A DNA stretch of 64,000 nucleotides from Candidatus Latescibacterota bacterium (GTDB taxonomy: Bacteria; Latescibacterota; UBA2968; UBA8231), in contig CBDCXV010000010.1 of assembly GCA_965223905.1 (NCBI GenBank), positions 1,152,001-1,216,000 of the forward strand, written 5' to 3'. The translations under genes and the position numbers were made by a program. This document shows positions 1-64,000 of the stretch, piece after piece. Numbering within the stretch: the stretch's first letter is position 1; each line of letters begins with the position of its first letter. The notes beneath the pieces are model-generated. The model was not told the origin of the DNA and did no database searches. It saw only the letters and a list, made by a program, of their open reading frames with translations.

Positions 1-1
1 G

Positions 2-1183
2 GTCACCGGACTCCCGGTCAAGACGATCGACATTACGACCAAGAACAATATTTCCGGCCGCGCGAATTTCCGCCTCGGGCAGCTGATGAAGGCGGTCGGC
101 AAGCCGGGGGTGAAGCAGAGGAGGAGTTCCAGGAAGGACAGGGAGGGGGACGCGAAAAAGAGCAGCGGGGAGAAGAGCAGCGCCCCCCGGGGGGACGAGG
201 GGGGGCCGCCGCAGCCGTTCTTTCTGCGCCGATTCCTGCATTTCGCCGGCGGCCGCGTCGACCCGTTGAGCGCCAACTGGCGCCGCAGCGGGGAGGCGCG
301 AAACTACAACCTCGTCGGACGCCCGGCATTCTCGTACCAGCTAGGGCTCGCCGACAGCCTCGAGATCCGGCGCGCCGCCGCGGGGTTGACCAGGCAGGAT
401 CAGCACAGCCGCAACGAGAACCTCGAGCTGTCGACCGGGGTCAAGCTGCCGGTGGGGTTCAGCGTCAAGACCAACTACAAGGACCAGACCTCGCGCCGAA
501 GCGGCAGCACCCGCAACCGGTTGCGGGTGCGTCGCGAGGAGACCTTTCCAAGCGTCACCATCAGCTGGGGCCGGGCCGACCGCATTCCCTACATCAGGAG
601 GTTCCTCAACAGCGCCCGGGTGAGCGCCTCGATCGACGGCGGGGTTACCGACGAGGGGAACAACTCCCTGCTTCCGCACAACCTGCTGAGCGAGGAAACG
701 TCTGACGAGATGCGCCTGTCCTGGACCGGACAATGGCGCTGGGGTCCGAGCACCCGCATCGGAGTGACGCGTTCCCGGTCGGACGAAACCAACTACGAGC
801 TCGCCGCCGCGGACGCCGGGGTGGACGGGAGACCCCCCGTGCGCGGCAGCGGGACGAGCGAGCGGAGCTCGACCAGCCTCGAGGTGAAGTACCGGCTGAA
901 GCCTCGGGAGCTGCCGCTTTTCGGCAAACTGAAGAGCGAAGTCGACCTCGCCTTCGAGGTCGAGCGCGGGTCGAAGAAAAGATCGAGCGCCACCGGCCTG
1001 GAAGAACCTGTGCCTCTCGAATCGAAGAATGAATGGAAAGCGGAACTGAAGGGGACGTACCGCTTCAGCGACACCTTCCGGGGCAACGGCGTAGTGCGCA
1101 TGGACTACAGCCACGACGACCGGAGAGACCAGTTGCGCAAGGTGCACGAGGTGAGGGTTTCCGGCATGCTGACTTTCCGCTGA
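2..1183 (+). CDS. 3' part of a large outer-membrane beta-barrel protein, probably SprA/Sov-like (T9SS translocon); 5'-truncated by the window edge
   Basis: Frame is open from position 2 (VTGLPVKTIDITTKNNISG...) to TGA at 1183. Repeated amphipathic beta-strand patterns and a BAM-type C-terminus (...VRVSGMLTFR). The SprA assignment rests on resemblance only. Confidence 0.5.
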   Translation, partial: VTGLPVKTIDITTKNNISGRANFRLGQLMKAVGKPGVKQRRSSRKDREGDAKKSSGEKSSAPRGDEGGPPQPFFLRRFLHFAGGRVDPLSANWRRSGEARNYNLVGRPAFSYQLGLADSLEIRRAAAGLTRQDQHSRNENLELSTGVKLPVGFSVKTNYKDQTSRRSGSTRNRLRVRREETFPSVTISWGRADRIPYIRRFLNSARVSASIDGGVTDEGNNSLLPHNLLSEETSDEMRLSWTGQWRWGPSTRIGVTRSRSDETNYELAAADAGVDGRPPVRGSGTSERSSTSLEVKYRLKPRELPLFGKLKSEVDLAFEVERGSKKRSSATGLEEPVPLESKNEWKAELKGTYRFSDTFRGNGVVRMDYSHDDRRDQLRKVHEVRVSGMLTFR

Positions 1184-1245
1184 CGGCGATGATCATCCCG
1201 GGTGTGCGCAAAGGTTTGACCCTGCTTCTTCAGCCGGTATCTTCG

Positions 1246-1632
1246 ATGTTCAACCGGCAGGAGCAGGCCGCGCTGCTGCTGCTTTCGGCAGCGCTCCTGG
1301 TGGGCACCGGCGTAGCCGTCGTCGAGCGCTGGGATCCCGAGGCGATGGAGGAGTTTCACGTAATCGCAGGGGCGGTAGAGGTGCCGGCCGGGGCGCCCGC
1401 CGCCGATCGCGACCCGCCTCCGCCCCCCGAACAGGCCGCGCCGGTAGCCGTCAACACGGCGACCGCGGCGCAGCTGCAGAGGCTCCCCTCGATAGGGCCG
1501 AAGACCGCGGCGCGCATCATCAGCTTCCGGGAGGAGAACGGGCCCTTTGCCAGGCTGGAAGATCTTCTGGAGGTCAAGGGCATCGGCCCCGCAACACTCG
1601 AAAAGATCCGTCCGCAAGTCACCCTGAACTGA
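1246..1632 (+). CDS. comEA: ComEA-family helix-hairpin-helix DNA-binding (uptake) protein
   Basis: N-terminal TM (MFNRQEQAALLLLSAALLVG), Pro-rich linker, then VNTATAAQLQRLPSIGPKTAARII..R.ENGPF..LEDLLEVKGIGP (HhH_3). Alternative ATG at 1189. Confidence 0.9.
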   Translation: MFNRQEQAALLLLSAALLVGTGVAVVERWDPEAMEEFHVIAGAVEVPAGAPAADRDPPPPPEQAAPVAVNTATAAQLQRLPSIGPKTAARIISFREENGPFARLEDLLEVKGIGPATLEKIRPQVTLN

Positions 1633-1636
1633 AGAC

Positions 1637-2608
1637 ATGCTGCGGCCACGGAGAAAGCGAGCCACCGGCATCCACTTCGATGATCGGGGGTTGTACGCGG
1701 TCGAATTGACCCGGACGCGCGGGAGGACGGCGCTGGCCGGAAGCGTACACGTCGACCTGGAGGCCTTCGCAGGCGTCGAAGGTCCCACCGATTCTTCGCT
1801 GCGCGCCGGGCTCACCGCGGCCCTCAGGAAGGCGCGCAACCACCGCGGTATGCGCTTCGAGAATCCGTACGCGACCCTGCGTTACGGGGCCGTGCACCTC
1901 AAGCAGAGACCGCTCTTCTACCGCAAGGGTTCAAAGAACCGGGGCCAGCTCGAATGGGAGGCACGGCAGTTCCTGTCCGACGACCTCCGCTCCTACACCC
2001 TCGATTGCTTCACGACGACGAGAGCCGCCTTCGTCGTGGCCGCGCGCCGCGAGGGAATCGAGGAGGTGGCGGGGATCTGCCGCGGCGCCGGCATTTCCCG
2101 GCCAAGGGTGGATGTCGCCGCACTGGCATTGTGCAACGCCGCCGAGTCGTGCGGGGCATCCTCGCCGGTCGGGATCGACCTGGTTCTGGATTTCGCCGGG
2201 GACCGGGTCACCATGATTCTGATCGCTCGCGGGGAACTGCTTGCGGTCGAGGGCTGCAACTGGGATGGGCGCTACGCTCCGTACGCGCAAGGGGCGCTCG
2301 ACATCCAGGGGGAGAGTGGGCCCGCGGCAACCGCGGCCGCGAACCCGACCCGTGGAGAGCTGTTGTCGGAATCGCTGCGCAGGATGATGGATCTCGAGCT
2401 GGGAGGCGAGGAGCCGGACCGGGTCTGGCTCTCGGGCAGGGAGGCTCTCGATGGGTGGCCGCAGGAGGTCGAGACCAGGCTGTCCCTGGGCAGCAAGGCG
2501 CTCGACCCGTTTGCCAACGTCGACACCACGGGGGCGGACGAGGTGAACGAACCGTTCGCCTTTGCAACCGCGGCCGGCCTCGCCTTTCGAGGCCTGTCCG
2601 AAGCCTAG
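1637..2608 (+). CDS. pilM: PilM-like actin-fold type IV pilus/competence assembly protein
   Basis: N-terminal GIHFDDRGLYAVEL, EARQFL, VVAARRE, VDVAALALCNA, VWLSG, DPF and C-terminal FATAAGLAFRG match the PilM/FtsA-like pattern. Confidence 0.7.
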   Translation: MLRPRRKRATGIHFDDRGLYAVELTRTRGRTALAGSVHVDLEAFAGVEGPTDSSLRAGLTAALRKARNHRGMRFENPYATLRYGAVHLKQRPLFYRKGSKNRGQLEWEARQFLSDDLRSYTLDCFTTTRAAFVVAARREGIEEVAGICRGAGISRPRVDVAALALCNAAESCGASSPVGIDLVLDFAGDRVTMILIARGELLAVEGCNWDGRYAPYAQGALDIQGESGPAATAAANPTRGELLSESLRRMMDLELGGEEPDRVWLSGREALDGWPQEVETRLSLGSKALDPFANVDTTGADEVNEPFAFATAAGLAFRGLSEA

Positions 2609-2643
2609 TGCCCATCGATTTCTCGCCATTACCCCGATCCACT

Positions 2644-2771
2644 TTGAGGGAAAAATCGCGGTTCAATCGAAACCTCATCTGGGCGATTTTTCCCTCAATC
2701 CCGGCTTGCGGCGTTGCCCCGTCTTGCCGTAAACCTTCGGTAAGACGGGGCAAGGCGCCCTGGGAGCCGGG
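2644..2771. other. Two adjacent long intergenic stem-loops
   Basis: Perfect 16-bp IR TTGAGGGAAAAATCGC (2644-2659) / GCGATTTTTCCCTCAA (2683-2698). Second stem 2714-2729 / 2738-2753 (one G-U pair), enclosed by CCCGGCT (2700-2706) / AGCCGGG (2765-2771). Confidence 0.75.
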
Positions 2772-2831
2772 TGCCTCGGCGATTCGGGTTTTTTCAATCT
2801 GTTACCGGGACAGGACACTAGTTTCTCCTTC

Positions 2832-3674
2832 ATGATACGCGTAGAGCTGCTCCCATCCCAGCGCCTGCGCTGGTTGCTGATCGCCGCTCTGGCCGGGGCG
2901 GCCGTGGGCGTGGGCGTGGTCGCTTTTCTGCCGGCGGGAGAGGGGCCCTTGCCCCTCTCCCGGGATTTGCGCGCCACTTTGTCGGAAAAGCTGCACCCGG
3001 TCCGGCACGAGCCGGCGCCGGAAGAGGCGCCTGTTTCCGTCGCCCCAGAAAGGCCGCGGGGGACCAGCGCCTGCCTGCGTATCCTGCGCCTGGGGAATCA
3101 GCTGTCGCCGCGGTTGCGCCTGACCTCGCTGGCGGCCGACGCCGGCGGCGGATACAACCTGGAAGGGTCGTGCCGGGCAGATCAGGTGGAGAGCTTGCAG
3201 AGCATTCTCGATAGCCTGAAGGGGCTGCCGGCGGAGGCGAGCCTGTCGTACTGGCGCGACCGGAATGCGGGGGAAAACCAGTACCGTTTCGCATTCCGGG
3301 GCAGGCTGAGCGGGTTCGGCGGCATTCCGCTGCCCCCGGTGTCCGCGGCCGAAGGGGCATTGCTGTTCGAGCAGGTGGTGGAGCGGGCGCGGGCTGCCGG
3401 ACTGCGCGGCGTCAATGCCGACGCGGTGGCGGAGCAGCGGCTCGGCGATTCCCTTCTGCGGAAGAGGGGGAAGTTCTGGGCTTCCGGCTCCCGTCCTCAA
3501 ATCACCGCTTTCGCGCGCGGGATCGGATTGCCGACGCAGCGGCACGCCCTGGTCGAGTTGCTCGTCGTTCCGGGCTACCCCGGGGCGGACGCGGAGTGGG
3601 AGAGCGCCCAGATGTTCGCGACCGTCGACGTGGTGGTGATGGCCGCCGGACACAGAAACGGAGGTTTGCGATGA
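2832..3674 (+). CDS. PilN-like membrane-anchored protein (hypothetical)
   Basis: MIRVELLP resembles the PilN 'MIRINLLP' PilM-binding motif and is followed by a TM helix; lies downstream of pilM. Confidence 0.55.
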   Translation: MIRVELLPSQRLRWLLIAALAGAAVGVGVVAFLPAGEGPLPLSRDLRATLSEKLHPVRHEPAPEEAPVSVAPERPRGTSACLRILRLGNQLSPRLRLTSLAADAGGGYNLEGSCRADQVESLQSILDSLKGLPAEASLSYWRDRNAGENQYRFAFRGRLSGFGGIPLPPVSAAEGALLFEQVVERARAAGLRGVNADAVAEQRLGDSLLRKRGKFWASGSRPQITAFARGIGLPTQRHALVELLVVPGYPGADAEWESAQMFATVDVVVMAAGHRNGGLR

Positions 3675-4150
3675 AGACCGCCCTCTATCCTGGAAGCTTC
3701 GACCCGATCACCCTGGGTCACATCAACATCATTGAGCGCGCCCTGGACATCTTCGATCGGCTGACCGTTCTCATCGCCGTCAACCCTTCTAAAAAATCGC
3801 TGTTCCCGCTGGAGGAGAAGATCGAGATGATCCGCGAGGCGACGGAACAGTGGCCGCAGGTGAAGGTCGACCATACCTCCGGTCTGCTGGTGGAGTACGC
3901 CCGCGCCAACGGGATCACTCACGCGGTGCGCGGATTGCGCGCCCTCACCGACTTCGATGTCGAATTCTCCATGGCCCTTACCAACCGCGAGCTGTGGGCT
4001 GAATTCGACACCGTCTTCCTGATGACGAGCCAGGAGTACATGTACCTCCATTCCTCCGTCGTGCGCCAGGTGGCGGAAATGGGGGGCGAAGTCACCCGCT
4101 TCGTGCCACCCGGGGTCGCCGCCAGGCTGAAGAGCCGCTTCGGCCGCTGA
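3671..4150 (+). CDS. coaD: Pantetheine-phosphate adenylyltransferase
   Basis: MKTALYPGSFDPITLGH, RGLRA..DF..E, SS.VR motifs; GGAGG RBS; ATGA overlap with the upstream gene. Confidence 0.97.
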   Translation: MKTALYPGSFDPITLGHINIIERALDIFDRLTVLIAVNPSKKSLFPLEEKIEMIREATEQWPQVKVDHTSGLLVEYARANGITHAVRGLRALTDFDVEFSMALTNRELWAEFDTVFLMTSQEYMYLHSSVVRQVAEMGGEVTRFVPPGVAARLKSRFGR

Positions 4151-4171
4151 CCGCGGCCTGCAGGGGCAGCC

Positions 4172-5167
4172 GTGTTCATCGACGAGGTCTCACTCACCCT
4201 TCGCTCCGGCGACGGGGGCAATGGCTGCAGCAGCTTCCGGCGCGAGAAGTACCGGCCGCTAGGAGGCCCCGACGGCGGCGACGGCGGCGACGGGGGCAGC
4301 GTGATCTTCCGCGTCGACGACCGCCTCGATACCCTGCTCGACTACCGCTACCGGCCGCTGATCTCCGCGGGGCTTGGGACCCATGGCCGCGGCGGGAACA
4401 TGACCGGAGCCCGAGGCGAGGACGCGGTCATCAGGGTGCCCCCCGGGACGGTGGTCCGCACCGAGGCTGGGGAGATCATCGTCGACCTCCTCGTCGCCGG
4501 CCAGGAGTTCCGCTTCCTCGAGGGAGGCCGCGGGGGACGCGGAAACGCGCGCTTCGCGACCTCCCGCAACCAGGCGCCCACGCGTGCCGATGAGGGCCGG
4601 CCCGGGGAGAAGGCCGCGGTCCTCCTCGAGCTCAAGCTGCTGGCGGACGTCGGACTCGTCGGCCTGCCCAACGCCGGCAAGTCGACGCTGCTGTCCCGCC
4701 TGTCCGCAGCGCGTCCGAAGATCGCCGGCTACCCCTTCACCACCCTCGAACCGCACCTCGGAATCGTGCGCTGGAGCGAGTACGAGACCTTCCTGATGGC
4801 CGACCTGCCCGGGTTGATCGAAGGCGCCCACCAGGGCAGGGGACTGGGGACGCGTTTTCTGCGCCACGTCGAGCGCACTCGCATCCTGCTGTTCACCCTC
4901 GACGCCGCCAGCCCTCATCCGGAGGGGGATCTCGAGCTGTTGCGCCACGAGTTGCGCCGGAGCAATCCCTCGCTGCTCGCCAAACCGCACGCCGTCGCCT
5001 TGACGAAAGCGGATCTGTTCGAGGTTCCGGACCAGGCGCTTCCCGCGTCGTGGAGCGACCCGGCACCCCGCTTCGCAATCTCGGCGGTCAGCGGGCACGG
5101 ACTCGGCGACCTCGTCTCCTTCCTCGGGAACCGGGTCAGGGAGACGCGCGAGGAGGAACGGCGATGA
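4172..5167 (+). CDS. obgE: GTPase ObgE/CgtA
   Basis: FID...SGDGGNG..SFRREKY.P.GGPDGGDGG, GLPNAGKST, YPFTTL.P, DLPGLIEGA, TKAD, ISA. Confidence 0.97.
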   Translation: MFIDEVSLTLRSGDGGNGCSSFRREKYRPLGGPDGGDGGDGGSVIFRVDDRLDTLLDYRYRPLISAGLGTHGRGGNMTGARGEDAVIRVPPGTVVRTEAGEIIVDLLVAGQEFRFLEGGRGGRGNARFATSRNQAPTRADEGRPGEKAAVLLELKLLADVGLVGLPNAGKSTLLSRLSAARPKIAGYPFTTLEPHLGIVRWSEYETFLMADLPGLIEGAHQGRGLGTRFLRHVERTRILLFTLDAASPHPEGDLELLRHELRRSNPSLLAKPHAVALTKADLFEVPDQALPASWSDPAPRFAISAVSGHGLGDLVSFLGNRVRETREEERR

Positions 5168-6246
5168 ACGGCGCCGGGGAAGCGAGAGCGGCCCTGGAGT
5201 TGCGGCGGCTTCCCCACATAGGGGACGGTCGCGCCGGCCGGCTGATCCGGGAGTACGGCTCGGCGACCGCCGCCCTCGCGCATCGCGGCAGCGACTGGGT
5301 GGGCATCGTCGGTGAAGCAGCCGCCCGGGAGGCCGCGGGCGCAGAGCCCGACAGGGAGTGGGCGGAATCGCAGATCGCCGCGGCGCGCGCCGCCGGGGTG
5401 GAGATCGCACCGTTCGCGAGCGAAAAATATCCCGCGCCGGTGGCGGAGCTGCGCCCGCCGCCGGCCGTTCTCTACATCGCCGGAAATCTGGGCGACCGCT
5501 GCATCGCCGTCGTCGGCACGCGCCGGTGCAGCGAAAGCGGGCGCCGGCTCGCCCGCAGAATGGCGGCAGAGCTGGCCGCGGCCGGGGTCTGCGTAGTCAG
5601 CGGCATGGCGGATGGCATCGACGCCGCGGCTCACGAGGGCGCCCTCGAGGCCGGGGGCGCAACCGCGGCGGTGCTCGGCAGCGGCCTCGACATGCCCTCC
5701 CCCGCGGGCAATCGCACTCTGTACAAGAGGATACTGGAGACAGGTGCGGCGGTTGCGGAGCAGCCGATGGGGACCCCGGCCTCGGCCGGCACCTTTCCGA
5801 AGCGCAACCGCATCATCAGCGCCCTGTGCACCGCGGTAGTCGTCGCCGAGGCCCCGGCGCGCAGCGGTGCCCTGATCACCGCCCGCATCGCCGGCGACCT
5901 GGGGCGGCCCCTGTTTGCCGTGCCGGGGGACGTCGCCGGCGGCAAGAGCTCCGGGTGCCATGGGTTGATCCGCCGCGGCGAGGCCGGGCTGGTCGAAAGG
6001 GCGGCTGACGTGCTGGAGTCCCTCGGACTGGCCGCGGCGCCGCATCCCGGGCCGCCGGGCAGGCCCCCGGCGGACGACGGCTCGCCGGAAGGGGTGGTCG
6101 CGGCCCTGCTGGACGAGACCCGCCACGTCGACGAGCTGAGCGAGCTGAGCGGCCTGGGCCCGGCGCGGACCCTCGATCTGCTGCTGCGAATGGAGATGTC
6201 GGGAAGGGTGGTCCAGCTGCCGGGAAAGCGGTTCTGCCGCCCGTAG
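5164..6246 (+). CDS. dprA: DNA-processing protein DprA
   Basis: IAVVGTR, VVSGMADGIDAAAH.GAL, FPKRNRIISAL, EA..RSGALITA, AVPG, C-terminal wHTH. Confidence 0.95.
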   Translation: MNGAGEARAALELRRLPHIGDGRAGRLIREYGSATAALAHRGSDWVGIVGEAAAREAAGAEPDREWAESQIAAARAAGVEIAPFASEKYPAPVAELRPPPAVLYIAGNLGDRCIAVVGTRRCSESGRRLARRMAAELAAAGVCVVSGMADGIDAAAHEGALEAGGATAAVLGSGLDMPSPAGNRTLYKRILETGAAVAEQPMGTPASAGTFPKRNRIISALCTAVVVAEAPARSGALITARIAGDLGRPLFAVPGDVAGGKSSGCHGLIRRGEAGLVERAADVLESLGLAAAPHPGPPGRPPADDGSPEGVVAALLDETRHVDELSELSGLGPARTLDLLLRMEMSGRVVQLPGKRFCRP

Positions 6247-6250
6247 TCCC

Positions 6251-7087
6251 ATGCAAACGCAGTTCACGCGTCCCTACCGCCTAATCGAGGTCCACCCGGT
6301 CTCCGGCGCCCTCGGCGCCGAGATCAGGGGCGCCGATCTATCCCGGCCTCTCGAACCCGACCTGCTGGCGGAGATCCGCCGCGCCTTCCTCGACCACCTG
6401 GTCATCTGCTTCCGGGATCAGGAACTCACCCCTCGGGAAGAGCTCGCCTTCGCCCGGCAGATGGGCGAACCGATGCCCTATCCGCAACTCGAAGGGTTGC
6501 GGGGATTTCCCCTGATCACCGAGGTGATAAAACGGGAGCACGAGCGGGTGAATTTCGGCGGCGTCTGGCATTCGGACACCGCCTACCTCGAATCTCCACC
6601 GAAGGCGAGCCAGCTGTACGCCATCGAGGTCCCACCCCATGGCGGCGACACGATCTTCGCCAACCAGTACATCGCCTACGAAACCCTTTCGCAGGGACTC
6701 AGGGGGACGCTTGCCGGCCTGGCTGCCGTCAACACTTCCTCGAAACCGGAAATCGCAAGGACGAGGGATGATCGCCTGCGGGACAAGGGGGAAGCGCTCA
6801 AAGTGCTGAGCGCGGTGCATCCGGTCGTGCGCACCCATCCCGAGACCGGGCGCAAGGCCCTCTACGTCAACCGCGGCCATACGATCCGGTTCGAAGGGTG
6901 GACGGAGCGGGAGAGCCGGCCTTTGCTCGACTACCTGTTCGACCACCAGGTGCGCCCGGAGTTCACCTGCCGCATCCGGTGGGAAAGGGGGACCCTCATC
7001 CTCTGGGACAATCGCTGTGCCCAGCACCTGCCCCTGAATGACTACCAGGGCTTCCGGCGCCTGATGCACCGGGTGACGCTGGCTTGA
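6251..7087 (+). CDS. TauD/TfdA-family 2-oxoglutarate/Fe(II) dioxygenase
   Basis: WHSD (HxD), GGDT.FAN, HPVVRTHPETGRKALYVN, WDNRCAQH, MHRVTL. Confidence 0.93.
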   Translation: MQTQFTRPYRLIEVHPVSGALGAEIRGADLSRPLEPDLLAEIRRAFLDHLVICFRDQELTPREELAFARQMGEPMPYPQLEGLRGFPLITEVIKREHERVNFGGVWHSDTAYLESPPKASQLYAIEVPPHGGDTIFANQYIAYETLSQGLRGTLAGLAAVNTSSKPEIARTRDDRLRDKGEALKVLSAVHPVVRTHPETGRKALYVNRGHTIRFEGWTERESRPLLDYLFDHQVRPEFTCRIRWERGTLILWDNRCAQHLPLNDYQGFRRLMHRVTLA

Positions 7088-7096
7088 TGATTGCGT

Positions 7097-7336
7097 TCAA
7101 CTGACTGCGATTTCCCCCCAAGGTGGAGTGGCGACGGAACGGCGCTCCCCCTCGCGCACGTAAATCCTGGCGAGGACATCGAGGAGACCTGCTCGCCCGC
7201 CCGGCCCTGAGCTGTCACCGGCGGCCGACAGGATCGCGGGCAGGGCCTCGCCATCGGCCATGAGCAGTTCGATCTTCGTCCGCTCGGGGAACAACCGCAA
7301 GGTATCGCCAGGAGACATCGGTACGCCTTGCGACAA
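7097..7336 (-). CDS. Small hypothetical protein (79 aa) at the end of the ABC/TolC operon
   Basis: Fills the gap on the operon strand with a protein-like composition; no recognised motif. Confidence 0.4.
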   Translation of the reverse strand: MSQGVPMSPGDTLRLFPERTKIELLMADGEALPAILSAAGDSSGPGGRAGLLDVLARIYVREGERRSVATPPWGEIAVS

Positions 7337-7395
7337 CGCATCCCGGGCGAACGGGAATGCCGCCCCGACCCCGGACGGCCGCCGCCCTCGGACTC

Positions 7396-8943
7396 CTACC
7401 GCCGGCTCGCCTTGACGCTCACCACCGCGACGCCGACCACCAGCAGGATCACGCCGCCGATCAGGAGGGCATTCCGCACCAGGTCAGCCCTCGCCTTGAC
7501 CCGGATGGTGATGTCCCGCTCTTCCGCTTCAATTCGCTCGTCGCCGTCGTACCCCATCGCCTCGACGCGGACGTCGAATTCGCTCTCTCCCAGCCCGTCG
7601 GGGGGCACGAGTGTGATGCTGACCGGTTCCTTCTCGGTCGGCAGGATCCTGTCGATCGTATCCGGCCTTGCCGTGTAGCTCCAGCCGAGCGGCGGCAGCA
7701 GCACGAGGTGCACCCGCTCGACCTCCAGGGTGCCCGTATTCAGCAGGTCTACGCGCACTGTCGCTTTCTCCCCGGTTCTGATCTCCTGGTAGCGGTTGGC
7801 AACGATGCACTCGAGCGTCGCCTTTCCTCGCGGGATCAGCTGAAACACCTCGCTGCTGCCCCTGACCTCTGCGATTTTCTCCACGGGCGCCGTCTTTTCT
7901 CCGTACTCGCGGTTGAGGCCGGCAATCTGCAGGAATCCCTCCTGGTCGGTGATGAAAACGTGGAACTCGATCGTCTGGTCGACGAACCGGCGGCTGAGCT
8001 TTTCGGGAATCTGCAACTCGAGTTCCAGCTGTTGACGTGTGGCCTCCTCACTGAACTTCACCTGGGTCAGACTGGCGCCGTTGCGAGGGTCGAGGAAAGC
8101 GGGGTCGATCTCCCGGGGCAGGTTGACGAGGGCGAGGCGGAACGTCTTCTCGTCTTCCGCCAGGCGTTCGAGTATCAGGTCGTAACGCACCGTCGTGTTG
8201 AGGTCGCCTTCCTGTGAGAACTGCACCGAGTTGATCGTCGGAATGTCCTGCAGGCTCTCCCGCCGGAGCACGATGTGCATGTCCTCGAGCTCATCATTCT
8301 GCAGCCGCATCGACACGACGGCGGTTTCGCGATCCTGCAGGAGGCGGAATGTCAGGCTCCTCTCTTCCCCGAGCTTCAGCGACGGAATCCCGGTCTCGTA
8401 CGGCTCGGCCACCGTCAACCCGACGACGGACTCCAGCGACACGGTAATGTTCTGGATTTCGAGGAGCGCCGCGATCTCCGCTCTCGACTTTCCGGGGTTG
8501 AGCGACATCGCCTGGGTGATGTTGGAGGCGTTCTTCAGGGTAATGTCGACCTGCCGGTGCCCCCCGGGGGCGCGGTACTTGATCGCCTCGACCACGGAGA
8601 TGTGGGTGGCGTCGGCGAGGAAATCGAGCCGCGTGCGCTCCAGTTTGAACACCGCTTCTTCGTATTCTAGGTTCGCCTGCTCGTAGTCGCGCTTGGCTTT
8701 GTTGAGCTTGTCGAGGGTCTCGATTTTCTGCTCGTAGAGATCCTGGATGACTTCATACTCGTTCTTGCTGTTTTCCATCTCAAGCTGCTGCGAGTCGACG
8801 TCCCAGCGCGCCTGGCGCAGCTTGATGTCGTAGAGGCGCTGCTCCTTGGTGCGCAGATCCTTGGCCGCGAGCTCTGTTGTGAAGGCGGCCACCCCAAGCA
8901 CCAGCACGAGTATGGCGGCGGCACCGCGCAGGGAACCGGTCAT
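7396..8943 (-). CDS. Exported protein: signal peptide, MFP-like alpha-hairpin, Ig-like/NEW3 domains, C-terminal TM anchor (paralog B, 515 aa)
   Basis: MTGSLRGAAAILVLVLGVAAF signal; coiled coil (DLYEQKIETLDKLNKAKRDYEQA); NEW3-like LLNTGT...PPLGW....P..I..I.P.E; ends in a TM plus SRR. Confidence 0.8.
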   Translation of the reverse strand: MTGSLRGAAAILVLVLGVAAFTTELAAKDLRTKEQRLYDIKLRQARWDVDSQQLEMENSKNEYEVIQDLYEQKIETLDKLNKAKRDYEQANLEYEEAVFKLERTRLDFLADATHISVVEAIKYRAPGGHRQVDITLKNASNITQAMSLNPGKSRAEIAALLEIQNITVSLESVVGLTVAEPYETGIPSLKLGEERSLTFRLLQDRETAVVSMRLQNDELEDMHIVLRRESLQDIPTINSVQFSQEGDLNTTVRYDLILERLAEDEKTFRLALVNLPREIDPAFLDPRNGASLTQVKFSEEATRQQLELELQIPEKLSRRFVDQTIEFHVFITDQEGFLQIAGLNREYGEKTAPVEKIAEVRGSSEVFQLIPRGKATLECIVANRYQEIRTGEKATVRVDLLNTGTLEVERVHLVLLPPLGWSYTARPDTIDRILPTEKEPVSITLVPPDGLGESEFDVRVEAMGYDGDERIEAEERDITIRVKARADLVRNALLIGGVILLVVGVAVVSVKASRR

Positions 8944-10460
8944 CTTCTCGAGATCGCAACACTGGCCAGCCCGATCCCCACCACGAGCAACACCAGCAGA
9001 CCGATGAGAATCGCATGCCCGGTCAGGTTCGAGCGGGCGCCGACGCGGACGGTGATGTTCTTCTCCAGCGACTCGACGTTGAGGTTGCCGACCTGGCCCT
9101 GCGCCTCGATCCCGACTTCGTAGCTGCCGACGGCGATGTCCTCCGGCGGCTCGGCGCTTACCTCGACGAGGGTGCGTTCGTCGGGATCGAGGATTTTGAT
9201 CAACGTCGGTTTGACGGCGCTTTTCCATTCGTACGGCAGGTCTACGACGGCCTTGATATTCTGCACCGCGGCGGAACCCCGGTTGAGAAACTGCACTTGG
9301 ATATCCATGACGTCGCCGACCTCGATTTCCTGGTAGCGATTCGACACGATCACCTCGAGCTCGCCGACCCCTTTGGGAATAAGCTCCAGCTTGACGTAGT
9401 CGACGTTAAGGCGCGCAACCTCCTCTTCGGGAATCGGGTCGTCGCCGTATTTCGCCTGCAATGTATTTATCGGGCCGTACTCGGTCGGTTCTGCGACCAT
9501 GGCGAAGAAGGTCCGCGTGCGGCCGATGTATTTGGAATCGAGGTTTTCCGGGATTCGCAGACGCAGGGTCAGGGTCGTTTTCGAGGTCGTTTCGTCGAAC
9601 TTCACCTGGTTGATCTTCGCCCCCTCATCGACGAACGAATAGTCGATTCGCCGCGGCAGACCTACAGCGGCCAGGGCGAAGCTGCGCTCGTCCTCGGAGA
9701 GGCGCTCGAGGGTCAGGCCGAACCCGACTTCCGATTCGAGATCGCCCGTCTGCGAAAACTGGGACGAATTGATGCTCGGCAGGTTCTGGTCGGAGCCTTT
9801 CTTGAGAATGACCGAGCGGCGATCGGAATCGACATCGAGGTAACTCATGGCGACGACGACGGCGCTTTCATCCCTCAGGAGGCGATAGGTCAACAGTTTT
9901 CGCTCGCCGACTTCGAGCGACGGGATCAGCATCTCGTACGGCTCCCCGACGATGGGGCCGTTGCGCAGCGAGACGTAGATGTTCTCCACGGTGAGGAGTG
10001 TGCGCAGTTCCTCTTCGCTGAGCGAAGCGTCGACGAGGAGGGCGTCGCGGATGTCCGAGGCGTTCTCGAGGACGATGTCGACCATGCCCCGGCCGTCGTC
10101 CGTCTTGTACTTGCGCGCCTCGACGACGGCCAGGTGGGTGGCGTTTCTCAGCAGGTCGAGCTTCGTCTCCTCCAGCCGGATCTGCGCCGCTTCGAACCGC
10201 AGCAGCGCATCCTGGTAGCTGTTTTCCGCCAGTTCGAAGGTCTGCAGGGCCAAGTACCCGTCGTTGTAGAGGGCGCGAACCGTTTCCAGCTCCTCCCGCT
10301 GAGTCTGCAGACTGGTTCGGCTGTGTTCGAGTTGCGACAGCCGCTCGTCGAGTCTGAGCTTGCCGAGTTGCTGCTGGCGCGTCAGTTGGCCTTCGTTTGT
10401 GGCGTCGCCCGGCAACGCCAGCAAGAGCAGCGCGACAGACCAGGGGAGCGCGGCCGTCAT
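8940..10460 (-). CDS. Exported protein: signal peptide, MFP-like alpha-hairpin, Ig-like/NEW3 domains, C-terminal TM anchor (paralog A, 506 aa)
   Basis: MTAALPWSVALLLLALP signal; RALYNDGYLA hairpin tip; shares many blocks with 7396-8943 (ATH..VVEA.KY, EPYE..IPSL..GE, P.INS.QFSQ.GDL, LERL.EDE, NRYQEI); ends in a TM plus SRR; ATGA overlaps at both ends. Confidence 0.8.
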   Translation of the reverse strand: MTAALPWSVALLLLALPGDATNEGQLTRQQQLGKLRLDERLSQLEHSRTSLQTQREELETVRALYNDGYLALQTFELAENSYQDALLRFEAAQIRLEETKLDLLRNATHLAVVEARKYKTDDGRGMVDIVLENASDIRDALLVDASLSEEELRTLLTVENIYVSLRNGPIVGEPYEMLIPSLEVGERKLLTYRLLRDESAVVVAMSYLDVDSDRRSVILKKGSDQNLPSINSSQFSQTGDLESEVGFGLTLERLSEDERSFALAAVGLPRRIDYSFVDEGAKINQVKFDETTSKTTLTLRLRIPENLDSKYIGRTRTFFAMVAEPTEYGPINTLQAKYGDDPIPEEEVARLNVDYVKLELIPKGVGELEVIVSNRYQEIEVGDVMDIQVQFLNRGSAAVQNIKAVVDLPYEWKSAVKPTLIKILDPDERTLVEVSAEPPEDIAVGSYEVGIEAQGQVGNLNVESLEKNITVRVGARSNLTGHAILIGLLVLLVVGIGLASVAISRR

Positions 10461-11809
10461 TCGACGTACCCCATGAGCCGCCTCAGGCCGGCCTGGCGGC
10501 TGATGTAGGTGGCCTGGGTCACGAAGTACCGGTCCTGCTCCCTGAAGAACTGGTCGCGCACCTGCTCGAGCTTGGCTTCGTCGGCTTTGCCCTTGTCTTT
10601 CAGGAACTGGTTGATCTCGAGGCGGCGCCGGGCGATTGTGACGCGTTGCTGCTGAATTCGCTGTTCCTCCTCTGCTTCGAGCATCGATTGGAAGGCCTGG
10701 CGCACGCGCAGGTCGACGCCTGCCCGCAGGTCGCGGATCGACGCCATGATCCGCTGCAGCTTCGCCTTTTCCTTCGCTTCCTGTCCGAGGCGCGAGCCCC
10801 CCTCGAAGATCGGAATGCGCGCCTCTACCTGGGCCGTCCACTGGGCGCCTTCAGGACCCTGCGGATCCTCTTCCTCGTTCAGTTCGAAGTCCGACTCGAC
10901 GTCGACCCCCCACGTTCCGTCGTCGCGGTCGACGCGGACCCGGGCGTCCTTGCGACCGTCCTCGACGCCGGCGTCCAGCGACACGTCGGGGGAATACCGC
11001 CATGCGACTTCTCCCAGGGCGCGACGCTGCTCGTCGAGTTGTTCCTCGCGCAGGGCGAGATGCACGTCCCGCTGCAGCGCGATATCGACAGCCGCTTCCA
11101 CATCCAGCGGGAAGGGTGCGATGTCGCCGGCGAGCATTACACCCGTTCCAATCGGCTGACCGATCAGCCGCAGCAGTTCCATCCTGTTGTTGAATTGCTG
11201 CCGCACGAGCCGGTTGATCGCCAGCTCTTCGTTGAGGACGTTGAGCTCGGCGTTCAGCTTGTCCTCTTCCGACGCCAACCTTTTGTCGAAGCGGGCCTGC
11301 TGTCGTTCGAGGGCGGCCTGAAAGTTGTCCCTCGACCGGCGCCGCGACTCGATCTGCCGGTTCTGCAGCAGGATGAGATGGTAAACCTCCCACACCCGGG
11401 CCATCACCTCGTGCAGCTTGTCTTCGTACGCGAAGACGGCTTCGCGCAGGTCCGCCCTCAGCCTGATCTCGCGCCCGGCATCCGGCCCGAACTCGAACAG
11501 ACGCTGGGTGAACTGCAACCTGCTGCCCAGGCGGTCTTCGGTCCTGGCGCCCGGGCTTGCCGGGGTTCGCTGGCCGTCGTAGGTCGTCTTCAGGCTGAGG
11601 TGGGGCAGGAAACGGGAACGCACCACGACGTGGTCCCCCTGAATCTCGTCGATCCGTTCTCGCGCCTGGATCAGCTCGCGGTTGAATTCAGAGGCAGCGG
11701 CGAGCGTCTTCGCCAGCGAGAGGGATTTCCCGGTGATGGGTGGTTCCGCGGCGACGGAAACGCCCCAGAAGGACAGCAGGACTGCGGACCTGCAGAAGCA
11801 ACGCGGCAA
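10457..11809 (-). CDS. TolC-family outer-membrane efflux channel
   Basis: Signal peptide; two OEP repeats (RSRFLPHLSL...FTQRLFEFG and YSPDVSL...RIPIFEGG); ends LRRLMG. Confidence 0.88.
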   Translation of the reverse strand: MPRCFCRSAVLLSFWGVSVAAEPPITGKSLSLAKTLAAASEFNRELIQARERIDEIQGDHVVVRSRFLPHLSLKTTYDGQRTPASPGARTEDRLGSRLQFTQRLFEFGPDAGREIRLRADLREAVFAYEDKLHEVMARVWEVYHLILLQNRQIESRRRSRDNFQAALERQQARFDKRLASEEDKLNAELNVLNEELAINRLVRQQFNNRMELLRLIGQPIGTGVMLAGDIAPFPLDVEAAVDIALQRDVHLALREEQLDEQRRALGEVAWRYSPDVSLDAGVEDGRKDARVRVDRDDGTWGVDVESDFELNEEEDPQGPEGAQWTAQVEARIPIFEGGSRLGQEAKEKAKLQRIMASIRDLRAGVDLRVRQAFQSMLEAEEEQRIQQQRVTIARRRLEINQFLKDKGKADEAKLEQVRDQFFREQDRYFVTQATYISRQAGLRRLMGYVE

Positions 11810-11828
11810 TCGGAGGATGCTGGCGATT

Positions 11829-13241
11829 TCAGTTTATCTCGCAGCGGAGGAAGGACAGGTAGGCGCCCATGAAAAGGAAGACGTTCCACAGAGCGAGCAG
11901 CAGGATGTCCAGCTGCACGAGGCCGAGGCGGTCGCTGAACGGCATGTAGGAGAACTCGAACCGGGGATAGTCGCTGAGGTCGACGGCGAACTCTTGTTGC
12001 TCGGTGAAATAGATCACTTTCGCGCCCTCTCGCTGCTGCTCCGCCATCCACTTGAATAACGCTTCCTGCTTTTTTTGGGTGTATTCCTGCCAGGTGAGGC
12101 TGTAGCCTTCAAGGGCCTCGACGAAGCGCCTCTCCTGCTCGATGCCGGTGGCGGTCAGATCGCAGGCGGCGAGGTTGAAAGAGGTCAGCGGTGAAATGCG
12201 GGCGGCAAATCCCGACCAGCGCGTCTGCGCCTGCACGCCGGAGGCGTACGCCTCGTCCAGTTTCTTCAGCTCCTCCTCCATTTTCTCACTTTCGATCATC
12301 ATCTTCTCCCGGAACCCGGAATTCTCCCAGACATCTTCCACGCCGGTGCGCTCCTGCTCCTCTTTGGCTTGCTCTTCCATCCTCCGCTGCTGGATCAATC
12401 TCATCTCCTTCTGTTCGCGGTCGACGCTTTCCCGCGCCGGAATCGGCATCAGCTGCGTGGCCGCGTACGGCGCCATGTTGGGAATGGCGAGAATGAGGGT
12501 GACCCAGACGAGCAGCAGCACTGTGATGGAGGTTGACGCAGTCTGGGTTCGGCACGACACCAGTATCCCCAGCGAGTACATCGCCGCGATGTAGAGCAGG
12601 GCAATCCCGAACAGGCCCGCAATGCTCAGCGCATCCTCGGGCGCCGGGTCTGTTTCCGCCATCAGCAAGGCCACCAGCAACCCGGCGAGGAAGGCGATTG
12701 CAAACGGGCCGATGAGGGCGAGAAACCCGCCCAGCCACTTTCCGAGAATGACCCGGTCGCGCGGGATGGAGTACGACATCAGCAGCATCAGCACCCCGCT
12801 TTCGCGCTCGCCCGAGACGGCGTCGTAGGCAAACGCCAGCGCCAACAGGCTCATGATGACGCCGACGATGAACACGAAGTCGACGTCGGGAAAAAGCGCC
12901 GCCACGGCGTTCTCTTGGGCAACTTCCTCGAACTCGAGGCGGTTGCGCTGTACCTTGACCCTTTCTGTAAGGTCTGCGGCCACCCCCCTGACCAGGATGT
13001 TCATCGCGTTCAACGGCCGCTCGACCGTAATGTCATCGACATCCCATGGGCTGGTGACCTGCAACAGCTCGTTGCGGTGCATCGTCCTGTTCATGTGGTA
13101 GGTCGACGATGCCTCGGCGAAGTCCCGGGTCGTCAGACCGATGCTCAGGAGAAACACCACCAGGCAGACGATGCAGGCGATGGCGAATCGCAGCGACAAC
13201 ATCTGATCGAGCAGCTCCCTGCGGGCGACGTGGAAGAGCAT
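11829..13241 (-). CDS. ABC-2-type transporter permease with large periplasmic loops
   Basis: VARRELL, DFVFIVGVIMSLLALAFAYDAVSGERESGVL.LLMS...R..VILGKWLG, RISP. Confidence 0.9.
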   Translation of the reverse strand: MLFHVARRELLDQMLSLRFAIACIVCLVVFLLSIGLTTRDFAEASSTYHMNRTMHRNELLQVTSPWDVDDITVERPLNAMNILVRGVAADLTERVKVQRNRLEFEEVAQENAVAALFPDVDFVFIVGVIMSLLALAFAYDAVSGERESGVLMLLMSYSIPRDRVILGKWLGGFLALIGPFAIAFLAGLLVALLMAETDPAPEDALSIAGLFGIALLYIAAMYSLGILVSCRTQTASTSITVLLLVWVTLILAIPNMAPYAATQLMPIPARESVDREQKEMRLIQQRRMEEQAKEEQERTGVEDVWENSGFREKMMIESEKMEEELKKLDEAYASGVQAQTRWSGFAARISPLTSFNLAACDLTATGIEQERRFVEALEGYSLTWQEYTQKKQEALFKWMAEQQREGAKVIYFTEQQEFAVDLSDYPRFEFSYMPFSDRLGLVQLDILLLALWNVFLFMGAYLSFLRCEIN

Positions 13242-13250
13242 GGCGGGCCT

Positions 13251-14624
13251 TCAGGTCACGTCGTAGCGCAGGAAACAGAGGTAGGATGCCATGAAGAAAA
13301 CCACGTTGTAGATCGCCAGCAGCAGGATATCTGTCAGCGCGGCGTCGAGGCTGTCGGACAGGCCTTCCGCAACCATGTCGAAGCGCGGCAGGTCTTCGAT
13401 GCTGAACCAGTCCTGATTTTTGACACGCCGTCCATTCGAATCCCAGTCGACTTTCCGGTAGATCTCGTTCAGGTATTTCTGCGCGCTCTCCTTGAAGCGC
13501 TGGTCAGCGTGGGCAAACTCCTCCGCCAGGGCCGGCCCGGTGCCGGCCAGCCGGGTCGCGGCGAACAGGTAAGTGGCCGATGGCGACAGACGCGCCAGGT
13601 TCTGGGTGACGCCGACCTGCAGGCTCAGCTTGTCCCGGTAGAACTCCTCCAGCATCTCGCGCCGCCTGTCTTTCTCTTCGCGGAGCTCTTCCCGCTTCTT
13701 CGGGTCGAGGTTTCCCCGGTTGCGCAAGCTCTCCTCGACGAGCCGATACCGTGTGCCCAGCGCCTTGATCTCTGCGTCGATCACCTTGCGGCTCGGCACC
13801 GGTGCGGCGAGCCGGGCGACGACCGGGGCGAGGTTGGGCACCACGAGAATCCAGGCGATCCACACCATCAGCGAAAACAGCAGGGCGGTGGCGCTGCGGT
13901 GGGTGAGGACCGAGATCATCAGTCCGAGGGTGAAGAAGCAGGAGATGTAGAGGAGCGACACGAGGACGATCGCCGCGAATCGGGACGTGCCTTCGCCGCC
14001 GAGAGGCAGGGCGCCGGCAATGTAGACGTAGGCGAAGCCGGCGAGCGCCGCGACGGCGAAGGGAGCGGCGATCGACAGGTAGCCGCCGATCCACTTGCCG
14101 AACAGGACCACATCTCTCGGCACTGCGTTCGACATCAACAGTTTCAGACTGCCCTGCTCCTTTTCGCCGCACACCGAGTCGAACACGAACAGCAGCGCCA
14201 GCAGGCTGATGACGAGGGACACGACATAGGCGAAGTCGGGTGTCTGGAAAATATCGAACAAGAGGTTCCTGCTCAGGCGGTCTTCGCCGCTGCTCCACCA
14301 GGCCCGGGTCTTCGACTGCGTCGGCAGCATGGCGTCGAGCCCTTTGGCCAGGATTCCGAGAACCTTGGGCTGGCGCACGCCGGTCAGGCCGGTCTGCTGA
14401 AACTCGCTGAACTGTTTGTCTGGGTCTTCGATCCCGTCTATGGCGGTGAGGTTGTCGCGCTCCGTGTTGACTTCGGTCGTGTACGACTGGAATCTCGCCC
14501 GGTAATCGTTGGTCATCAGGAATACCGACAGCAGCACGAGACAGAAGAGCAGCACGTGGGTGATCATGAAGCGGAAGCTGAGAACGTTGCTGACGATCTC
14601 TCGTTTGATGATCAGTGACAGCAT
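13251..14624 (-). CDS. ABC-2-type transporter permease (paralog)
   Basis: MLSLIIKREI, DFAYVVSLVISLLALLFVFDSVCGEKEQGSLKLLMSN.VPR..VLFGKWIG, ends FLRYDVT. Confidence 0.9.
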   Translation of the reverse strand: MLSLIIKREIVSNVLSFRFMITHVLLFCLVLLSVFLMTNDYRARFQSYTTEVNTERDNLTAIDGIEDPDKQFSEFQQTGLTGVRQPKVLGILAKGLDAMLPTQSKTRAWWSSGEDRLSRNLLFDIFQTPDFAYVVSLVISLLALLFVFDSVCGEKEQGSLKLLMSNAVPRDVVLFGKWIGGYLSIAAPFAVAALAGFAYVYIAGALPLGGEGTSRFAAIVLVSLLYISCFFTLGLMISVLTHRSATALLFSLMVWIAWILVVPNLAPVVARLAAPVPSRKVIDAEIKALGTRYRLVEESLRNRGNLDPKKREELREEKDRRREMLEEFYRDKLSLQVGVTQNLARLSPSATYLFAATRLAGTGPALAEEFAHADQRFKESAQKYLNEIYRKVDWDSNGRRVKNQDWFSIEDLPRFDMVAEGLSDSLDAALTDILLLAIYNVVFFMASYLCFLRYDVT

Positions 14625-14643
14625 GGGGCAGCTTTCACCCGCT

Positions 14644-16023
14644 TCAGAACAGGAAGAACCCGTAGGTTTCCTGGGTCCGCATGTCGGGATAGCTGCGCGT
14701 CCACTGGCTCCAGTTGACATGCGCCCGGTAGCCGCGCTGAATGCGGATGCCCCACAGCGAGCCCGGCTTCGGGTGGGGAATCTCCGGCTCGTATGAGAGC
14801 CCCGTCTGTCCGAACAGGAGCTTGTACTCGACGGACCAGTATTCCTCCCCTACGAAGGCTGCCGCTTCGGATTCTGCCGTCCAGGAGTAGTCGTATTCCT
14901 GCCAGTTCGGCAGCGTCGAGCAGCCGTCGGTGATTACCCCCAGGGAGTTGACGGTTACTCTGCAGGTATTCTTCTGGTCGCGGTCGATGTCGAAGAAAAC
15001 CTGGAACAGGTCCTGCAGGGGCTCATCGGTCTGATCGCGCTCGGTAGTCGACACGATGAGGCTTTCCGGGTGTGCCTCCTCGAAGCGGGCTCCGAAGTAG
15101 AGCGCCGCTTCCGTTCTCAGGATGGCGACATCGCTGACATGCTCCGACAGTTGCGCGGCGCTGTGTGTGCCCCAGGAATAGAAGGGCCCTGTCCTCGCGG
15201 CCCGATCCCAGACGGAATCGTCCAGGCGGCCATCGATCACCGGGGCCTTCTCGACCGCGGGGATGTCGAGCAGCCAGCCGCTTCGGCGCCAGATGTCAAT
15301 CGCTTCATCCACGTGTTCATTGTCGTAGAGGAAACGCCCGTACGCGAAGTTCGCTTTCTTGTCCTCCGGAGCGAAGGAGAGCGCCGTCTTGTAGATGGAA
15401 TCGGCCGCTGCCAGCGATCCCTTGAGCGCAGCGCCTCGAGCCTCCTTCAGCCAGGCGCTCACTTTCTCCGCGACGATGATCCTCGCTTCGAGACTGGAGT
15501 CCCGGTGCCCGTCGTCCAGGTGTTCTCGCGCGCTGGCGACGAGCCTCTCCTCCTGGGGCTCGGTCAGCTTGTCGCGAATCAGGTGGAGCGCCCGGAAAAC
15601 CCTGGCGCAAACGTCCCCTTCCTCATCGCCCGTGGCCTGCAGGATTTCATCGGCGAAATCCGCTCGCTTCAGGATGCCCAGCTCGTGGGCGATACGGGCG
15701 CGCACAGCCGCATCGGGATCGCTCACAAAGTGTGAACGCAAGGCCGCGCTCAGGCGCTCGTCTTCGAGCCGCATCAGCAGACCGGTCAGCACCTCCGTCA
15801 GCTCTACGCGCACCTCTGTGCGGGTGTCTTCTTCAAAAGCGGCGAGCAGGTCGGGAATCGCCTCCCCCTTGGCGAGCAGCAGCTCCTGCTTCGCCATTTC
15901 GAGATCTTCACCGCGTTGCCCAAGCCCGTCGATCAGGTCGTCTGTCGAGGGGCCGCAGTTCGCCAGGCAGAGGATCGCCAGCATGGCCAGCGCCCTCGAT
16001 CGCGCCCTGAAAATCGCTGTCAC
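14644..16023 (-). CDS. Lipoprotein with HEAT repeats, TPR and a CBM9-like sugar-binding domain
   Basis: Lipobox LANC; HEAT (SDPDAAVRARIAHELG); TPR (YKTALSFAPEDKKANFAYG); CBM9-like APVIDGRLDDSVW...ALYFGARF...WSVEYKL. Confidence 0.7.
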   Translation of the reverse strand: MTAIFRARSRALAMLAILCLANCGPSTDDLIDGLGQRGEDLEMAKQELLLAKGEAIPDLLAAFEEDTRTEVRVELTEVLTGLLMRLEDERLSAALRSHFVSDPDAAVRARIAHELGILKRADFADEILQATGDEEGDVCARVFRALHLIRDKLTEPQEERLVASAREHLDDGHRDSSLEARIIVAEKVSAWLKEARGAALKGSLAAADSIYKTALSFAPEDKKANFAYGRFLYDNEHVDEAIDIWRRSGWLLDIPAVEKAPVIDGRLDDSVWDRAARTGPFYSWGTHSAAQLSEHVSDVAILRTEAALYFGARFEEAHPESLIVSTTERDQTDEPLQDLFQVFFDIDRDQKNTCRVTVNSLGVITDGCSTLPNWQEYDYSWTAESEAAAFVGEEYWSVEYKLLFGQTGLSYEPEIPHPKPGSLWGIRIQRGYRAHVNWSQWTRSYPDMRTQETYGFFLF

Positions 16024-16033
16024 TACAGTCGCC

Positions 16034-16756
16034 TCAGGCCGCCCGCTCGGCCGGCTGGGTCACGTACTCGACGTAGATCTTCTCCAGGTCCTGTTGCTCG
16101 AGCTCTTCGCGGGTAAACTCTTTCACCAGATGGCCCTCGACCATGATGCCGATGCGGTCGGCGATCGCCTTGGCGCGAAAGATGTCGTGTGTGGTCATCC
16201 AGATCACCTTGTTTTCGGAACGCAGTTCGGAAAGCAGATCGAGAAACTCCGCGCCCGATTTCGGATCGAGCCCCGAGGTCGGCTCGTCGAGGAGGATGAC
16301 CTCGGCGTTTTTCATGATGGCGATGGCGATACCCAACTTTTGCCGCATCCCCTTGGAGAACCCCTTCACACGGCGCTGAAAGGCGTCCTGCTGCAGACCG
16401 ACCCGTTCCATTACATGTCGATAGTCGGCATCGGTGGCATCTTTGCGTCCACCCAGTTTGGTGAAGAAGTCGAGGTTCTGGCGCGCGGTGAAGTTGCCGT
16501 AAAGCATGACGTTTTCCGACACGTAGGCCACGTGTTTCTTCGCCTCGAGCGGGTCTCTGGTGACGTCGATACCGCAGATCTTCACCGTGCCCTCGGTCGG
16601 CTCGGTGAAGCCGAGGGCAACCATCAGCGTCGTGGTCTTTCCGGCGCCGTTGGCGCCGAGCATGGTGAAGATCTCGCCTGGCTCGACCGTGACGTTGAGG
16701 TTGTTGACGGCGTGAACGTCCCCGTAGTGTTTGGTCATTCCGATGATTTCGAGCAT
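16034..16756 (-). CDS. ABC transporter ATP-binding protein
   Basis: Walker A GANGAGKTT, signature FSKGMRQK, Walker B ILLDEPTSGLDP, TTH switch. Confidence 0.95.
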   Translation of the reverse strand: MLEIIGMTKHYGDVHAVNNLNVTVEPGEIFTMLGANGAGKTTTLMVALGFTEPTEGTVKICGIDVTRDPLEAKKHVAYVSENVMLYGNFTARQNLDFFTKLGGRKDATDADYRHVMERVGLQQDAFQRRVKGFSKGMRQKLGIAIAIMKNAEVILLDEPTSGLDPKSGAEFLDLLSELRSENKVIWMTTHDIFRAKAIADRIGIMVEGHLVKEFTREELEQQDLEKIYVEYVTQPAERAA

Positions 16757-16762
16757 CTGTAC

Positions 16763-17215
16763 CTATTCGCTTTCTCGCCCCCCCGGGGGTCGTTCCGAGA
16801 ACGTATTGGATATGGCGAATGTTGAACAGGTGTTTTGGACCGACTTCACAGGCGTGGGTGATGCCCGGGCCGGGACGGACTCCAACCGGTACGCGGCGAT
16901 CTTGGCCAACAGCATCTTGCGCGTGATCCCGAGCCGGGTGGCCGCACGCGTGCGGCTATGGCCCTTTTCCGCAAAGGGCCTCGGCGATCGCCTGCCGTTC
17001 GACGACGGCGAGGCGTTCGGCAAGGCTCCCCGCATGCGGGACTTTGCTGACGGATGGCGCAGACGGGGCGGCAGGTCTTCCCCGCTGACCTGCAGGCCGT
17101 TGCAGAGGATGGCGGCGCCCCGGATGACGTTCTCCAGTTCGCGCACGTTTCCCGGCCAGGCATTCCGCTGCGGGAGGTCCTTGGCACCGGGGGTGACGGC
17201 CTCCACCGGCTTCAT
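16763..17215 (-). pseudogene. C-terminal remnant of a sigma-54 enhancer-binding protein (AAA lid + Fis-type HTH)
   Basis: WPGNVRELENVI and SRTRAATRLGITRKMLLAKI are present, but no Walker A, GAFTGA loop or receiver domain lies upstream. Confidence 0.75.
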
Positions 17216-17289
17216 CTATTCGGGGGGCTACATCCCGACAGCAACAGGCCGCTCCGCTGCCGTTGCCGCACCTTCTCGAGGCGTTCGGT

Positions 17290-17472
17290 TCAGTTGCGAC
17301 TGGGCGGGTCGATCTCGATGAGGGGGGAGTCGGGGCCTTTCTCCTCCTCCTCCTCCTCGCGGCGGCGTCGGGAGAACGGCGCCAGGACGCGCACCGCCAC
17401 CCAGCCGGCGCAGAACCCGGCCACGAGCAGCGCCGCTCCAGTCTGCCAGTTCTCGGTCAGGAAGGCGGCCAC
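17290..17472 (-). CDS. Small single-TM protein downstream of feoB
   Basis: 60 aa, GTG start; WQTGAALLVAGFCAGWVAVRVL TM, then RRRREEEEEE and PLIEID; position typical of FeoB-associated small membrane proteins. Confidence 0.6.
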   Translation of the reverse strand: MAAFLTENWQTGAALLVAGFCAGWVAVRVLAPFSRRRREEEEEEKGPDSPLIEIDPPSRN

Positions 17473-17490
17473 AGTTTCTTAGCCGGGCGT

Positions 17491-19683
17491 TTACCCCAAC
17501 CCCAGCCACAGGCCGCCGCGGTAGGTCGCGAGAGCCCCGAGGTATGCCAGCAGGGTCATGTAGGCGAAGGTCAGCAGCGGCCACTTCCAGGATCCGGACT
17601 CCCGCTTTATCACCGCCAGCGTCGACATGCATTGGGCGCAGAGCGCGAAGAAGACCATGATCGACAGGGCGACGGAGATACCGATAGCCGGACTCCCGTC
17701 GGCGCGCCTGGCCGCTTGCAGGGCATGGCTCAGGTCTTCGGAGGTTTCGTCCTGATCCCCTCCGAGGCTGTAGATCGTTCCCAGCACCGACACGATCACC
17801 TCGCGCGCCGGGAAGGAGGCCAGGGTCGCCATGCCTATGCGCCAGTCCCACCCCAGGGGGGCGACGACCGGCTCGACGAACTGGCCCGCCTGGCCGAGAT
17901 AGCTGACTTCCAGCAGGTGGGCGGCCTGGCGGCGTTCGATATCCTGGATCTCCTGGGCCGCGGTCGCGCCCAGGCGCTCCCTCTCGTACTGCTGCACGAC
18001 CTCGCCGGGCCGCGGGAAATAGGCAAGCGCCCACATGACGATGGTGGTCGCGAGGATGATGCTGCCGGCGCGCAGGACGAAAGCCTTGCTGCTGTGGTAG
18101 ACCCGCAGGGCGACGGTGCGCGGCGCCGGCAATTTGTACGACGGCATCTCGAGCAGAAAGGGGGGCGGATCCCCCTTCAGCAAGGTCCCCTTGAGCAGCC
18201 AGGCGACCGGGACGGCGACCGCGGCCCCGACGCAGTACATGGCGAACAGGGTCAGTCCCTGCAGGCCGATCCAGCTGCCGAGGAGGGCGCGGTCCGGGAT
18301 GAAGGCGCCGATGAAGAGGACGTAAACCGGCAGCCGTGCCGAGCAGCTCATCAGCGGCGCCACCATCATCGTCGTCAGGCGATCGCGCCGGTCCTCCACG
18401 GTGCGCGTCGCCATCACTCCGGGAACGGCGCAGGCAAAGCTGGAAAGCAGCGGCAGGAACGACTTTCCCGACAGCCCGCAGCGGCTCAGCAGCCGGTCCA
18501 TCAGCAGGGCGGCGCGCGCCATGTAGCCGCAATCCTCGAGCACGGAGATGAACAGGAACAGGATGGCGATCTGTGGCAGAAAGATCACCACGCCGCCGAC
18601 TCCGGCTACGACCCCGTCGACAATCAGGCTGTGAAGCGGGCCGGGGGCCATCGCCGCGGAGATGGCGGCGCCCAGGCCCGAGAACAGCGTGTCGATGGCG
18701 TCCATGACCGGCACCGCCCAGGCGAAGATCGCCTGGAACACGAGCGCACTGAGGAGGGCGAACACCGCCACGCCGGCGACCCGGTGCATGAGGACGCGGT
18801 CGATTCTGTCGGAACGGCTCGGGAGCAACCGTCCCCCCTGAATCACCGAGTCCTCGAGTACCCGCTCGATCCATGCATAGCGGACCTCGGTCTCGAGCGC
18901 GGCGAGCGGGCCCGCGGAGCCGACCTCGCCTCTCATTCGTTCCAGACGGGTGTTGATGCCTCCTCCCAGTGAGGCGCCGAGGCGCTGTTCGATGACCCCG
19001 CCCGCGTCGACGAGGGCGCGAAACGCCTCGACCCGGGACAGGGAGCGCTCGCGGCCACCCGCGGCCACGGGGAGCCCCGCGAGCGCCTGTGCCTGCTCGC
19101 TCAGGAGCTCGGGGAACTCCGGCAGGTTCGGGTGCGGTTGCTCCGCGGTGTTCAGAACCGCCTCCAGGGCCTGTTTCAGGGCCCGCAAGCCCTGGCGCCG
19201 CCTCGCGGAGATCGGAACGACCGGCACCCCGAGGCGGGCGGACAGGACACTGGCGTTGACCTCGACGCCGCGGCGCCGGGCGATGTCGGTCATGTTGAGG
19301 GCGATGACGATCGGAGTGCCGACCTCGAGCAGCTGCGAGACCAGGTAGAGATTGCGGCGCAGGTTGCTGGCGTCGACGATGGCGAGAACGAGATCGACCT
19401 CGGGAGCGCCGGCCTGCTGGCCGAGAAGGAGGTCGACGGCGATGAGCTGGTCCGGGGCGTGAGCGGCGAGGCTGTAGGTTCCCGGCAGATCGATCAATTC
19501 CGCGGTGGCCCCCCCGCTCAACGAGAGGGTGCCGCTCATGTGCTCGACGGTCACACCAGGGTAGTTGCCGACGTGCTGCGAGAGCCCGGTGAGGGCGTTG
19601 AACAGGGTGGTCTTGCCGGTGTTGGGGTTGCCGATCAGGGCGATCGAGGGCGCCGGCCCGCCCCCGGGTGATGCTGCGGTCAT
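17491..19683 (-). CDS. feoB: Ferrous iron transporter B
   Basis: GNPNTGKTTLFNALTG, VGNYPGVTVE, DLPGTYSL, LEDCGYMARAA, FACAVPG.MATR, SCSARLPVY. Confidence 0.97.
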   Translation of the reverse strand: MTAASPGGGPAPSIALIGNPNTGKTTLFNALTGLSQHVGNYPGVTVEHMSGTLSLSGGATAELIDLPGTYSLAAHAPDQLIAVDLLLGQQAGAPEVDLVLAIVDASNLRRNLYLVSQLLEVGTPIVIALNMTDIARRRGVEVNASVLSARLGVPVVPISARRRQGLRALKQALEAVLNTAEQPHPNLPEFPELLSEQAQALAGLPVAAGGRERSLSRVEAFRALVDAGGVIEQRLGASLGGGINTRLERMRGEVGSAGPLAALETEVRYAWIERVLEDSVIQGGRLLPSRSDRIDRVLMHRVAGVAVFALLSALVFQAIFAWAVPVMDAIDTLFSGLGAAISAAMAPGPLHSLIVDGVVAGVGGVVIFLPQIAILFLFISVLEDCGYMARAALLMDRLLSRCGLSGKSFLPLLSSFACAVPGVMATRTVEDRRDRLTTMMVAPLMSCSARLPVYVLFIGAFIPDRALLGSWIGLQGLTLFAMYCVGAAVAVPVAWLLKGTLLKGDPPPFLLEMPSYKLPAPRTVALRVYHSSKAFVLRAGSIILATTIVMWALAYFPRPGEVVQQYERERLGATAAQEIQDIERRQAAHLLEVSYLGQAGQFVEPVVAPLGWDWRIGMATLASFPAREVIVSVLGTIYSLGGDQDETSEDLSHALQAARRADGSPAIGISVALSIMVFFALCAQCMSTLAVIKRESGSWKWPLLTFAYMTLLAYLGALATYRGGLWLGLG

Positions 19684-19713
19684 TCCTGATTGCCGCGCGG
19701 TGGCCGGGTATAG

Positions 19714-20019
19714 CTACGTCGCCGCGGGATGGGCGGGCCTGCTCGAGGAAACCGCCCGGTCCAGGGTGCGCACGCGAATGGCGGAGGCGTCTTTCCGGCG
19801 CATGGCGACGCGCCCTTCTCCTACCTGAAGGACGATGCGGCTGCCGCTTCGAATGACGCGAACGCGCACTCCGGGAACCAGACCGATTTCGCGGAGCCGC
19901 GTCTCGACCGAGGTATTGCAGGGGGCTTCGACCACCTCGGCTTCGGCATGAAGACCGCATTCCGACAGATTGGTGATCCCCGCGTCCTGCCCGTTTCGGG
20001 AGCTTCCGTTTACGTTCAT
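19714..20019 (-). CDS. feoA: Ferrous iron transport protein A
   Basis: RLREIGLVPGVRVRV...VALR-like FeoA SH3 pattern; directly upstream of feoB. Confidence 0.88.
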   Translation of the reverse strand: MNVNGSSRNGQDAGITNLSECGLHAEAEVVEAPCNTSVETRLREIGLVPGVRVRVIRSGSRIVLQVGEGRVAMRRKDASAIRVRTLDRAVSSSRPAHPAAT

Positions 20020-20052
20020 TCCATTCCTGTCGTTTCCAACCGGTGACCTGCC

Positions 20053-20107
20053 GTATGTGTGACAAACAATCTGTTTGATATGGCAAACAAATGATTGCTA
20101 TGCCTAA
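20053..20107. promoter_or_regulatory. Three tandem DtxR/TroR-like operator sites upstream of feoA
   Basis: 14-mers at 20053, 20074 and 20094 (GTATGTGTGACAAA, TTTGATATGGCAAA, ATTGCTATGCCTAA). The central one lies in a TGTTTG-N6-CAAACA palindrome. Confidence 0.6.
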
Positions 20108-20135
20108 TATAGGGGTCCCGCTCGGCGCTAGTCAA
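20106..20135 (-). promoter_or_regulatory. Sigma70-type promoter of feoAB
   Basis: TTGACT (20135-20130)-N18-TATATT (20111-20106) on the minus strand. Confidence 0.65.
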
Positions 20136-20300
20136 CCGCCTTTTTGCGGTTGTGATCCGCTGGATTTGCGCGCCTGAGCGCGCCAGTCTTAATCGCCGGG
20201 CAGGGCCCGGAACCACCTGTTCACGCATGGGCAAAAGGACGGAGGATGGATTGTCGGAAGCCGAACAGGAGCCGGGCTCCCCTTCGGGTCGAACGGCGCT

Positions 20301-21584
20301 TCAAAGGGTGGGGGGGATCTCCTTGCCCTGGGGGTCGAGCGCCCGCTCGGCCACCTGCCGGTCGATCTCGCGTTCCAGGCGCTCGTCGATGTAGTGCTCG
20401 AGGATGTCGGCCGGATCGTGCACGTGGTCGGGCCTGATCCCCAGCTCGTTGAGATAGGTCTCCCACAGCCGGTGGCCGCGCAGCAGCCGCAGCCCCTGGC
20501 TGCGGCCAAGTTCGGTCAGGCGCAGCCCGGTCGCCGTCTGCTGGAGCAGGGCGCGGCGGCGCAGGCGGCGCAGGGCGAGGCGGGCAAGCAGGGTATTGAC
20601 CGATGCCTCACCGCGCAGCTGCCGGGCGGGCCAGCGCCGGTTCTCGTCGACCTCGGCAGCCCGCACCATCGAGAGCAACAGGTGGTCCTGGGCGATACTG
20701 ACCGACAGCCGGCACCGCTGCCAGAGGCGCGCCAACAGTCCCTGCCGCGGCGCGAGGAACACCGACAAGGCGAAGGCCGCGCCGAGGAGCACCACGATGG
20801 CACCGGCGATCGAGCTGTTCCAGATGCCGGCCGCGTAGTAGCCGCCCACGGCCGCGGCGATCCCGAACAGCACCGCAACTGCCAGCACGACCGGCAGGCG
20901 GTCGCTCCACAGGCAGGCCGCGGCGCCGGGAACGATCAGCAGGGCGACCACGAGAATGGCGCCTACGGACTCGAAGCTCGCCACGGTGGTCACCGACACC
21001 GCCCCCATCAGCAGGTAGTGGACGAGGGTGGCGTTGATGCCGACCGACAGGGCCATGGCCGGATCGAACGAGGCGATCACCAGTTCCTTGTACAGAAATC
21101 CGACGAACAGCAGGTTGAGGAGGAGGACCGAGCCGAGGATCCAGACGGGTCGCGGACCGAGATCGGTATCCCCCCAGACCAAGGTGTCCCAGGGGGTGTA
21201 GGCGATCTCTCCGTAGAGGACGCACTCCTGGTCGAGATCGACCTGCCCGGCATACGCGGAGATCAACACCACGCCGAAGGCGAACAGGGAGGTGAAGACG
21301 ATGCCGATCGAGGCGTCCTCCGGGACCTGCCAGCGGCGGTGGAAGACTTCGACGAGCAGGGTGGTGACCAGCCCGAAGGCCGCGGCGCCGGCGAACATCG
21401 GCAGGATGGCGCGGCTCCCGGAGAAAAGGAAGGCGATGGCGATCCCGGGAAGCACCGCGTGGCTCAGGGCATCGCCGAGCAGCGACATCCGGCGCAGCAC
21501 CAGGAAGGTGCCGACTAAGGCGCAGGAAGCCGCGGCGAGCGCCGCGGTCAGCAGAATGGACCACTCCCCCTGGACCGCGGTCAC
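20301..21584 (-). CDS. Mn/Zn/Fe ABC-3 permease (TroD/MntD-like) fused to a C-terminal DtxR-like domain
   Basis: LGDALSHAVLPG, SFD, FESVGAILVVA, followed by LTELG..HRLWETYL..DHVHDPA..LEH..DPQGKEIP. GTG start overlaps the upstream TGA. Confidence 0.9.
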   Translation of the reverse strand: MTAVQGEWSILLTAALAAASCALVGTFLVLRRMSLLGDALSHAVLPGIAIAFLFSGSRAILPMFAGAAAFGLVTTLLVEVFHRRWQVPEDASIGIVFTSLFAFGVVLISAYAGQVDLDQECVLYGEIAYTPWDTLVWGDTDLGPRPVWILGSVLLLNLLFVGFLYKELVIASFDPAMALSVGINATLVHYLLMGAVSVTTVASFESVGAILVVALLIVPGAAACLWSDRLPVVLAVAVLFGIAAAVGGYYAAGIWNSSIAGAIVVLLGAAFALSVFLAPRQGLLARLWQRCRLSVSIAQDHLLLSMVRAAEVDENRRWPARQLRGEASVNTLLARLALRRLRRRALLQQTATGLRLTELGRSQGLRLLRGHRLWETYLNELGIRPDHVHDPADILEHYIDERLEREIDRQVAERALDPQGKEIPPTL

Positions 21585-22915
21585 AAGGCCGCCCTCCCTT
21601 CGTCGCCGGCTCCGTAGCCGCTTCCGGTCTCGTGGATGTTGATCACCCTGGCCGGATCGAGTCCGTGATCGCGCTGCAGGATCTCCTCGAGACGGGCGAT
21701 GATTTCGGGCGTCAGCAGGTGCTCGACCTCGTCGGCAGGCCGGTCGACGTGGTCGGCGGCGAGGATGTCGCGGTAGACGAGGAAATGTTCCCACAGGCGG
21801 TGCGACTTGACGACGAAGGTCGCCTCGGACATCCCCGCCCCTGTCAGCGCGATGCCGTCGTTTTTCACCTCGGCGAGGCCGGCGCGCGCCAGGCGCTTCG
21901 CCTCCGTCTCCGCCCGTCCCGCATCCGAGCCCAACTCCGCTGCGACCTCGCCGATGGAAAACCGCTGCCTCCCGGGATGCCCCTCGAGCAGCTCGACCAC
22001 TGCCCGCAGGATATGGTGACGCCGCTCGCGGCGCTCGTTGGCGCGTCGCCGGCGCAGACGCGCCAAAATGCCGCGCCGGGGTCCGAAGAGGACGGACAAC
22101 AGGAAGAATCCGGTCGCCACCATGACCATCACCGGCCCTGTCGGCAGGCGCGGGGCCATGGCGCTCAGGGAGGTCCCGACAATGCCCGACAGGCCGCCGA
22201 AGAGCGCCGCAAGCAGCACCATGCGGTGCAGGCGCTCGGTCCAGAAACGGGCCGCCATGGCCGGGGTGATCAGCATGGCGGCGATCAGCACCACTCCGAC
22301 CGCCTGCAGCCCGACCATGACCGTCATCACGATCAGGCCCATCAGCGCCATGTCGATGGCCCGCACCGGGAACCCAAGGGACTGCAGGAAGCCCGGGTCG
22401 AAGATCAGGGCCTTGAACTCCTTGTAGAGCAACAGGAGGACGGCGATGATGGCGAGGCTCATCGCCGCCATGACGAGGATGTCCTCCTCGACGATGGCCG
22501 CGGCCTGGCCGAACAGGAACTTGTCGAGGCCGCTCTGGTTGCCGACGCCGCTGCGCTGGATGTGGGTGAGAAGGACGATGCCCCCCCCGAAAAAGACCGA
22601 GAGCACGATGCCGATGGCGGAATCGGCCTTGAGGCGCGTGTGGTGGACGACGAACTGGATGACCAGCATGCCGGCGACCCCGGTGGCGGTGGCGCCTGCG
22701 ATCAGCACCGGCAGCGACTTGCTGCCGGTCATCATGAAGGCGAGGGCGACCCCGGGAAGAGCCGCGTGTGCCAGGGCGTCACCCATCAGGCTGCGGCGCC
22801 GGAGGACGGCGAACGTCCCCAGCATGCCGCCGGTTGCGCCGATGAGAAGGGAGCCGGCGAGGACGAAACGCACGTTGGCGTCGGTCAGCGAGAGGACTTC
22901 CCAGAGGCCCGTCAT
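21581..22915 (-). CDS. Mn/Zn/Fe ABC-3 permease (TroC/MntC-like) fused to a C-terminal DtxR-like domain
   Basis: MGDALAHAALPG, FLFGQAA, GLQAVGVVLIAAMLITP, PTGP, followed by a wHTH and LTGAG..SHRLWEHFL..DHVDRPADEVEHLL. Confidence 0.9.
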   Translation of the reverse strand: MTGLWEVLSLTDANVRFVLAGSLLIGATGGMLGTFAVLRRRSLMGDALAHAALPGVALAFMMTGSKSLPVLIAGATATGVAGMLVIQFVVHHTRLKADSAIGIVLSVFFGGGIVLLTHIQRSGVGNQSGLDKFLFGQAAAIVEEDILVMAAMSLAIIAVLLLLYKEFKALIFDPGFLQSLGFPVRAIDMALMGLIVMTVMVGLQAVGVVLIAAMLITPAMAARFWTERLHRMVLLAALFGGLSGIVGTSLSAMAPRLPTGPVMVMVATGFFLLSVLFGPRRGILARLRRRRANERRERRHHILRAVVELLEGHPGRQRFSIGEVAAELGSDAGRAETEAKRLARAGLAEVKNDGIALTGAGMSEATFVVKSHRLWEHFLVYRDILAADHVDRPADEVEHLLTPEIIARLEEILQRDHGLDPARVINIHETGSGYGAGDEGRAAL

Positions 22916-22924
22916 CGCCCCGGA

Positions 22925-23734
22925 TCACCCGCGGTAGTCCTGGACCGCCTCGGCGGCCTGCGACAGCACCGTGAGGCGGCCGCCGTAGGTCTTGTGGAGG
23001 TTCTCTTCGGAGAACACCTCCGCCGTGGGTCCGCTGGCGACGACGCGCATGTTGAGCATGATGACCCAGTCGAAGTAGCGGGTCACGGTCTGCAGGTCGT
23101 GATGCACGCAGAGAATCGTCCTGCCGAGAGCGCGCAGCTCCATCAGGATGTCGATGATCGCCTGTTCCGTGGTCGCGTCGACCCCGGCGAACGGCTCGTC
23201 CATCAGGTAGATGCGGGTGTCCTGCGCCAAGGCACGCGCCAGGAAGACGCGCTGCTGCTGGCCGCCGGACAGCTGGCTGATCTGGCGGCCGGCGAAATCC
23301 CCCATGCCGACCTTGTCGAGCGCCTCCTCGGCGGCGCGGCGGTCCTCCCTGCGCGGCCTGCGCATCCACCCCAGGCGGCCGTAGCGTCCCATGGTCACCA
23401 CCTCCAGCGCACTGATCGGGAAGTCCCAGTCGACGGACTCCCGCTGCGGCACGTACCCGACCGACCTGCGCATGCGCTCGTACGGCTTGCCGTAGATGCG
23501 CACCCAGCCCGAGGCCTTGGGAAGCAGGTCCATGATCGCCGTGATCATCGTGCTCTTGCCGGCTCCGTTTGGGCCGATGATGCCGACCAGCTGGCCTTCG
23601 GGCACGTCGAGGTCGACGTCCCAGAGCACCGGCTTGCGGTGGTAGGCGATCGTCATGTCGTGTATCTGGATCGGGATCTCGCTCGGATCGACCCCGTCCA
23701 GCAGCCGGACCGCGGGGTTGCGCGGGGTCGTCAC
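22925..23734 (-). CDS. Mn/Zn/Fe ABC transporter ATP-binding protein (TroB/MntB-like)
   Basis: GPNGAGKST, YVPQRESVDWDFP, LSGGQQQRVFLARALAQ, MDEPFAGVD, VHHDL. Confidence 0.95.
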   Translation of the reverse strand: MTTPRNPAVRLLDGVDPSEIPIQIHDMTIAYHRKPVLWDVDLDVPEGQLVGIIGPNGAGKSTMITAIMDLLPKASGWVRIYGKPYERMRRSVGYVPQRESVDWDFPISALEVVTMGRYGRLGWMRRPRREDRRAAEEALDKVGMGDFAGRQISQLSGGQQQRVFLARALAQDTRIYLMDEPFAGVDATTEQAIIDILMELRALGRTILCVHHDLQTVTRYFDWVIMLNMRVVASGPTAEVFSEENLHKTYGGRLTVLSQAAEAVQDYRG

Positions 23735-24708
23735 TTCAGCGCCTCGACGATGGTGTCGACGTTGGAGCGCACCATCCCGGCGTAGGTGTCCGCCCCGCTG
23801 CCGGCCGCCCCCATGGCGTCGGAATAAAGGGTGCCGCCGATGACGACCTCGTGGCCGCGGGCGAGACAGCCTGCGCGCACGGCGTTGATCGAGCGCTCAG
23901 GCACGCTGCTTTCGACGAAGATCGCCGGTACGCCGCGGGCGACGATGAGGTCGACGAGGTTGCGCACGTCGGCGACTCCGTACTCGGCAACGGTCGAGAT
24001 CCCCTGCAGGCCGACGACCTTGATTCCGTAGGCGCGGCCGAAGTAGCCGAAGGCGTCGTGGGCGGTGACCAGCACCCGCCGTTCCGCCGGGACCTGCTGC
24101 AGGCGCTCGCGAACCCAGTCATCGAGCTCGGCCAGCTCCGAGCCGTACCTCGCCCCGTTGGCCTCGAAAAGGGAGGCTCCCCCGGGGTCCGCTTTCGCCA
24201 GGGTGGCGGCGACGACGCTGATCGCCGAGCGCCACATGTCGACGTCGAACCAGATGTGGGGGTCGTAGTTGCCCTCGAACTCCGCGGGTTTGCGAAGCTG
24301 CTCTTCGGGAACGGCGCTCGAGACGGCGACCACCGTCCCGGAGCGGGCCATCTTGCGGAAGATCTGGTCGAGCTTGCCCTCGAGGAAGAGCCCGTTGTAG
24401 AAGATGACGCGGGCGGCGGCAAGGTGTTCGAGATCCCCCCGGGTGGCCTTGTAGTAGTGGGGATCGACGCCGGGCCCCATCAGGCCGGTCACCTCGACCC
24501 GGGAGCCGCCGACTTCGGCGACCATGTCGGCGATCATACCGGTGGTCGCAACCACCTTGAGGCCGCCCGGGCGGGACTGGCCGGTTTCGACCCGGGGATC
24601 GGTGCACCCGGCCATGTAGGCCGCGGCGATGACGACAGCGACGATTCCCGCCATCATCCTGGAAGGGTTGCGTTCCCATTTTTTCCAGTGGGATGCGAAT
24701 GAAAGCAT
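23731..24708 (-). CDS. Mn/Zn/Fe ABC substrate-binding lipoprotein (TroA/MntA-like)
   Basis: Lipobox MAGC, GPGVDPH, DPHIWFDV, TAHDAFGYFG, IFVESSV, LYSDAMG. The true start may be a downstream Met. Confidence 0.93.
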   Translation of the reverse strand: MLSFASHWKKWERNPSRMMAGIVAVVIAAAYMAGCTDPRVETGQSRPGGLKVVATTGMIADMVAEVGGSRVEVTGLMGPGVDPHYYKATRGDLEHLAAARVIFYNGLFLEGKLDQIFRKMARSGTVVAVSSAVPEEQLRKPAEFEGNYDPHIWFDVDMWRSAISVVAATLAKADPGGASLFEANGARYGSELAELDDWVRERLQQVPAERRVLVTAHDAFGYFGRAYGIKVVGLQGISTVAEYGVADVRNLVDLIVARGVPAIFVESSVPERSINAVRAGCLARGHEVVIGGTLYSDAMGAAGSGADTYAGMVRSNVDTIVEALK

Positions 24709-24714
24709 GACGAC

Positions 24715-24743
24715 AATTTAGTCTTGGCTAAATTTAAAGTCAA
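24715..24743 (-). promoter_or_regulatory. tro operon promoter overlapped by a DtxR/MntR-type operator
   Basis: TTGACT (24743-24738)-N17-TAAATT (24720-24715); palindrome AATTTAG-TCTTGG-CTAAATT at 24715-24734. Confidence 0.8.
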
Positions 24744-24981
24744 TGACCAGCTAGTGGCCTCCCCCGCATGATGGAATTTCCGCAATTCAAAAGGGAGGGA
24801 AGGCGTGGCGGATCGATCCGGGCATGCCAGGCGGGAAGGGGGGCGCGAACTGGTTTCCGGAGGGTCTGGTTTTCCGGTGCCGTGTCCCTGCCGTGCCGGG
24901 TTCCCTCGCCGCGCCTATCTTGCGAGCGGTGGTTCCGGAATAGAGAACAGGCTGCCGAGGCCGTTACCAGGAGAGGACAGG

Positions 24982-25875
24982 ATGAACCGAGTTCTTGCGA
25001 CCGCTGCGGCCCTGGCGGCGACCTTGTCGCCCGCTGCGGCTGAGGATTTCTACGCCCACTGGGGAGACGGACGCGCCGAGCTCTCGAGTTACCGCATCGA
25101 GCAGCCCCGCTACGGGGAGTCGAGAGAGGCGTACGGGGTGCTGATCTTCGTCACCGAAGACCTGCACGCCGGCACCGGGATCAAGGTGGAGTCTCCGGCT
25201 CCCGCGGCCGACCGCGTATACGTCCTCAAGCTCAACAACGTGCTGAAGTTCACGACCGGTATCTACGACTACTCGGTGATGACGTCGGTATTCAGCGCCG
25301 TGGAGCCGCGTACCGGGGCGGAGCCGTTCGAGCTGTGGAAGGTCAGCCTGAGCTCGCAGGAGTGGTGCGGGCACGTGTTCGAGGAAGTGCGCGTCGCACC
25401 GGATTCCCTGCGGGGGGACCTCAACAGCTACTTCGAGCGCGAGGGCCGCCAGCAGTGGAGCCTGCAAACGCCGGCGGATTTCGGAAGCGAGGACAACCTG
25501 CTGATCCGCATCCGCGAGCTGAAGGGGGAGTGGATGAAGACCGGGGAGGCGCGCCAGCTCCGGCTGCTGCCGGGTCTGTGGAAGGTCCGGGCGCGCGAGG
25601 CGCCGCGAGAGCTGGTGCACGCCACCCTGACCAAGGGCGCAGTCGAGGAGATCGAGGCAGGCGGGATTCCTGCGGCCGCGGTGCGCTGGACCTGGGGGTA
25701 CGGCCACGGGCAGACGGTGGTCTGGGTCGAGCAGGCCGCCCCCCGCCGCATACTGGCGTGGCGGGACTCGGGCGGCAGCTCGGGGCAGCTGATGCGCACC
25801 CTCCGCGTCCCCTACTGGGAGCTGCAAAGCAACGGCGACGAGACCTACCGCGAGCAGCTGGGGATTCCGAAGTAG
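24982..25875 (+). CDS. Conserved secreted hypothetical protein
   Basis: AGGA RBS, signal peptide (..SPAAA/ED), motifs W.DG.AE.SSY...Q.RYGE, IFVTED, VLKLN, F.TGIY.YS.M.S.F, SQEWCGH, SYFE, R.PYW. Confidence 0.75.
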   Translation: MNRVLATAAALAATLSPAAAEDFYAHWGDGRAELSSYRIEQPRYGESREAYGVLIFVTEDLHAGTGIKVESPAPAADRVYVLKLNNVLKFTTGIYDYSVMTSVFSAVEPRTGAEPFELWKVSLSSQEWCGHVFEEVRVAPDSLRGDLNSYFEREGRQQWSLQTPADFGSEDNLLIRIRELKGEWMKTGEARQLRLLPGLWKVRAREAPRELVHATLTKGAVEEIEAGGIPAAAVRWTWGYGHGQTVVWVEQAAPRRILAWRDSGGSSGQLMRTLRVPYWELQSNGDETYREQLGIPK

Positions 25876-25978
25876 CAGGCCCGGTTTCCGCAGTCCCGGC
25901 TCAGATTGCCCGCCGCGGCCCCATGGGATAGGTTGGAGACCTTCCGCCTCTCATCCCGATCAACGGAGCCGCAAATCC

Positions 25979-26746
25979 ATGGCCGAAACGCCCGACCGCG
26001 ACCTGCTCGAGAAGCTCCGCAGGTTCGACACCCCCTCGATCACCAACGTCGTCGCCACCTACCCGAACAACCCGCTCTGCCTCGGCTTGTACCATCCCTG
26101 GACGGAGAACTGGTACACCGATCAGCGCATCCGCTGCATGTATCCCGAGCTGGGAGCGGTCGCCGGGTACGCGGTGACCTGCGTCTTCGGCATGCCCGAC
26201 CCCAACTTCAACCGCCTGTCGTTCATGGACGTGCTCGACGCCCTCGAGGCTTCGCGGCAACCGGCGATTCTCGCCTTCGAGCAGAAATTCCCGCGCCGGC
26301 TCGCCGGCAAGGTGGGGTTGGCCGGGGGCAACATGGTAACGGCGATGAAGGCGGTCGGCTGTATCGGGGCGATTTCCAACGGCCCCTCCCGCGACGTCGA
26401 GGAGATCCGGCCGATGGAGTTCCAGTACCTGCTGAGCGGGGTCACCCCCGGACACGGGGAGATGCAGCTCCACGCCGTCAACGTGCCGGTGTCGATCTCG
26501 GGGATGGACGTCAGCCCGGGGGAGATCATCCACATGGACGAGCACGGGGCCTGCAAATTTCCCGCCGAGCACCTGCGGGCGGTGCACGACAATGTCGCCA
26601 CCCTGCTCGCCGAGGAAGCGGAGCAGCAGGCGCGCATGCGGAAGGCGACGTCGGCGGCGGAGCTGCGCGCTATTTTCGCCGGTCACACCTACGGCGACCA
26701 GGACAGGGCCGGGAAGCGAAAAGCCGCGAAAAAGAAAAAGAAGTAG
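25979..26746 (+). CDS. RraA/HMG-aldolase family protein
   Basis: DTPSITN, VAGYAVT, G.N M....KAVG..G.ISNG..RDV.EI, GM.V.PG.IIHMDEHG. Confidence 0.85.
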   Translation: MAETPDRDLLEKLRRFDTPSITNVVATYPNNPLCLGLYHPWTENWYTDQRIRCMYPELGAVAGYAVTCVFGMPDPNFNRLSFMDVLDALEASRQPAILAFEQKFPRRLAGKVGLAGGNMVTAMKAVGCIGAISNGPSRDVEEIRPMEFQYLLSGVTPGHGEMQLHAVNVPVSISGMDVSPGEIIHMDEHGACKFPAEHLRAVHDNVATLLAEEAEQQARMRKATSAAELRAIFAGHTYGDQDRAGKRKAAKKKKK

Positions 26747-26771
26747 CGGGCAAGCGCTTCGCCCCACTGCC

Positions 26772-27612
26772 ATGACGGAAAGGGAGCTCATCACCCGCTC
26801 CTACGACGACGGGGCGCAACGCGAGTACGGTCGGTTGCTGCTGTCTCCACTGCATGAAGCGGAGTGGGAGCTGACGGTCGAGCTGATCGACGAGTACGTC
26901 GCCGAGGGCTCGAAGGTCGTCGACATCGGGGCGGGGCCGGGCCGCTACTCGGAGTACCTGCTGAAGCGGCGGGGGTGCGAGGTCGGCCTGGTCGATCTCT
27001 CGGGGAGCTGCCTGGCGCTGTTCAACAGCCGCATCGGCGAAGCCCACCGCGGCCGCGTGCAGTTCACCTGGAAATCCTGCGCCACCGACCTGAGCTGGAT
27101 CCCGGGAGGAGCAGTTCGACGCCGCCCTGCTGATGGGGCCGCTCTACCACCTGCTGGAGGAGGAAGAACGCCGCCGGGCGATCGCCGAAACCTGCCGCGT
27201 CCTCAAGCCGGGTGGAATCGCCGTCGCCTCGTTCATCAGCCGCTACCCGGTGTTCTCGCGCATGCTCACGCACGACCCTTCCCTGCTGCACGACGCCGCC
27301 TTCCTCGACGACCTGCTCGACCGGGGCCTGGTCCGGGCCGCGAGCGGCATCACCTCGATGACCGACCACTTCCGCTGCTGGCCGCAGGAGGCGAGGGCCA
27401 TGATGGAAGCAGGGGGCTTCGAGACCCTGCGCATGCGCAACCTCGAGGGAGTCGGGGCATTCTTCCAGGTCCGCCAGGAGAAGGTCCTGGCGGAAGAGCG
27501 GGACAAACAGGCCTGGTTCGACATTCTGCGCAGAACCTGCGAGCTCCCCGACCTGCTGGGGGCCACCCTGCATTTCCTCCACGTCGGCAGAAAGAACCGG
27601 GGCAATGCCTGA
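26772..27612 (+). pseudogene. Class I SAM-dependent methyltransferase with one +1 frameshift near 27104-27106 (possible sequencing error)
   Basis: N-part VVDIGAGPGRYS..VDLS continues in another frame as EQFDAALLMGPLYHL..E..RVLKPGG. Removing one G from CCGGGAG joins them. Confidence 0.8.
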
Positions 27613-28510
27613 GCTGCCGGACGTCGCCCTCTACATCGACGCCCTCGGCCGCGACATCGGCGGCAGGACCATCGCCGGGACCGAGCTGAGGAGCCCGTTC
27701 TTCGTGCGTTCCTTCGACCCGGGGCTCGAGGCCGCCGACGGCAGGGAGGTGCGCGGGTTCCGCCGCATCGGCAAGAGGATCGTCTGGGAGCTGGAGGGGG
27801 AGCTGTTCCTCGTCTTCCACCTGATGATCGCCGGCCGCTACCACTGGAGGAAGCCCGGTTCGAAACCGAGGGGCAGGATCGACCTGGCGGCGTTCCATTT
27901 CGACCAAGGGGTTCTGATGGTGACCGAGGCGGGGTCGAAGAAGCGCGCCTCCCTGCACGTCGTTCAGGGTGAGGCCGGCCTGGCGGGCCACGACCCGGGG
28001 GGGATCGAGGTGCTCGACGCCGGGGTGGAGGAGTTCCGGGGGGCGCTGCTGAGCGAGAACCACACCCTCAAGCGCTCCCTCACCGATCCCCGCCTGTTCA
28101 GCGGCATAGGCAACGCCTACTCCGACGAAATCCTCCATGCCGCCCGCCTCTCCCCGGTCAGGTGGACGAGCCGGCTGAGCGAAGAGGAAATCGCGCGGCT
28201 GCACGAGGCGGCGCGCTCGACCCTGGCGCTGTGGATCGAGCGGCTCCGCCGCGAAGGCGCCGACAGTTTTCCCGAAAAGGTCACCGCCTTCCGCCCGGGA
28301 ATGGCGGCCCACGGCCGTTTCGGTGAGCCGTGTCCGGTCTGCGGGACGCCGATTCAGCGCATCGAGTACGCCGCCAACGAGACCAACTACTGTCCGCGCT
28401 GCCAGACCGGGGGAAAGATCCTCGCCGACCGCCAGCTCTCGAAGCTGCTCAAGAAGGACTGGCCGCGAACGATCGACGAGCTGGAGAACCGCCGGGGGTT
28501 CGGCGTCTGA
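27605..28510 (+). CDS. Fpg/Nei-family DNA glycosylase
   Basis: N-terminal PELPDV, RIGK, HLMIAGR, H2TH SGIGNAYSDEIL, zinc finger CPVC...YCPRCQ. Confidence 0.93.
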   Translation: MPELPDVALYIDALGRDIGGRTIAGTELRSPFFVRSFDPGLEAADGREVRGFRRIGKRIVWELEGELFLVFHLMIAGRYHWRKPGSKPRGRIDLAAFHFDQGVLMVTEAGSKKRASLHVVQGEAGLAGHDPGGIEVLDAGVEEFRGALLSENHTLKRSLTDPRLFSGIGNAYSDEILHAARLSPVRWTSRLSEEEIARLHEAARSTLALWIERLRREGADSFPEKVTAFRPGMAAHGRFGEPCPVCGTPIQRIEYAANETNYCPRCQTGGKILADRQLSKLLKKDWPRTIDELENRRGFGV

Positions 28511-28545
28511 CCGGTCCGACCGGGAAAAAGCGTGGCCTCCGGCGA

Positions 28546-28574
28546 TTGCCACTGACTCCCGAGCGCATTAATTT
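28546..28574 (+). promoter_or_regulatory. Possible sigma70 promoter
   Basis: TTGCCA-N17-TAATTT in an AT-rich gap about 55 nt upstream of the 28628 ATG. Confidence 0.4.
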
Positions 28575-28627
28575 TCAATGCTTTACGTCAATATCCCAGA
28601 TAAATCCCAAGGCCTCCCGAAGCAGCG

Positions 28628-29740
28628 ATGATCGACTCCCAGGATTTCAGGATCGCCGATCCTGACGGCATCGAAACGCCCGCCATGGTCCTGTTCGAGG
28701 CCATGGTGGATCACAATATCGCGGCGATGGCGGAAGAGGCCGGCGGGGCCGCGAGGCTGATGCCGCACGTCAAGACCCACAAGTCGCAGGCGGTAGCCGG
28801 CAAGCAGCTCGAGTCCGGGGTCAGCGGTTTCAAGTGCGCGACCCTCCGGGAGCTGCAGATGGTGCTCGAGGCCGGCGCCGAGGAGGCGATCCTGTCGTAC
28901 CCACTGGTGCAGCGCTCCAAGGTCGAGCGCCTCGCCGAGCTGACCGCCGCACATCCGGGCGCCCTCGTCCACGCCATAGTCAGCAGCGATTGCCACGTCG
29001 ATGTCCTGGCCTCGGTGGCGCGGGAGAAATCCCTGACCCTGCACGCGATGCTCGACCTCGACGCCGGCCAGCACCGGACGGGGGTGGCGTTCGGGGAACC
29101 GGCGATGGCCCTGTACCGGCGCCTGGCGCGCGAGGATCACCTCGAGGGAAGCGGCCTGCACATCTACGACGGGCACGAGCACTTCAGCGACCGCACCCTG
29201 CGGGAGGCCGCGGCCAACCGCCACATAGAGGAGGCAGGAAAGCTCATCGCCGCGCTCGAGGCCGAGGGGATGGAGGTCCGGCGCGTCGTCGGCGGCAGCA
29301 GCTTCTCCTATCCGTTCTACGCCCGCTCCGAGGGGATGCTCGGTTCCCCCGGGGCCTGCATCTACTGGGATGCCGGCTACCAGGGCGGGATGCCGGACAC
29401 CCCTTTCCGGTTCGCCGCCCTGGTGCTGACCCAGGTCGTCGACCGCCACCCCGACCAGAAGACCTTCACGACCGATCTCGGGTACAAGGCGATCGCCGGA
29501 GATCCGCCGCTGTCCAGCCGGGCCAGCCTGCTCGGCATGGGGGGTGCCCACCTGGCCAGGCAGAACGAGGAGCACGGCGTCTTCGCCTGCGACGGCGACC
29601 TGCCCGGGATAGGGACCTACCTGCTCGCCGTCCCCGGGCACGTCTGCCCGACGACGGTCCGCTACCCGGGCAGCTACGTGATCGGCGGCGAAGGGCAGGT
29701 CGTCGACTACTACCCGCACTCCGCCCGCGACCGCTCCTAG
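28628..29740 (+). CDS. PLP-dependent fold-type III enzyme, D-threonine aldolase/D-serine dehydratase family
   Basis: ETPA, PHVKTHKS, CATL.E, LDLDAGQHRTG, HIYDGH, DLGYKA, NEEHG, PGHVCPT. Confidence 0.88.
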   Translation: MIDSQDFRIADPDGIETPAMVLFEAMVDHNIAAMAEEAGGAARLMPHVKTHKSQAVAGKQLESGVSGFKCATLRELQMVLEAGAEEAILSYPLVQRSKVERLAELTAAHPGALVHAIVSSDCHVDVLASVAREKSLTLHAMLDLDAGQHRTGVAFGEPAMALYRRLAREDHLEGSGLHIYDGHEHFSDRTLREAAANRHIEEAGKLIAALEAEGMEVRRVVGGSSFSYPFYARSEGMLGSPGACIYWDAGYQGGMPDTPFRFAALVLTQVVDRHPDQKTFTTDLGYKAIAGDPPLSSRASLLGMGGAHLARQNEEHGVFACDGDLPGIGTYLLAVPGHVCPTTVRYPGSYVIGGEGQVVDYYPHSARDRS

Positions 29741-29759
29741 GCTCGGTCGAGCCCGTCCC

Positions 29760-30446
29760 ATGAAGCCGCCGCCGCGCTCACCCTTCTCGGTGAACTGGCT
29801 GGTCCACAGCATCCACCGGCGCTGCGTCGAGGACGCGGTCAGCCGCTGCGCCCGCGGCCGCATCCTCGACGTCGGCTGCGGCGAGCGGCCGTTCGCGCCC
29901 CAGCTTGCCGCCGCGGGGGAAGCCCTGACCCATCTCGAGTTCGACCGCCGCCGCTTCGCCGCTTCTCCTCCCGATGTATGGGGGGACGCCCTCGCCCTGC
30001 CGTTCCGGGAGGACAGCTTCCAGACCGTGGTCTCCTTCCAGGTACTAGAGCACGTGCCGCGGCCGGCGCGGATGGTCGAGGAGATGGCGCGGGTGCTGGC
30101 CCCTGGCGGTTGCCTGATCGTGACCGCCCCCCACATGTGGGGAGTCCACGAGGAGCCCCGCGACTATTTCCGCTTCACCGGCTTCGGACTGCGCCAGCTC
30201 GCCGGGGACGCCGGCCTCGAGGTGGCGAGCGTGCGGGCCCTGGCGGGCTACTGGGTGACCGCGGCGGCGCGCGCCTGCCAGTATCTGCAGCAGTTCGAGA
30301 AGATCGGTCTCGCCTGGGTGACGCGGCCGCTCTACGCGCTGATCCAGGTAGCCGGCCTCCTCCTCGACAGGCTCCACCGCGTCGAAGGAGACGCGTGGAA
30401 CTTCCTGCTGATCGCCGAGCGCCCCGGAGGAGGGGGGGCACTGTGA
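29760..30446 (+). CDS. Class I SAM-dependent methyltransferase (Methyltransf_11)
   Basis: ILDVGCGERP, GDA.ALPF..DSF, QVLEHV, RVLAPGG, HEEP.DYFRFT. Confidence 0.9.
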   Translation: MKPPPRSPFSVNWLVHSIHRRCVEDAVSRCARGRILDVGCGERPFAPQLAAAGEALTHLEFDRRRFAASPPDVWGDALALPFREDSFQTVVSFQVLEHVPRPARMVEEMARVLAPGGCLIVTAPHMWGVHEEPRDYFRFTGFGLRQLAGDAGLEVASVRALAGYWVTAAARACQYLQQFEKIGLAWVTRPLYALIQVAGLLLDRLHRVEGDAWNFLLIAERPGGGGAL

Positions 30447-31888
30447 CCGCGGTCCCCGTACGGCCCCTGGTCGACCCTCGCGACAGCCGCCTGATCGCCG
30501 CGGTCTGCGCGCTCATGTGCGCCGTCGCCGTGGGGCCTGCTTTCTGGTTTGCCCATTACGCCCCGCTGTTCGCCGCGGCCCTGCTGACCGCCGGCGCCAT
30601 GCTGTTCTCGGTCAGGCGCTCGCTGGTCGTCCTGCTCGTGGCGACCGCGGTGATTCCGGGACCGGTGCTCGAGCTCCTGCGCATACCCCTCGGGTTCAAG
30701 CTGACCGAGGTGCTGTTGATCGCAACCCTGCTGTTCCTGGTGATCGACGTCGTCTGGGCGCGCCGGCTGCGGGTGACGACCACGGATGTCGACGGCCTCG
30801 TCGCCGCCTTTCTCGCCGCTGCCCTGCTGTCGGCCCTGTTGGGGGTGCATTACGGCAACGACGACAAGGAGAGCATCCTCCGCAATCTCCGCTATCCCCT
30901 CTATTACGTCGCCTTCTTCGCCGCCACCCAGGCCTTCTCGGCCCGAGACGGGGCGCGCCTGATCGCACCGGTCCTCATGCTCGTCGGTCCGGTGGTGGGA
31001 GCGACCTACATCTTCGAGTTTCTCGGGGCCATCGACCTGTCGGCCGGGGAGCGCTTCTTTCGCGTCGCGCGCCCGCAGGGGGTGGTGTTGCCGGTGGCCA
31101 TGCTGCTGACAGCCAACCTCTTCATCCACGACCCGCGGCGCTTCGGGCGCCTGCTGCCGGCGCTGGCGTTCATTCCCACCGGGCTGGCGTTCGTCCTTAC
31201 CGTGGGGCGCGGGATGTGGCTCGCCTTCGCGGTCGGCCTGGCGGCGACTTTGTGGCTCAGACACCGCGCTCTGCCGTCCGGGGCGCGCAGGGCATGGGGC
31301 GCCGTGGTTCTCGCGGTGGCGGTAGTCGCCGTTCTCGCCGCTTCGGCACTTGTGTTCCAGCGCATCACCGGCGCCGCCATCACCGCGCACGCAGTCGAAC
31401 GCTCGCGCACCTTCGTCGACTACACCCGCGACGTGCAGGTGCTGGGGCGCCTCATCGGCTATTCCGAGGTACTGCGGGCGATTGCCGAGCGCCCGCTTCT
31501 CGGCAGCGGCCAGGGCAGGACCGTGAGGCTTTACGGCTTCAATCCCGACCAGGGCCGGTTCGAAACCTGGGACTCCTGGACCGTCGACAGCCTGTTCCTG
31601 ACCCTGTGGTTGAAGATGGGTCTGCCCGGGCTGATCCTTTTTTCGCTGTTGTATCTCCGCTTGCTGCGAACTTCCTGGGACCGGTTTCACTCAGGGGCCG
31701 TTGCCGACCAGCGCGCCTTCGCCGCCGGGGCCTTCAGCGCCCTGGTGGCGATGGGGGTCCTCGGCATCGCCGACGGCTCGATGATAAACGGCCGCTTCGC
31801 CGTTCTGTTCGCTATTCTGTTCGCCGCGGTGGCGCGCGCCGCCCCGGCCACGACCCAGACCCCCGGATCAGCGCATGCAGCTTCTTGA
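30443..31888 (+). CDS. O-antigen ligase/Wzy-like polytopic membrane protein
   Basis: Multiple TM helices, T.GRGMW, R....E..RAI.ERPLLGSGQG, DSLFL.LWLKMGLPG. GTG start overlaps the upstream TGA. Confidence 0.75.
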   Translation: MTAVPVRPLVDPRDSRLIAAVCALMCAVAVGPAFWFAHYAPLFAAALLTAGAMLFSVRRSLVVLLVATAVIPGPVLELLRIPLGFKLTEVLLIATLLFLVIDVVWARRLRVTTTDVDGLVAAFLAAALLSALLGVHYGNDDKESILRNLRYPLYYVAFFAATQAFSARDGARLIAPVLMLVGPVVGATYIFEFLGAIDLSAGERFFRVARPQGVVLPVAMLLTANLFIHDPRRFGRLLPALAFIPTGLAFVLTVGRGMWLAFAVGLAATLWLRHRALPSGARRAWGAVVLAVAVVAVLAASALVFQRITGAAITAHAVERSRTFVDYTRDVQVLGRLIGYSEVLRAIAERPLLGSGQGRTVRLYGFNPDQGRFETWDSWTVDSLFLTLWLKMGLPGLILFSLLYLRLLRTSWDRFHSGAVADQRAFAAGAFSALVAMGVLGIADGSMINGRFAVLFAILFAAVARAAPATTQTPGSAHAAS

Positions 31889-33047
31889 GGAGATCGCCGC
31901 CAAGGGCAGCCGGCTCGTCGTCGGTCAGATGACGGGGACTTCCGTGGACGGCATCGACGCCGTGCTGGCCCGGATCTCCGCATCGGGGCCAGCCACCGGG
32001 TTCGAGCTGCTCGCCCACGCCACGAGCGACATTCCCCAAGCCCTTCGCGAGGGGCTGTTCGACCTGTTCAAGCCAGACGCGCCGGTCGACGATCTGCCGG
32101 GGCTGGACTTCGAGCTCGGCGAGGCGCTCGCCGCGGCCGCCCTCGAGGTAATCCGCAAGGCCGGCGCCGACCCCGCCGATGTCGACCTGATCGGCTCCCA
32201 CGGGCAGACGGTGCGCCATTTCCCCGGGGCCGGCACGCCCTCGACCCTGCAGATCGGGGAGCCCGCGGTGATCGCCCAGCGCACCGGCATCACCACTGTG
32301 GCCGACTTCCGGCCCGCGGACATCGCCCTGGGCGGCCAGGGGGCGCCGCTGGTGCCGCTGGTCGATCTCCTGCTCTTCGGCCATCCCGGGCGGGGGCGCC
32401 TGATGCTGAATATCGGCGGCATCGCCAACGTCACCATACTGCCCCCCGGGGCCGGAGTCGACGACGTCGCCGCCTTCGATCTCGGCCCCGGCAACATGCT
32501 CGTCGACGGCGCGGTCTCGTTACTGACCGGAGGCCGCGAGCGCTTCGACCGCGACGGCCGCCGCGCCGCCGCGGGCGCGGTCGACGAGGAGTGGCTGGCG
32601 CGCCTCCTCGGGCACGAGTTTCTGCACCGGCCGCCGCCGAAATCGACCGGCCGGGAGGAGTTCGGCGCCGAGTACCTGTTCGAGGTGATGGCTGGAAGCG
32701 GGCTAGGGGGAGACGCCCTGATCGCCACCCTGACGGCGTTCACCGCGGGCGCAATCGTTCAGGGGATCGGCCGTTTCGCCCTGGCCGGCGCCAGGATGGA
32801 GGAGCTCTGGGTCAGCGGCGGCGGCGTGCACAACCGGTGCCTGATGCAGCAGATCGCGCGCGGGCTGCCCGATCTTCGCGTGGCGCCCACGGACGAACTC
32901 GGGGTGCCGGCGGACGCCAAGGAAGCCCTCGCCTTTGCGGTGCTCGCCAACGAGACGCTGGCCGGCAACAGCGGCAACCTGCCGGCGGCGACCGGGGCGT
33001 CGCGCGCCGCGGTGCTGGGCAAGATCTGCCCCGGCCGAAGGGGATGA
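31875..33047 (+). CDS. anmK: Anhydro-N-acetylmuramic acid kinase
   Basis: G.MTGTSVDGIDA, IGSHGQT, TLQIGE, DFRPAD.ALGGQGAPLVP, NIGGIAN, PPKSTGRE.FG, KEALAFA. Confidence 0.95.
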   Translation: MQLLEEIAAKGSRLVVGQMTGTSVDGIDAVLARISASGPATGFELLAHATSDIPQALREGLFDLFKPDAPVDDLPGLDFELGEALAAAALEVIRKAGADPADVDLIGSHGQTVRHFPGAGTPSTLQIGEPAVIAQRTGITTVADFRPADIALGGQGAPLVPLVDLLLFGHPGRGRLMLNIGGIANVTILPPGAGVDDVAAFDLGPGNMLVDGAVSLLTGGRERFDRDGRRAAAGAVDEEWLARLLGHEFLHRPPPKSTGREEFGAEYLFEVMAGSGLGGDALIATLTAFTAGAIVQGIGRFALAGARMEELWVSGGGVHNRCLMQQIARGLPDLRVAPTDELGVPADAKEALAFAVLANETLAGNSGNLPAATGASRAAVLGKICPGRRG

Positions 33048-33153
33048 AGGGCCGGGTGCAAGCCGGCGGCCGGGGGGGTTAGGGTGTGGCGCCGGGCAAC
33101 CCCGATTCACAACTCTCTCACCACTCACACAAGACCAACGGGACCGCACGACC

Positions 33154-36066
33154 ATGAGCCATGACTTCGAACTGATCGCCGAGCGCGACATCGCCGAGCT
33201 CGACACCCGCGGCCGCCTCTACCGCCACCGCACCGGCGCGGAGCTGCTGTCGCTTTCGAACGACGACGAGAACAAGGTCTTCGGCATAACCTTCCGGACC
33301 CCGCCCGAGGATTCGACCGGCGTGGCCCACATCCTCGAGCACTCGGTGCTGTGCGGCTCGCGCAAGTACCCGGTCAAGGAGCCGTTCGTCGAGCTCCTCA
33401 AAGGTTCGCTGAAGACCTTCCTCAACGCCTTCACCTACCCCGACAAGACCTGCTATCCCGTCGCCAGCCAGAACCTCCAGGATTTCTACAACCTCATCGA
33501 CGTCTACCTCGACGCGGTCTTCCACCCCCGTCTGACGCCGCAGGTCCTGCAGCAGGAGGGCTGGCATTACGAGCTCGAGGAGGCCAGCGGCCCCCTGGTG
33601 TTCAAGGGGGTTGTGTTCAACGAGATGAAGGGGGCGAACTCCTCCCCCGACCGGGTGATGGCGGAGTACGTGCAGCACTCGCTGTTCCCCGACAACACCT
33701 ACGGCGTCGATTCCGGCGGCCACCCGCGCGAGATACCGGGCCTGACCTACGAGCAGTTCGAGAGCTTCCACCGCGACTTCTACCACCCGGCCAACGCGCG
33801 CATCTACTTCTACGGAGACGACCCGGTCGAGCGCCGCTTCGAGCTGCTCGAGGAGTACCTGGGCGAATACGAGGCGGCCGAGATCAGGTCGGCGGTCGCC
33901 TGGCAGCCCCCGTTCGCCGGGCCGCGGCGGGTCGAGCGCACCTACGCCGCGGGTGAGGAAGGGGGCGGGGACGGCCGCGCCAGGAGCATGGTCACCGTCA
34001 ACTGGCTTATGCACGAGGAAATCGATCCGGTGACCGGTCTCGGGTTGCAGATTCTGGACCACGTGCTGCTGGGGACCCCGGCATCGCCGTTGCGCAAGGC
34101 GCTGATCGAGTCAGGCCTCGGTGAAGATCTTTCCGGTATCGGCATGGAGACCGAGCTGCAGCAGTTCTTCTTCTCGATCGGCCTGAAGGGGGTCGCCGGC
34201 GAAGACGAGGAGCGGGTCGTCGAGTTGGTCCTGAAGACCCTGGAATCGCTGGCGGAGGAGGGCATCGCCAAGGAGACGGTGACCGCGGCGCTCAACACCT
34301 CGGAGTTCCGTCTGCGGGAGAACAACACCGGCTCCTACCCCCGCGGCCTGGCGCTGATGCTCAGGGCGCTGACGACGTGGCTCTACGACCGCGACCCGTT
34401 CGCGCCGCTCTCCTACGCCGGGCCCCTGGCCGAGGTCAGGGAGCGGGCCGAGGCCGGCGGCTGGTTCGAGCAGCTGATCAGGCGTCACCTGCTCGACAAC
34501 AGCCACTGCACCATGCTCTACCTGCGCGCCGACGAGGAGCAGGCCCGGCGCGAGGAGCAGGAGGAGGAGCAGCAGCTGAGCCGCTCGCGCGCGGGGATGA
34601 GCGCGGGTCAGCTGCGGGAGATCGCCGCGGACGCCGAAGAGCTCGCCCGGCGCCAGCAGCAACCGGACGACCCTGCCGATCTCGCCAGGCTGCCGCGCCT
34701 GACCCTGGGCGACCTGGAACCGGAGATCCGCACCCTGCCTCTGGACAGGGGGGAAGTCGCCGGCGCCCCCGCCCTGTTCCACGACCTCTTCACAAACGGC
34801 ATCGTCTACGCGGACGTCGGCTTCGAGGTACGCACCGTGCCGCAGCGGCTGCTCCCCTACCTGCCGCTGTTCGGGCGCGCCCTGCTCGAGATGGGCACCG
34901 AAAAGGATTCTTTCGTCCAGCTCGCGCAGCGCATCGGCTCGCGCACCGGCGGTATCTGGCCGCACACCCTGGTGTCGTCCAGGCGCGGCTCGGAAGATGC
35001 CCTGGCGCGGTTCTTTCTGCGCGCCAAGGCAATGGTCGGCCGGGTCGGCGACCTCGTCGACATCATGGGGGACATCCTCAACACGGTGAACCTCGACAAC
35101 CGGGACCGGTTCCTGCAGATGGCGCTCGAGGAGCGCGCCGAGCAGGAGGCCGGCCTGGTTCCCGGGGGGCACGGGGTCGTCGCCCTGCGCCTGCGGGCTC
35201 AGCTCGACGAGGCGGCGTGGGTGTCGGAGCAGATGGAAGGGGTCAGCTATCTCTTTTTCCTGCGGCAGCTGGTCGCCGATATCGAGAGCGACTGGCCCGG
35301 GGTGCTCGCCAGGCTGGAGGAGCTGCGCCGCCTGCTGGTGAACCGGCGCACCCTGCTGTGCAACGCCACCCTCCCGGACGCCGACCGCCCCGGGTTCGAG
35401 AGGCAGCTCGCCGGGCTGGTCGAGGCGCTGCCGGAAGCTCCCGCGGAAGAGGCGGCGTGGGAACCGGGCTACGACAGCAAGTGCGAGGGGCTGGTGATCC
35501 CGGCGCAGGTCAACTACGTCGGCAAGGCCGCGAACCTATACGAGCTCGGGTACGAGCTGCACGGCTCGGTCGCCGTGATCACGCGCTATCTCCGCAACAC
35601 CTGGCTGTGGGACCGCGTCCGCGTCCAGGGCGGCGCCTACGGGGCCTTCTGCTCATTCGATCACTTCTCGGGGATCCTCGCCTTCGCTTCGTACCGCGAC
35701 CCCAACCTCCGGGAGACCCTCGCCAACTTCGACGACTCGGGGCGCTTCCTGCGCGAGGTCGATCTCTCCTGGGAGGAGTTGACCAAGGCGATCATCGGGA
35801 CGATCGGCGACTTCGACGCCTACCAGCTTCCCGACGCCAAGGGCTACACCTCGATGGTGAGGGAGCTCACCGGCATGGATGACGGGTTTCGCCAGCGCAT
35901 GCGGGATGCGGTGCTGGCGACCACGGCCGCGGAGTTCCGGGACTTCGCCGACGTGCTCGAACGGGTGAGGCAGAGCGGCCGCATAGCGGTGCTGGGATCG
36001 CGCGACGCCCTGGAAGCGGCCAACGCCGACGGCGGGCAGGCCCTGGAGCTGGTGCCGGTGTTGTAG
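33154..36066 (+). CDS. M16C insulinase-family metallopeptidase (presequence protease-like)
   Basis: HILEHSVLCGSRKYPVKEPF (HxxEH), LNAFTYPDKTCYP, GVVFNEMKG, VRVQGGAYG, SYRDPN. Confidence 0.95.
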   Translation: MSHDFELIAERDIAELDTRGRLYRHRTGAELLSLSNDDENKVFGITFRTPPEDSTGVAHILEHSVLCGSRKYPVKEPFVELLKGSLKTFLNAFTYPDKTCYPVASQNLQDFYNLIDVYLDAVFHPRLTPQVLQQEGWHYELEEASGPLVFKGVVFNEMKGANSSPDRVMAEYVQHSLFPDNTYGVDSGGHPREIPGLTYEQFESFHRDFYHPANARIYFYGDDPVERRFELLEEYLGEYEAAEIRSAVAWQPPFAGPRRVERTYAAGEEGGGDGRARSMVTVNWLMHEEIDPVTGLGLQILDHVLLGTPASPLRKALIESGLGEDLSGIGMETELQQFFFSIGLKGVAGEDEERVVELVLKTLESLAEEGIAKETVTAALNTSEFRLRENNTGSYPRGLALMLRALTTWLYDRDPFAPLSYAGPLAEVRERAEAGGWFEQLIRRHLLDNSHCTMLYLRADEEQARREEQEEEQQLSRSRAGMSAGQLREIAADAEELARRQQQPDDPADLARLPRLTLGDLEPEIRTLPLDRGEVAGAPALFHDLFTNGIVYADVGFEVRTVPQRLLPYLPLFGRALLEMGTEKDSFVQLAQRIGSRTGGIWPHTLVSSRRGSEDALARFFLRAKAMVGRVGDLVDIMGDILNTVNLDNRDRFLQMALEERAEQEAGLVPGGHGVVALRLRAQLDEAAWVSEQMEGVSYLFFLRQLVADIESDWPGVLARLEELRRLLVNRRTLLCNATLPDADRPGFERQLAGLVEALPEAPAEEAAWEPGYDSKCEGLVIPAQVNYVGKAANLYELGYELHGSVAVITRYLRNTWLWDRVRVQGGAYGAFCSFDHFSGILAFASYRDPNLRETLANFDDSGRFLREVDLSWEELTKAIIGTIGDFDAYQLPDAKGYTSMVRELTGMDDGFRQRMRDAVLATTAAEFRDFADVLERVRQSGRIAVLGSRDALEAANADGGQALELVPVL

Positions 36067-36152
36067 GTTGTCTTTCGCTCCGACCGGGGATCTGGAGGGT
36101 TCGTTACGGTTCCCGGACTGCCAGGGTGATCCGCCTCGGACACCGTGGTATC

Positions 36153-37051
36153 TCATTCGGCAAGGCCGGACTTGATGCGGCCCCAGGAAACGGTTTCCGC
36201 AACAGTGTTGTCGTCAGGGCTCTTCACAAGAACGCCTCTGGCCCTCACCTCGGACGGCGACGGATCGAAGGTCTCATCCTCTCTCTGTCCGAACAAACCG
36301 AATGTGATATCCTCGCGGTCCGGGTCGGCGTCTGCTATCAAGAGCGAAAACAGGATCTCCTTGCCTGGGTAGAGGTCCGAGATTACGGATTCCTTCGGAT
36401 CGGCCCAGAGGAACCGATCGAACGGCGTTACGTAAAATTCGAGAACAGAAAAGATCGGCTGGCTGTCGACTATGCCGCCGCCGCCGTCGGCGTAGGGTAC
36501 CTGGTGAACCCAGGGCGCGGAGGCGCTCATGATGAACAGGGTTGCGTTGCTGTCATTGAGGTAGGTCCTTGCAAAGGCGGCGTAAAGCTGTGCTTCCTTC
36601 ATGTCCAGCGGTCCCCCCCGGGATGTTCGGGGTCGTTTGCGAGCACCCCATCGGCATCCATGTCGCCGTCCACGGAAAACCACAAGGCCCCATCGCCGAA
36701 GGGCAATGAAAAACCCTCGTCGCGTTCGTACGGGTTTTCGTGGAAATCGTGGACGAACTCCGCGGCCACGAACAGATGGTCGCCGGCATCGTGCCAGGCG
36801 AGCCAGACGCGGAAGTCGAATGACGATGGGTCGTATGATTCCCCTGGAAGGCCGGCGAAATCGAGGGGCGTCAACGTCGGCTCCCCGAGGGCGTCCGGCC
36901 AGTCCTCGACCTGACCGTCCTTGAGGTCGATGCGGGCCCGCATCTCGTCGGTCAGCTCGATGAACGGATACACCCGGTCCTGAAGCTGTGCCTCCGAAAG
37001 ATGGGCCGTCACCAGCAGGGGAATTGCAATTCCTGACGCCAGCGCTCGCAT
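36153..37051 (-). pseudogene. Secreted protein with a C-terminal SWGRIK motif; frameshift in a C7 tract at 36613-36619
   Basis: Signal MRALASGIAIPLLVTAHLSEA, DLKDG.VEDW..., continuing in another frame as PLDMKEAQ...TVAETVSWGRIKSGLAE. Adding one base to the tract restores a single ORF. Confidence 0.75.
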
Positions 37052-37152
37052 ACGGGAACTCCTTTTCCGCGGGCGGCTGGTGGTTGGTCCCAACATGCGC
37101 CGGGGTTTCTCGGCCGCAAACGAAATTGGGCGGCCCTGCAATGACAGCCAGG

Positions 37153-37444
37153 CTACTCCAACTCCAGGGAGGCCTTGATTCTTCCCCAGGTCACGTCCCT
37201 TGCGGCGGTGTCTTCCATACTCCCGCCTGCCCCGACAAGCAGTCCTCCGGACCAGGTGCTTGAATCCCACTTTTCCTGGGTAAAAGCAGTAGGAGAAAGG
37301 GCGTACGCGCTTTTCGGCTCGTTATATATGCTGGGTTCGATATCTCCAAGGACCATTCCGAAGCGAATGAACTTCCCCGGGAAAAGGTCGGAAACCTCGC
37401 TTTCTTCCGGATTTCCCAGACGAAGCGGTTGAAAGCAGTGACAT
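37153..37444 (-). pseudogene. 3' fragment of a second WGRIK-family gene interrupted by the composite element
   Basis: VTAFNRFVW/(fs)/PEESEVSDLFPGK...EDTAARDVTWGRIKASLELE aligns with the paralog VTPFDRFLWADPKESVISDLYPGK. Confidence 0.8.
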
Positions 37445-37622
37445 GAACCTGTCTCAAATTATCTGAGCCGTATCAGAACCCACTCTTTCCTTCGTCGGTC
37501 AGATTTCAGGGGCAGAGCTTGGAAACCTGGCTCAAAACGGTCTGAGCAGAACCCGATCCTCGTCATTTTCACAGTAAACCGATCAGGTTATAGGGGCTCA
37601 TTCCCGATTTCGGGACAGGTTC
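37445..37622. mobile_element. MITE copy 1 (178 bp)
   Basis: GAACCTGTCTCAAA...TTTCGGGACAGGTTC; internal TIR-like AACCTGGCTCAAAA at 37524. Confidence 0.85.
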
Positions 37623-37672
37623 GAATCAGCAGGAGGCGGTTGCCCGGTTGGAAGAGGCGGACGCCGAGGCCG

Positions 37673-38854
37673 TCACGAGGACCCCCGGGCGCGCCACCAA
37701 CCCACCAGCACCTGGGCGGCCGGCAGCATGAAGGCGGCGTCGAGGGGCAGGCGGAAGCGGATGTGGGCGAAGAACAGGGCGTGGATGGCCGTCATGCTCA
37801 GCGCCAGCGAAGCGATGAGCCAGAAGGCGGGCTGGCCGGCCAGGCGGCTGAGGCCCCACAGCCCCAGGATCAGCACCGGGCCGCAGGAGAGCAGGGAAAC
37901 GGCCTGGCGCAGGGGGGATTCCCCTACTGCCATCGGGTTCCAGAAGTGGGCGGTTTTCAGCAGGGCCAGCCCCAGGCAGCGCAGTGGATCGGCCAGGCAG
38001 CCCTGCAACACCAGGCGGGTGCCCAGAAGCTCCTTGTCGAAGGGGTGAGCGGCCGCCGCGGTAAATTCCGCGAACAGGGCCCGGTAGTCGGTCCCCTCTC
38101 GGTAAAGACCGGTTGCTTCCGGTTCGTGGCCGATGAACAGGTTGATGCCGATGTTGGACGAAACGGGAATGAAGCGGCCTTCGAGAAGGGCATTGCGCCA
38201 GGTCCACGGAGCGATGACGAGGACCGCGGCAGCGGCGATCAGGCCTGTGTGCAGGGCTCCTGGATGGCCGCTCCTTTTGCACCTGCGCCAGGCGTCCCAC
38301 AAAAGCAGAGGCGCCCAGGCCAGGACCACGGCTTTGCACAGGGCGCCCAAGCCGAGGAGGAGGCCGATTAACGCCGCGCCAGCTGGCCTGGGAGCCTCGC
38401 CCCAGCGCAGGGTGGCCCACAGCACCGCGGTGATGAGGAAAACCAGCAAGGTCTCGCTCATCAGGGCGCCGGTAAAGAAGATGAAGAGGGGGTACAAGGC
38501 GGCCAGGGCCGCGGCGACCAGCCCGGTTTGGGTCCCGCCCAGGCGCCGGCCGCAGCCGTAGAGCAGGGCGCAGGTGGCGGTGCCCAGAAGGGCCTGCCAC
38601 AGGCGGGCGGCGGCCGCATCGTGGCCGTGCAGTTGGTAGACCCCGGCCAGCAGCAGGGGATAGAGCGGCGGCCGGTAGGGCTTGCCGTCAGGATGCAGCA
38701 GGCCCGCCAGCCAGAAGCTGCGGGCCAAGCTGTCCCAATGGCGCTCGTCAGTGGACGCGGACAGATCGCAGCGAGTCAGGCCGAAGCCGGCGCGCAGGAC
38801 CAGGGCGAGGATCAGGATCGCCAGAAGGGGGCCGCGGCTCCGTTCAGTTGGCAC
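37673..38854 (-). CDS. GT39/ArnT/PMT-like polytopic glycosyltransferase (GT-C)
   Basis: DE..W..LA, YRPPLYPLLLA, R.WQALLG, LMSETL, PWTWRN, G.NLFIG, RFRLP. Probable GTG start at 38854; the upstream in-frame extension reads through a MITE remnant. Confidence 0.8.
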   Translation of the reverse strand: MPTERSRGPLLAILILALVLRAGFGLTRCDLSASTDERHWDSLARSFWLAGLLHPDGKPYRPPLYPLLLAGVYQLHGHDAAAARLWQALLGTATCALLYGCGRRLGGTQTGLVAAALAALYPLFIFFTGALMSETLLVFLITAVLWATLRWGEAPRPAGAALIGLLLGLGALCKAVVLAWAPLLLWDAWRRCKRSGHPGALHTGLIAAAAVLVIAPWTWRNALLEGRFIPVSSNIGINLFIGHEPEATGLYREGTDYRALFAEFTAAAAHPFDKELLGTRLVLQGCLADPLRCLGLALLKTAHFWNPMAVGESPLRQAVSLLSCGPVLILGLWGLSRLAGQPAFWLIASLALSMTAIHALFFAHIRFRLPLDAAFMLPAAQVLVGWWRARGSS

Positions 38855-38864
38855 GTTTCTTTCA

Positions 38865-38902
38865 CGATCAGCTATATTTTCGTATTCCCGATTTTGAGAC
38901 AG
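38865..38902. repeat. Degenerate third copy of the MITE right end
   Basis: CGATCAG...ATTCCCGATTTTGAGACAG matches the 3' ends of both MITE copies. Confidence 0.65.
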
Positions 38903-39060
38903 TGTCCCGTCATTCGTCACTGTCAACTCTCCCACAAAAGATCCACTGCCGTCCCGGCACTTCAGCGCGCGACCGAATGGAATCGGAGAGATTCGTTGAG
39001 GTAGCGCCTGTCTGCGTGCGACGCACAGGCAGGCGACACCGGATTGGGCCCGCAGCCCGG

Positions 39061-42000
39061 ATGGAGGCAGCGCGAAACCTGCTCTTCAACCGGCTCCTAA
39101 TCCTTCTCATCCTGTCGCTCCCGGGTCCGGCCCGATCCGACCTTTTCCTCAACGAACTCCTGGCCTTGAACGTGACTGCCCACGCCGACGCCCGGGGCCA
39201 GTACGAGGATTGGATTGAAATCTACAACTCCGGGGACGCCGCGGTCGATCTGGCCCGTTATTCCATGATCGACGACTGGCCCGACAAAACCCCCTGGCGG
39301 ATCCCGGCCGGCCATGCCGACCGAACCACTGTACCGCCCCGGGGCTACCTCCTCCTGTACGCCGACGGCGAGCCTTCCGCTGGAGCCGACCACCTCCCTT
39401 TCCGCCTCAGTAAGAACGGAGAGCTCGTCGTCCTGATCGCCCCGGACGGCGCCACCCTTGTGGACAGCGTCTCCTTCCCCGTCCAGTTGCGCGATGTTTC
39501 CTACGGCCGTCCCTCCGGCCGCATCCGCCCGTGGGTCTATTTCCCCGAGCCCACCCCGGGGGACGCCAACGGCAGAGGTTGGGAAACCTTTGTTCCGCCC
39601 CCTGTCATCGAGGCGGAAAGCGGCCTGTTCGACGACGGCCCGGCCGTCTCCGTGCTGGCCGCGCGCCCGGGAGATCTGGTGCGCTATACCCTGGACGGAT
39701 CCGATCCGACCGCGTCCTCGGCCCGCTATGAAAAACCGATTGAGATCGCCCTGACGACCGTGCTCAAGGCCCGTTCCTTTGCCGAAGGCGCCTTGCCGAG
39801 CGCTGTGGTCGCCCGGGTCTTTCTGGTCGACGTCCGCCACACCCTGCCGATCCTGACCGTGCTCACCGATCCGGCCAATCTGCACGACCCCGACAGGGGA
39901 ATCCTCACAAACGACCAGCCCGGACGCGCCTGGGAGCGCTTTGTCGAGCTGGCCTTTTTCGAGGGGGGACGACTCGGATTCCAAGTGCCGGCCGGCCTGC
40001 GCCTGCAGGGCAATACCGGACCGAAGGAGTACCGGAAGAAATCCTTTCGCGCCTTTTTCCGCGGCGGTTACGGCGCCGCCGACCTGGAGTACTCTCTGTA
40101 CCCCAGGGACCGCGTAGACCAGTTCAACCGTCTGGTCCTGCGCTCGGGCTATGACGACAGTCTGGAACCGACCGAAAAATCGACCAACCGCGGGGGCACC
40201 CTGCTGCACGACCCACTGGCCGCGGAAATGTGGGGCCGCATCGGCGGCCTGACCCCGCAGAGCCGCTTTGCCGTGCTCTACCTCAATGCCGGTTTCACCG
40301 GCATTTACGACCTCAAGCAGAATATCGACGAGGATTTTGTCCAGGACCATCTCGGGTACGGACGACGTCGACCTGGTGCGCACCCGCTGGGACTCGACCG
40401 AGCTGGTCCACGGCGACAAGGAGAAGTGGGGACGAGATGATCCGCTTCTTCGCCGGCCACAGCCTTGTCGACGACGAGCTCGCCGCGGCCGGACGCCTGC
40501 TCGACCTCGACAACTTCATCGACCTGCAGGCTCTGGTACACGCCATTCACTACCGCAATTGGGCGTACGGGGTATGGGCATTCAGGGAAAAGGAGGCGGA
40601 CGGCAGATGGCAGTGGACGATCTGGGACGCGGACCGAACCTTTGACAATGTCGACTGGGACGGCTTCACGACCTTGTTCAACCCGCTCAACCGCGAACTG
40701 GACAGCCTGCCTCACCAAGCGCCTGCTCGACAACGAATCCTTCCGGATCAAGTACATCAACCGCTTTGCCGATCTGTTCAATACCACCTTTTCGGGCCCG
40801 GAAGTCCTAAGCCTCGTCGATTCGCTGGCGCGGATCATAGAGCCGGAAATCCCGGGGGAAATCGACCGCTGGGGCAACACCGTGGAGAAGTGGGAGGAGA
40901 ACGTCGAACTCCTCCGCACCTTTGCCGCCCAACGCCCCCGGGCCGTGCGCCGGCAAATGGAGGAGTTCTTCCAGCTCGAAGGGCAGGTTCAATTGACTGT
41001 CGATGTCGAAGGGGAAGGGGAGGTGCAGGTAAATACCGCACGACCGGGCGAGTTCCCCTGGTCGGGGGTGTACTTCCGCAATATTCCGCTGCCGGTGCGG
41101 GCCCGCGCGGCGCCGGGACACCGCTTTGCCGGTTGGTCCGATCCGCGACTACCGGCCCGTCCCGCCGTCACCTTGACTCCGACCGGGGACCGCGTCCTCA
41201 AAGCCTTCTTCACCCCCGGGGAGGAGCCCGTCATCGCCGCGGAGCTCATCGCCCCGCAAAGCGTCCCCGCGGGCCGGCATTTTCCCTTTGTCGTGCGCCT
41301 GCGCAACCCGGACGGCAGTATTGAGCCGACTGAGCAGACCCCGATGCAGGTCCGTTTTTCAGGCGCGCGCGCCGATACCGTCATCGCCATCAAACGCGGC
41401 GCCGGAACGGGCGTGGCGCGGATGGGAGAAAGCGGTTTCACCCTCGAGGTGGAAAACGAGGCCGTGGCGACCGCTTCCAGGGATATAGCGCTGTCGACTC
41501 GCCCGGTGCAGGTCCAGGCCGGCAGCTTGCCCGCCGGCGAGGTGATCTGGGACGCGGCGGTCGATCATCTGGTCAGCGGCGATATCGCGGTCCCGGAAGA
41601 CACCCATCTCATCCTGGAGGCGGGCGCCTGGGTCGCCGTGGGGGCGCGGGTCAACTTCATCATCGACGGCCGCGTCTCGGTCCGGGGCACGGCCGCGGCC
41701 CCGGTGGTCCTCACCGCGGCCGACTGGCCCGAGCCCTGGGGGGGGATGGAATTCACCGAGGCCGAGGCCGACTTCCAGTACTGCATGGTGCTCAACGGCG
41801 GCGGCGACGACACCCGAGGGCTGTGGCACACCGGCCGGCAGCACATCTTTTTCGGCAAGGTCAATTCCACCTTCCATTTCGACCAGTGCTTCTACCTCAA
41901 CTCCCCGGGCAAGGTCTTCGGCACCTCCAATTCCGTCGCCTCGATCTCCAACTCCGTCTCCTCCTTCGTTCACCACGGCGGCGAATTTCTCCTGACCCTG

Positions 42001-43494
42001 CTGTCCTACCGCGACAGCCATTTCATGAACCTGCCCAACGACGACGGCCTGTACGAGCGCGACATCGACACCGACGGCCTGCACATCGATTTAGTCAGCG
42101 CTCGCTTCCCCCAGTACTCGGTAATCGACAACTGCTACTTTGTCACCGGCAAGGACGACGGCATCGACCACCGCGGCGCCCGCCTGCAGGTGTCAAACTG
42201 CTGGATCGAGGACTTTGCCCACGAGGGGATTGCCGCCTCTGGAGGGGATACTCTGCGCATTTTCAATACCCTGGTCCTCAACAACGACCAGGGCTTTGAA
42301 GCCGGGTACACAGAACGAGAATTCGACAGCGGGCCGCACGTTTTCATCGATCACTCGGTGGCCGTGGGCAATAATGTGGGCCTGCGCATTGGCGACGACT
42401 ACGACTGGGACGTCTGGACCTATAAGGACCGCATGACCGTGACCAATACCGTGCTCTACGACAACGCCGACAATATCCTCAACTTCGTCCACATCCTCGA
42501 CGGTCCCCTGGCCGGGGCCCTCGACATCTCGCATTCGCTGACCAACGACCCCGAATACGACGGGCGCAACGGCAATATCGCCGGGATACCGCGCTTCGAT
42601 GCCCGTTTCTATCTGCGGCCCGATTCCCCCGGCATTGCCGCCGGCCGGCACGGGGTGCCCCTGGGCCGGGGCGATCCCACCGCCTTGGAGCCGGTTGGCG
42701 TGGTGATCAACGAGGTGATGTACTCGGCGCCGGACAGCCTGGATACCGGCGACTGGATTGAGCTGTACAACCTGCTCGACAGCGACCAGGACCTGTCCGG
42801 CTGGCTGCTCAAGGACGACGACGACGACCACGTTTTCACGCTGCCCCCGGGCACACTCATCCCCGCGGGCGGGTACTGGGTGGTAAGCGCCGACACCGCC
42901 GCCTTCAGCGCCCACCACCCGGAGGTGGACAACCTGGTGGGCGAGATCCCCTTTGGCTTCGGCCGCAACGACCAGGTCCGCCTGTACTTCCCCTCGGGCG
43001 AAGTGGCCGACAGCCTGGCCTACAGGGAGATTGCCCCCTGGCCGGTGGCCGCGGCTCAGGGCTTCAGCCTGCGCTTGCTGGCCCCCCGCCTGGACAATGC
43101 GCGACCGGAGAACTGGGGCGCCTCTCACCAGTTAGGGGGCAGCCCCGGACGCCCCAACGATGACTCGGTGAGCGCGGTGCTCAATGCGGCCGCTGTCGCC
43201 GGGTCGCCGCGCCGGTTCGCCCTGGCGCAGAATTTTCCCAATCCCTTCAACCCCTTCACCCGCATCGAGTACACCCTGCCCCGTGCGGGCCGGGTCAGCC
43301 TTAGCGTCTTCAATCTGCTGGGCCAGAAAGTGGTCGATCTCGTTGACGACGAGCCCCAGGCCGCGGGCCGGTACGGCCTCGCCCTGAATGCCGGTCCCTG
43401 GTCGGGCGGCGTCTATTTCTACCGGCTCCGCCTCGACGATGGGACTGGCCTTCCCCCCCTGCAGCAGACCCGGAAAATGGTCCTGGCGAAGTAG
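39061..43494 (+). CDS. Large secreted multidomain protein (~1476 aa when joined): lamin-tail domain, Fn3-associated, CotH kinase, beta-helix, second lamin-tail domain, T9SS/FlgD-type CTD; three +1 frameshifts (~40360, ~40430, ~40710)
   Basis: LNE..A.N...DWIEIYN; VRYTLDGSDPT; G.RLQGN....KKSFR; LVLR; WD.D..F; INRFADL.NT.F; VINEVMY..DWIELYN; QNFPNPFNP.T.I.Y.LP...N.LGQ.V...GVYFYRL...RKM.L.K. Confidence 0.8.
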
Positions 43495-43511
43495 GGCGGC
43501 GCCCCAGGCTC

Positions 43512-45272
43512 ATGGCACTGTTGGCATTGGCCAAAGGTTTTTTCGAAACCGCTTCCCGAAAGCTCCCGTGTCCCCGTTCCGCTCCGTTCTCGCTGCTCGC
43601 CCTGCTGCCGACGGCCGTCCACGCCGTCGACTTCACCTCCTCCAACCTGCCCATTGTCGTCATCGACACCCGCGGCCAGACCATTCCCGACGAGCCCAAG
43701 ATCGACGCCTGGATGGGACTGATCGACAACGGTCCCGGGCGGCGCAACAGCCTGGGCGACCCCTTTGACGGCAGTGAGGGGCCCATCGCCATAGAGACGC
43801 GGGGCGCCAGCACCCAGGGGTTTCCCAAGAAATCCTACTCCCTTGAAACGCGGCAGCCCGACGGCGAAAACCGCAACGTCTCCCTCCTGGGGCTGCCGGT
43901 GGAGAACGACTGGATCCTCTACGGCCCCTACAGCGACAAATCGCTCCTGCGCAATGCCCTGGTCTACTGGATGGCCGCACAGATGGGGGCCTACGCCAGC
44001 CGCAGCCGCTTCTGCGAACTGGTCGTCAACCGCGATTACCGGGGGGTGTACGTGCTGCTGGAAAAGATCAAGCGCGACCGCAACCGGGTCGCCATCGCCC
44101 GGCTCGATCCCGACGAGCTGGCCGGCGACGATCTGACAGGCGGCTATATCATCCGGGTCGACCGCTATGTCGAGGGAGTCGACCGCGGCTGGTACTCATC
44201 CTACGCCTTCAGGGAAAACCGCCTGTTCTACCAGTTCTACTACCCGTCCGCGGACGACATAAAACCGGAGCAGGAAGCCTATATCCGCACCTACATCGAC
44301 AGCCTGGAGACCGCCCTGGCCCACTCCCGGGGGGACTATGACCGCTTTATCGATGCGGCATCCTTTGCCGACTATCTCATTGTCAACGAGGTGGTCAAAA
44401 ACGTTGACGCCTACCGTCTGAGCCTGTTCATGCACAAGGACAAGGACAGGGACAGCGCCGGCGGCAAGCTGACGATGGGGCCTGTGTGGGATTTCAACCT
44501 GGCCCTGGGCAATGTCAACTACAACGTCCATCCCAGCCTGGAGCTGCAAAGGCCCACGACCCACCGCTTGCAAATCGCCAACGCGGCCACCTGGTTTTCC
44601 GTTCCCTTCTGGTTCTGGTGGCGGCGCCTGCTCCAGGACGAGGCCTTCCTCGATACGCTGAAGGAGCGTTGGCACACTCATCGGAGAGGGGCTTTGCGAG
44701 GAGACAGACTGACGGCCCACGTAGACAGCCTGGCCCGAAGCCTGCAAGAGGCCCAGGCGCGCAACTTTGAGCGCTGGCCCGTTCTGGGCCAGTACATCTT
44801 GCCCAACGATTTCATCGGCCAGACCTACGCCGAGGAGGTCGCCTATCTCAAACGATGGTTGGACGAGCGGCTCAGCTATCTCGACGACTACTTTATGGCC
44901 GAGGCGCGCCGGGTGGCCGATGTGGCGGCCGATGATTTATTGCTCTTGAAAGAGCCCGATACGGCCGTTGCCCCATCCCCCCTGGGCCATCCCGCCCTCT
45001 TGGCCTTGTCCGCAAGTTTCCCCAACCCCTTCAACGGCAGCGCCGCCATCCGGTTTACCCTGCCCGGGGCTGTCGACATGGACCTGTCCATCTACAGTAT
45101 GGCCGGGCAACGAGTCGCGACGCTGGCCAGCGGGCTCCACCCCGGGGGAACGCATACTGTGCGCTGGCACGGCCGGGATGACGAGGGCGGCGAAGTTGCT
45201 TCGGGGGTGTACCTGTACCAGCTGAGGATGGGGAGTTTGTCGGTGGCGCGGAAACTCGCTCTGGTGCGCTGA
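43512..45272 (+). CDS. Secreted CotH-family kinase with a FlgD-Ig/T9SS-type CTD
   Basis: SNLPIVVIDT, IETRGAS....PKKSY..E, DWILYGPYSDKSLLRN, Y.GVY.L.EKIK, N.DAYRLS, GPVWDFNLALGN, FPNPFN...W.GRD..G..VASGVY.Y. Confidence 0.9.
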   Translation: MALLALAKGFFETASRKLPCPRSAPFSLLALLPTAVHAVDFTSSNLPIVVIDTRGQTIPDEPKIDAWMGLIDNGPGRRNSLGDPFDGSEGPIAIETRGASTQGFPKKSYSLETRQPDGENRNVSLLGLPVENDWILYGPYSDKSLLRNALVYWMAAQMGAYASRSRFCELVVNRDYRGVYVLLEKIKRDRNRVAIARLDPDELAGDDLTGGYIIRVDRYVEGVDRGWYSSYAFRENRLFYQFYYPSADDIKPEQEAYIRTYIDSLETALAHSRGDYDRFIDAASFADYLIVNEVVKNVDAYRLSLFMHKDKDRDSAGGKLTMGPVWDFNLALGNVNYNVHPSLELQRPTTHRLQIANAATWFSVPFWFWWRRLLQDEAFLDTLKERWHTHRRGALRGDRLTAHVDSLARSLQEAQARNFERWPVLGQYILPNDFIGQTYAEEVAYLKRWLDERLSYLDDYFMAEARRVADVAADDLLLLKEPDTAVAPSPLGHPALLALSASFPNPFNGSAAIRFTLPGAVDMDLSIYSMAGQRVATLASGLHPGGTHTVRWHGRDDEGGEVASGVYLYQLRMGSLSVARKLALVR

Positions 45273-45443
45273 TCCTATCTCAAATTGTCTGCGAAGTTAT
45301 CAGAATCCACTGTTCGTCGGTCAGATTCCATGGGCAGAGCGTGGAAACCTGTCTCAAAACGGTCTAAGCAGAACGGATCCTCGTCATTTCCACAGTAAAC
45401 TGACCAAAATATATGGGCTCATTCTCGATTTTGAGACAGGTTC
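45271..45443. mobile_element. MITE copy 2 (173 bp)
   Basis: GATCCTATCTCAAA...TTTTGAGACAGGTTC; colinear with copy 1; internal AACCTGTCTCAAAA at 45346. Confidence 0.85.
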
Positions 45444-45676
45444 ATAAACTCGACTGCACAGATTGCCGGCTGCTCGCTCACGCAGCCTTCCCCGCCATCC
45501 GCATAGGGCGGATCCAGCCAGTCGAATACCGTCCCATCCCTGAGATCCAGTCGCGCAACGTCCTCGTCGGAAAGTTCCGTTAAGGGATACACGCGGTCCG
45601 TACTTGAGGGCTGCCGGGGTCGGGTTTGCATCAGTACGGCAGATGTCGCCATGGCGACTGTGAGCAAGCTCTTCAT
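45444..45676 (-). pseudogene. 5' fragment of the WGRIK-family gene split by the composite element
   Basis: MKSLL...DRVYPLTELSDE..ARLDLRDG.V.DW..PYADGG.G.V..QP.I..VEF matches the paralog at 36153-37051 and ends exactly at the TIR. Confidence 0.8.
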
Positions 45677-45786
45677 TGTTCCATTGCTTTCTTGAAAATG
45701 GATCGCGGCGGACCTGCAAGGGAGCGCGGTCCATACCATTGTTCATTCCCTGATCGTCCGATCTGCAGGGCGTCTCGATCCGGACA

Positions 45787-46539
45787 CTATAGAGCGGACT
45801 CGGCGCGCGCGATGAAATCCCTGGCACCGGCCGCCAGCCAGGCGCCCACCGAGGTCAGGACCACCCGCGCGCCGCGGCCGACGTAGTCCTCCACCTGGTC
45901 GTTGGAGGTGGTGAAGCCGGCGACCCGCCCGGCGGCGTTGATGCGCGCGAGGGCGTCGGTGATCGTATCCTGGACCTCCGGATGCGCGGTGTCGGCGTTA
46001 TGCCCCATCGACTGGGCGAGGTCCGTGGGGGCTACGAAGAAGACGTCGATGTGATCGACCGTGAGGATCTCGTCGAGATTCCCGATCGCCTTGATGTCCT
46101 CGATCAGCACGATGAGCAGCGACTGTTCGTTGGCCTTCTCGAAGAAGTTCTCGACCCCGAATCCCTGACGACTGGTGTACATGCCGCGCTTGCCGGCCGG
46201 CGCGAACTTGCCGCCGTCGACGACGTTCTGCGCCTCCTCCCTGGTGTCGACGTGGGGTACGCATATGCCGGTGGCGCCGCAATCCAGGGTGCGGTAGATC
46301 AGCGCCTGGTCGTTCCTGTTGACGCGCACCACCGAGGTCATCCCCCAGATGTCGCAGGCGCGCGTCAGGTCGCCGAGCCGGGAGGCGTCGGCGGAGCCGT
46401 GTTCCCCCTCGAGCCAGACGCCGTCGAAGCCGTTGGGGCCGAAGGCGTCGATGCCGTCGGGGTCGGAGATGCCGCTGACGATGCAGGCGACGCCCCCGTC
46501 GGCGAGCTTCTGCTTGATCCGGTTGGGTCTGATGTTCAT
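45787..46539 (-). CDS. HpcH/HpaI-family aldolase
   Basis: FDGVWLEGEHG, VVRV, LDCGA.GI.VPHV, G.RG, IEDI.AI.NLDEI, FVAPTDLAQSMG. Confidence 0.9.
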   Translation of the reverse strand: MNIRPNRIKQKLADGGVACIVSGISDPDGIDAFGPNGFDGVWLEGEHGSADASRLGDLTRACDIWGMTSVVRVNRNDQALIYRTLDCGATGICVPHVDTREEAQNVVDGGKFAPAGKRGMYTSRQGFGVENFFEKANEQSLLIVLIEDIKAIGNLDEILTVDHIDVFFVAPTDLAQSMGHNADTAHPEVQDTITDALARINAAGRVAGFTTSNDQVEDYVGRGARVVLTSVGAWLAAGARDFIARAESAL

Positions 46540-46567
46540 CTCGTTTTTCTCCCGGTAATGGTGGTTT

Positions 46568-47650
46568 TCAACGGATCTCGATCTTCCTCCCGGTTTCGGC
46601 GCTGCCGTAGAGGGCGTCGAGGATCTTCATGAACAGGTGCGCCTCCGCTGCCGAGACCTCCGGCACGGTTTCGCCGGCAACTGCCAGGGCGAAGCGCTCG
46701 ATCTCGTGGTAGAACGGCGACGCCCCCTCGGGCGCCTCGGTCTGCTCGATATCGGATTTCTGCGGGATCTCCTCGCGCCGGTACCCCTCCCCGGTTCGAC
46801 GGAAGACCGCCTCGTTCGGCGGCGAACCGGGGGTGCCGCCCAGGCCGCAGCGGGCATTGCCGGCGATGGCCCCCTCGGTGCCGTGCAGCTCGCAGATCCG
46901 CGGCGAGTCGCTGTGGCTGGAGTTGCTGCAGTCGATCTGGATCGTCCTGCCGCCGGCGAAGCCGAGGAGGCCGCTGAAGTAGTCTTCCGAGGGGCCTTCC
47001 GGGCCGTCGTACAGGGGGTGCAGGTGGTGCTTGGCGGCGAATGCCCACTGCGGTTGAGGACAGCCCATCCACCACCAGAGCAGGTTGAGATCGTGCGACA
47101 TGTGCTGGGCGAGCACGCCCCCCTTCTGCCCGTACACGTGCAGCCAGCGGTTGGCCCCGGTGATCGTTCCCGGCGGGCTCGCGTTCTTGCTGAAGTAGCG
47201 GCCGTGGTAGGGCTCGCCGATCATTCCCGCGGCCACCGCGAGGCGCACGGCGCGGTTGTGGGGATAGTGGCGCAGGTAGTAGCAGAACTGGACGACCCTG
47301 CCGGCCCGTTGCGAGGCCGCCTCCATATCGAGGATCTCGCCTGCCCGCGTCGCGTGCGGCTTCTGCACCAGGACGTGCTTGCCCGCGGCGAGGCTGTCGA
47401 GGACCATCGGCGTGCGGATGTCGGGAGGGACGCCGAGATAGACGGCGTCGACGCGGCCGTCGCTCAGCAACTCGCGGTAGTCGGCGTAGCGGCCGGGAAT
47501 GTCGAACTCCTCGGCCACCGGGTCGCGGCGGCCCGTGTCGGTATCGGCGATCGCCGCGTTCTCGACCCGCGCCATCTGGGACGCGGAGAGCGCTGCCTGC
47601 CTGCCGGTGAAGCCGGCCCCGACGATGCCGAGCCGAAGCGGCCGCCTCAC
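46568..47650 (-). CDS. Gfo/Idh/MocA-family oxidoreductase
   Basis: LGIVGAG, VDAVY, AGKHVLVQKP, G.IG, GG.L...SH, HGTEG. Confidence 0.9.
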   Translation of the reverse strand: MRRPLRLGIVGAGFTGRQAALSASQMARVENAAIADTDTGRRDPVAEEFDIPGRYADYRELLSDGRVDAVYLGVPPDIRTPMVLDSLAAGKHVLVQKPHATRAGEILDMEAASQRAGRVVQFCYYLRHYPHNRAVRLAVAAGMIGEPYHGRYFSKNASPPGTITGANRWLHVYGQKGGVLAQHMSHDLNLLWWWMGCPQPQWAFAAKHHLHPLYDGPEGPSEDYFSGLLGFAGGRTIQIDCSNSSHSDSPRICELHGTEGAIAGNARCGLGGTPGSPPNEAVFRRTGEGYRREEIPQKSDIEQTEAPEGASPFYHEIERFALAVAGETVPEVSAAEAHLFMKILDALYGSAETGRKIEIR

Positions 47651-47675
47651 GGCCGCCTGCCCGGGGGAGCCGGCC

Positions 47676-48638
47676 TCAACAGATCGTCCCTCGATGGTGC
47701 CTGATGCCGTTTCCCGGCGGGGGATCGCCGACCCAGCGGCTGTCGATCGGCTCGGAGGCGAGCTGGTAGCGCGAGTCGGTGGAGATCCGCAGGCGGTCGG
47801 TCTGATTGTCGTGGGCGGCGTGCATGGTGTACATCGTGAAGACCAGCAGGTCCCCCATCCTGTAGTCGGCGGTCAGCCAGCGGCCTCCGAGGTCGGCGCG
47901 GGTGTCGATCGGGTCCTTGCCGTAGGGGCCGAGGGTGGTCCACCGAATGCGGTTCCTCTCTTCGCCCGTCAGCTCGCGATTCTCCGCCTTCGCCGCGCCG
48001 ATGATGGCCGCGGCCTCCCCGGAATTCTCGCAGTACAGGTTGACGTCGGCGCAGCCGTAGGTCGCCTTCAGCTCCTCCTGCAGGTGCGAGCCTTCGAGCA
48101 GCATCAGCCCGCCCATTTCAAACGGGACGTCGTCGAGGGGGGTCCAGGAGGTGTACAGGTTCCTGGTGCCGCGCGACATGAAGACGATGTCGCAGTGCGG
48201 ATCGGTGGCGATGGTCTCCCCCTTCGTCTTGGCCCGGAACCAGGTGTGGTCGAAGTGCGCCACCTGCCCGCCCAGGAAGAACTCGTAGAACTCGATCATG
48301 CGGCCCGAGTAGAGCAGCTTGTCGATCTCGGGGTTGTCGACCGGCACGTCCTGGGCCGAGCGCATCTTCGTTTCGGGCTTGAATCGCCCTTCCTCGAGAG
48401 GGCTTCCCTCCTCGAAGACCCCCGTTGCGGCGATCCGCCTCAAGGCGCTCATGCGCGCCGCGGCGACCTCGTCGCGGTCGAGGTGCCCGGGAAGGAAGAG
48501 ATAGCCGTCGGCCGCCATGCGCCGGTGCAGCTCTTCGCGGTTCCCGACAACGTCGATGGAACTGCGCAGGGGGCCGACCCCCGTCATGTCGAGTGGACGG
48601 CCGCTGAAGGTGAACTGGGGAAGTGTTTCCGTCGTCAT
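47676..48638 (-). CDS. Phytanoyl-CoA dioxygenase (PhyH) family protein
   Basis: DGYLFLPG, W.R, PHCD.VFM.RG (HxD), WTPL.DV..E.GGL, GD.LVF...T.H, R.S.D.RYQ. The ORF is open upstream to 49022. Confidence 0.88.
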   Translation of the reverse strand: MTTETLPQFTFSGRPLDMTGVGPLRSSIDVVGNREELHRRMAADGYLFLPGHLDRDEVAAARMSALRRIAATGVFEEGSPLEEGRFKPETKMRSAQDVPVDNPEIDKLLYSGRMIEFYEFFLGGQVAHFDHTWFRAKTKGETIATDPHCDIVFMSRGTRNLYTSWTPLDDVPFEMGGLMLLEGSHLQEELKATYGCADVNLYCENSGEAAAIIGAAKAENRELTGEERNRIRWTTLGPYGKDPIDTRADLGGRWLTADYRMGDLLVFTMYTMHAAHDNQTDRLRISTDSRYQLASEPIDSRWVGDPPPGNGIRHHRGTIC

Positions 48639-48815
48639 CGGGTCCCGTTTCGATTGCGAAGGTGAGGACGAAGTACGGAAAGATAGGCCGGTGTCCGGGG
48701 CACTGCGAGCCGTGCCCCGGGAAGGATTCCGGTCTTCAGGGCTCTCGGGGGCTGCAGGCAGGACAGGCGGCAAGTGCCCTGCCGTCAAGGGTTCCCGGGG
48801 AGCCTGGCAGACCGG

Positions 48816-49022
48816 GTCCGGAACGTGGACGATCAGCTCGTCGACGCTCTCGCACCCCAGGGCGCGGTAGATGCGATCGAGGGTATCGAGGTCGATGCGC
48901 TTGATCTCGCCCCTGACCAGGCGGTTCACCTGCTGGCGCGGCATCCCGATTCTGCGGGCGAGCTCGGACTGCGTGGGCGCTCCCTTCCGCTCCAGGAGCT
49001 CCTTCAGGCGGAACTTCATCAT
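48816..49022 (-). CDS. XRE/Cro-C1 (HTH_26) transcriptional regulator domain, in frame with phyH with no stop between them
   Basis: RLKELL....TQSELARRIG..RQQVNRL..GEIKRIDLDTLDRI..ALGC....LI; GGAGG RBS upstream. Confidence 0.8.
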
Positions 49023-49205
49023 GGCTCATGCCTCCGGTTCGATTACCTGGTCGTGTCCCTGCAGCCAAGGTTCCCCGGGGGGGTATACGCTGTATTCAGG
49101 AAACGATGACAACGCAGATAGCCGAAAGCTGTGTTGACATACCGATACCTGGTTGCGGGGTTCGCCAAGTGGCCAGCACCATCTGGATGCAAGGCCAACT
49201 CAGGG

Positions 49206-50336
49206 CTAGCGGGATTCCCCCCGCCTTTGCCACAGTTCCAGCACATGTTCGCGCGGTTCCAGCGGTGCCCGGACGCGCGCTTTGCGCAAGTGCGATTCCC
49301 AGGTGGCGTGAATCATCTCCAGGCAGTCACGCCCATCCCTTCCGCTGGCTGCCGGATCGCGTCCTTCCTCGATTGCGGCAATCAGATCGCGGAGCATCAA
49401 CCGCTGTAAAAACAACCTCTTCGCCGCCATGTCGCGCCGCTTGCCCTGTTCGTCGACATCCTCGTAGGAGATCGATTGAGGGGTCCACCCCTCAATGGGG
49501 GTGTGATGCGCACCGTCGTGGATGAACAAGGCGGTTCCGACACTGCCTCGCAGGGCCAGGCGCCCTTCTGTTCCGATCAGGTCGAGACCGTATGCATCGT
49601 CCTTGGCACGCGGCTCGGCAAGAAACTCCACCTGTGCATGTATTCCCGTCTTGAAACGGAAGGAAACGAATCCGCGCTCACCCAGGACGAGGCCGGAATC
49701 GCGATCGCTTGCATCGACTTCCCGGGTATGTCTGATGTCGCGGATTTCCGATTCCCTGCCGTCGAGCTGCTGGAGGTGGCCGTGTGCCCATTCCATGTCT
49801 CCGGCGAAAAGGCGAACCCAGTCGTACAAATGGGTTCCCATCTCCATCAAGGCGTTGCCGGCGCGCCTTCCCCCTTTCTCGAAAGCCTTGACCTGGATGA
49901 GCCGGCCGATCTCTCCGCTGTCGATCTGTTCCTGCACGTGGAGGTTGTACGGACTGGCCCGCTTGATGTGATTGATGGCGAGGCGCACGTCGTTGTCGTC
50001 GCAGGAGGCCACCATGGCGTCGGCCTCGGCCAGGTTCAAGGCGATAGGTTTTTCGCAGAAGACGTGGATGCCGCGTCGCGCCGCGGCCAGAGTGGCTGTG
50101 CAGTGCACGGGTGAATGTGTAGCTATGATGACGATGTCGGGCTCGAGCTCGTCCATCATCTTCTCGAAATCTTCGAAGACCGCCTTGACGGCGAAACGCT
50201 GCCGCCATTTGCGCGTTTGGTCGGGATCGACTTCGGCGGCGCCGGCGAGCTCGCAGGTTTTTTCCGCTTCTACCGCCTCGGCGTGGTGATGTCCCATGCT
50301 GCCGAGTCCGACTATGGCGATGCGATATGATTTCAC
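49206..50336 (-). CDS. Gfo/Idh/MocA-family oxidoreductase
   Basis: IAIVGLGSMG, PDIVIIAT, HVFCEKPIA, G.IG, GTHLYD, IGTEG; probable GTG start. Confidence 0.9.
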   Translation of the reverse strand: MKSYRIAIVGLGSMGHHHAEAVEAEKTCELAGAAEVDPDQTRKWRQRFAVKAVFEDFEKMMDELEPDIVIIATHSPVHCTATLAAARRGIHVFCEKPIALNLAEADAMVASCDDNDVRLAINHIKRASPYNLHVQEQIDSGEIGRLIQVKAFEKGGRRAGNALMEMGTHLYDWVRLFAGDMEWAHGHLQQLDGRESEIRDIRHTREVDASDRDSGLVLGERGFVSFRFKTGIHAQVEFLAEPRAKDDAYGLDLIGTEGRLALRGSVGTALFIHDGAHHTPIEGWTPQSISYEDVDEQGKRRDMAAKRLFLQRLMLRDLIAAIEEGRDPAASGRDGRDCLEMIHATWESHLRKARVRAPLEPREHVLELWQRRGESR

Positions 50337-50394
50337 GGCTGAGCTCCCCTGTCGATTCGCCATCCACGGCCCCATCGGAACGTGGAAAGGAGGA

Positions 50395-51381
50395 TCAGGT
50401 CACCCGCAGGAGGCGGCGGCCTCCGGCAAGCAGTTTCAGCAGCCGGCTCGGGAAGGCCTCGACTGCAAAATAGGAAACCAGGCTGCCCCCGAATCCGCGC
50501 TTGAAAAAGGCGATTCCCGGCAGGTTGGCGCCGACGAAGTCGAACCGGGGAAAACCGGTCCGCTCGAGCAGCTTCCAGTACAGGAAGGAAGTGGCGCCGC
50601 TGTCGCGAAAGGCGGGATCGGCGCCGGAGACCCAGGCGTAGATGGTGTCGAAGCCGCGGGCGAATACGACCACCGACGCGGTGCGGCCAGTGCCGTCGAC
50701 GACGCGGTAGGCCTCGGTGAGTTCGCGTTTCCGCGCCTCGAAGGCGAACCGCCGCATGATATCGGCGGCAACCGGAGGTCGCCCCTGTTCGCCATAGACC
50801 ATCTCGTACTGCTGCACGAGCTCGTCGAGATCGTCGGCAGGCTCGAACCGGAATATCTCCGAGGCTTTGCGGATTACGGTGCGGGTGCGGCGCTCGAGCC
50901 GTGACCAGACCGCGGCCGAACCGCAGCGGAGGTCGGTGAGGTAGGTGTAACGGGGCGCCGCGTTCCAACCTGCCCAGGAAAACTCGCGGACGTCGTCGAT
51001 TGCAGGCGACAAGGTGAGGTGCACGTGGCCGTAGCGGCCCTCGAGGAATTCGATCAGGGCGCGGGCTTCCCCGCGGCGCTCCGATTCCTGCCGCGACGGC
51101 AGGTCGCTGGGGACCGGCCGGTGGACAAAGCCGCCGTGGGGCAGCAGGGGCGGGGTGATCAACTGCCTGCCGCGACGGCGCTCGATTCCGCTGACCCCGG
51201 CTACGAGCTGTCCCTTCTTGTAACAGCGGTAGCCGACGGCGCGGTCGCCGGTCGCTTCCTGCGCGCACTCCAGCCAGGCCCGCGTCGAGAATACCGTTCC
51301 GCCCACGGCGCTGCGCACGAACGGGTCCCAGTCGTCGGCGTTGCTCGCATCGGCGATTTCGTAGATGTCCAGGGCGGGCAT
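50395..51381 (-). CDS. GNAT/FemAB-like acyltransferase
   Basis: WD.FV....GTVF....W, RYTY..DL, R..IRKA, GA.S.L.W, FDF.GAN..GIA.FKRGFGG. Confidence 0.8.
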   Translation of the reverse strand: MPALDIYEIADASNADDWDPFVRSAVGGTVFSTRAWLECAQEATGDRAVGYRCYKKGQLVAGVSGIERRRGRQLITPPLLPHGGFVHRPVPSDLPSRQESERRGEARALIEFLEGRYGHVHLTLSPAIDDVREFSWAGWNAAPRYTYLTDLRCGSAAVWSRLERRTRTVIRKASEIFRFEPADDLDELVQQYEMVYGEQGRPPVAADIMRRFAFEARKRELTEAYRVVDGTGRTASVVVFARGFDTIYAWVSGADPAFRDSGATSFLYWKLLERTGFPRFDFVGANLPGIAFFKRGFGGSLVSYFAVEAFPSRLLKLLAGGRRLLRVT

Positions 51382-51402
51382 TATCCAGCGGTCACTGTCG
51401 GC

Positions 51403-51430
51403 GTTGTTGACATCGTGTTGTTGACATCGT
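51403..51430. repeat. Perfect 14-bp tandem duplication GTTGTTGACATCGT x2
   Basis: Read directly; each unit contains TTGACA. Confidence 0.9.
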
Positions 51431-51450
51431 CCGGGGGGCCATTCTATATT
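51421..51450 (+). promoter_or_regulatory. Sigma70 promoter of the ilvC-leu operon
   Basis: TTGACA-N18-TATATT followed by an AT-rich tract (TTAACAAAA x2). Confidence 0.7.
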
Positions 51451-51495
51451 AACAAAATTAACAAAACTAAACTTTATTCTAAACACTTGGGCCGG

Positions 51496-51681
51496 TTGAA
51501 TTTGTACTGCTCTCCAGGCAAGGATCGCGAGGCGGCTCCCGCCTCGCGCAACGAACTCGCAACACCGGCCTCTCTGCGCTTCCTTCCGATTATTCCCCTG
51601 CTCCTCGGCCTTCGCCTTACCGCGCTGATCGAGTAGGCTCCGCTCTTTCGCTACCAAATAACCCGATCGAGAACGGAGCCT
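51496..51681 (+). promoter_or_regulatory. Candidate Leu/Ile-rich leader peptide and attenuator
   Basis: ORF (TTG 51496 to TAG 51636) ends LRFLPIIPLLLGLRLTALIE; hairpins at 51526-51548 and 51635-51681. Confidence 0.5.
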
Positions 51682-51770
51682 TGATGAAAATTCAAAGGCA
51701 GTGACCGAATTGTGTCTGTCGCGATGTCTGACGATACGAGACCGATGCTTCCCTCAACACACCCCAGGAG

Positions 51771-52769
51771 ATGACGACGATGCAGATGTTCTACGACGAT
51801 GACGCCAACCTCGAACTGCTCGCGGACAAAACCGTGGCGGTCATCGGCTACGGCAGCCAGGGGCACGCCCACGCCCTCAACCTCAAGGAGAGCGGCGTGA
51901 ATGTCGTCGTCGGACTGCGCGAGGGAAGCGCCCGCCGCGCCGAGGCGGAGAGAGACGGTCTCGCGGTCGCCACCGTACCCGAGGCGGCGAAGGCGGGAGA
52001 CATCATCATGATTCTGATCAACGACGAGATCCAAGGTGCGGTGTTCAAAGCCGATATCGAGCCCAACCTGGAAGAGGGAAACGCCGTGGCCTTCGCGCAC
52101 GGGTTCAACATCCACTTCAGGCAGGTGGTGCCGCCGGCCAACCTCGACGTCTTCATGGTGGCGCCGAAGGGCCCCGGCCACCTGGTGCGCCGGGTGTACG
52201 AAGAAGGGGGAGGGGTCCCGTGCCTGCTGGCGATCGGGCAGGACGCCACGGGACGCGCCCACGAAATCGGGCTCGCGTACGCCAAGGGTATCGGCGGCAC
52301 CCGGGGAGGCGTCATCACGACGACCTTCCGCGAAGAGACCGAGACCGACCTGTTCGGAGAGCAGGTGGTGCTGTGCGGCGGCCTGACCGAGTTGATCCGC
52401 GCCGGCTTCGAGACTCTCGTCGAGGCGGGCTACCAGCCCGAGGTCTGCTACTTCGAATGTCTGCACGAGGTGAAACTGATCGTCGACCTGATTTACGAGG
52501 GCGGCATCGCCAACATGCGCTCGTCGATCTCGGACACGGCCGAGTTCGGTGATCTCACCCGCGGCAGGCGAGTGGTGACGGGAGAGACGCGGCAGCGGAT
52601 GAAGAAGATCCTCGAAGAGGTGCAGAACGGGCAGTTCGCAAAAGAGTGGATGCTGGAAAACCAGGTGGGCAGGCCGGTATACAACGCCCGCAAACGCCAG
52701 GACGCGGAGCACCAGATCGAAGAGGTGGGGGCCCGTCTGCGCGGCATGATGAGTTGGCTGGAAGGGTAG
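51771..52769 (+). CDS. ilvC: Ketol-acid reductoisomerase
   Basis: [71 protein letters not shown]. Confidence 0.98.
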
Positions 52770-52820
52770 GGCTGCCCCTGTCCTGCAACCCTTCGAGTTT
52801 CACGGTGCCATCTGTCCACA

Positions 52821-52857
52821 TGCAACTGGCGGGTGCAGCAGCTACCCGCCAGTTGCA
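52821..52857. other. Intercistronic 14-bp perfect hairpin between ilvC and leuA
   Basis: TGCAACTGGCGGGT-N9-ACCCGCCAGTTGCA; no U-tract. Confidence 0.75.
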
Positions 52858-52875
52858 ACATGAAAGGGACGAGCC

Positions 52876-54420
<1,545 letters not shown>

Positions 54421-54435
54421 GGGCGAGACTGGGAA

Positions 54436-55848
54436 ATGTCGAGGAATCTGTTCGAGAAGGTCTGGGACATGCACGAGGTGCGGCGGCTCCCCTCGGGGCA
54501 ATCGCAGCTGTTCATCGGCCTCCACCTGATCCACGAGGTGACCAGCCCCCAGGCCTTCCAGATGCTGCGCGAGCGCGGCCTGAAGCTGCTGCATCCGGAG
54601 CGCACCTACGCCACCGTCGATCACATCATCCCGACGGACCAGCGCGGGCGCCCGTTTGCCGACGGGCTTGCGGAAGAGATGATGGCTGCGCTCGAGGAGA
54701 ACGCGAGAGAGTTCGCCGTGCCCCTGTTCGACATGAACGACCCGCGCCAGGGGATCGTGCACGTGATCGGCCCCGAGCTGGGGCTGACGCAGCCGGGGAT
54801 GACCATCGCCTGCGGCGACAGCCACACCTCGACCCACGGGGCCGTCGGGTCGATCGCCTTCGGCATAGGCACCAGCCAGGTGCGCGACGTCCTGGCGAGC
54901 CAGTGCCTGGCGATGGCGCGGCCGCGGGTGCGCCGCATCGAGGTCAACGGCCGGCTCGGAGATGGTGTGTACGCCAAGGACGTCATCCTCAACATCATCG
55001 GCGAACTGGGGGTGAAAGGCGGGGCGGGCTACGCCTACGAGTACGGCGGCGAGGTCTTCGACGCCATGTCGATGGAAGAGCGCATGACGGTATGCAACAT
55101 GTCGATCGAGGGGGGCGCCCGTTGCGGCTACGTCAACCCGGACCGGACGACGTTCGACTATGTCCGGGGGCGGCCGTACGCACCGCCGGAAAGCGCCTTC
55201 GACAAGGCCTCGGAATGGTGGCGTTCCCTGGCCTCCTCGCCCGGGGCGAGTTACGACGACCGCATCGAGATCGACGGCAGGGCCATTGCCCCGACAGTGA
55301 CCTGGGGAATCACGCCCGGCCAGTCGGCAGGTGTCGACGGTGCCATCCCGCGGCTGACCTCCTTTCCGGAATCCGACCGGGCGAGCGTGAGGGAAGCGCT
55401 GGACTTCATGGAGTTCGAGGAGGGGGACAGGATCGCCGGAACGGCCATCGACGTCGCCTTCATCGGTTCCTGTACCAACTCGCGAATCTCCGACCTGCGC
55501 GAGGCGGCGAAGGTCGCCAGGGGCCGCAAGGTCAAGGGAAACATCAAGGCGCTCGTGGTTCCCGGGTCCCGCGAGGTGCGCGAGGAGGCCCAGGCCGAGG
55601 GCCTGCACGAAATCTTTCGCGAGGCCGGCTTCGATTGGCGGGAGGCCGGCTGCTCGATGTGCCTGGCGATGAATCCCGACAAGCTGCAGGGGCGGCAGGT
55701 CTGCGCCTCGTCGAGCAACCGCAACTTCAAGGGCCGTCAAGGGAGCCCGACGGGGCGGACACTGCTGATGAGCCCGGCGATGGTCGCCGCGGCGGCGATC
55801 GAGGGCGCGGTGACCGACGTGCGCGCCATGCTCGGGCAGGGAGACTGA
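54436..55848 (+). CDS. leuC: 3-isopropylmalate dehydratase large subunit
   Basis: [65 protein letters not shown]. Confidence 0.98.
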
Positions 55849-55850
55849 GA

Positions 55851-56450
55851 ATGGGAACGGCAACCGATTCCCGCAGGGGAGCGATCAGGGGCAGGGTGGT
55901 GGTGGTGCGCGGCAACGATATCGACACCGACCGCATCATTCCGGCCCGTTACCTGCGCACGGTGACCTTCGACAACCTCGGGGAGCACGCCTTCGAGGAC
56001 GAGCGCCGTTCCCGCAAACACCCGTTCGACGAGGCCCGCTACCAGGGGGCCGGCATCCTGGTAGTCAACAAGAATTTCGGCTGCGGCTCTTCCCGGGAGC
56101 ACGCTCCCCAGGCGCTGGCGCGCTGGGGCATCCAGGGGTTCGTCGGCGAATCGTTCGCCGAGATCTTCTTCGGCAACTGCGTCGCCATGGGGCTTCCCTG
56201 CATGACCGCTTCCGAAGCGGACGTGGAGCGGCTGATGCAGGCGGTGGAGGAGGATCCGTCCCTGGAGCTGGAGATCGATGTCGAGGCGCAGACCGCGAGG
56301 TTCGCGTCCGAGTCGATCGCGGCGACCCTTCCCGGGGGGCCGCGCCAGCAGCTTGTGACGGGTACGTGGGATGCCCTCGGGCAGCTGCTGGAGGCGGTCG
56401 ACGAGATCGAGAGCACGGCCCGGAAGCTGCCGTACGTTACGGGATTCTGA
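55851..56450 (+). CDS. leuD: 3-isopropylmalate dehydratase small subunit
   Basis: NDIDTDRIIPARYL, NFGCGSSREHAPQAL, SFAEIFFGNC. Confidence 0.97.
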   Translation: MGTATDSRRGAIRGRVVVVRGNDIDTDRIIPARYLRTVTFDNLGEHAFEDERRSRKHPFDEARYQGAGILVVNKNFGCGSSREHAPQALARWGIQGFVGESFAEIFFGNCVAMGLPCMTASEADVERLMQAVEEDPSLELEIDVEAQTARFASESIAATLPGGPRQQLVTGTWDALGQLLEAVDEIESTARKLPYVTGF

Positions 56451-56463
56451 GGCGGGGGGCGTC

Positions 56464-56703
56464 ATGGGGTACATCGAGATGAATGGGCGGAAGATCACCA
56501 ACCCGATCTCCCGGGTGCTGGTCGCAGCCGCATTCGCGCTGATTTTCGCCTTCGGTGCAGCGGCGGTCGTCAGCGCCGTCGTGATAGAGATCGGGATCGC
56601 ACTGACTGCGGCGGTGATCGCCACGGCCGTGATACTGGTGGTCGGCCCCGTGGTTGCGGGGCTGTTCTGGCTTTCAAACCGGATCGAAAGAAGAGGGAGG
56701 TGA
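56464..56703 (+). CDS. Small two-TM hypothetical membrane protein (79 aa)
   Basis: MGYIEMNGRKITNP followed by a ~50-aa hydrophobic stretch; G-rich RBS; fills the leuD-leuB gap. Confidence 0.65.
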   Translation: MGYIEMNGRKITNPISRVLVAAAFALIFAFGAAAVVSAVVIEIGIALTAAVIATAVILVVGPVVAGLFWLSNRIERRGR

Positions 56704-56704
56704 G

Positions 56705-57775
56705 ATGTACAGGATTGCCGTTCTGCCGGGTGACGGGACCGGCCCCGAGGTAGTGGCCGAGGGCCTGAAGGCCCTCTCCACGGTGGCCGGGAAGGTGGGG
56801 TTTGCCTACGAGACCGTCGAGTTCGATTTCGGCGGCGACCGCTATCTCGCGACCGACGAGGTGCTTCCCGACTCGGCGGTCGACGAGCTGCGGCAGTTCG
56901 ACGCCATCTACCTCGGCGCCATCGGCCACCCCGAAGTTAGACCGGGCATACTGGAAAAGGGGATTCTGCTGCGGCTGCGGTTCGAGCTCGATCAGTACAT
57001 CAACCTGCGCCCGGTGAAGCTCTACCCGAATGTGCCGACCCCGCTGAAGGACAAGGGGCCGGAGGACATCGACTTCGTCGTGGTGCGCGAGAACACCGAG
57101 GGGATCTACACCGGAGCCGGCGGCTTCCTCAAGAAGGGCACGCCGGACGAGATCGCGGTGCAGGAATCGATCAACACCCGCAAGGGGGTCGAGCGCTGCC
57201 TGCGCTACGCCTTCGAGTTCACGCGGCGGCGCGCCAGGGAGAATACGCTGACCCTGTGCGGCAAGACGAACGTGCTGACCTTCGCCTTCGATCTCTGGGA
57301 GCGCGCCTTTCACGAGGTGGGTGAGAGCGATTTTCCGCAGATCCGGCGGGACTACGCCCACGTCGACGCCATCTGCATGTGGATGGTCAAGAACCCGGAG
57401 TGGTTCGACGTGATCGTCACCGACAACATCTTCGGCGACATCATCACCGACCTCGGCGCGATGATCCAGGGAGGCATGGGGATCGCCGCGGGCGGCAACA
57501 TCAACCCGGAGGGGGTGTCGATGTTCGAGCCGATCGGCGGATCGGCCCCCAAGTACACGGGGAAGAATGTGATCAACCCGATGGCGGCGATCGCCGCCTG
57601 CCAGCTGATGATCGCCACTCTCGGGGAGCAGGAGGGGGCGGAGCTCCTCGAGGAGGCCATCGTCTCGACCCTGCAGCAGCTGAAGGGGATGGGGGCGGGC
57701 GAGATGGGGTACTCGACCTCGGAGGTCGGCGACCTCGTGGCGCAGGCGGTGGCAGACGGGCCCGCGGGAGGGTGA
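56705..57775 (+). CDS. leuB: 3-isopropylmalate dehydrogenase
   Basis: IAVLPGDGTGPEV, NLRP, VRENTEG.Y, KTNVL, HVDA, FDVIVTDNIFGDIITDLGA, MFEPIGGSAP. Confidence 0.93.
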   Translation: MYRIAVLPGDGTGPEVVAEGLKALSTVAGKVGFAYETVEFDFGGDRYLATDEVLPDSAVDELRQFDAIYLGAIGHPEVRPGILEKGILLRLRFELDQYINLRPVKLYPNVPTPLKDKGPEDIDFVVVRENTEGIYTGAGGFLKKGTPDEIAVQESINTRKGVERCLRYAFEFTRRRARENTLTLCGKTNVLTFAFDLWERAFHEVGESDFPQIRRDYAHVDAICMWMVKNPEWFDVIVTDNIFGDIITDLGAMIQGGMGIAAGGNINPEGVSMFEPIGGSAPKYTGKNVINPMAAIAACQLMIATLGEQEGAELLEEAIVSTLQQLKGMGAGEMGYSTSEVGDLVAQAVADGPAGG

Positions 57776-57779
57776 GGAA

Positions 57780-59387
57780 ATGAACGATACTCTGGAAGTC
57801 TACGATGCCACGCTGCGGGACGGGGCCCAGGCCGAGGGGATTGCCTACTCGCTCGAGGACAAGCTGCTGATCGCCCGCCGCCTCGACCGCCTCGGTGTCC
57901 ACTATATCGAAGGGGGCTGGCCGAACCCGACCAACCCGAAGGACCTGGCGTTTTTCCGCGAGGTGAAGAAGCTCGATCTCCAGGCTCGCGTAACCGCCTT
58001 CGGCAGCACGCGCCGGGCAGGGGTGCCGGCGGAAGAGGACGCTACTCTGAACACGCTGCTGCTGGCGGAGACCGGCACCGTCTGCATCTTCGGCAAGAGC
58101 TGGATTCTGCACGTGACGGAGGCGCTCAAGACGACGCCCCAGGAGAATCTGGAGCTGATCGAGGACTCGGTGGGGTATCTCGCCGCCCACGGCCGCGAGG
58201 TGATCTACGACGCCGAACATTACTTCGACGGCTACTGCGAGGCCCCTGACTACGCCGTCGAAACCTTGCGCGCCGCGGCCCGCGGTGGTGCCCGCCTGCT
58301 GGTCCTGTGCGACACCAACGGCGGCCGGCTGCCGAGCGAGGTCAGCCGCATCTTCGCGGCGACCCGCGAGGCCGTTTCCCTTCCCCTGGGCATCCACACC
58401 CACAACGACTCCGGCATGGCCGAGGCAAACACCGTGGCCGCCGCGGAGCTGGGGGCCGTCCAGGTGCAGGGTACCTTCAACGGCTACGGGGAACGGTGCG
58501 GCAACGCCAACCTGTGCACCGTGATCCCGACCCTGGAGCTCAAGCTCGGCGTGCACCTCATCGGGAAGGAGAACCTCGCCGAGTTGATGGACTTCTCACG
58601 CTTTCTCAGCGAGATCGCCAACGTCCATCACGATCACCGCCAGCCGTACGTCGGGGAGAGCGCTTTTGCCCACAAGGGGGGGGTGCACATCGACGCGATG
58701 ACGAAGAACCCGCGCTGCTACGAGCACATCGACCCGCGAGCGACGGGGAACGAGCGCCGCTTCCTGGTCTCGGACCAGTCGGGCGGCAGTACGGTGGTTT
58801 CCAAGCTCAACAGGTTCTTCCCCGGGCTCAGCAAGAAGGATCCGATAGTCCAGAAGGTGTTGGGGGAAGTGAAGCGGCTCGAGCACGACGGCTACCAGTT
58901 CGAGGCCGCGGAGGGCTCGTTCGAGCTGTTGGCGCGGCGGACGATGGGACTCTACGAGGATCTGTTCCGGCCCCTGAGTTTCCGCACCATCAGCCGCAAG
59001 GACGACGGCAGCGCCGAGGTGGCAGAAGCGATCGTCAAGGTCGAGGTGAACGGGGAGAAGGTGCACACCGTGGCCGAAGGGGAGGGCCCGGTCAACGCCC
59101 TGGACCGCGCCCTGCGCAAGGCCCTCGAGGGGGCCTGGCCGAGCCTGAGACACGTCCATCTCGCAGACTACAAGGTGCGCGTCCTCGGCAGCAGCGACGG
59201 CACCGCGGCGCGGGTGCGGGTGCTGATCGAGTCCTCCGACGGCCGCGAAGTCTGGGGCACCGTCGGGGTGTCGGAAAACATCATCGAAGCGAGCTGGATC
59301 GCCCTGAACGACTCCCTCCATTTCAAGCTGATGCGGGACTCCCTGGCCGAGGCCGGGCTGTCTGCCGGCAACACCGGGACGGACTGA
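57780..59387 (+). CDS. cimA: Citramalate synthase
   Basis: YDATLRDGAQAEG, YIEGGWP..NPKD, AFGSTRR, DAEHYFDG, LCDTNGG, GTFNGYGERCGNAN, AFAHKGGVH, FEAAEGSFEL, DYKVRVL. Confidence 0.92.
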   Translation: MNDTLEVYDATLRDGAQAEGIAYSLEDKLLIARRLDRLGVHYIEGGWPNPTNPKDLAFFREVKKLDLQARVTAFGSTRRAGVPAEEDATLNTLLLAETGTVCIFGKSWILHVTEALKTTPQENLELIEDSVGYLAAHGREVIYDAEHYFDGYCEAPDYAVETLRAAARGGARLLVLCDTNGGRLPSEVSRIFAATREAVSLPLGIHTHNDSGMAEANTVAAAELGAVQVQGTFNGYGERCGNANLCTVIPTLELKLGVHLIGKENLAELMDFSRFLSEIANVHHDHRQPYVGESAFAHKGGVHIDAMTKNPRCYEHIDPRATGNERRFLVSDQSGGSTVVSKLNRFFPGLSKKDPIVQKVLGEVKRLEHDGYQFEAAEGSFELLARRTMGLYEDLFRPLSFRTISRKDDGSAEVAEAIVKVEVNGEKVHTVAEGEGPVNALDRALRKALEGAWPSLRHVHLADYKVRVLGSSDGTAARVRVLIESSDGREVWGTVGVSENIIEASWIALNDSLHFKLMRDSLAEAGLSAGNTGTD

Positions 59388-59390
59388 GCG

Positions 59391-60590
59391 GTGAGAAACC
59401 TCGAAGGCGGAGGGGTCGCTTCTCCCCAGGGCTTCCTCGCGGCGGGGATCAGTACGGGCGTCAAGGAGTCGGGGGGGAGGGACCTGGCCCTGGTGTACTC
59501 GACGCGCCCGGCGAATGCCGCCGCGGTGTACACCACCAACAAGGTCCAGGGAGCGCCGATCGCCGTCGACCGCGAGCACCTCGCCGACGGCAGGGCGCGG
59601 GCCGTCATCCTCAACAGCGGCAACGCCAATGTCTGCAACGGCGATGCCGGTCTCGACCACGCCCGGCGGATGTGCTCCCTTGCGGCATCGGAGCTCGGAC
59701 TGGGCGCGGAGGAGGTGCTGGTCTGCTCCACCGGCGTTATCGGGGTGCCGCTGCCGATCGGCAAGATCGAAGCGGGCATACCGCGGATCGTCGCGGCGTT
59801 GTCAGATGAAGGCGGGGCAGAGGCCGCCGAGGCGGTCATGACCACGGACACCGTGCCGAAGAGCTGCGCCGTCGAGGTCGAGCTGGCGTCGGGCGCTGCC
59901 GTCGTCGGGGCGATGGCCAAAGGGGCGGCGATGATCGCCCCAAACATGGCGACGATGCTGTCGGTGGTGACCACGGACGCCGCGGTGCAGGGGGGACAAC
60001 TGCAGGAGCTGCTGTCGCAGGCGATCCGGCGCACCTTCAACTGCATCACCGTCGACGGCGACATGAGCACGAGCGACACGGTGATCCTGATGGCCAACGG
60101 CGGCGCTTCTCCGGAGGAGCTGGGTGCGCGCGATGGCGAGCGCCTCTACGAGGGGATCGAGCATGTCTGCCGGCAGATGGCCCAGGAGATCGCCCGCGAC
60201 GCCGAGGGATCTTCCAAGCTGATCGCCATATCGGTGCGCGGCGCCTCCACCGAAGCGGAGGCGAGACAGGTCGGCCTCGCGGTCGCCAACTCGAGCCTGG
60301 TGAAGACCGCGGCCTTCGGCAACGATCCCAACTGGGGGCGGATCCTGTGCGCCATGGGGTACGCCGGCGTCGACTTCGACCCCGGAAAGGCGCGCGTGTC
60401 GCTGTGCGGAACCGACATTTACGGAAACGGAGCCGGACTTTCTTACAACGAGGGGGAGCTGAGCGCCGCCATGCAGGCGGATGAGATCGCCATCGCCATC
60501 GACCTGGCCATGGGCGGGGCGGCAACCGAGATATTCACCTGCGACCTCACCTACGAGTACGTGCGTCTGAACGCGGAGTACACCACCTGA
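59391..60590 (+). CDS. argJ: Bifunctional ornithine acetyltransferase/N-acetylglutamate synthase
   Basis: NSGNAN, STGVIG, MTTDT, AKGAAMIAPNMATML, DGDMSTSD, DAEG, DPNWGRI, TCDLT..YV..NAEYTT. Confidence 0.97.
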   Translation: MRNLEGGGVASPQGFLAAGISTGVKESGGRDLALVYSTRPANAAAVYTTNKVQGAPIAVDREHLADGRARAVILNSGNANVCNGDAGLDHARRMCSLAASELGLGAEEVLVCSTGVIGVPLPIGKIEAGIPRIVAALSDEGGAEAAEAVMTTDTVPKSCAVEVELASGAAVVGAMAKGAAMIAPNMATMLSVVTTDAAVQGGQLQELLSQAIRRTFNCITVDGDMSTSDTVILMANGGASPEELGARDGERLYEGIEHVCRQMAQEIARDAEGSSKLIAISVRGASTEAEARQVGLAVANSSLVKTAAFGNDPNWGRILCAMGYAGVDFDPGKARVSLCGTDIYGNGAGLSYNEGELSAAMQADEIAIAIDLAMGGAATEIFTCDLTYEYVRLNAEYTT

Positions 60591-61801
60591 TGCCGCTTTC
60601 GCAGTTCATCGAGCAGGTGCAGCCCTCGGCGACGATGGCGATCTCGGCGAGGGCCGCGGCGATGAAACGGGAGGGGATCGACGTTATCCCCCTGTCGGCG
60701 GGCGAGCCGGATTTCGACACTCCCGAGCACATCAAGGCCGCGGGCATCCGCGCCATCGAAGAGGGGTTCACGAAATACACCTCGCCGCCGTCCGGCATCG
60801 CCGAGCTCAAGGAGGCGGTGTGCCGGAAATTCAGGGAGGACAACGGCCTCGACTACTCCACCGACCAGGTGATCGTCAACTGCGGCGCCAAGCACTCCCT
60901 CTACCTCGCCGTCGCCGCGGTCCTCAATCCCGGGGACGAGATGATCGTGCCGACGCCCTACTGGGTCACCTTTACCGAGCAGCCCAAGCTGGTCGGGGCC
61001 GGGTCGGTGGTGGTGCGAACCAGGCGGGAAGACGGCCTCAAGCTGACTCCGGAGGCCCTGCGGGCGGCGATCACCCGGAGGACGCGGATGCTGCTGCTCA
61101 ACAGTCCGTCGAATCCGAGCGGCAGCGTATACACCCGGGATGAGCTCGAGCAGCTGGCCGCGGTCGCCGTCGAGCACGGCATCTACGTGCTCAGCGACGA
61201 GATCTACGAGAAGCTGGTTTACGACGGCGCCGAGCACGTATCGATCGCCTCGCTGGGCCAGGAGATCAAGAGACTCGCCATCGTCGTCAACGGGGCCTCG
61301 AAGGCGTACGCGATGACGGGGTGGCGGATAGGGTACGCCGCGGCCGAAGCCGAGGTGGTCGCGGCGATGGACAAGGCCCAGAGCCAGACGGTATCGCACC
61401 CGACTTCGATGTCGCAGAAAGCGGCCCTCGAGGCGCTGACGGGACCCCAGGATATGGTCGAGACGATGCGCCTCGAGTACGACGGACGCCGGCGCTACAT
61501 CACCGCTCGTCTCAACGGCCTGGAAGGGGTGGAATGCCCCTTGCCGCTGGGGGCATTCTACGTCTATCCCGATATGTCGAACTATTTCGGTTCGCGGTTC
61601 GAAGGTCTCGAAGGATCGCGGGAGATCGAAGACTGCACCGGCCTGTGCGAATACCTGCTCGAAGTCGGAAAAGTCGCCTGCGTTCCCGGAGTCGGCTTCG
61701 GGACCGCAGAGCATATCCGGCTATCCTACGCCACGTCGATGGAAAAGATCGCGACGGCGATGGACCGAATCGAAGCGGCCCTCTCCCTCCTGCGCAGGTA
61801 G
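60590..61801 (+). CDS. aspC: Class I PLP-dependent aminotransferase (aspartate aminotransferase-like)
   Basis: GEPDFDTP, NSPSNPSG, SDEIYE, SKAYAMTGWRIGY, GAFY, RLSYATS. Confidence 0.88.
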   Translation: MPLSQFIEQVQPSATMAISARAAAMKREGIDVIPLSAGEPDFDTPEHIKAAGIRAIEEGFTKYTSPPSGIAELKEAVCRKFREDNGLDYSTDQVIVNCGAKHSLYLAVAAVLNPGDEMIVPTPYWVTFTEQPKLVGAGSVVVRTRREDGLKLTPEALRAAITRRTRMLLLNSPSNPSGSVYTRDELEQLAAVAVEHGIYVLSDEIYEKLVYDGAEHVSIASLGQEIKRLAIVVNGASKAYAMTGWRIGYAAAEAEVVAAMDKAQSQTVSHPTSMSQKAALEALTGPQDMVETMRLEYDGRRRYITARLNGLEGVECPLPLGAFYVYPDMSNYFGSRFEGLEGSREIEDCTGLCEYLLEVGKVACVPGVGFGTAEHIRLSYATSMEKIATAMDRIEAALSLLRR

Positions 61802-61873
61802 GTCCGACTCGAAAACCGAACACTCCCGCGGTCCCCGGTGTCCATATTACAGATACCCGGGAGCCATGATCCG

Positions 61874-62842
61874 ATGAACAGCGACAGATCCTTCTATCTG
61901 GATTTCGAACGGCCGGTCGCAGAGCTGGAAAAACGGCTCGAGGAGATGCAGGTGCAGGCCCGGACCGACGGGCTCGATCTCGACCGCGAGCTGAAAACCC
62001 TCGAGCGCCAGATCGAGAGGCTCCGCCGCCAGACCTACACCAACCTGACGCGCTGGCAGCGGGTGCAGATGAGCCGCCACCCGCAGCGGCCCTACGCCCT
62101 GGACTACATCGAACGGATGCTCGAAGACTTCGTCGAGCTTCACGGAGACCGGTGTTTCGCCGACGATCCGGCCATCGTGGGCGGACCGGCGCGGCTCGAC
62201 GGCGAAGCGGTCGTGGTGATCGGCATCCAGAACGGACGCAACGTCGAGGAGCGCAAGTTCCGCAACTTCGGGATGCCCCATCCCGAGGGCTACCGGAAAG
62301 CCCTCAGGCTGATGCAGATGGCGGCCAAGTTCAAGCGCCCGATCCTGACCCTGGTCGACACCTCGGGAGCCTACCCGGGGATCGAGGCCGAGGAGCGCGG
62401 CCAGGCCGAGGCGATCGCCCGCAACCTGTTCGAGATGTCCCACCTGGAGGTACCGATCGTCGTCGCCATCATCGGACAGGCCTTCAGCGGGGGAGCCATA
62501 GGGATCACCGTGGGGGACCGCATACTGATGCTCGAGCACGCCTGTTATTCGGTCATCGTGCCGGAGAGCTGCTCGACGATTCTATTCCGCACCCGCGACC
62601 GCAAGGAGGAGGCGGCCGAGGCCCTGAAGCTGTCGGCGGGGGATCTGCTCGAGTACGGCATTGTCGACCGCATCATCCCCGAGCCTTTTGGCGGCGCCCA
62701 CCGGGACTACGACGCGGCCGCGGCCAATCTCAAGAAGCAGGTTGTGGAGGCGCTGGAGGAACTGCGCGGCCTGACGGGTGAGGAGCTGGTGAACAGCCGG
62801 GTCGACAAGTTCGGAGCGATGGGTGAGTTCGTCAGCGCCTGA
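61874..62842 (+). CDS. accA: Acetyl-CoA carboxylase carboxyltransferase alpha subunit
   Basis: [64 protein letters not shown]. Alternative GTG start at 61838. Confidence 0.96.
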
Positions 62843-63024
62843 CAGCGCAACTGGGCAGTATCAGTACGTCGGCGCTTCGAATCGCAGTTCGTCCTGCGGC
62901 CGAACTGCCAGCCGGTCTATCGTGGACAGCGCCTGACAGCGCAACCTGACAACATCAGTAACGTCGGCGCTTCGAATGGCAGATCGCCCTGCGGCCGAAC
63001 TGCCGGCCCGCAACTCTGATCGGG
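62833..63024. repeat. Two imperfect ~94-bp tandem units starting within the accA 3' end
   Basis: Units at 62833 and 62927 both begin CAGCGCCTGACAGCGCAAC and share CGTCGGCGCTTCGAAT.GCAG.TCG.CCTGCGGCCGAACTGCC. Confidence 0.85.
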
Positions 63025-63060
63025 AAGGCCGGTTCTCTCAGCCAACCGAAACTCGAAATG

Positions 63061-63097
63061 AAAAAGGCCCCCACCGGTCCGGTGAGGGCCTTTTTTT
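63061..63097. terminator. Bidirectional intrinsic terminator
   Basis: AAAAA-GGCCC(C)CACCGG-T-CCGGTG(A)GGGCC-TTTTTTT between convergent genes. Confidence 0.9.
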
Positions 63098-63128
63098 GGG
63101 GATTCTCGCCGCCAATCGCCGTTGGCCG

Positions 63129-63959
63129 TCAGCCCTTTCGTATGCGGTCGAACAGGCGCTCGAGTCGGTCGAAGGCGAGCTTGATCATGTCGTCGTCCCA
63201 GTCCCCGTCGATGTTGACCTTCAGCACCGATTTGAGGGTGTCCAGATAGGCGCGTTGCGCTTCGCTCAGGGTGCGCGAACCGGTGGTCGACCCGCCGCTG
63301 CCGGAAGAATCCTGGCCGCGGGGCTGCTGCGGAGATCTGGAACTCGATCCGCGATCCCTTTCCCGCTCCCCGCGCTCCCGCTCCGCTCGTGGAGGTGCCG
63401 GCGCCGGGGGAGCGGCCGGTGCCGGGCTGCCGTTGCCGCCCTCGGCTTCCCCCGTCCCTGCGTCGGGATCGGTGCAGCTTATCAGGTACTTGAAGAACAT
63501 CTTCATCCTGTTGGCCGAATCGTTCCCCATCCCCGTCTCCTTGCGGAAGAAGGAGACGATGTCGCGGTCGGCCATCTCCCCGTTCGCCCGGTATTCCTTG
63601 AGCAGCTCGGGGTAGAGGTCCTCGAGGATTTCGTCGACGGCGCCGGCGCGGGTGTCCTGGCTCACCAGCTTCTGCAGGCGATCGGTCGGCTTCTGGTCGC
63701 TGTCGATGAGTTTCATCATCCTGATTCCGCGCAGGAAGCGGTGGATCATCGAAGGCGTCCGGATAATGGCTCGAACGTAGTCGCGGTCGATTTCCTCCGG
63801 GATCCGGCTCTGAAGTCTGGCCAGGAATTTCTCGAACTGGGCCTTGGTTATGTAGGGATACCAGGTCCGGGAGTCGTTTCTGCCTTCCGAGGTATCCGCG
63901 ACCGCTTCTTCGGCCGCGTCCTGTTCCCTCTCCTCTGAATCGATGTTGCGGTTTTCCAT
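63129..63959 (-). CDS. DUF5343-like domain protein with a low-complexity linker and a small C-terminal domain
   Basis: YPYI....F..FL..L....PE.ID..Y, LID.D.KPT, Y.EL, FF resemble DUF5343. Alternative TTG start at 63974. Confidence 0.6.
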   Translation of the reverse strand: MENRNIDSEEREQDAAEEAVADTSEGRNDSRTWYPYITKAQFEKFLARLQSRIPEEIDRDYVRAIIRTPSMIHRFLRGIRMMKLIDSDQKPTDRLQKLVSQDTRAGAVDEILEDLYPELLKEYRANGEMADRDIVSFFRKETGMGNDSANRMKMFFKYLISCTDPDAGTGEAEGGNGSPAPAAPPAPAPPRAERERGERERDRGSSSRSPQQPRGQDSSGSGGSTTGSRTLSEAQRAYLDTLKSVLKVNIDGDWDDDMIKLAFDRLERLFDRIRKG

Positions 63960-64000
63960 GCGGCGGTTCTCCAAGTTGTGGGATTATTCCGTCATGCCGG

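Follow-up and report, generated by a model that had tools for sequence, protein, structure and literature searches.

A candidate tripartite type V ABC pump of Latescibacterota with an Ig-stalk adaptor that bears an MFP-type hairpin

The window is a 64,000-nucleotide stretch from a Candidatus Latescibacterota genome, and seven open reading frames, all on the minus strand, lie at positions 7396-16756 (Table 1). A re-check of the reading frames found each of them in place with intergenic gaps, in operon order, of 10, 19, 9, 19, -4 and -4 nt, so the tight seven-gene operon described by an earlier sequence-only reading holds, and the stop codon of the outer-membrane efflux protein (OEP) gene overlaps the start of paralog A. 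The ATPase shows Walker A, signature, Walker B and H-loop motifs, and linked ATPases in loci of the phylum are 57-86% identical. The two exported proteins of about 510 residues are paralogs, as had been claimed, with 37% identity over 497 columns. The promoter scan found no sigma-70 promoter in 7000-17600, and no sigma-54 motif was found upstream of the ATPase gene. Public DNA contigs cover 8827-15289 with three differences and no gap, from a run that may be the source sample itself. One RNA run gave two short exact pieces within the operon at a depth of ~3, which is too little to indicate transcription or habitat.

Table 1. Genes and hairpin segments of the operon, in window coordinates
Feature	Position	Strand	Details
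ABC ATPase, type V/ABC-2 class	16034..16756	-	240 aa; ABC_tran E 1e-31
HEAT/TPR/CBM9-like predicted lipoprotein	14644..16023	-	459 aa; HEAT_2 and weak TPR (Pfam)
ABC-2 permease 1	13251..14624	-	457 aa; PF12679 ABC2_membrane_2 and DUF3526
ABC-2 permease 2	11829..13241	-	470 aa; PF12679 and DUF3526; 30% identity to permease 1
TolC-family outer-membrane efflux protein (OEP)	10457..11809	-	450 aa; OEP E 5e-35
Hairpin/Ig-stalk protein A	8940..10460	-	506 aa; NEW3 (PF10633)
MFP-type alpha-hairpin of A, residues 28-107	10140..10379	-	profile and AF2 model
Hairpin/Ig-stalk protein B	7396..8943	-	515 aa; NEW3 (PF10633)
MFP-type alpha-hairpin of B, about residues 33-112	8608..8847	-	placed by alignment to A

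Protein A consists of a predicted signal peptide, the alpha-hairpin, three beta-sandwiches at residues 110-220, 227-363 and 366-474, of which the last is NEW3, and a C-terminal transmembrane segment at residues 479-505. The AF2 model of protein A has a pLDDT of 93 and a pTM of 0.67, which leaves the arrangement of the domains uncertain. Leu64 at the hairpin tip is invariant. Protein B has the same architecture and a conserved tip signature of its own. The strong hydrophobic segment of the stalk proteins is the C-terminal one, and the N-terminal signal is probably cleaved. NEW3 was present in 71/71 members scanned with Pfam, domains 2-3 are homologous to COG1470 Ig domains, and COG1470 is the UniRef name of one member. 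Foldseek searches with the model of A returned tandem-Ig matches only (integrin legs, Hydin/ASH; TM ~0.2-0.3), and a wide VIA search barely covered domains 1-2. The protein thus falls in line with COG1470/NEW3 ABC modules, in which genes for an ATPase and a PF12679 permease adjoin one for an exported protein of tandem Ig domains that includes NEW3 and has a transmembrane segment at its C-terminus.

To place the hairpin, we compared the family profile with the PDB, where the eight best matches were RND adaptor hairpins of the MexA type (E 9e-5 to 6e-4), and no OEP scored better than CmeC (E 2.5). NCBIfam adaptor models matched 36, 26 and 16 of the 71 members at E<=0.1, and protein B itself gave weak matches to three adaptor models (E 0.005-0.03). 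A local profile of membrane-fusion proteins (MFPs), which recovered 16/16 of its members in a leave-one-out run, matched 70/149 family ORFs, mainly across the hairpin, whereas in the same run it matched 0/304 permeases, 0/64 OEPs and 0/41 kinases. The family therefore carries a hairpin of adaptor type, although single scores are weak (best E ~1e-6 to 1e-7). A few members, P0175 and P0184 among them, have no hairpin. Weak Pfam OEP matches occurred in 9/71 members. In structural comparison, HlyD, EmrA and AcrA matched the hairpin at Z ~11, with unrelated coiled coils tying at Z ~10.5. At the tip, the Leu of the RLS motif is invariant, the Ser position holds Ser, Thr or Ala, and the Arg is absent; the motif is described as not absolute among adaptors in the relevant part of PMC4446572. 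Judged from sequence, the hairpin of the stalk proteins is specifically like those of MFPs and not like helical domains in general.

The remainder of the protein differs from MFPs such as MexA, AcrA, MacA, EmrA and HlyD. Stalk proteins and MFPs have in common the sequence and fold of the alpha-hairpin with its tip Leu, a gene that adjoins a TolC-family gene and a single membrane anchor. In contrast, the stalk proteins contain no lipoyl domain, the two halves of which flank the hairpin in MFPs, and the hairpin of protein A begins at residue 28, right behind the signal peptide, so that there is no space for an N-terminal lipoyl half. The beta-barrel and the membrane-proximal domain are likewise absent, the model showing three consecutive Ig-like beta-sandwiches behind an N-terminal hairpin, and the N-terminal membrane or lipid anchor of MFPs is replaced by the C-terminal one. 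Among the 25 of 32 Pfam families shown for the 71 members there was no Biotin_lipoyl or HlyD domain; the one part of an MFP that the paralogs do have is the alpha-hairpin. Adaptor variants that lose the hairpin (BesA) or the membrane-proximal domain (EmrA) retain lipoyl domain and barrel, as far as they are treated in PMC4446572 and PMC13328181.

The OEP of the operon contains two OEP stretches, and its profile matches TolC over positions 26-449 (E 1e-27). Since it scores under the NCBIfam TolC cut-off, it belongs to a divergent subfamily, and by its family it would form a trimeric outer-membrane channel. In a survey of 168 genomes of the phylum, 81 were positive for the hairpin protein. All 60 genomes with an orthologue of the operon OEP also encode a hairpin protein, and the orthologue occurs in 0/87 genomes without one, counts in which related genomes are not independent. 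Across the wider family, 73/128 loci have an OEP/TolC-type gene at a distance of at most 9 kb, 71 of them within 600 bp, and the linkage was seen in at least five separate supported clades. As the sequence-only reading stated, the operon holds no HlyD/AcrA/MacA-type gene. The closest TIGR01730 match of the genome lies at a distance of ~128 kb, whereas the genome's 11 other OEP genes include 9 with such a match within 8.3 kb. Nor is a standard MFP a usual part of homologous operons: the local MFP profile found a canonical MFP in only 2/73 OEP-containing loci (L033 and L050), where it lies downstream of the permeases and could share that OEP, and in L050 the MFP gene adjoins an RND gene.

The linkage is not universal. 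No OEP is nearby in 33/90 well-flanked loci, and two clades (10 and 14 loci) retain the hairpin with no linked OEP, so that occurrence of the paralogs independently of tolC, named by the sequence-only reading as evidence against its proposal, is seen in part. Nine searched genomes of the unlinked clades showed no clear dedicated OEP: their best matches reached 91-256 bits, compared with 480-566 bits in two genomes that had contributed OEPs to the profile. Three Aminicenantes-type genomes in which the operon is scattered have high-scoring OEPs that were considered as trans partners; these were dropped, as they adjoin ordinary MFP or MacB genes. We considered a role for the stalk proteins as periplasmic accessories of a COG1470-type ABC module in the inner membrane, in which the hairpin serves for binding, chaperoning or oligomerisation with no contact to TolC, while the co-regulated OEP uses a canonical MFP from elsewhere. 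Besides the unlinked clades, this would agree with the homology that links domains 2-3 and the anchor with classic COG1470 proteins, which occur without TolC, with nine MFPs above cut-off elsewhere in the source genome, some with no adjoining OEP, and with close relatives of short-hairpin OEPs that adjoin ordinary MFP or MacB genes in Aminicenantes. However, in several clades the stalk gene is directly adjoined or overlapped by the OEP gene, which never occurs without it in the 168 phylum genomes, and the likeness of the hairpin is specific to MFP hairpins, which makes this explanation unlikely. In E. coli, TolC is unlinked to pumps such as AcrAB, and OEP-unlinked clades may likewise use an unlinked channel. 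A complex prediction with three copies of OEP residues 140-448 and the A hairpin (33-105) reached a score of 0.01, the mark being 0.32, which speaks neither for nor against binding. We infer a hairpin-TolC interface from the homology of the hairpin.

The permease family profile matches NosY (E 7e-17), the sole significant solved relative by both sequence and fold, and Foldseek with the AF2 model of permease 1 (pLDDT 94.5) also placed NosY at the top. Permease 1 combines a NosY-like core with large helical periplasmic domains and is accordingly longer than NosY (457 versus 276 aa). With a separate ATPase that has its catalytic motifs and PF12679 permeases with a NosY-like core, the motor belongs to the type V ABCs. 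Permease 1 and permease 2 are probably heterodimer partners. Among 90 well-flanked loci of the family, permease and ATPase each occur in 78, and loci carry from one to seven permease paralogs. NosDFY reportedly acts as a mechanical transducer, and the kinship to NosY would fit a similar machine here, in which the anchored stalks are set in motion by ATP turnover. Their movement would gate the channel, or would deliver or insert a client of the periplasm or outer membrane (co-encoded lipoproteins, for example), while no substrate passes through the inner membrane; the interleaving of permease paralogs with exported-protein arrays in some loci would fit as well. We regard this as rather improbable, considering that the large helical domains of the permeases in the periplasm have no counterpart in NosY, that TolC channels normally serve as exit ducts and that most loci have no lipoprotein, and it overlaps with the pump if cargo comes from the periplasm, as in MacB.

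The hairpin family is spread over several diderm phyla, accompanied by an ATPase and by ABC-2 permeases of the NosY-like type. A and B form two conserved sister clades, with one of each in all 20 paired loci examined, and the pair goes back to one old duplication in Latescibacterota. The pair occurs in 38/81 positive genomes, and most loci outside the paired lineage have a single hairpin protein. All seven gene types are together in only 3/20 paired loci, so the seven-gene set is not the core of the system. The proposal that the two paralogs form a heteromeric bridge from the ABC transporter to TolC gains from the hairpin, the C-terminal anchor, the dedicated OEP and the lack of an MFP, but the pair itself is not a core part. 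A full-length homologue of the lipoprotein was present in 3/20 paired loci, and a lipobox-like Cys is conserved by eye in 7/7 homologous N-termini. Its description as a HEAT/TPR/CBM9-like lipoprotein stands for the HEAT_2 and weak TPR matches and the Cys, while CBM9 was unmatched on the protein of the window and matched by Pfam on two homologues only. The lipoprotein is an optional accessory part. In some loci, permease paralogs interleave with arrays of exported proteins, which are HEAT-CBM9 proteins in L037 and a secreted family in one genus. A plasmid search with a betaproteobacterial member returned only two weak COG1470-type matches.

As for cargo, two loci among ~130 are informative: in L211, a locus from close relatives of Herbaspirillum sp. 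SJZ107, the module lies within a YcaO/TfuA/nitroreductase/ThiF RiPP cluster, and in L124 it lies upstream of radical-SAM/PqqD genes, with a linked OEP in neither. On these contexts, amphipathic or modified peptides from the periplasm or outer leaflet may tentatively be named as the likeliest cargo. Export of glycans, glycolipids or surface proteins by the same bridge, as first suggested, is very improbable: a CBM9-like domain in the lipoprotein family, the occurrence of NEW3 in glycosidases and glycosyltransferases near the single-copy loci of one genus would speak for it, but Pfam annotation of neighbour-cluster representatives revealed no polysaccharide-synthesis or secreted-substrate gene common across clades, the lipoprotein is rare in paired loci, and NEW3 here matches the Ig-like linker of a sialidase and is by position a stalk segment. 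Type V ABCs do include glycan and lipid exporters according to the part of PMC8277102 that treats them.

Taken all together, we consider it fairly probable that the operon encodes a type V ABC pump of the tripartite kind, whose adaptor has a new architecture and here is probably heteromeric. In this pump, the two NosY-like permeases and an ATPase dimer would pair as the inner-membrane motor. The stalk proteins would be held beside the permeases by their C-terminal helix, a contact suggested by gene linkage and by a natural permease-stalk fusion present in two assemblies (JGI, ENA). The three Ig-like domains would span the periplasm, and the N-terminal hairpins would dock tip-to-tip on the TolC-family trimer as in AcrA and MacA. 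In most lineages, which have one stalk gene, the adaptor would be a homo-oligomer, whereas A and B with their distinct conserved tips would probably alternate in a 3+3 ring and so serve both of the channel's non-equivalent grooves. The permeases most likely determine specificity, and the lipoprotein would act as an optional accessory.

Known systems share parts of this arrangement. In a 2021 review, the passages on tripartite assemblies name only type IV and type VII among established ABC members (PMC8277102). E. coli YbhGFSR-TolC, an assembly likewise given as a prediction in the section of PMC13585988 that describes it, also has a separate ATPase, two ABC-2 permeases, an adaptor and TolC, but YbhG is canonical with lipoyl domain, barrel and hairpin, in contrast to the PF12679/DUF3526 NosY-like permeases and Ig-based adaptor described here. 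TriABC-OpmH of Pseudomonas aeruginosa likewise uses two different adaptor genes, TriA and TriB, in one pump as presented in PMC8277102, although with an RND transporter and canonical adaptors. NosDFY shares the permease type, a separate ATPase and a periplasmic partner, but has no TolC, no hairpin and a smaller permease, and serves copper-enzyme maturation (nitrous oxide reductase assembly). The COG1470/NEW3 module of Neorhizobium plasmid NZ_CP147997 (L208) encodes, next to its ATPase and PF12679 permease, an exported protein with tandem Ig/NEW3 domains, a C-terminal transmembrane segment and a basic tail. Its homology to the stalk proteins extends over domains 2-3 and the anchor, with an hhalign probability of 96.5. 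This single example, itself uncharacterised, differs in that it lacks the hairpin, has a small permease and shows no annotated OEP within 6 kb. We found no publication on NEW3/COG1470 or DUF3526 proteins with TolC or ABC transporters in a search of mainly open-access literature.

A stronger form of the proposal, which we put forward as possible though somewhat doubtful, is a separate tripartite class: the MFP docking hairpin would be grafted onto a C-terminally anchored COG1470 Ig stalk, a NosY-like type V ABC would drive TolC with no canonical adaptor, A and B would form an obligate A3B3 ring with groove-specialised tips, and swappable permeases would choose peptide cargoes. If true, the hairpin would be a portable TolC-docking module, and the widespread uncharacterised family of COG1470/NEW3 proteins and DUF3526 permeases would gain a role. 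Whether different hairpins are required at the two grooves of TolC could be tested directly with the natural A/B pair, and bench study of the family is possible, since Herbaspirillum sp. SJZ107, a named isolate, carries a relative.

All seven genes of the operon lie on the minus strand at intergenic distances of 10, 19, 9, 19, -4 and -4 nt, and the tight operon described by the sequence-only reading therefore stands. By Pfam, the products are an ABC ATPase, a HEAT/TPR protein, two PF12679/DUF3526 permeases, a TolC-family outer-membrane efflux protein (OEP) with two repeats, and two NEW3-containing proteins, A (506 aa) and B (515 aa), which share 37% identity. Public contigs, possibly from the source sample, match the central 6.5 kb with three differences and no gap. 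Close homologues carry the label Candidatus Latescibacterota, and the genome of the window holds one copy of the system. The OEP profile aligned with TolC over its full length (E 1e-27). NosY, which also heads the Foldseek matches, was the sole significant solved relative of the permease family (E 7e-17). The permease model (pLDDT 94.5) has, in addition, long helical domains on the periplasmic side. NosDFY acts as a mechanical transducer. In the family of the HEAT protein, a predicted lipoprotein, a lipobox-like Cys is conserved by eye, and two homologues carry CBM9-like C-termini; a second full-length HEAT/CBM9-like paralog (G000:C11:1756082-1757467, in the same genome) is remote from permeases of the operon's family. 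The system belongs to the OEP, PF12679 ABC-2 and NEW3/COG1470 families.

To describe A and B, we used an AlphaFold2 model of stalk protein A, built from a 124-sequence alignment (pLDDT 93, pTM 0.67).

Features of the stalk protein model (residues) and genes flanking the operon (window nucleotides)
Feature	Position	Basis
Signal region, then hairpin	helices 28-66 and 72-107	AlphaFold2 model
Three beta-sandwiches	110-220, 227-363, 366-474	AlphaFold2 model
C-terminal helix	479-505	AlphaFold2 model; also strongest hydrophobic segment
TauD-family dioxygenase, convergent with operon	6251-7087 (+)	Pfam
Sigma-54 activator remnant directly upstream of ATPase (AAA lid, weak Fis HTH; N-terminal part missing)	16763-17215 (-)	Pfam
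FeoB/FeoA-like and Mn/Zn ABC permease-like genes, upstream of operon	17491-24708	By eye

Foldseek matched the model to tandem Ig proteins only. Domain 3 resembles a sialidase NEW3 domain (Z 11.9), and domains 2-3 with the anchor align, at probability 96.5, to a classic hairpin-less COG1470 protein. By our estimate, a 39-residue helix (~58 Å) and three Ig domains (~35-40 Å each) could give the stalk a reach of roughly 160 Å. In longer members (P0113-P0120 and P0121; 718-801 aa, one labelled Poribacteria), the first beta-sandwich occurs three times by eye, in agreement with three matched stretches, which would lengthen the stalk. P0237 and P0268 (892 and 924 aa), from two assemblies, are natural fusions of an ABC-2 permease with a hairpin/Ig protein, and the family members P0175 and P0184 have no hairpin.

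The hairpin of the A/B family is similar in sequence to those of canonical membrane-fusion proteins (MFPs). In a PDB search with a 24-sequence profile, the eight top matches were RND adaptor hairpins (E 9e-5 to 6e-4), and the best-scoring OEP had an E of 2.5. Among 71 members, the NCBIfam adaptor models TIGR00999, TIGR01730 and TIGR00998 matched 36, 26 and 16 at E≤0.1, all weakly, and Pfam OEP matched 9. A local MFP profile, which recovered 16/16 held-out MFPs, matched 70 of 149 family ORFs at a cut-off of E≤0.01, mostly across the hairpin; run against 304 permeases, 64 OEPs and 41 kinases, it gave no match. HlyD, EmrA, AcrA and MacA matched the modelled hairpin at Z 10.3-11.1, level with F-BAR and SMC coils, so the predicted structure by itself does not discriminate an MFP hairpin from other coils. 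From the RLS motif, the family retains Leu alone. Because the hairpin directly follows the signal peptide, A and B have no room for the lipoyl and barrel halves found on either side of it in true MFPs; of the MFP features tested, the two-half lipoyl domain, the beta-barrel/membrane-proximal domain and the N-terminal anchor are all missing. A and B are therefore not MFPs, yet bear the TolC-docking part. From this homology and the gene linkage, we infer that the hairpin docks on the OEP.

The hairpin protein occurs in 81 of 168 phylum genomes, with a tandem A/B pair in 38 of the 81 (from listed coordinates). Orthologues of the window OEP (E≤1e-15) were found in 60 phylum genomes, related and thus not independent, all of them among the 81. 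For gene neighbourhoods, we hand-picked 60 phylum loci (20 of them from the 38 paired genomes, the other 40 being single-copy matches) and took the best 80 of 136 loci from all species, where the query was biased toward single-copy forms; 12 duplicates were dropped, leaving 128 loci. Among the all-species loci, the labels read Aminicenantes, KSB1, Bacteroidota, Ignavibacteria, Calditrichaceae, Glassbacteria and Gemmatimonadota; rows given as Eubacteriales or archaeon group in or beside these clades and may be mislabelled. An OEP gene lies within 9 kb in 73 of 128 loci (within 600 bp in 71), and 47 have at least three permease matches. Where both flanks reach at least 2.5 kb (90 loci), permease and ATPase were each present in 78. 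The supposed tie of the paralogs to tolC held in 57 of these 90 but not in the other 33, which have no OEP nearby.

A and B form sister clades (support 0.97 and 0.99, joint 0.999), and all 20 paired loci carry one A and one B, with differing conserved tip signatures. OEP, A and B are adjacent in 18 of the 20; the two other cases are a contig break and an IS-associated rearrangement, in which a frameshifted OEP lies elsewhere. In that genome (G105; L038, L188), the A-B pair of the broken operon lies beside an IS transposase, and the ATPase and frameshifted OEP are ~435 kb off. Only 3/20 paired loci have the full set of seven gene types together, and the ATPase-permease block often runs divergently from OEP-A-B; therefore, the conserved core is smaller than the proposed seven genes. 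It consists of the hairpin/Ig protein, permease(s) and ATPase, usually with an OEP; individual lineages add the pair and the lipoprotein.

Homologous operons mostly do without a standard MFP, as had been predicted: a canonical MFP was found in two of 73 OEP loci (L033 and L050), and at L050 its gene lies upstream of an AcrB-type gene. MFPs in three OEP-less loci belong to a separate ABC2_membrane_6 operon. As an internal control, for 9 of 11 other OEP genes in the window's genome, a TIGR01730 match lies within 8.3 kb; for the window OEP, there is none within ~128 kb. The simplest account, which we consider moderately probable, is a tripartite pump with the stalk proteins in the place of the MFP, and it would work like MacAB-TolC and YbhGFSR-TolC. 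The A/B pair could then form a 3+3 ring, by analogy with hexameric adaptors on the TolC trimer; TriABC offers a two-adaptor precedent (PMC8277102).

Two OEP-less clades keep the hairpin (10 Latescibacterota-type and 14 Ignavibacteria/Bacteroidota-type loci), with, by eye, a short aromatic N-terminal motif of their own. OEPs are present in nine genomes of these clades, none clearly dedicated. These clades may use a general TolC, or the hairpin may serve otherwise; AcrAB uses an unlinked TolC.

Regarding cargo, glycan export, as initially suggested, found little support. Peptides are the likeliest cargo, though still less probable than not, and two gene contexts are informative here. At L211:122-13435, among relatives of a Herbaspirillum sp. 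SJZ107 protein, an azole/thioamide RiPP-like cluster (nitroreductase-YcaO-M50-YcaO-TfuA-ThiF-aminotransferase V) encloses a permease, a hairpin/Ig protein and an ATPase; L212 shares the upstream part, and no precursor was identified in the L211 cluster. On a KSB1 contig (L124:6883-10717), B12 radical SAM and PqqD/SPASM radical-SAM genes lie downstream of the module, as does a short ORF, rich in Thr/Val and without a Pfam match, that is a possible precursor. Neither context has a linked OEP. The ABC exporters YojI and McjD act with TolC on microcins (PMC7680869). An unnamed exported family (L060, L070-L086; ~270-320 aa), in which a 'YGGFS' motif follows the signal peptide, is present in one genus as several copies lying between the permease paralogs, and a Pfam scan of two members gave no match.

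Pairs of a kinase and a sigma-54 activator lie near many single-copy loci, and such pairs are intact beside many loci homologous to the window operon. A sigma-54 motif precedes the OEP in 10/24 single-copy and 1/17 paired loci, compared with 4/41 within-gene control stretches. Upstream of the OEP in paired loci (L033, L034, L037, L040-L043, L045-L048, L050), a sigma-70-like TTGAC(A)-N17 promoter seems conserved by eye; it is absent from the rearranged operon of the window. The kinase/activator pairs and the sigma-54 motif fit an inducible role in envelope protection or peptide export.

A targeted literature search, mostly outside subscription journals, found no paper on the system, and the accessible parts of PMC4446572, PMC8277102, PMC13328181, PMC13585988, PMC7680869 and PMC11559062 describe no Ig-based adaptor. 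The key contact of the pump would be that between hairpin and OEP, and a sizeable minority of loci have no channel gene. Taken together, the system is real and conserved, and it is apparently an undescribed form of the tripartite ABC-adaptor-TolC design.

Follow-up and report, generated by a model that had tools for sequence, protein, structure and literature searches.

The locus described here is a 7,999-bp unit at 37445..45443 of a 64,000-nucleotide stretch of DNA (the window), bounded by two MITE copies in direct orientation. Between them lie three genes, a GT-C (PMT_2/GT39-like) glycosyltransferase (GT) and two CotH genes (Table 1). CotH-1 comprises, in order, a signal-peptide-like start, an LTD, an Fn3-associated domain, a CotH kinase, a beta-helix, a second LTD, and a C-terminal sorting-type domain. 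The reading of CotH-1 as a broken gene was rejected, as the break exists in the assembly only: the three inserted bases that cause it are missing from all three well-covered public runs (3/3). The 15 read variants among those listed, 7 synonymous and 8 non-synonymous, were uninformative on selection. No transposase domain was found in the cargo open reading frames (ORFs) by Pfam scan, and tblastn with the transposase of a resident IS5-family element gave no match to the unit, which agrees with the transposase-free unit described in an earlier note. From the domain families we infer that the cargo genes are cell-surface modifiers; together they would probably provide the cell envelope with glycosylation that depends on a lipid carrier and with a secreted kinase activity.

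Table 1. Features of the unit and its insertion site (positions in the window)
Feature	Position	Strand	Description
Target gene, 3' half	37153..37444	-	82% nucleotide identity to intact G001 homologue
Left AT of 2-bp target duplication	37443..37444	.	2-bp rule taken from resident IS (7/7 copies)
Left MITE	37445..37622	+	178 bp; perfect outer TIR 37445-37458; inner TIR 37609-37622 with 2 mismatches; internal TIR-like site at 37523
wzy/O-antigen-ligase-like 5' remnant	37623..37676	-	about 18 codons, one indel; starts on GT stop codon, cut by left MITE
GT-C (PMT_2/GT39-like) glycosyltransferase	37673..38854	-	393 aa, intact
Probable third MITE right end, decayed	38866..38906	+	MITE orientation; boundary of GT and CotH modules
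28-bp palindromic repeat upstream of CotH-1	39006..39033	.	single copy in genome
CotH-1	39061..43494	+	1,476 aa as one ORF without three assembly insertions
CotH-2	43512..45272	+	586 aa; CotH kinase and FlgD-Ig/C-terminal sorting-type domain
Right MITE	45271..45443	+	173 bp; inner TIR with 2 mismatches; perfect outer TIR 45430-45443; internal TIR-like site at 45345
Right AT of 2-bp target duplication	45444..45445	.	outside outer end
Target gene, 5' half	45446..45676	-	417-bp internal deletion and small indels

The two MITE copies, put at about 175 bp and described as diverged in the earlier note, are identical in 148 of 179 alignment columns (83%), and their longest identical run is 15 bases. 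Their outer ends, GAACCTGTCTCAAA and TTTGAGACAGGTTC, form an exact 14-bp inverted repeat, and each inner end carries 2 mismatches in 14 positions, as had been claimed. The contrast between perfect outer and decayed inner TIRs is only suggestive (0/28 versus 4/28 mismatched positions; Fisher p = 0.056). Both copies fit the MITE size range of 50 to 500 bp, have TIRs, and are non-coding. There was no Rfam match in either copy and no sigma-70 promoter or terminator match within or near them, and folding as DNA indicated no stable stem-loop (z = -1.27 and -1.71). The dispersed multicopy distribution, with a duplication for each copy, that is used to define MITEs was not observed: blastn and nhmmer recovered only these 2 copies from the 7.9-Mb genome, to which one probable remnant can be added. 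The MITE was found in 0 of 60 relatives, in none of 167 genomes of the phylum apart from one 35-bp partial match (E = 0.004) that was not counted, and in none of two metagenome pattern scans, one viral scan, and plasmids. Likewise, no second copy of the composite or repeat of its cargo was found elsewhere.

The flanks outside the outer ends are two halves of one gene, confirming that the element interrupts a gene. This gene has no Pfam family and belongs to an expanded family; its intact homologue in sister species G001 is collinear and reads straight through the insertion site. With 82-88% identity and a location elsewhere in its genome, this homologue can only stand in for the empty site. 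The syntenic neighbourhood in both congeners (2/2) contains neither MITE nor cargo, and no strong cargo match was present in either congener genome. Left and right of the island, identity to congener G002 stays at 87-97%, and this comparison gave no hint of a foreign recombination tract around it. Neither an exact empty allele (37444 joined to 45446) nor a single-MITE allele at the target site was found in four public runs.

Public sequencing runs also provided contigs across the junctions. On the left, the contigs came from three runs of three studies (X2, 36943-39033, 0 differences; X4, 36943-39031; X5, 37157-39031), and on the right from two (X2, 45023-46233, 0 differences; X4, 45023-45623); run X1 (share 0.07) gave scattered single-read pieces only and was left out. 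The contigs listed bridge each side separately, none of them extending across the whole 8 kb. Misassembly, which the earlier note had tied to unspanned junctions, is therefore not the explanation for either junction.

A search for an autonomous IS with related ends, as suggested earlier, identified seven full copies of an 853-855-bp IS5-family (IS427-like) element in the genome, three of which are 100% identical. Its TIR matches the MITE ends in 13 of 14 bases within IRs of about 16 bp; at TIR position 7, the outer MITE ends have G versus A in all resident copies. The transposase scores 217 bits against NF033580 (cut-off 110) and contains DUF4096 and DDE_Tnp_1 domains. The IS1182 family was rejected (26 bits against a model cut-off of 270), so that of the loose resemblance to IS5/IS1182-type termini noted before, the IS5 part stands and the IS1182 part does not. 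IS427-group elements are 832-865 bp long with IRs of 13-21 bp and a DR of 2 bp in all members but one listed in Table 2 of the accessible text of PMC3281130, and the resident IS fits in length (about 830-865 bp), short IRs, and DR. It differs in having a single ORF of about 259 aa (6/7 copies) instead of the two frameshifted ORFs that this source gives for the group, ISPha1 excepted. Among named plasmid elements, the nearest relative (labelled ISDds9 family) shares only 55% identity with it, and autonomous elements that agree in ends and duplication length also occur in related genomes.

All seven resident copies are flanked by a 2-bp TSD of variable sequence, AT in two of them, with no preference for TA. 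This supports the AT outside both outer ends, previously advanced as a possible 2-bp TSD, as a duplication, and it names the likely transposase: the unit was most likely driven by an IS5-type enzyme, for which the resident IS is the candidate source, judging from the shared ends and duplication length. Compared with the G001 homologue, reading AT as the duplication calls for one additional 1-bp deletion in the neighbouring A-run, and two bases would match at random about 7% of the time. Considered singly, neither MITE is flanked by a duplication of its own (left, AT/GA; right, CT/AT); an independent TSD for each copy, which the earlier note would have taken as a refutation, was not seen.

The same TIR is carried by at least 120 short elements of other phyla in GTDB, which share only the TIR with the MITE. 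Among the 121 listed (the overlapping L108 and L109 counted twice, and one locus without flank left out), 86 have a 2-bp TSD, TA in 67 and AT in 6. As 35 of the 121 unrelated MITEs listed lack a 2-bp TSD, missing individual TSDs are weak evidence by themselves. Extra TIR-like ends within 3 kb of flank were present at 14 of 80 loci, with no clear second composite among them. On C11, two TIR-like sites lie 2.3 kb from each other and have no duplication.

Three features inside the unit bear on how it was built. First, the short wzy-like remnant next to the left MITE came out on top when a profile of 20 wzy N-termini was run over the 13,041 ten-residue stretches of the cargo, and it looks most like the wzy of genome G016; a DNA shuffle test was weak when taken alone (149/5000). 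In other genera of this family, the orthologue of the cargo GT sits between a methyltransferase gene and wzy. Second, the segment at the boundary of the GT and CotH modules is a probable third MITE end, at modest statistical strength: its score of 35 was reached by 0 of 200 cargo shuffles, and nhmmer gave E = 0.082 in the window and no significance genome-wide. Third, the right MITE begins with the final two bases of the CotH-2 stop codon, and CotH-2 homologues at three of three loci terminate in CGC TAG, a TA-type target, right where the right MITE starts. Together, the third end, the wzy remnant, and the MITE in the stop codon point to a stepwise assembly from two sources.

The cargo proteins were also compared with their relatives. 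Amino acid identity to genus g3 is 75-79% for CotH, 55% for the GT, and 51-66% for core genes; this unequal divergence of the two modules counts in favour of the composite reading given below. The nearest GT homologues are P0002 and P0003 (74-77% identity), close homologues are labelled Candidatus Latescibacteria, and a search for viral relatives of the GT gave none. In the GT tree, the cargo GT falls in an unresolved seven-member clade, and no donor lineage is claimed from this tree or from the wzy tree, a quick version.

Considering these data, we regard a non-autonomous composite transposon, with an IS5-family (IS427-type) MITE at each end and moved in trans, as the likely identity of the unit; we infer its mobility from sequence. 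Its assembly would have taken place in a donor from the same family, where a first MITE entered wzy about 18 codons in and a second landed directly upstream of the adjacent GT gene, which was thereby freed. The resulting MITE-GT unit would then have come to adjoin the two CotH genes, and the TAG stop of CotH-2 would have taken up one more MITE. Pairing of the two outermost ends by an IS5 DDE transposase provided in trans would have brought all 8 kb into the accessory gene, duplicating AT. The target gene would then have decayed, with the cargo staying intact. Of the earlier proposal that a MITE vehicle had moved surface genes as one unit, the one-unit move with a transposase in trans is retained; a vehicle in recurrent use would go beyond the single insertion seen, with neither a second copy nor repeated cargo found.

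An unlikely alternative is entry in two steps, in which a lone MITE inserted into the target gene with duplication of AT and a circle of the cargo plus one MITE, released from a composite in a donor, then recombined into it. Such a route yields chimeric MITEs in direct orientation, whose outer ends derive from the MITE already in place and whose inner ends derive from the one brought in, and so predicts the observed orientation, the matching perfect outer ends, and the decayed inner ends. However, the genome holds no free MITE copy, the four runs showed no single-MITE allele, and since no run of identical bases in the copies exceeds 15, they would recombine poorly unless they diverged entirely afterwards. 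This route would, moreover, still require a MITE-bounded composite in the donor.

Independent MITE insertions that bracketed resident genes by chance would fit the 17% divergence of the copies and could meet the 2-bp match by coincidence, but are very improbable, being largely refuted by outer flanks that form one gene; the site without cargo in both congeners and the missing duplication of each MITE also speak against them. Repeat-induced misassembly, which the single-base errors in CotH-1 and the separate coverage of the two sides might suggest, is extremely unlikely given the bridged junctions and MITE copies too diverged, at 83% identity, to collapse.

The preferred reading, a MITE composite moved in trans, can be compared with described systems as far as the accessible parts of the sources go. 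In TIME-COMP and IMU elements, pairs of Tn3-family MITEs in direct or inverted orientation surround transposase-free cargo and are mobilised in trans (PMC4133298, PMC13367494). As in our unit, the target duplication lies outside the outermost ends. TIME-COMPs differ in having 38-bp Tn3 ends and 5-6-bp duplications, versus 14-bp IS5-type ends and 2 bp here, and the MITE copies of TIME-COMP1/2 are identical or differ by 1 nt; TIME-COMP and IMU elements carry resistance genes, whereas our unit carries envelope cargo on a 2.2-Mb contig with chromosomal-type genes (PMC4133298, PMC13367494). With 14-bp IRs and a 2-bp DR, the unit may work in an analogous way but is not a Tn3-derived TIME-COMP. In Acinetobacter, class 1 integrons flanked by 439-bp MITEs and a MITE-297 pair likewise provide non-Tn3 MITEs in a composite-like arrangement; those MITEs are identical and larger, and the cases differ further in their plasmid location, resistance cargo, end sequence, and host phylum (PMC6382973, PMC10969869). 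MITEPsy1, a 100-nt multicopy IS5-type MITE shown to be mobile, makes a 4-bp duplication (CTAG/YTAA); the MITEs here share with it their short length, non-coding nature, IS5-type ends, and presumed mobilisation in trans, and the accessible text of PMC3189936 describes no composite of it. No IS427-type MITE composite was found in the openly accessible literature searched.

The unit is thus a known kind of gene-moving unit whose history is partly traceable, and it leaves the concept unchanged. Described MITE composites are mostly Tn3-type or from Acinetobacter and carry plasmid-borne resistance genes; new here are IS5/IS427-type ends with a 2-bp duplication, envelope cargo, and an uncultured lineage, along with scars of assembly kept in the unit, namely the probable third MITE end, the 18-codon wzy remnant, and the right MITE in a stop codon. 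Transposase-free composites of this kind are missed by annotation pipelines, and since a candidate helper transposase is present, the mechanism is directly testable. A broader reading, rather doubtful when its parts are taken jointly, is that IS427-type MITEs serve as a serial gene-capture system in the family, in which one insertion after another cuts genes from the operons of different donors and chains them into a transposase-free unit that keeps growing. Were this so, a glycosyltransferase lost from the genus would have come back to the same envelope operon, no more than 7 kb from its ancestral position, and would have been kept because it restored a surface modification that had been lost. 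As at least 120 elements in several other phyla bear such ends, composites of this type could then be a widespread, unannotated route for the exchange of surface genes.

Two diverged MITEs, arranged as direct repeats with 148 of 179 alignment columns identical, bound the 7,999-bp composite on contig C10 of this 7.9-Mb, 11-contig genome. The cargo has a GC content of 65%, compared with 50% and 45% in the left and right MITEs. Comparison of the ends confirmed an exact 14-bp inverted repeat at the outer ends, whereas each inner end carries two mismatches, a suggestive contrast (p = 0.056). Each MITE also contains an internal TIR-like site in direct repeat (37523 in the left, 45345 in the right); against shuffles, this internal duplication was significant for the left MITE (0/2000) and weak for the right (23/2000), and tandem TIRs are also seen at GTDB loci L057 and L083. 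The final ~100 bp of each MITE resemble a shorter element that has inverted ends of its own. A genome-wide search returned no MITE copy beyond this pair; 60 relatives and the phylum-genome, metagenome, viral and plasmid collections searched likewise yielded none.

Features of the composite, its surroundings and related elements
Feature	Position or loci	Description
Left MITE	37445-37622	direct orientation relative to right MITE
Right MITE	45271-45443	direct orientation relative to left MITE
Third MITE end (probable)	38866-38906	directly upstream of GT start, where homologues begin
28-bp palindrome	39006-39033	just upstream of CotH-1; single-copy in this genome
Conserved family operon	29760-36066	methyltransferase, (GT-C), wzy-like, anmK, preP; GT-C slot empty in home genus g1 and family genome G016
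IS copies in this genome	C1:946772, C10:862798, 1970298, 2039939, 2041072, 2047219, C11:2038165	
Same-TIR MITE class	L054-L173 (at least 120 loci)	Nitrospirota, Desulfobacterales, Gammaproteobacteria, Patescibacteria

The genome-wide TIR scan did find an IS with near-identical ends (1 of 14 positions differs), present as seven full copies of 853-855 bp. Its 259-aa DDE transposase scores above the cut-off of the NCBIfam IS5 model but below that of the IS1182 model; thus, of the IS5/IS1182 resemblance proposed in the earlier note, the IS5 part held and the IS1182 part fell. The copies form two subtypes (93% identical); six have an intact ORF, three are identical, and three cluster in an 8.1-kb stretch of C10. 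This single-ORF element is apparently active. All seven are flanked by 2-bp duplications (GG, AC, AT, CC, AT, TA, CG), with no target-sequence preference, and the element matches the size, IR and DR in the tabulated entries for the IS427 group in PMC3281130. Of 75 other family genomes, 12 carry the same IS end, among them congener G002 (47 matches) and G020 (4 matches), and it extends to other genera; among the matches listed, its G variant is found in the composite only. A GTDB scan identified at least 120 loci with 169-198-bp elements (a size range set by the search pattern) bearing the same TIR. These form many sequence families, the largest with at least 50 members, and TA is their usual duplication, frequently within CTA/TAG or TTA/TAA. 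Among 121 elements scored, which share nothing but the TIR with our pair, 86 had a 2-bp duplication (67 TA, 6 AT). An AT/AT match alone has a ~7% chance; because resident IS copies and most of the scored GTDB elements duplicate 2 bp, the ambiguous AT at 37443-37444 and 45444-45445 was accepted as a target duplication.

The composite splits a single gene, whose halves form its two flanks; this gene belongs to an expanded family (61 tblastn segments in the genome) without a Pfam match. At another locus, congener G001 carries an intact 311-aa homologue, 82-88% identical in DNA, that reads continuously across the junction, bearing out the earlier claim of an interrupted gene. Once one AT is discounted, the only difference from this homologue at the junction is an A absent from an A-run in the window. 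Elsewhere, the window copy shows a 417-bp deletion along with further small indels; these are real, since contigs of public run X2 match the assembly there. The adjoining gene (36153-37090) is a paralogue from this family, frameshifted near 36650, where X2 contigs again match; the island therefore holds two pseudogenes. At the syntenic site, preP and the aldolase gene are immediate neighbours in G002 (window 36131 to 45783) and G001 has a stub only (36416 to 45744), placing the composite in a decaying 9.6-kb accessory island, whose arrival its insertion could predate. At 47676-49022, a Cro/C1-type HTH and a PhyH dioxygenase domain share one open frame (448 aa); G001 has an ORF of 450 aa that starts identically, so this fusion or read-through may be real.

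All or part of the stretch is present in seven public runs from four studies, six with ~90% or more of sampled words; junctions and alleles were checked in four of the seven. Both ends of the left MITE are bridged by contigs of X2, X4 and X5, and both ends of the right by contigs of X2 and X4; X5 has depth at the right MITE, with no bridging piece among those listed. X2 junction pieces show 0 differences from the assembly, and X2 may be the source sample. Among the records listed, none spans all 8 kb. The assembly carries three single-base insertions in CotH-1 (40360, 40428, 40710) that are missing in all three well-covered runs; without them, CotH-1 is one 1,476-aa ORF, and other frameshifts in the genome may also be assembly errors. 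The search for an empty-site allele was negative, with no empty or single-MITE joint seen in the runs checked; one X5 contig of low depth links 36163 with 45787, resembling the G002 arrangement. The decayed target and the lack of an empty allele suggest an old insertion that has become fixed in the samples examined.

Mechanistically, an IS5 transposase acting in trans would pair the outermost ends and insert the 8-kb unit, which we regard as the probable course of events. The same ends are predicted if a cargo circle recombined into a single MITE already inserted, but the genome has no free MITE and the runs checked no single-MITE allele, making this route improbable. Independent MITE insertions and, with the junctions bridged, misassembly are largely excluded.

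The cargo encodes a GT-C glycosyltransferase (GT) and a pair of CotH-kinase proteins that bear C-terminal sorting-type domains, families from which its function is predicted; close homologues carry the source label Candidatus Latescibacteria. GT orthologues occur in 18 of 75 family genomes, with none in the two congeners. A wzy-like gene lies directly downstream in 17 of these 18 loci, and GT sits between methyltransferase and wzy in 15. In this genome, G002 and G016, methyltransferase is joined straight to wzy, and the G001 junction sequence looks alike. Right after the cargo GT stop, the left MITE truncates a wzy start of 18 codons. Scored against a profile built from 20 wzy N-termini, this start ranks first among 13,041 windows, and it is closest to that of G016; the left MITE would therefore have inserted first into a donor's wzy. 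The composite lies ~1.4 kb beyond the end of the operon where the genus lacks GT and ~7 kb from GT's native slot, by rough estimate a 0.3% coincidence in 7.9 Mb. A local hop in a close donor, then island exchange, is a possible account of this nearness, but the flanks show no sign of a foreign tract.

The probable third MITE end reached a score matched by 0/200 shuffles (nhmmer E 0.082). In another genus, g3, an adjacent pair shares 80-85% DNA identity with the cargo's CotH genes; the g3 pair lacks MITE ends and is not linked to GT. Amino-acid identity to g3 is 75-79% for CotH, much higher than the 55% of GT and the 51-66% of core genes. In g3, each of the three CotH-2 copies terminates in CGC TAG; similarity halts at that stop codon. 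The right MITE begins at the CotH-2 stop, supplying GA of TGA, which would fit its TA-type insertion there, then decay. From the wzy remnant, probable third end, CotH and GT divergence from g3 and CotH-2 stop, we infer that at least three MITE insertions assembled the cargo out of two sources. A second CotH-2 copy with the same downstream genes lies ~880 kb away in G020 (L046, L048), which suggests a duplicated or mobile CotH block in its genus. The palindrome occurs in 18 genomes of other families, in up to 45 copies, and is absent from 75 other family genomes. Its summed contig depth of 2,500-8,200 in three runs points to a very high frequency among co-occurring organisms. The palindrome may record the CotH module's passage through another lineage or itself be mobile.

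Transposition is demonstrated for the MITE-bounded TIME-COMP/IMU composites (PMC4133298, PMC13367494), Acinetobacter MITE pairs are established as such composites (PMC6382973, PMC10969869), and IS5-type MITEs are already known (PMC3189936). Our composite operates like both TIME-COMP and the Acinetobacter pairs, yet is no TIME-COMP. An IS427-type MITE composite was not found in the literature searched, which excluded subscription journals, ISfinder and supplements. Overall, it is well supported that the element is real and a new form of the established MITE-bounded composite.
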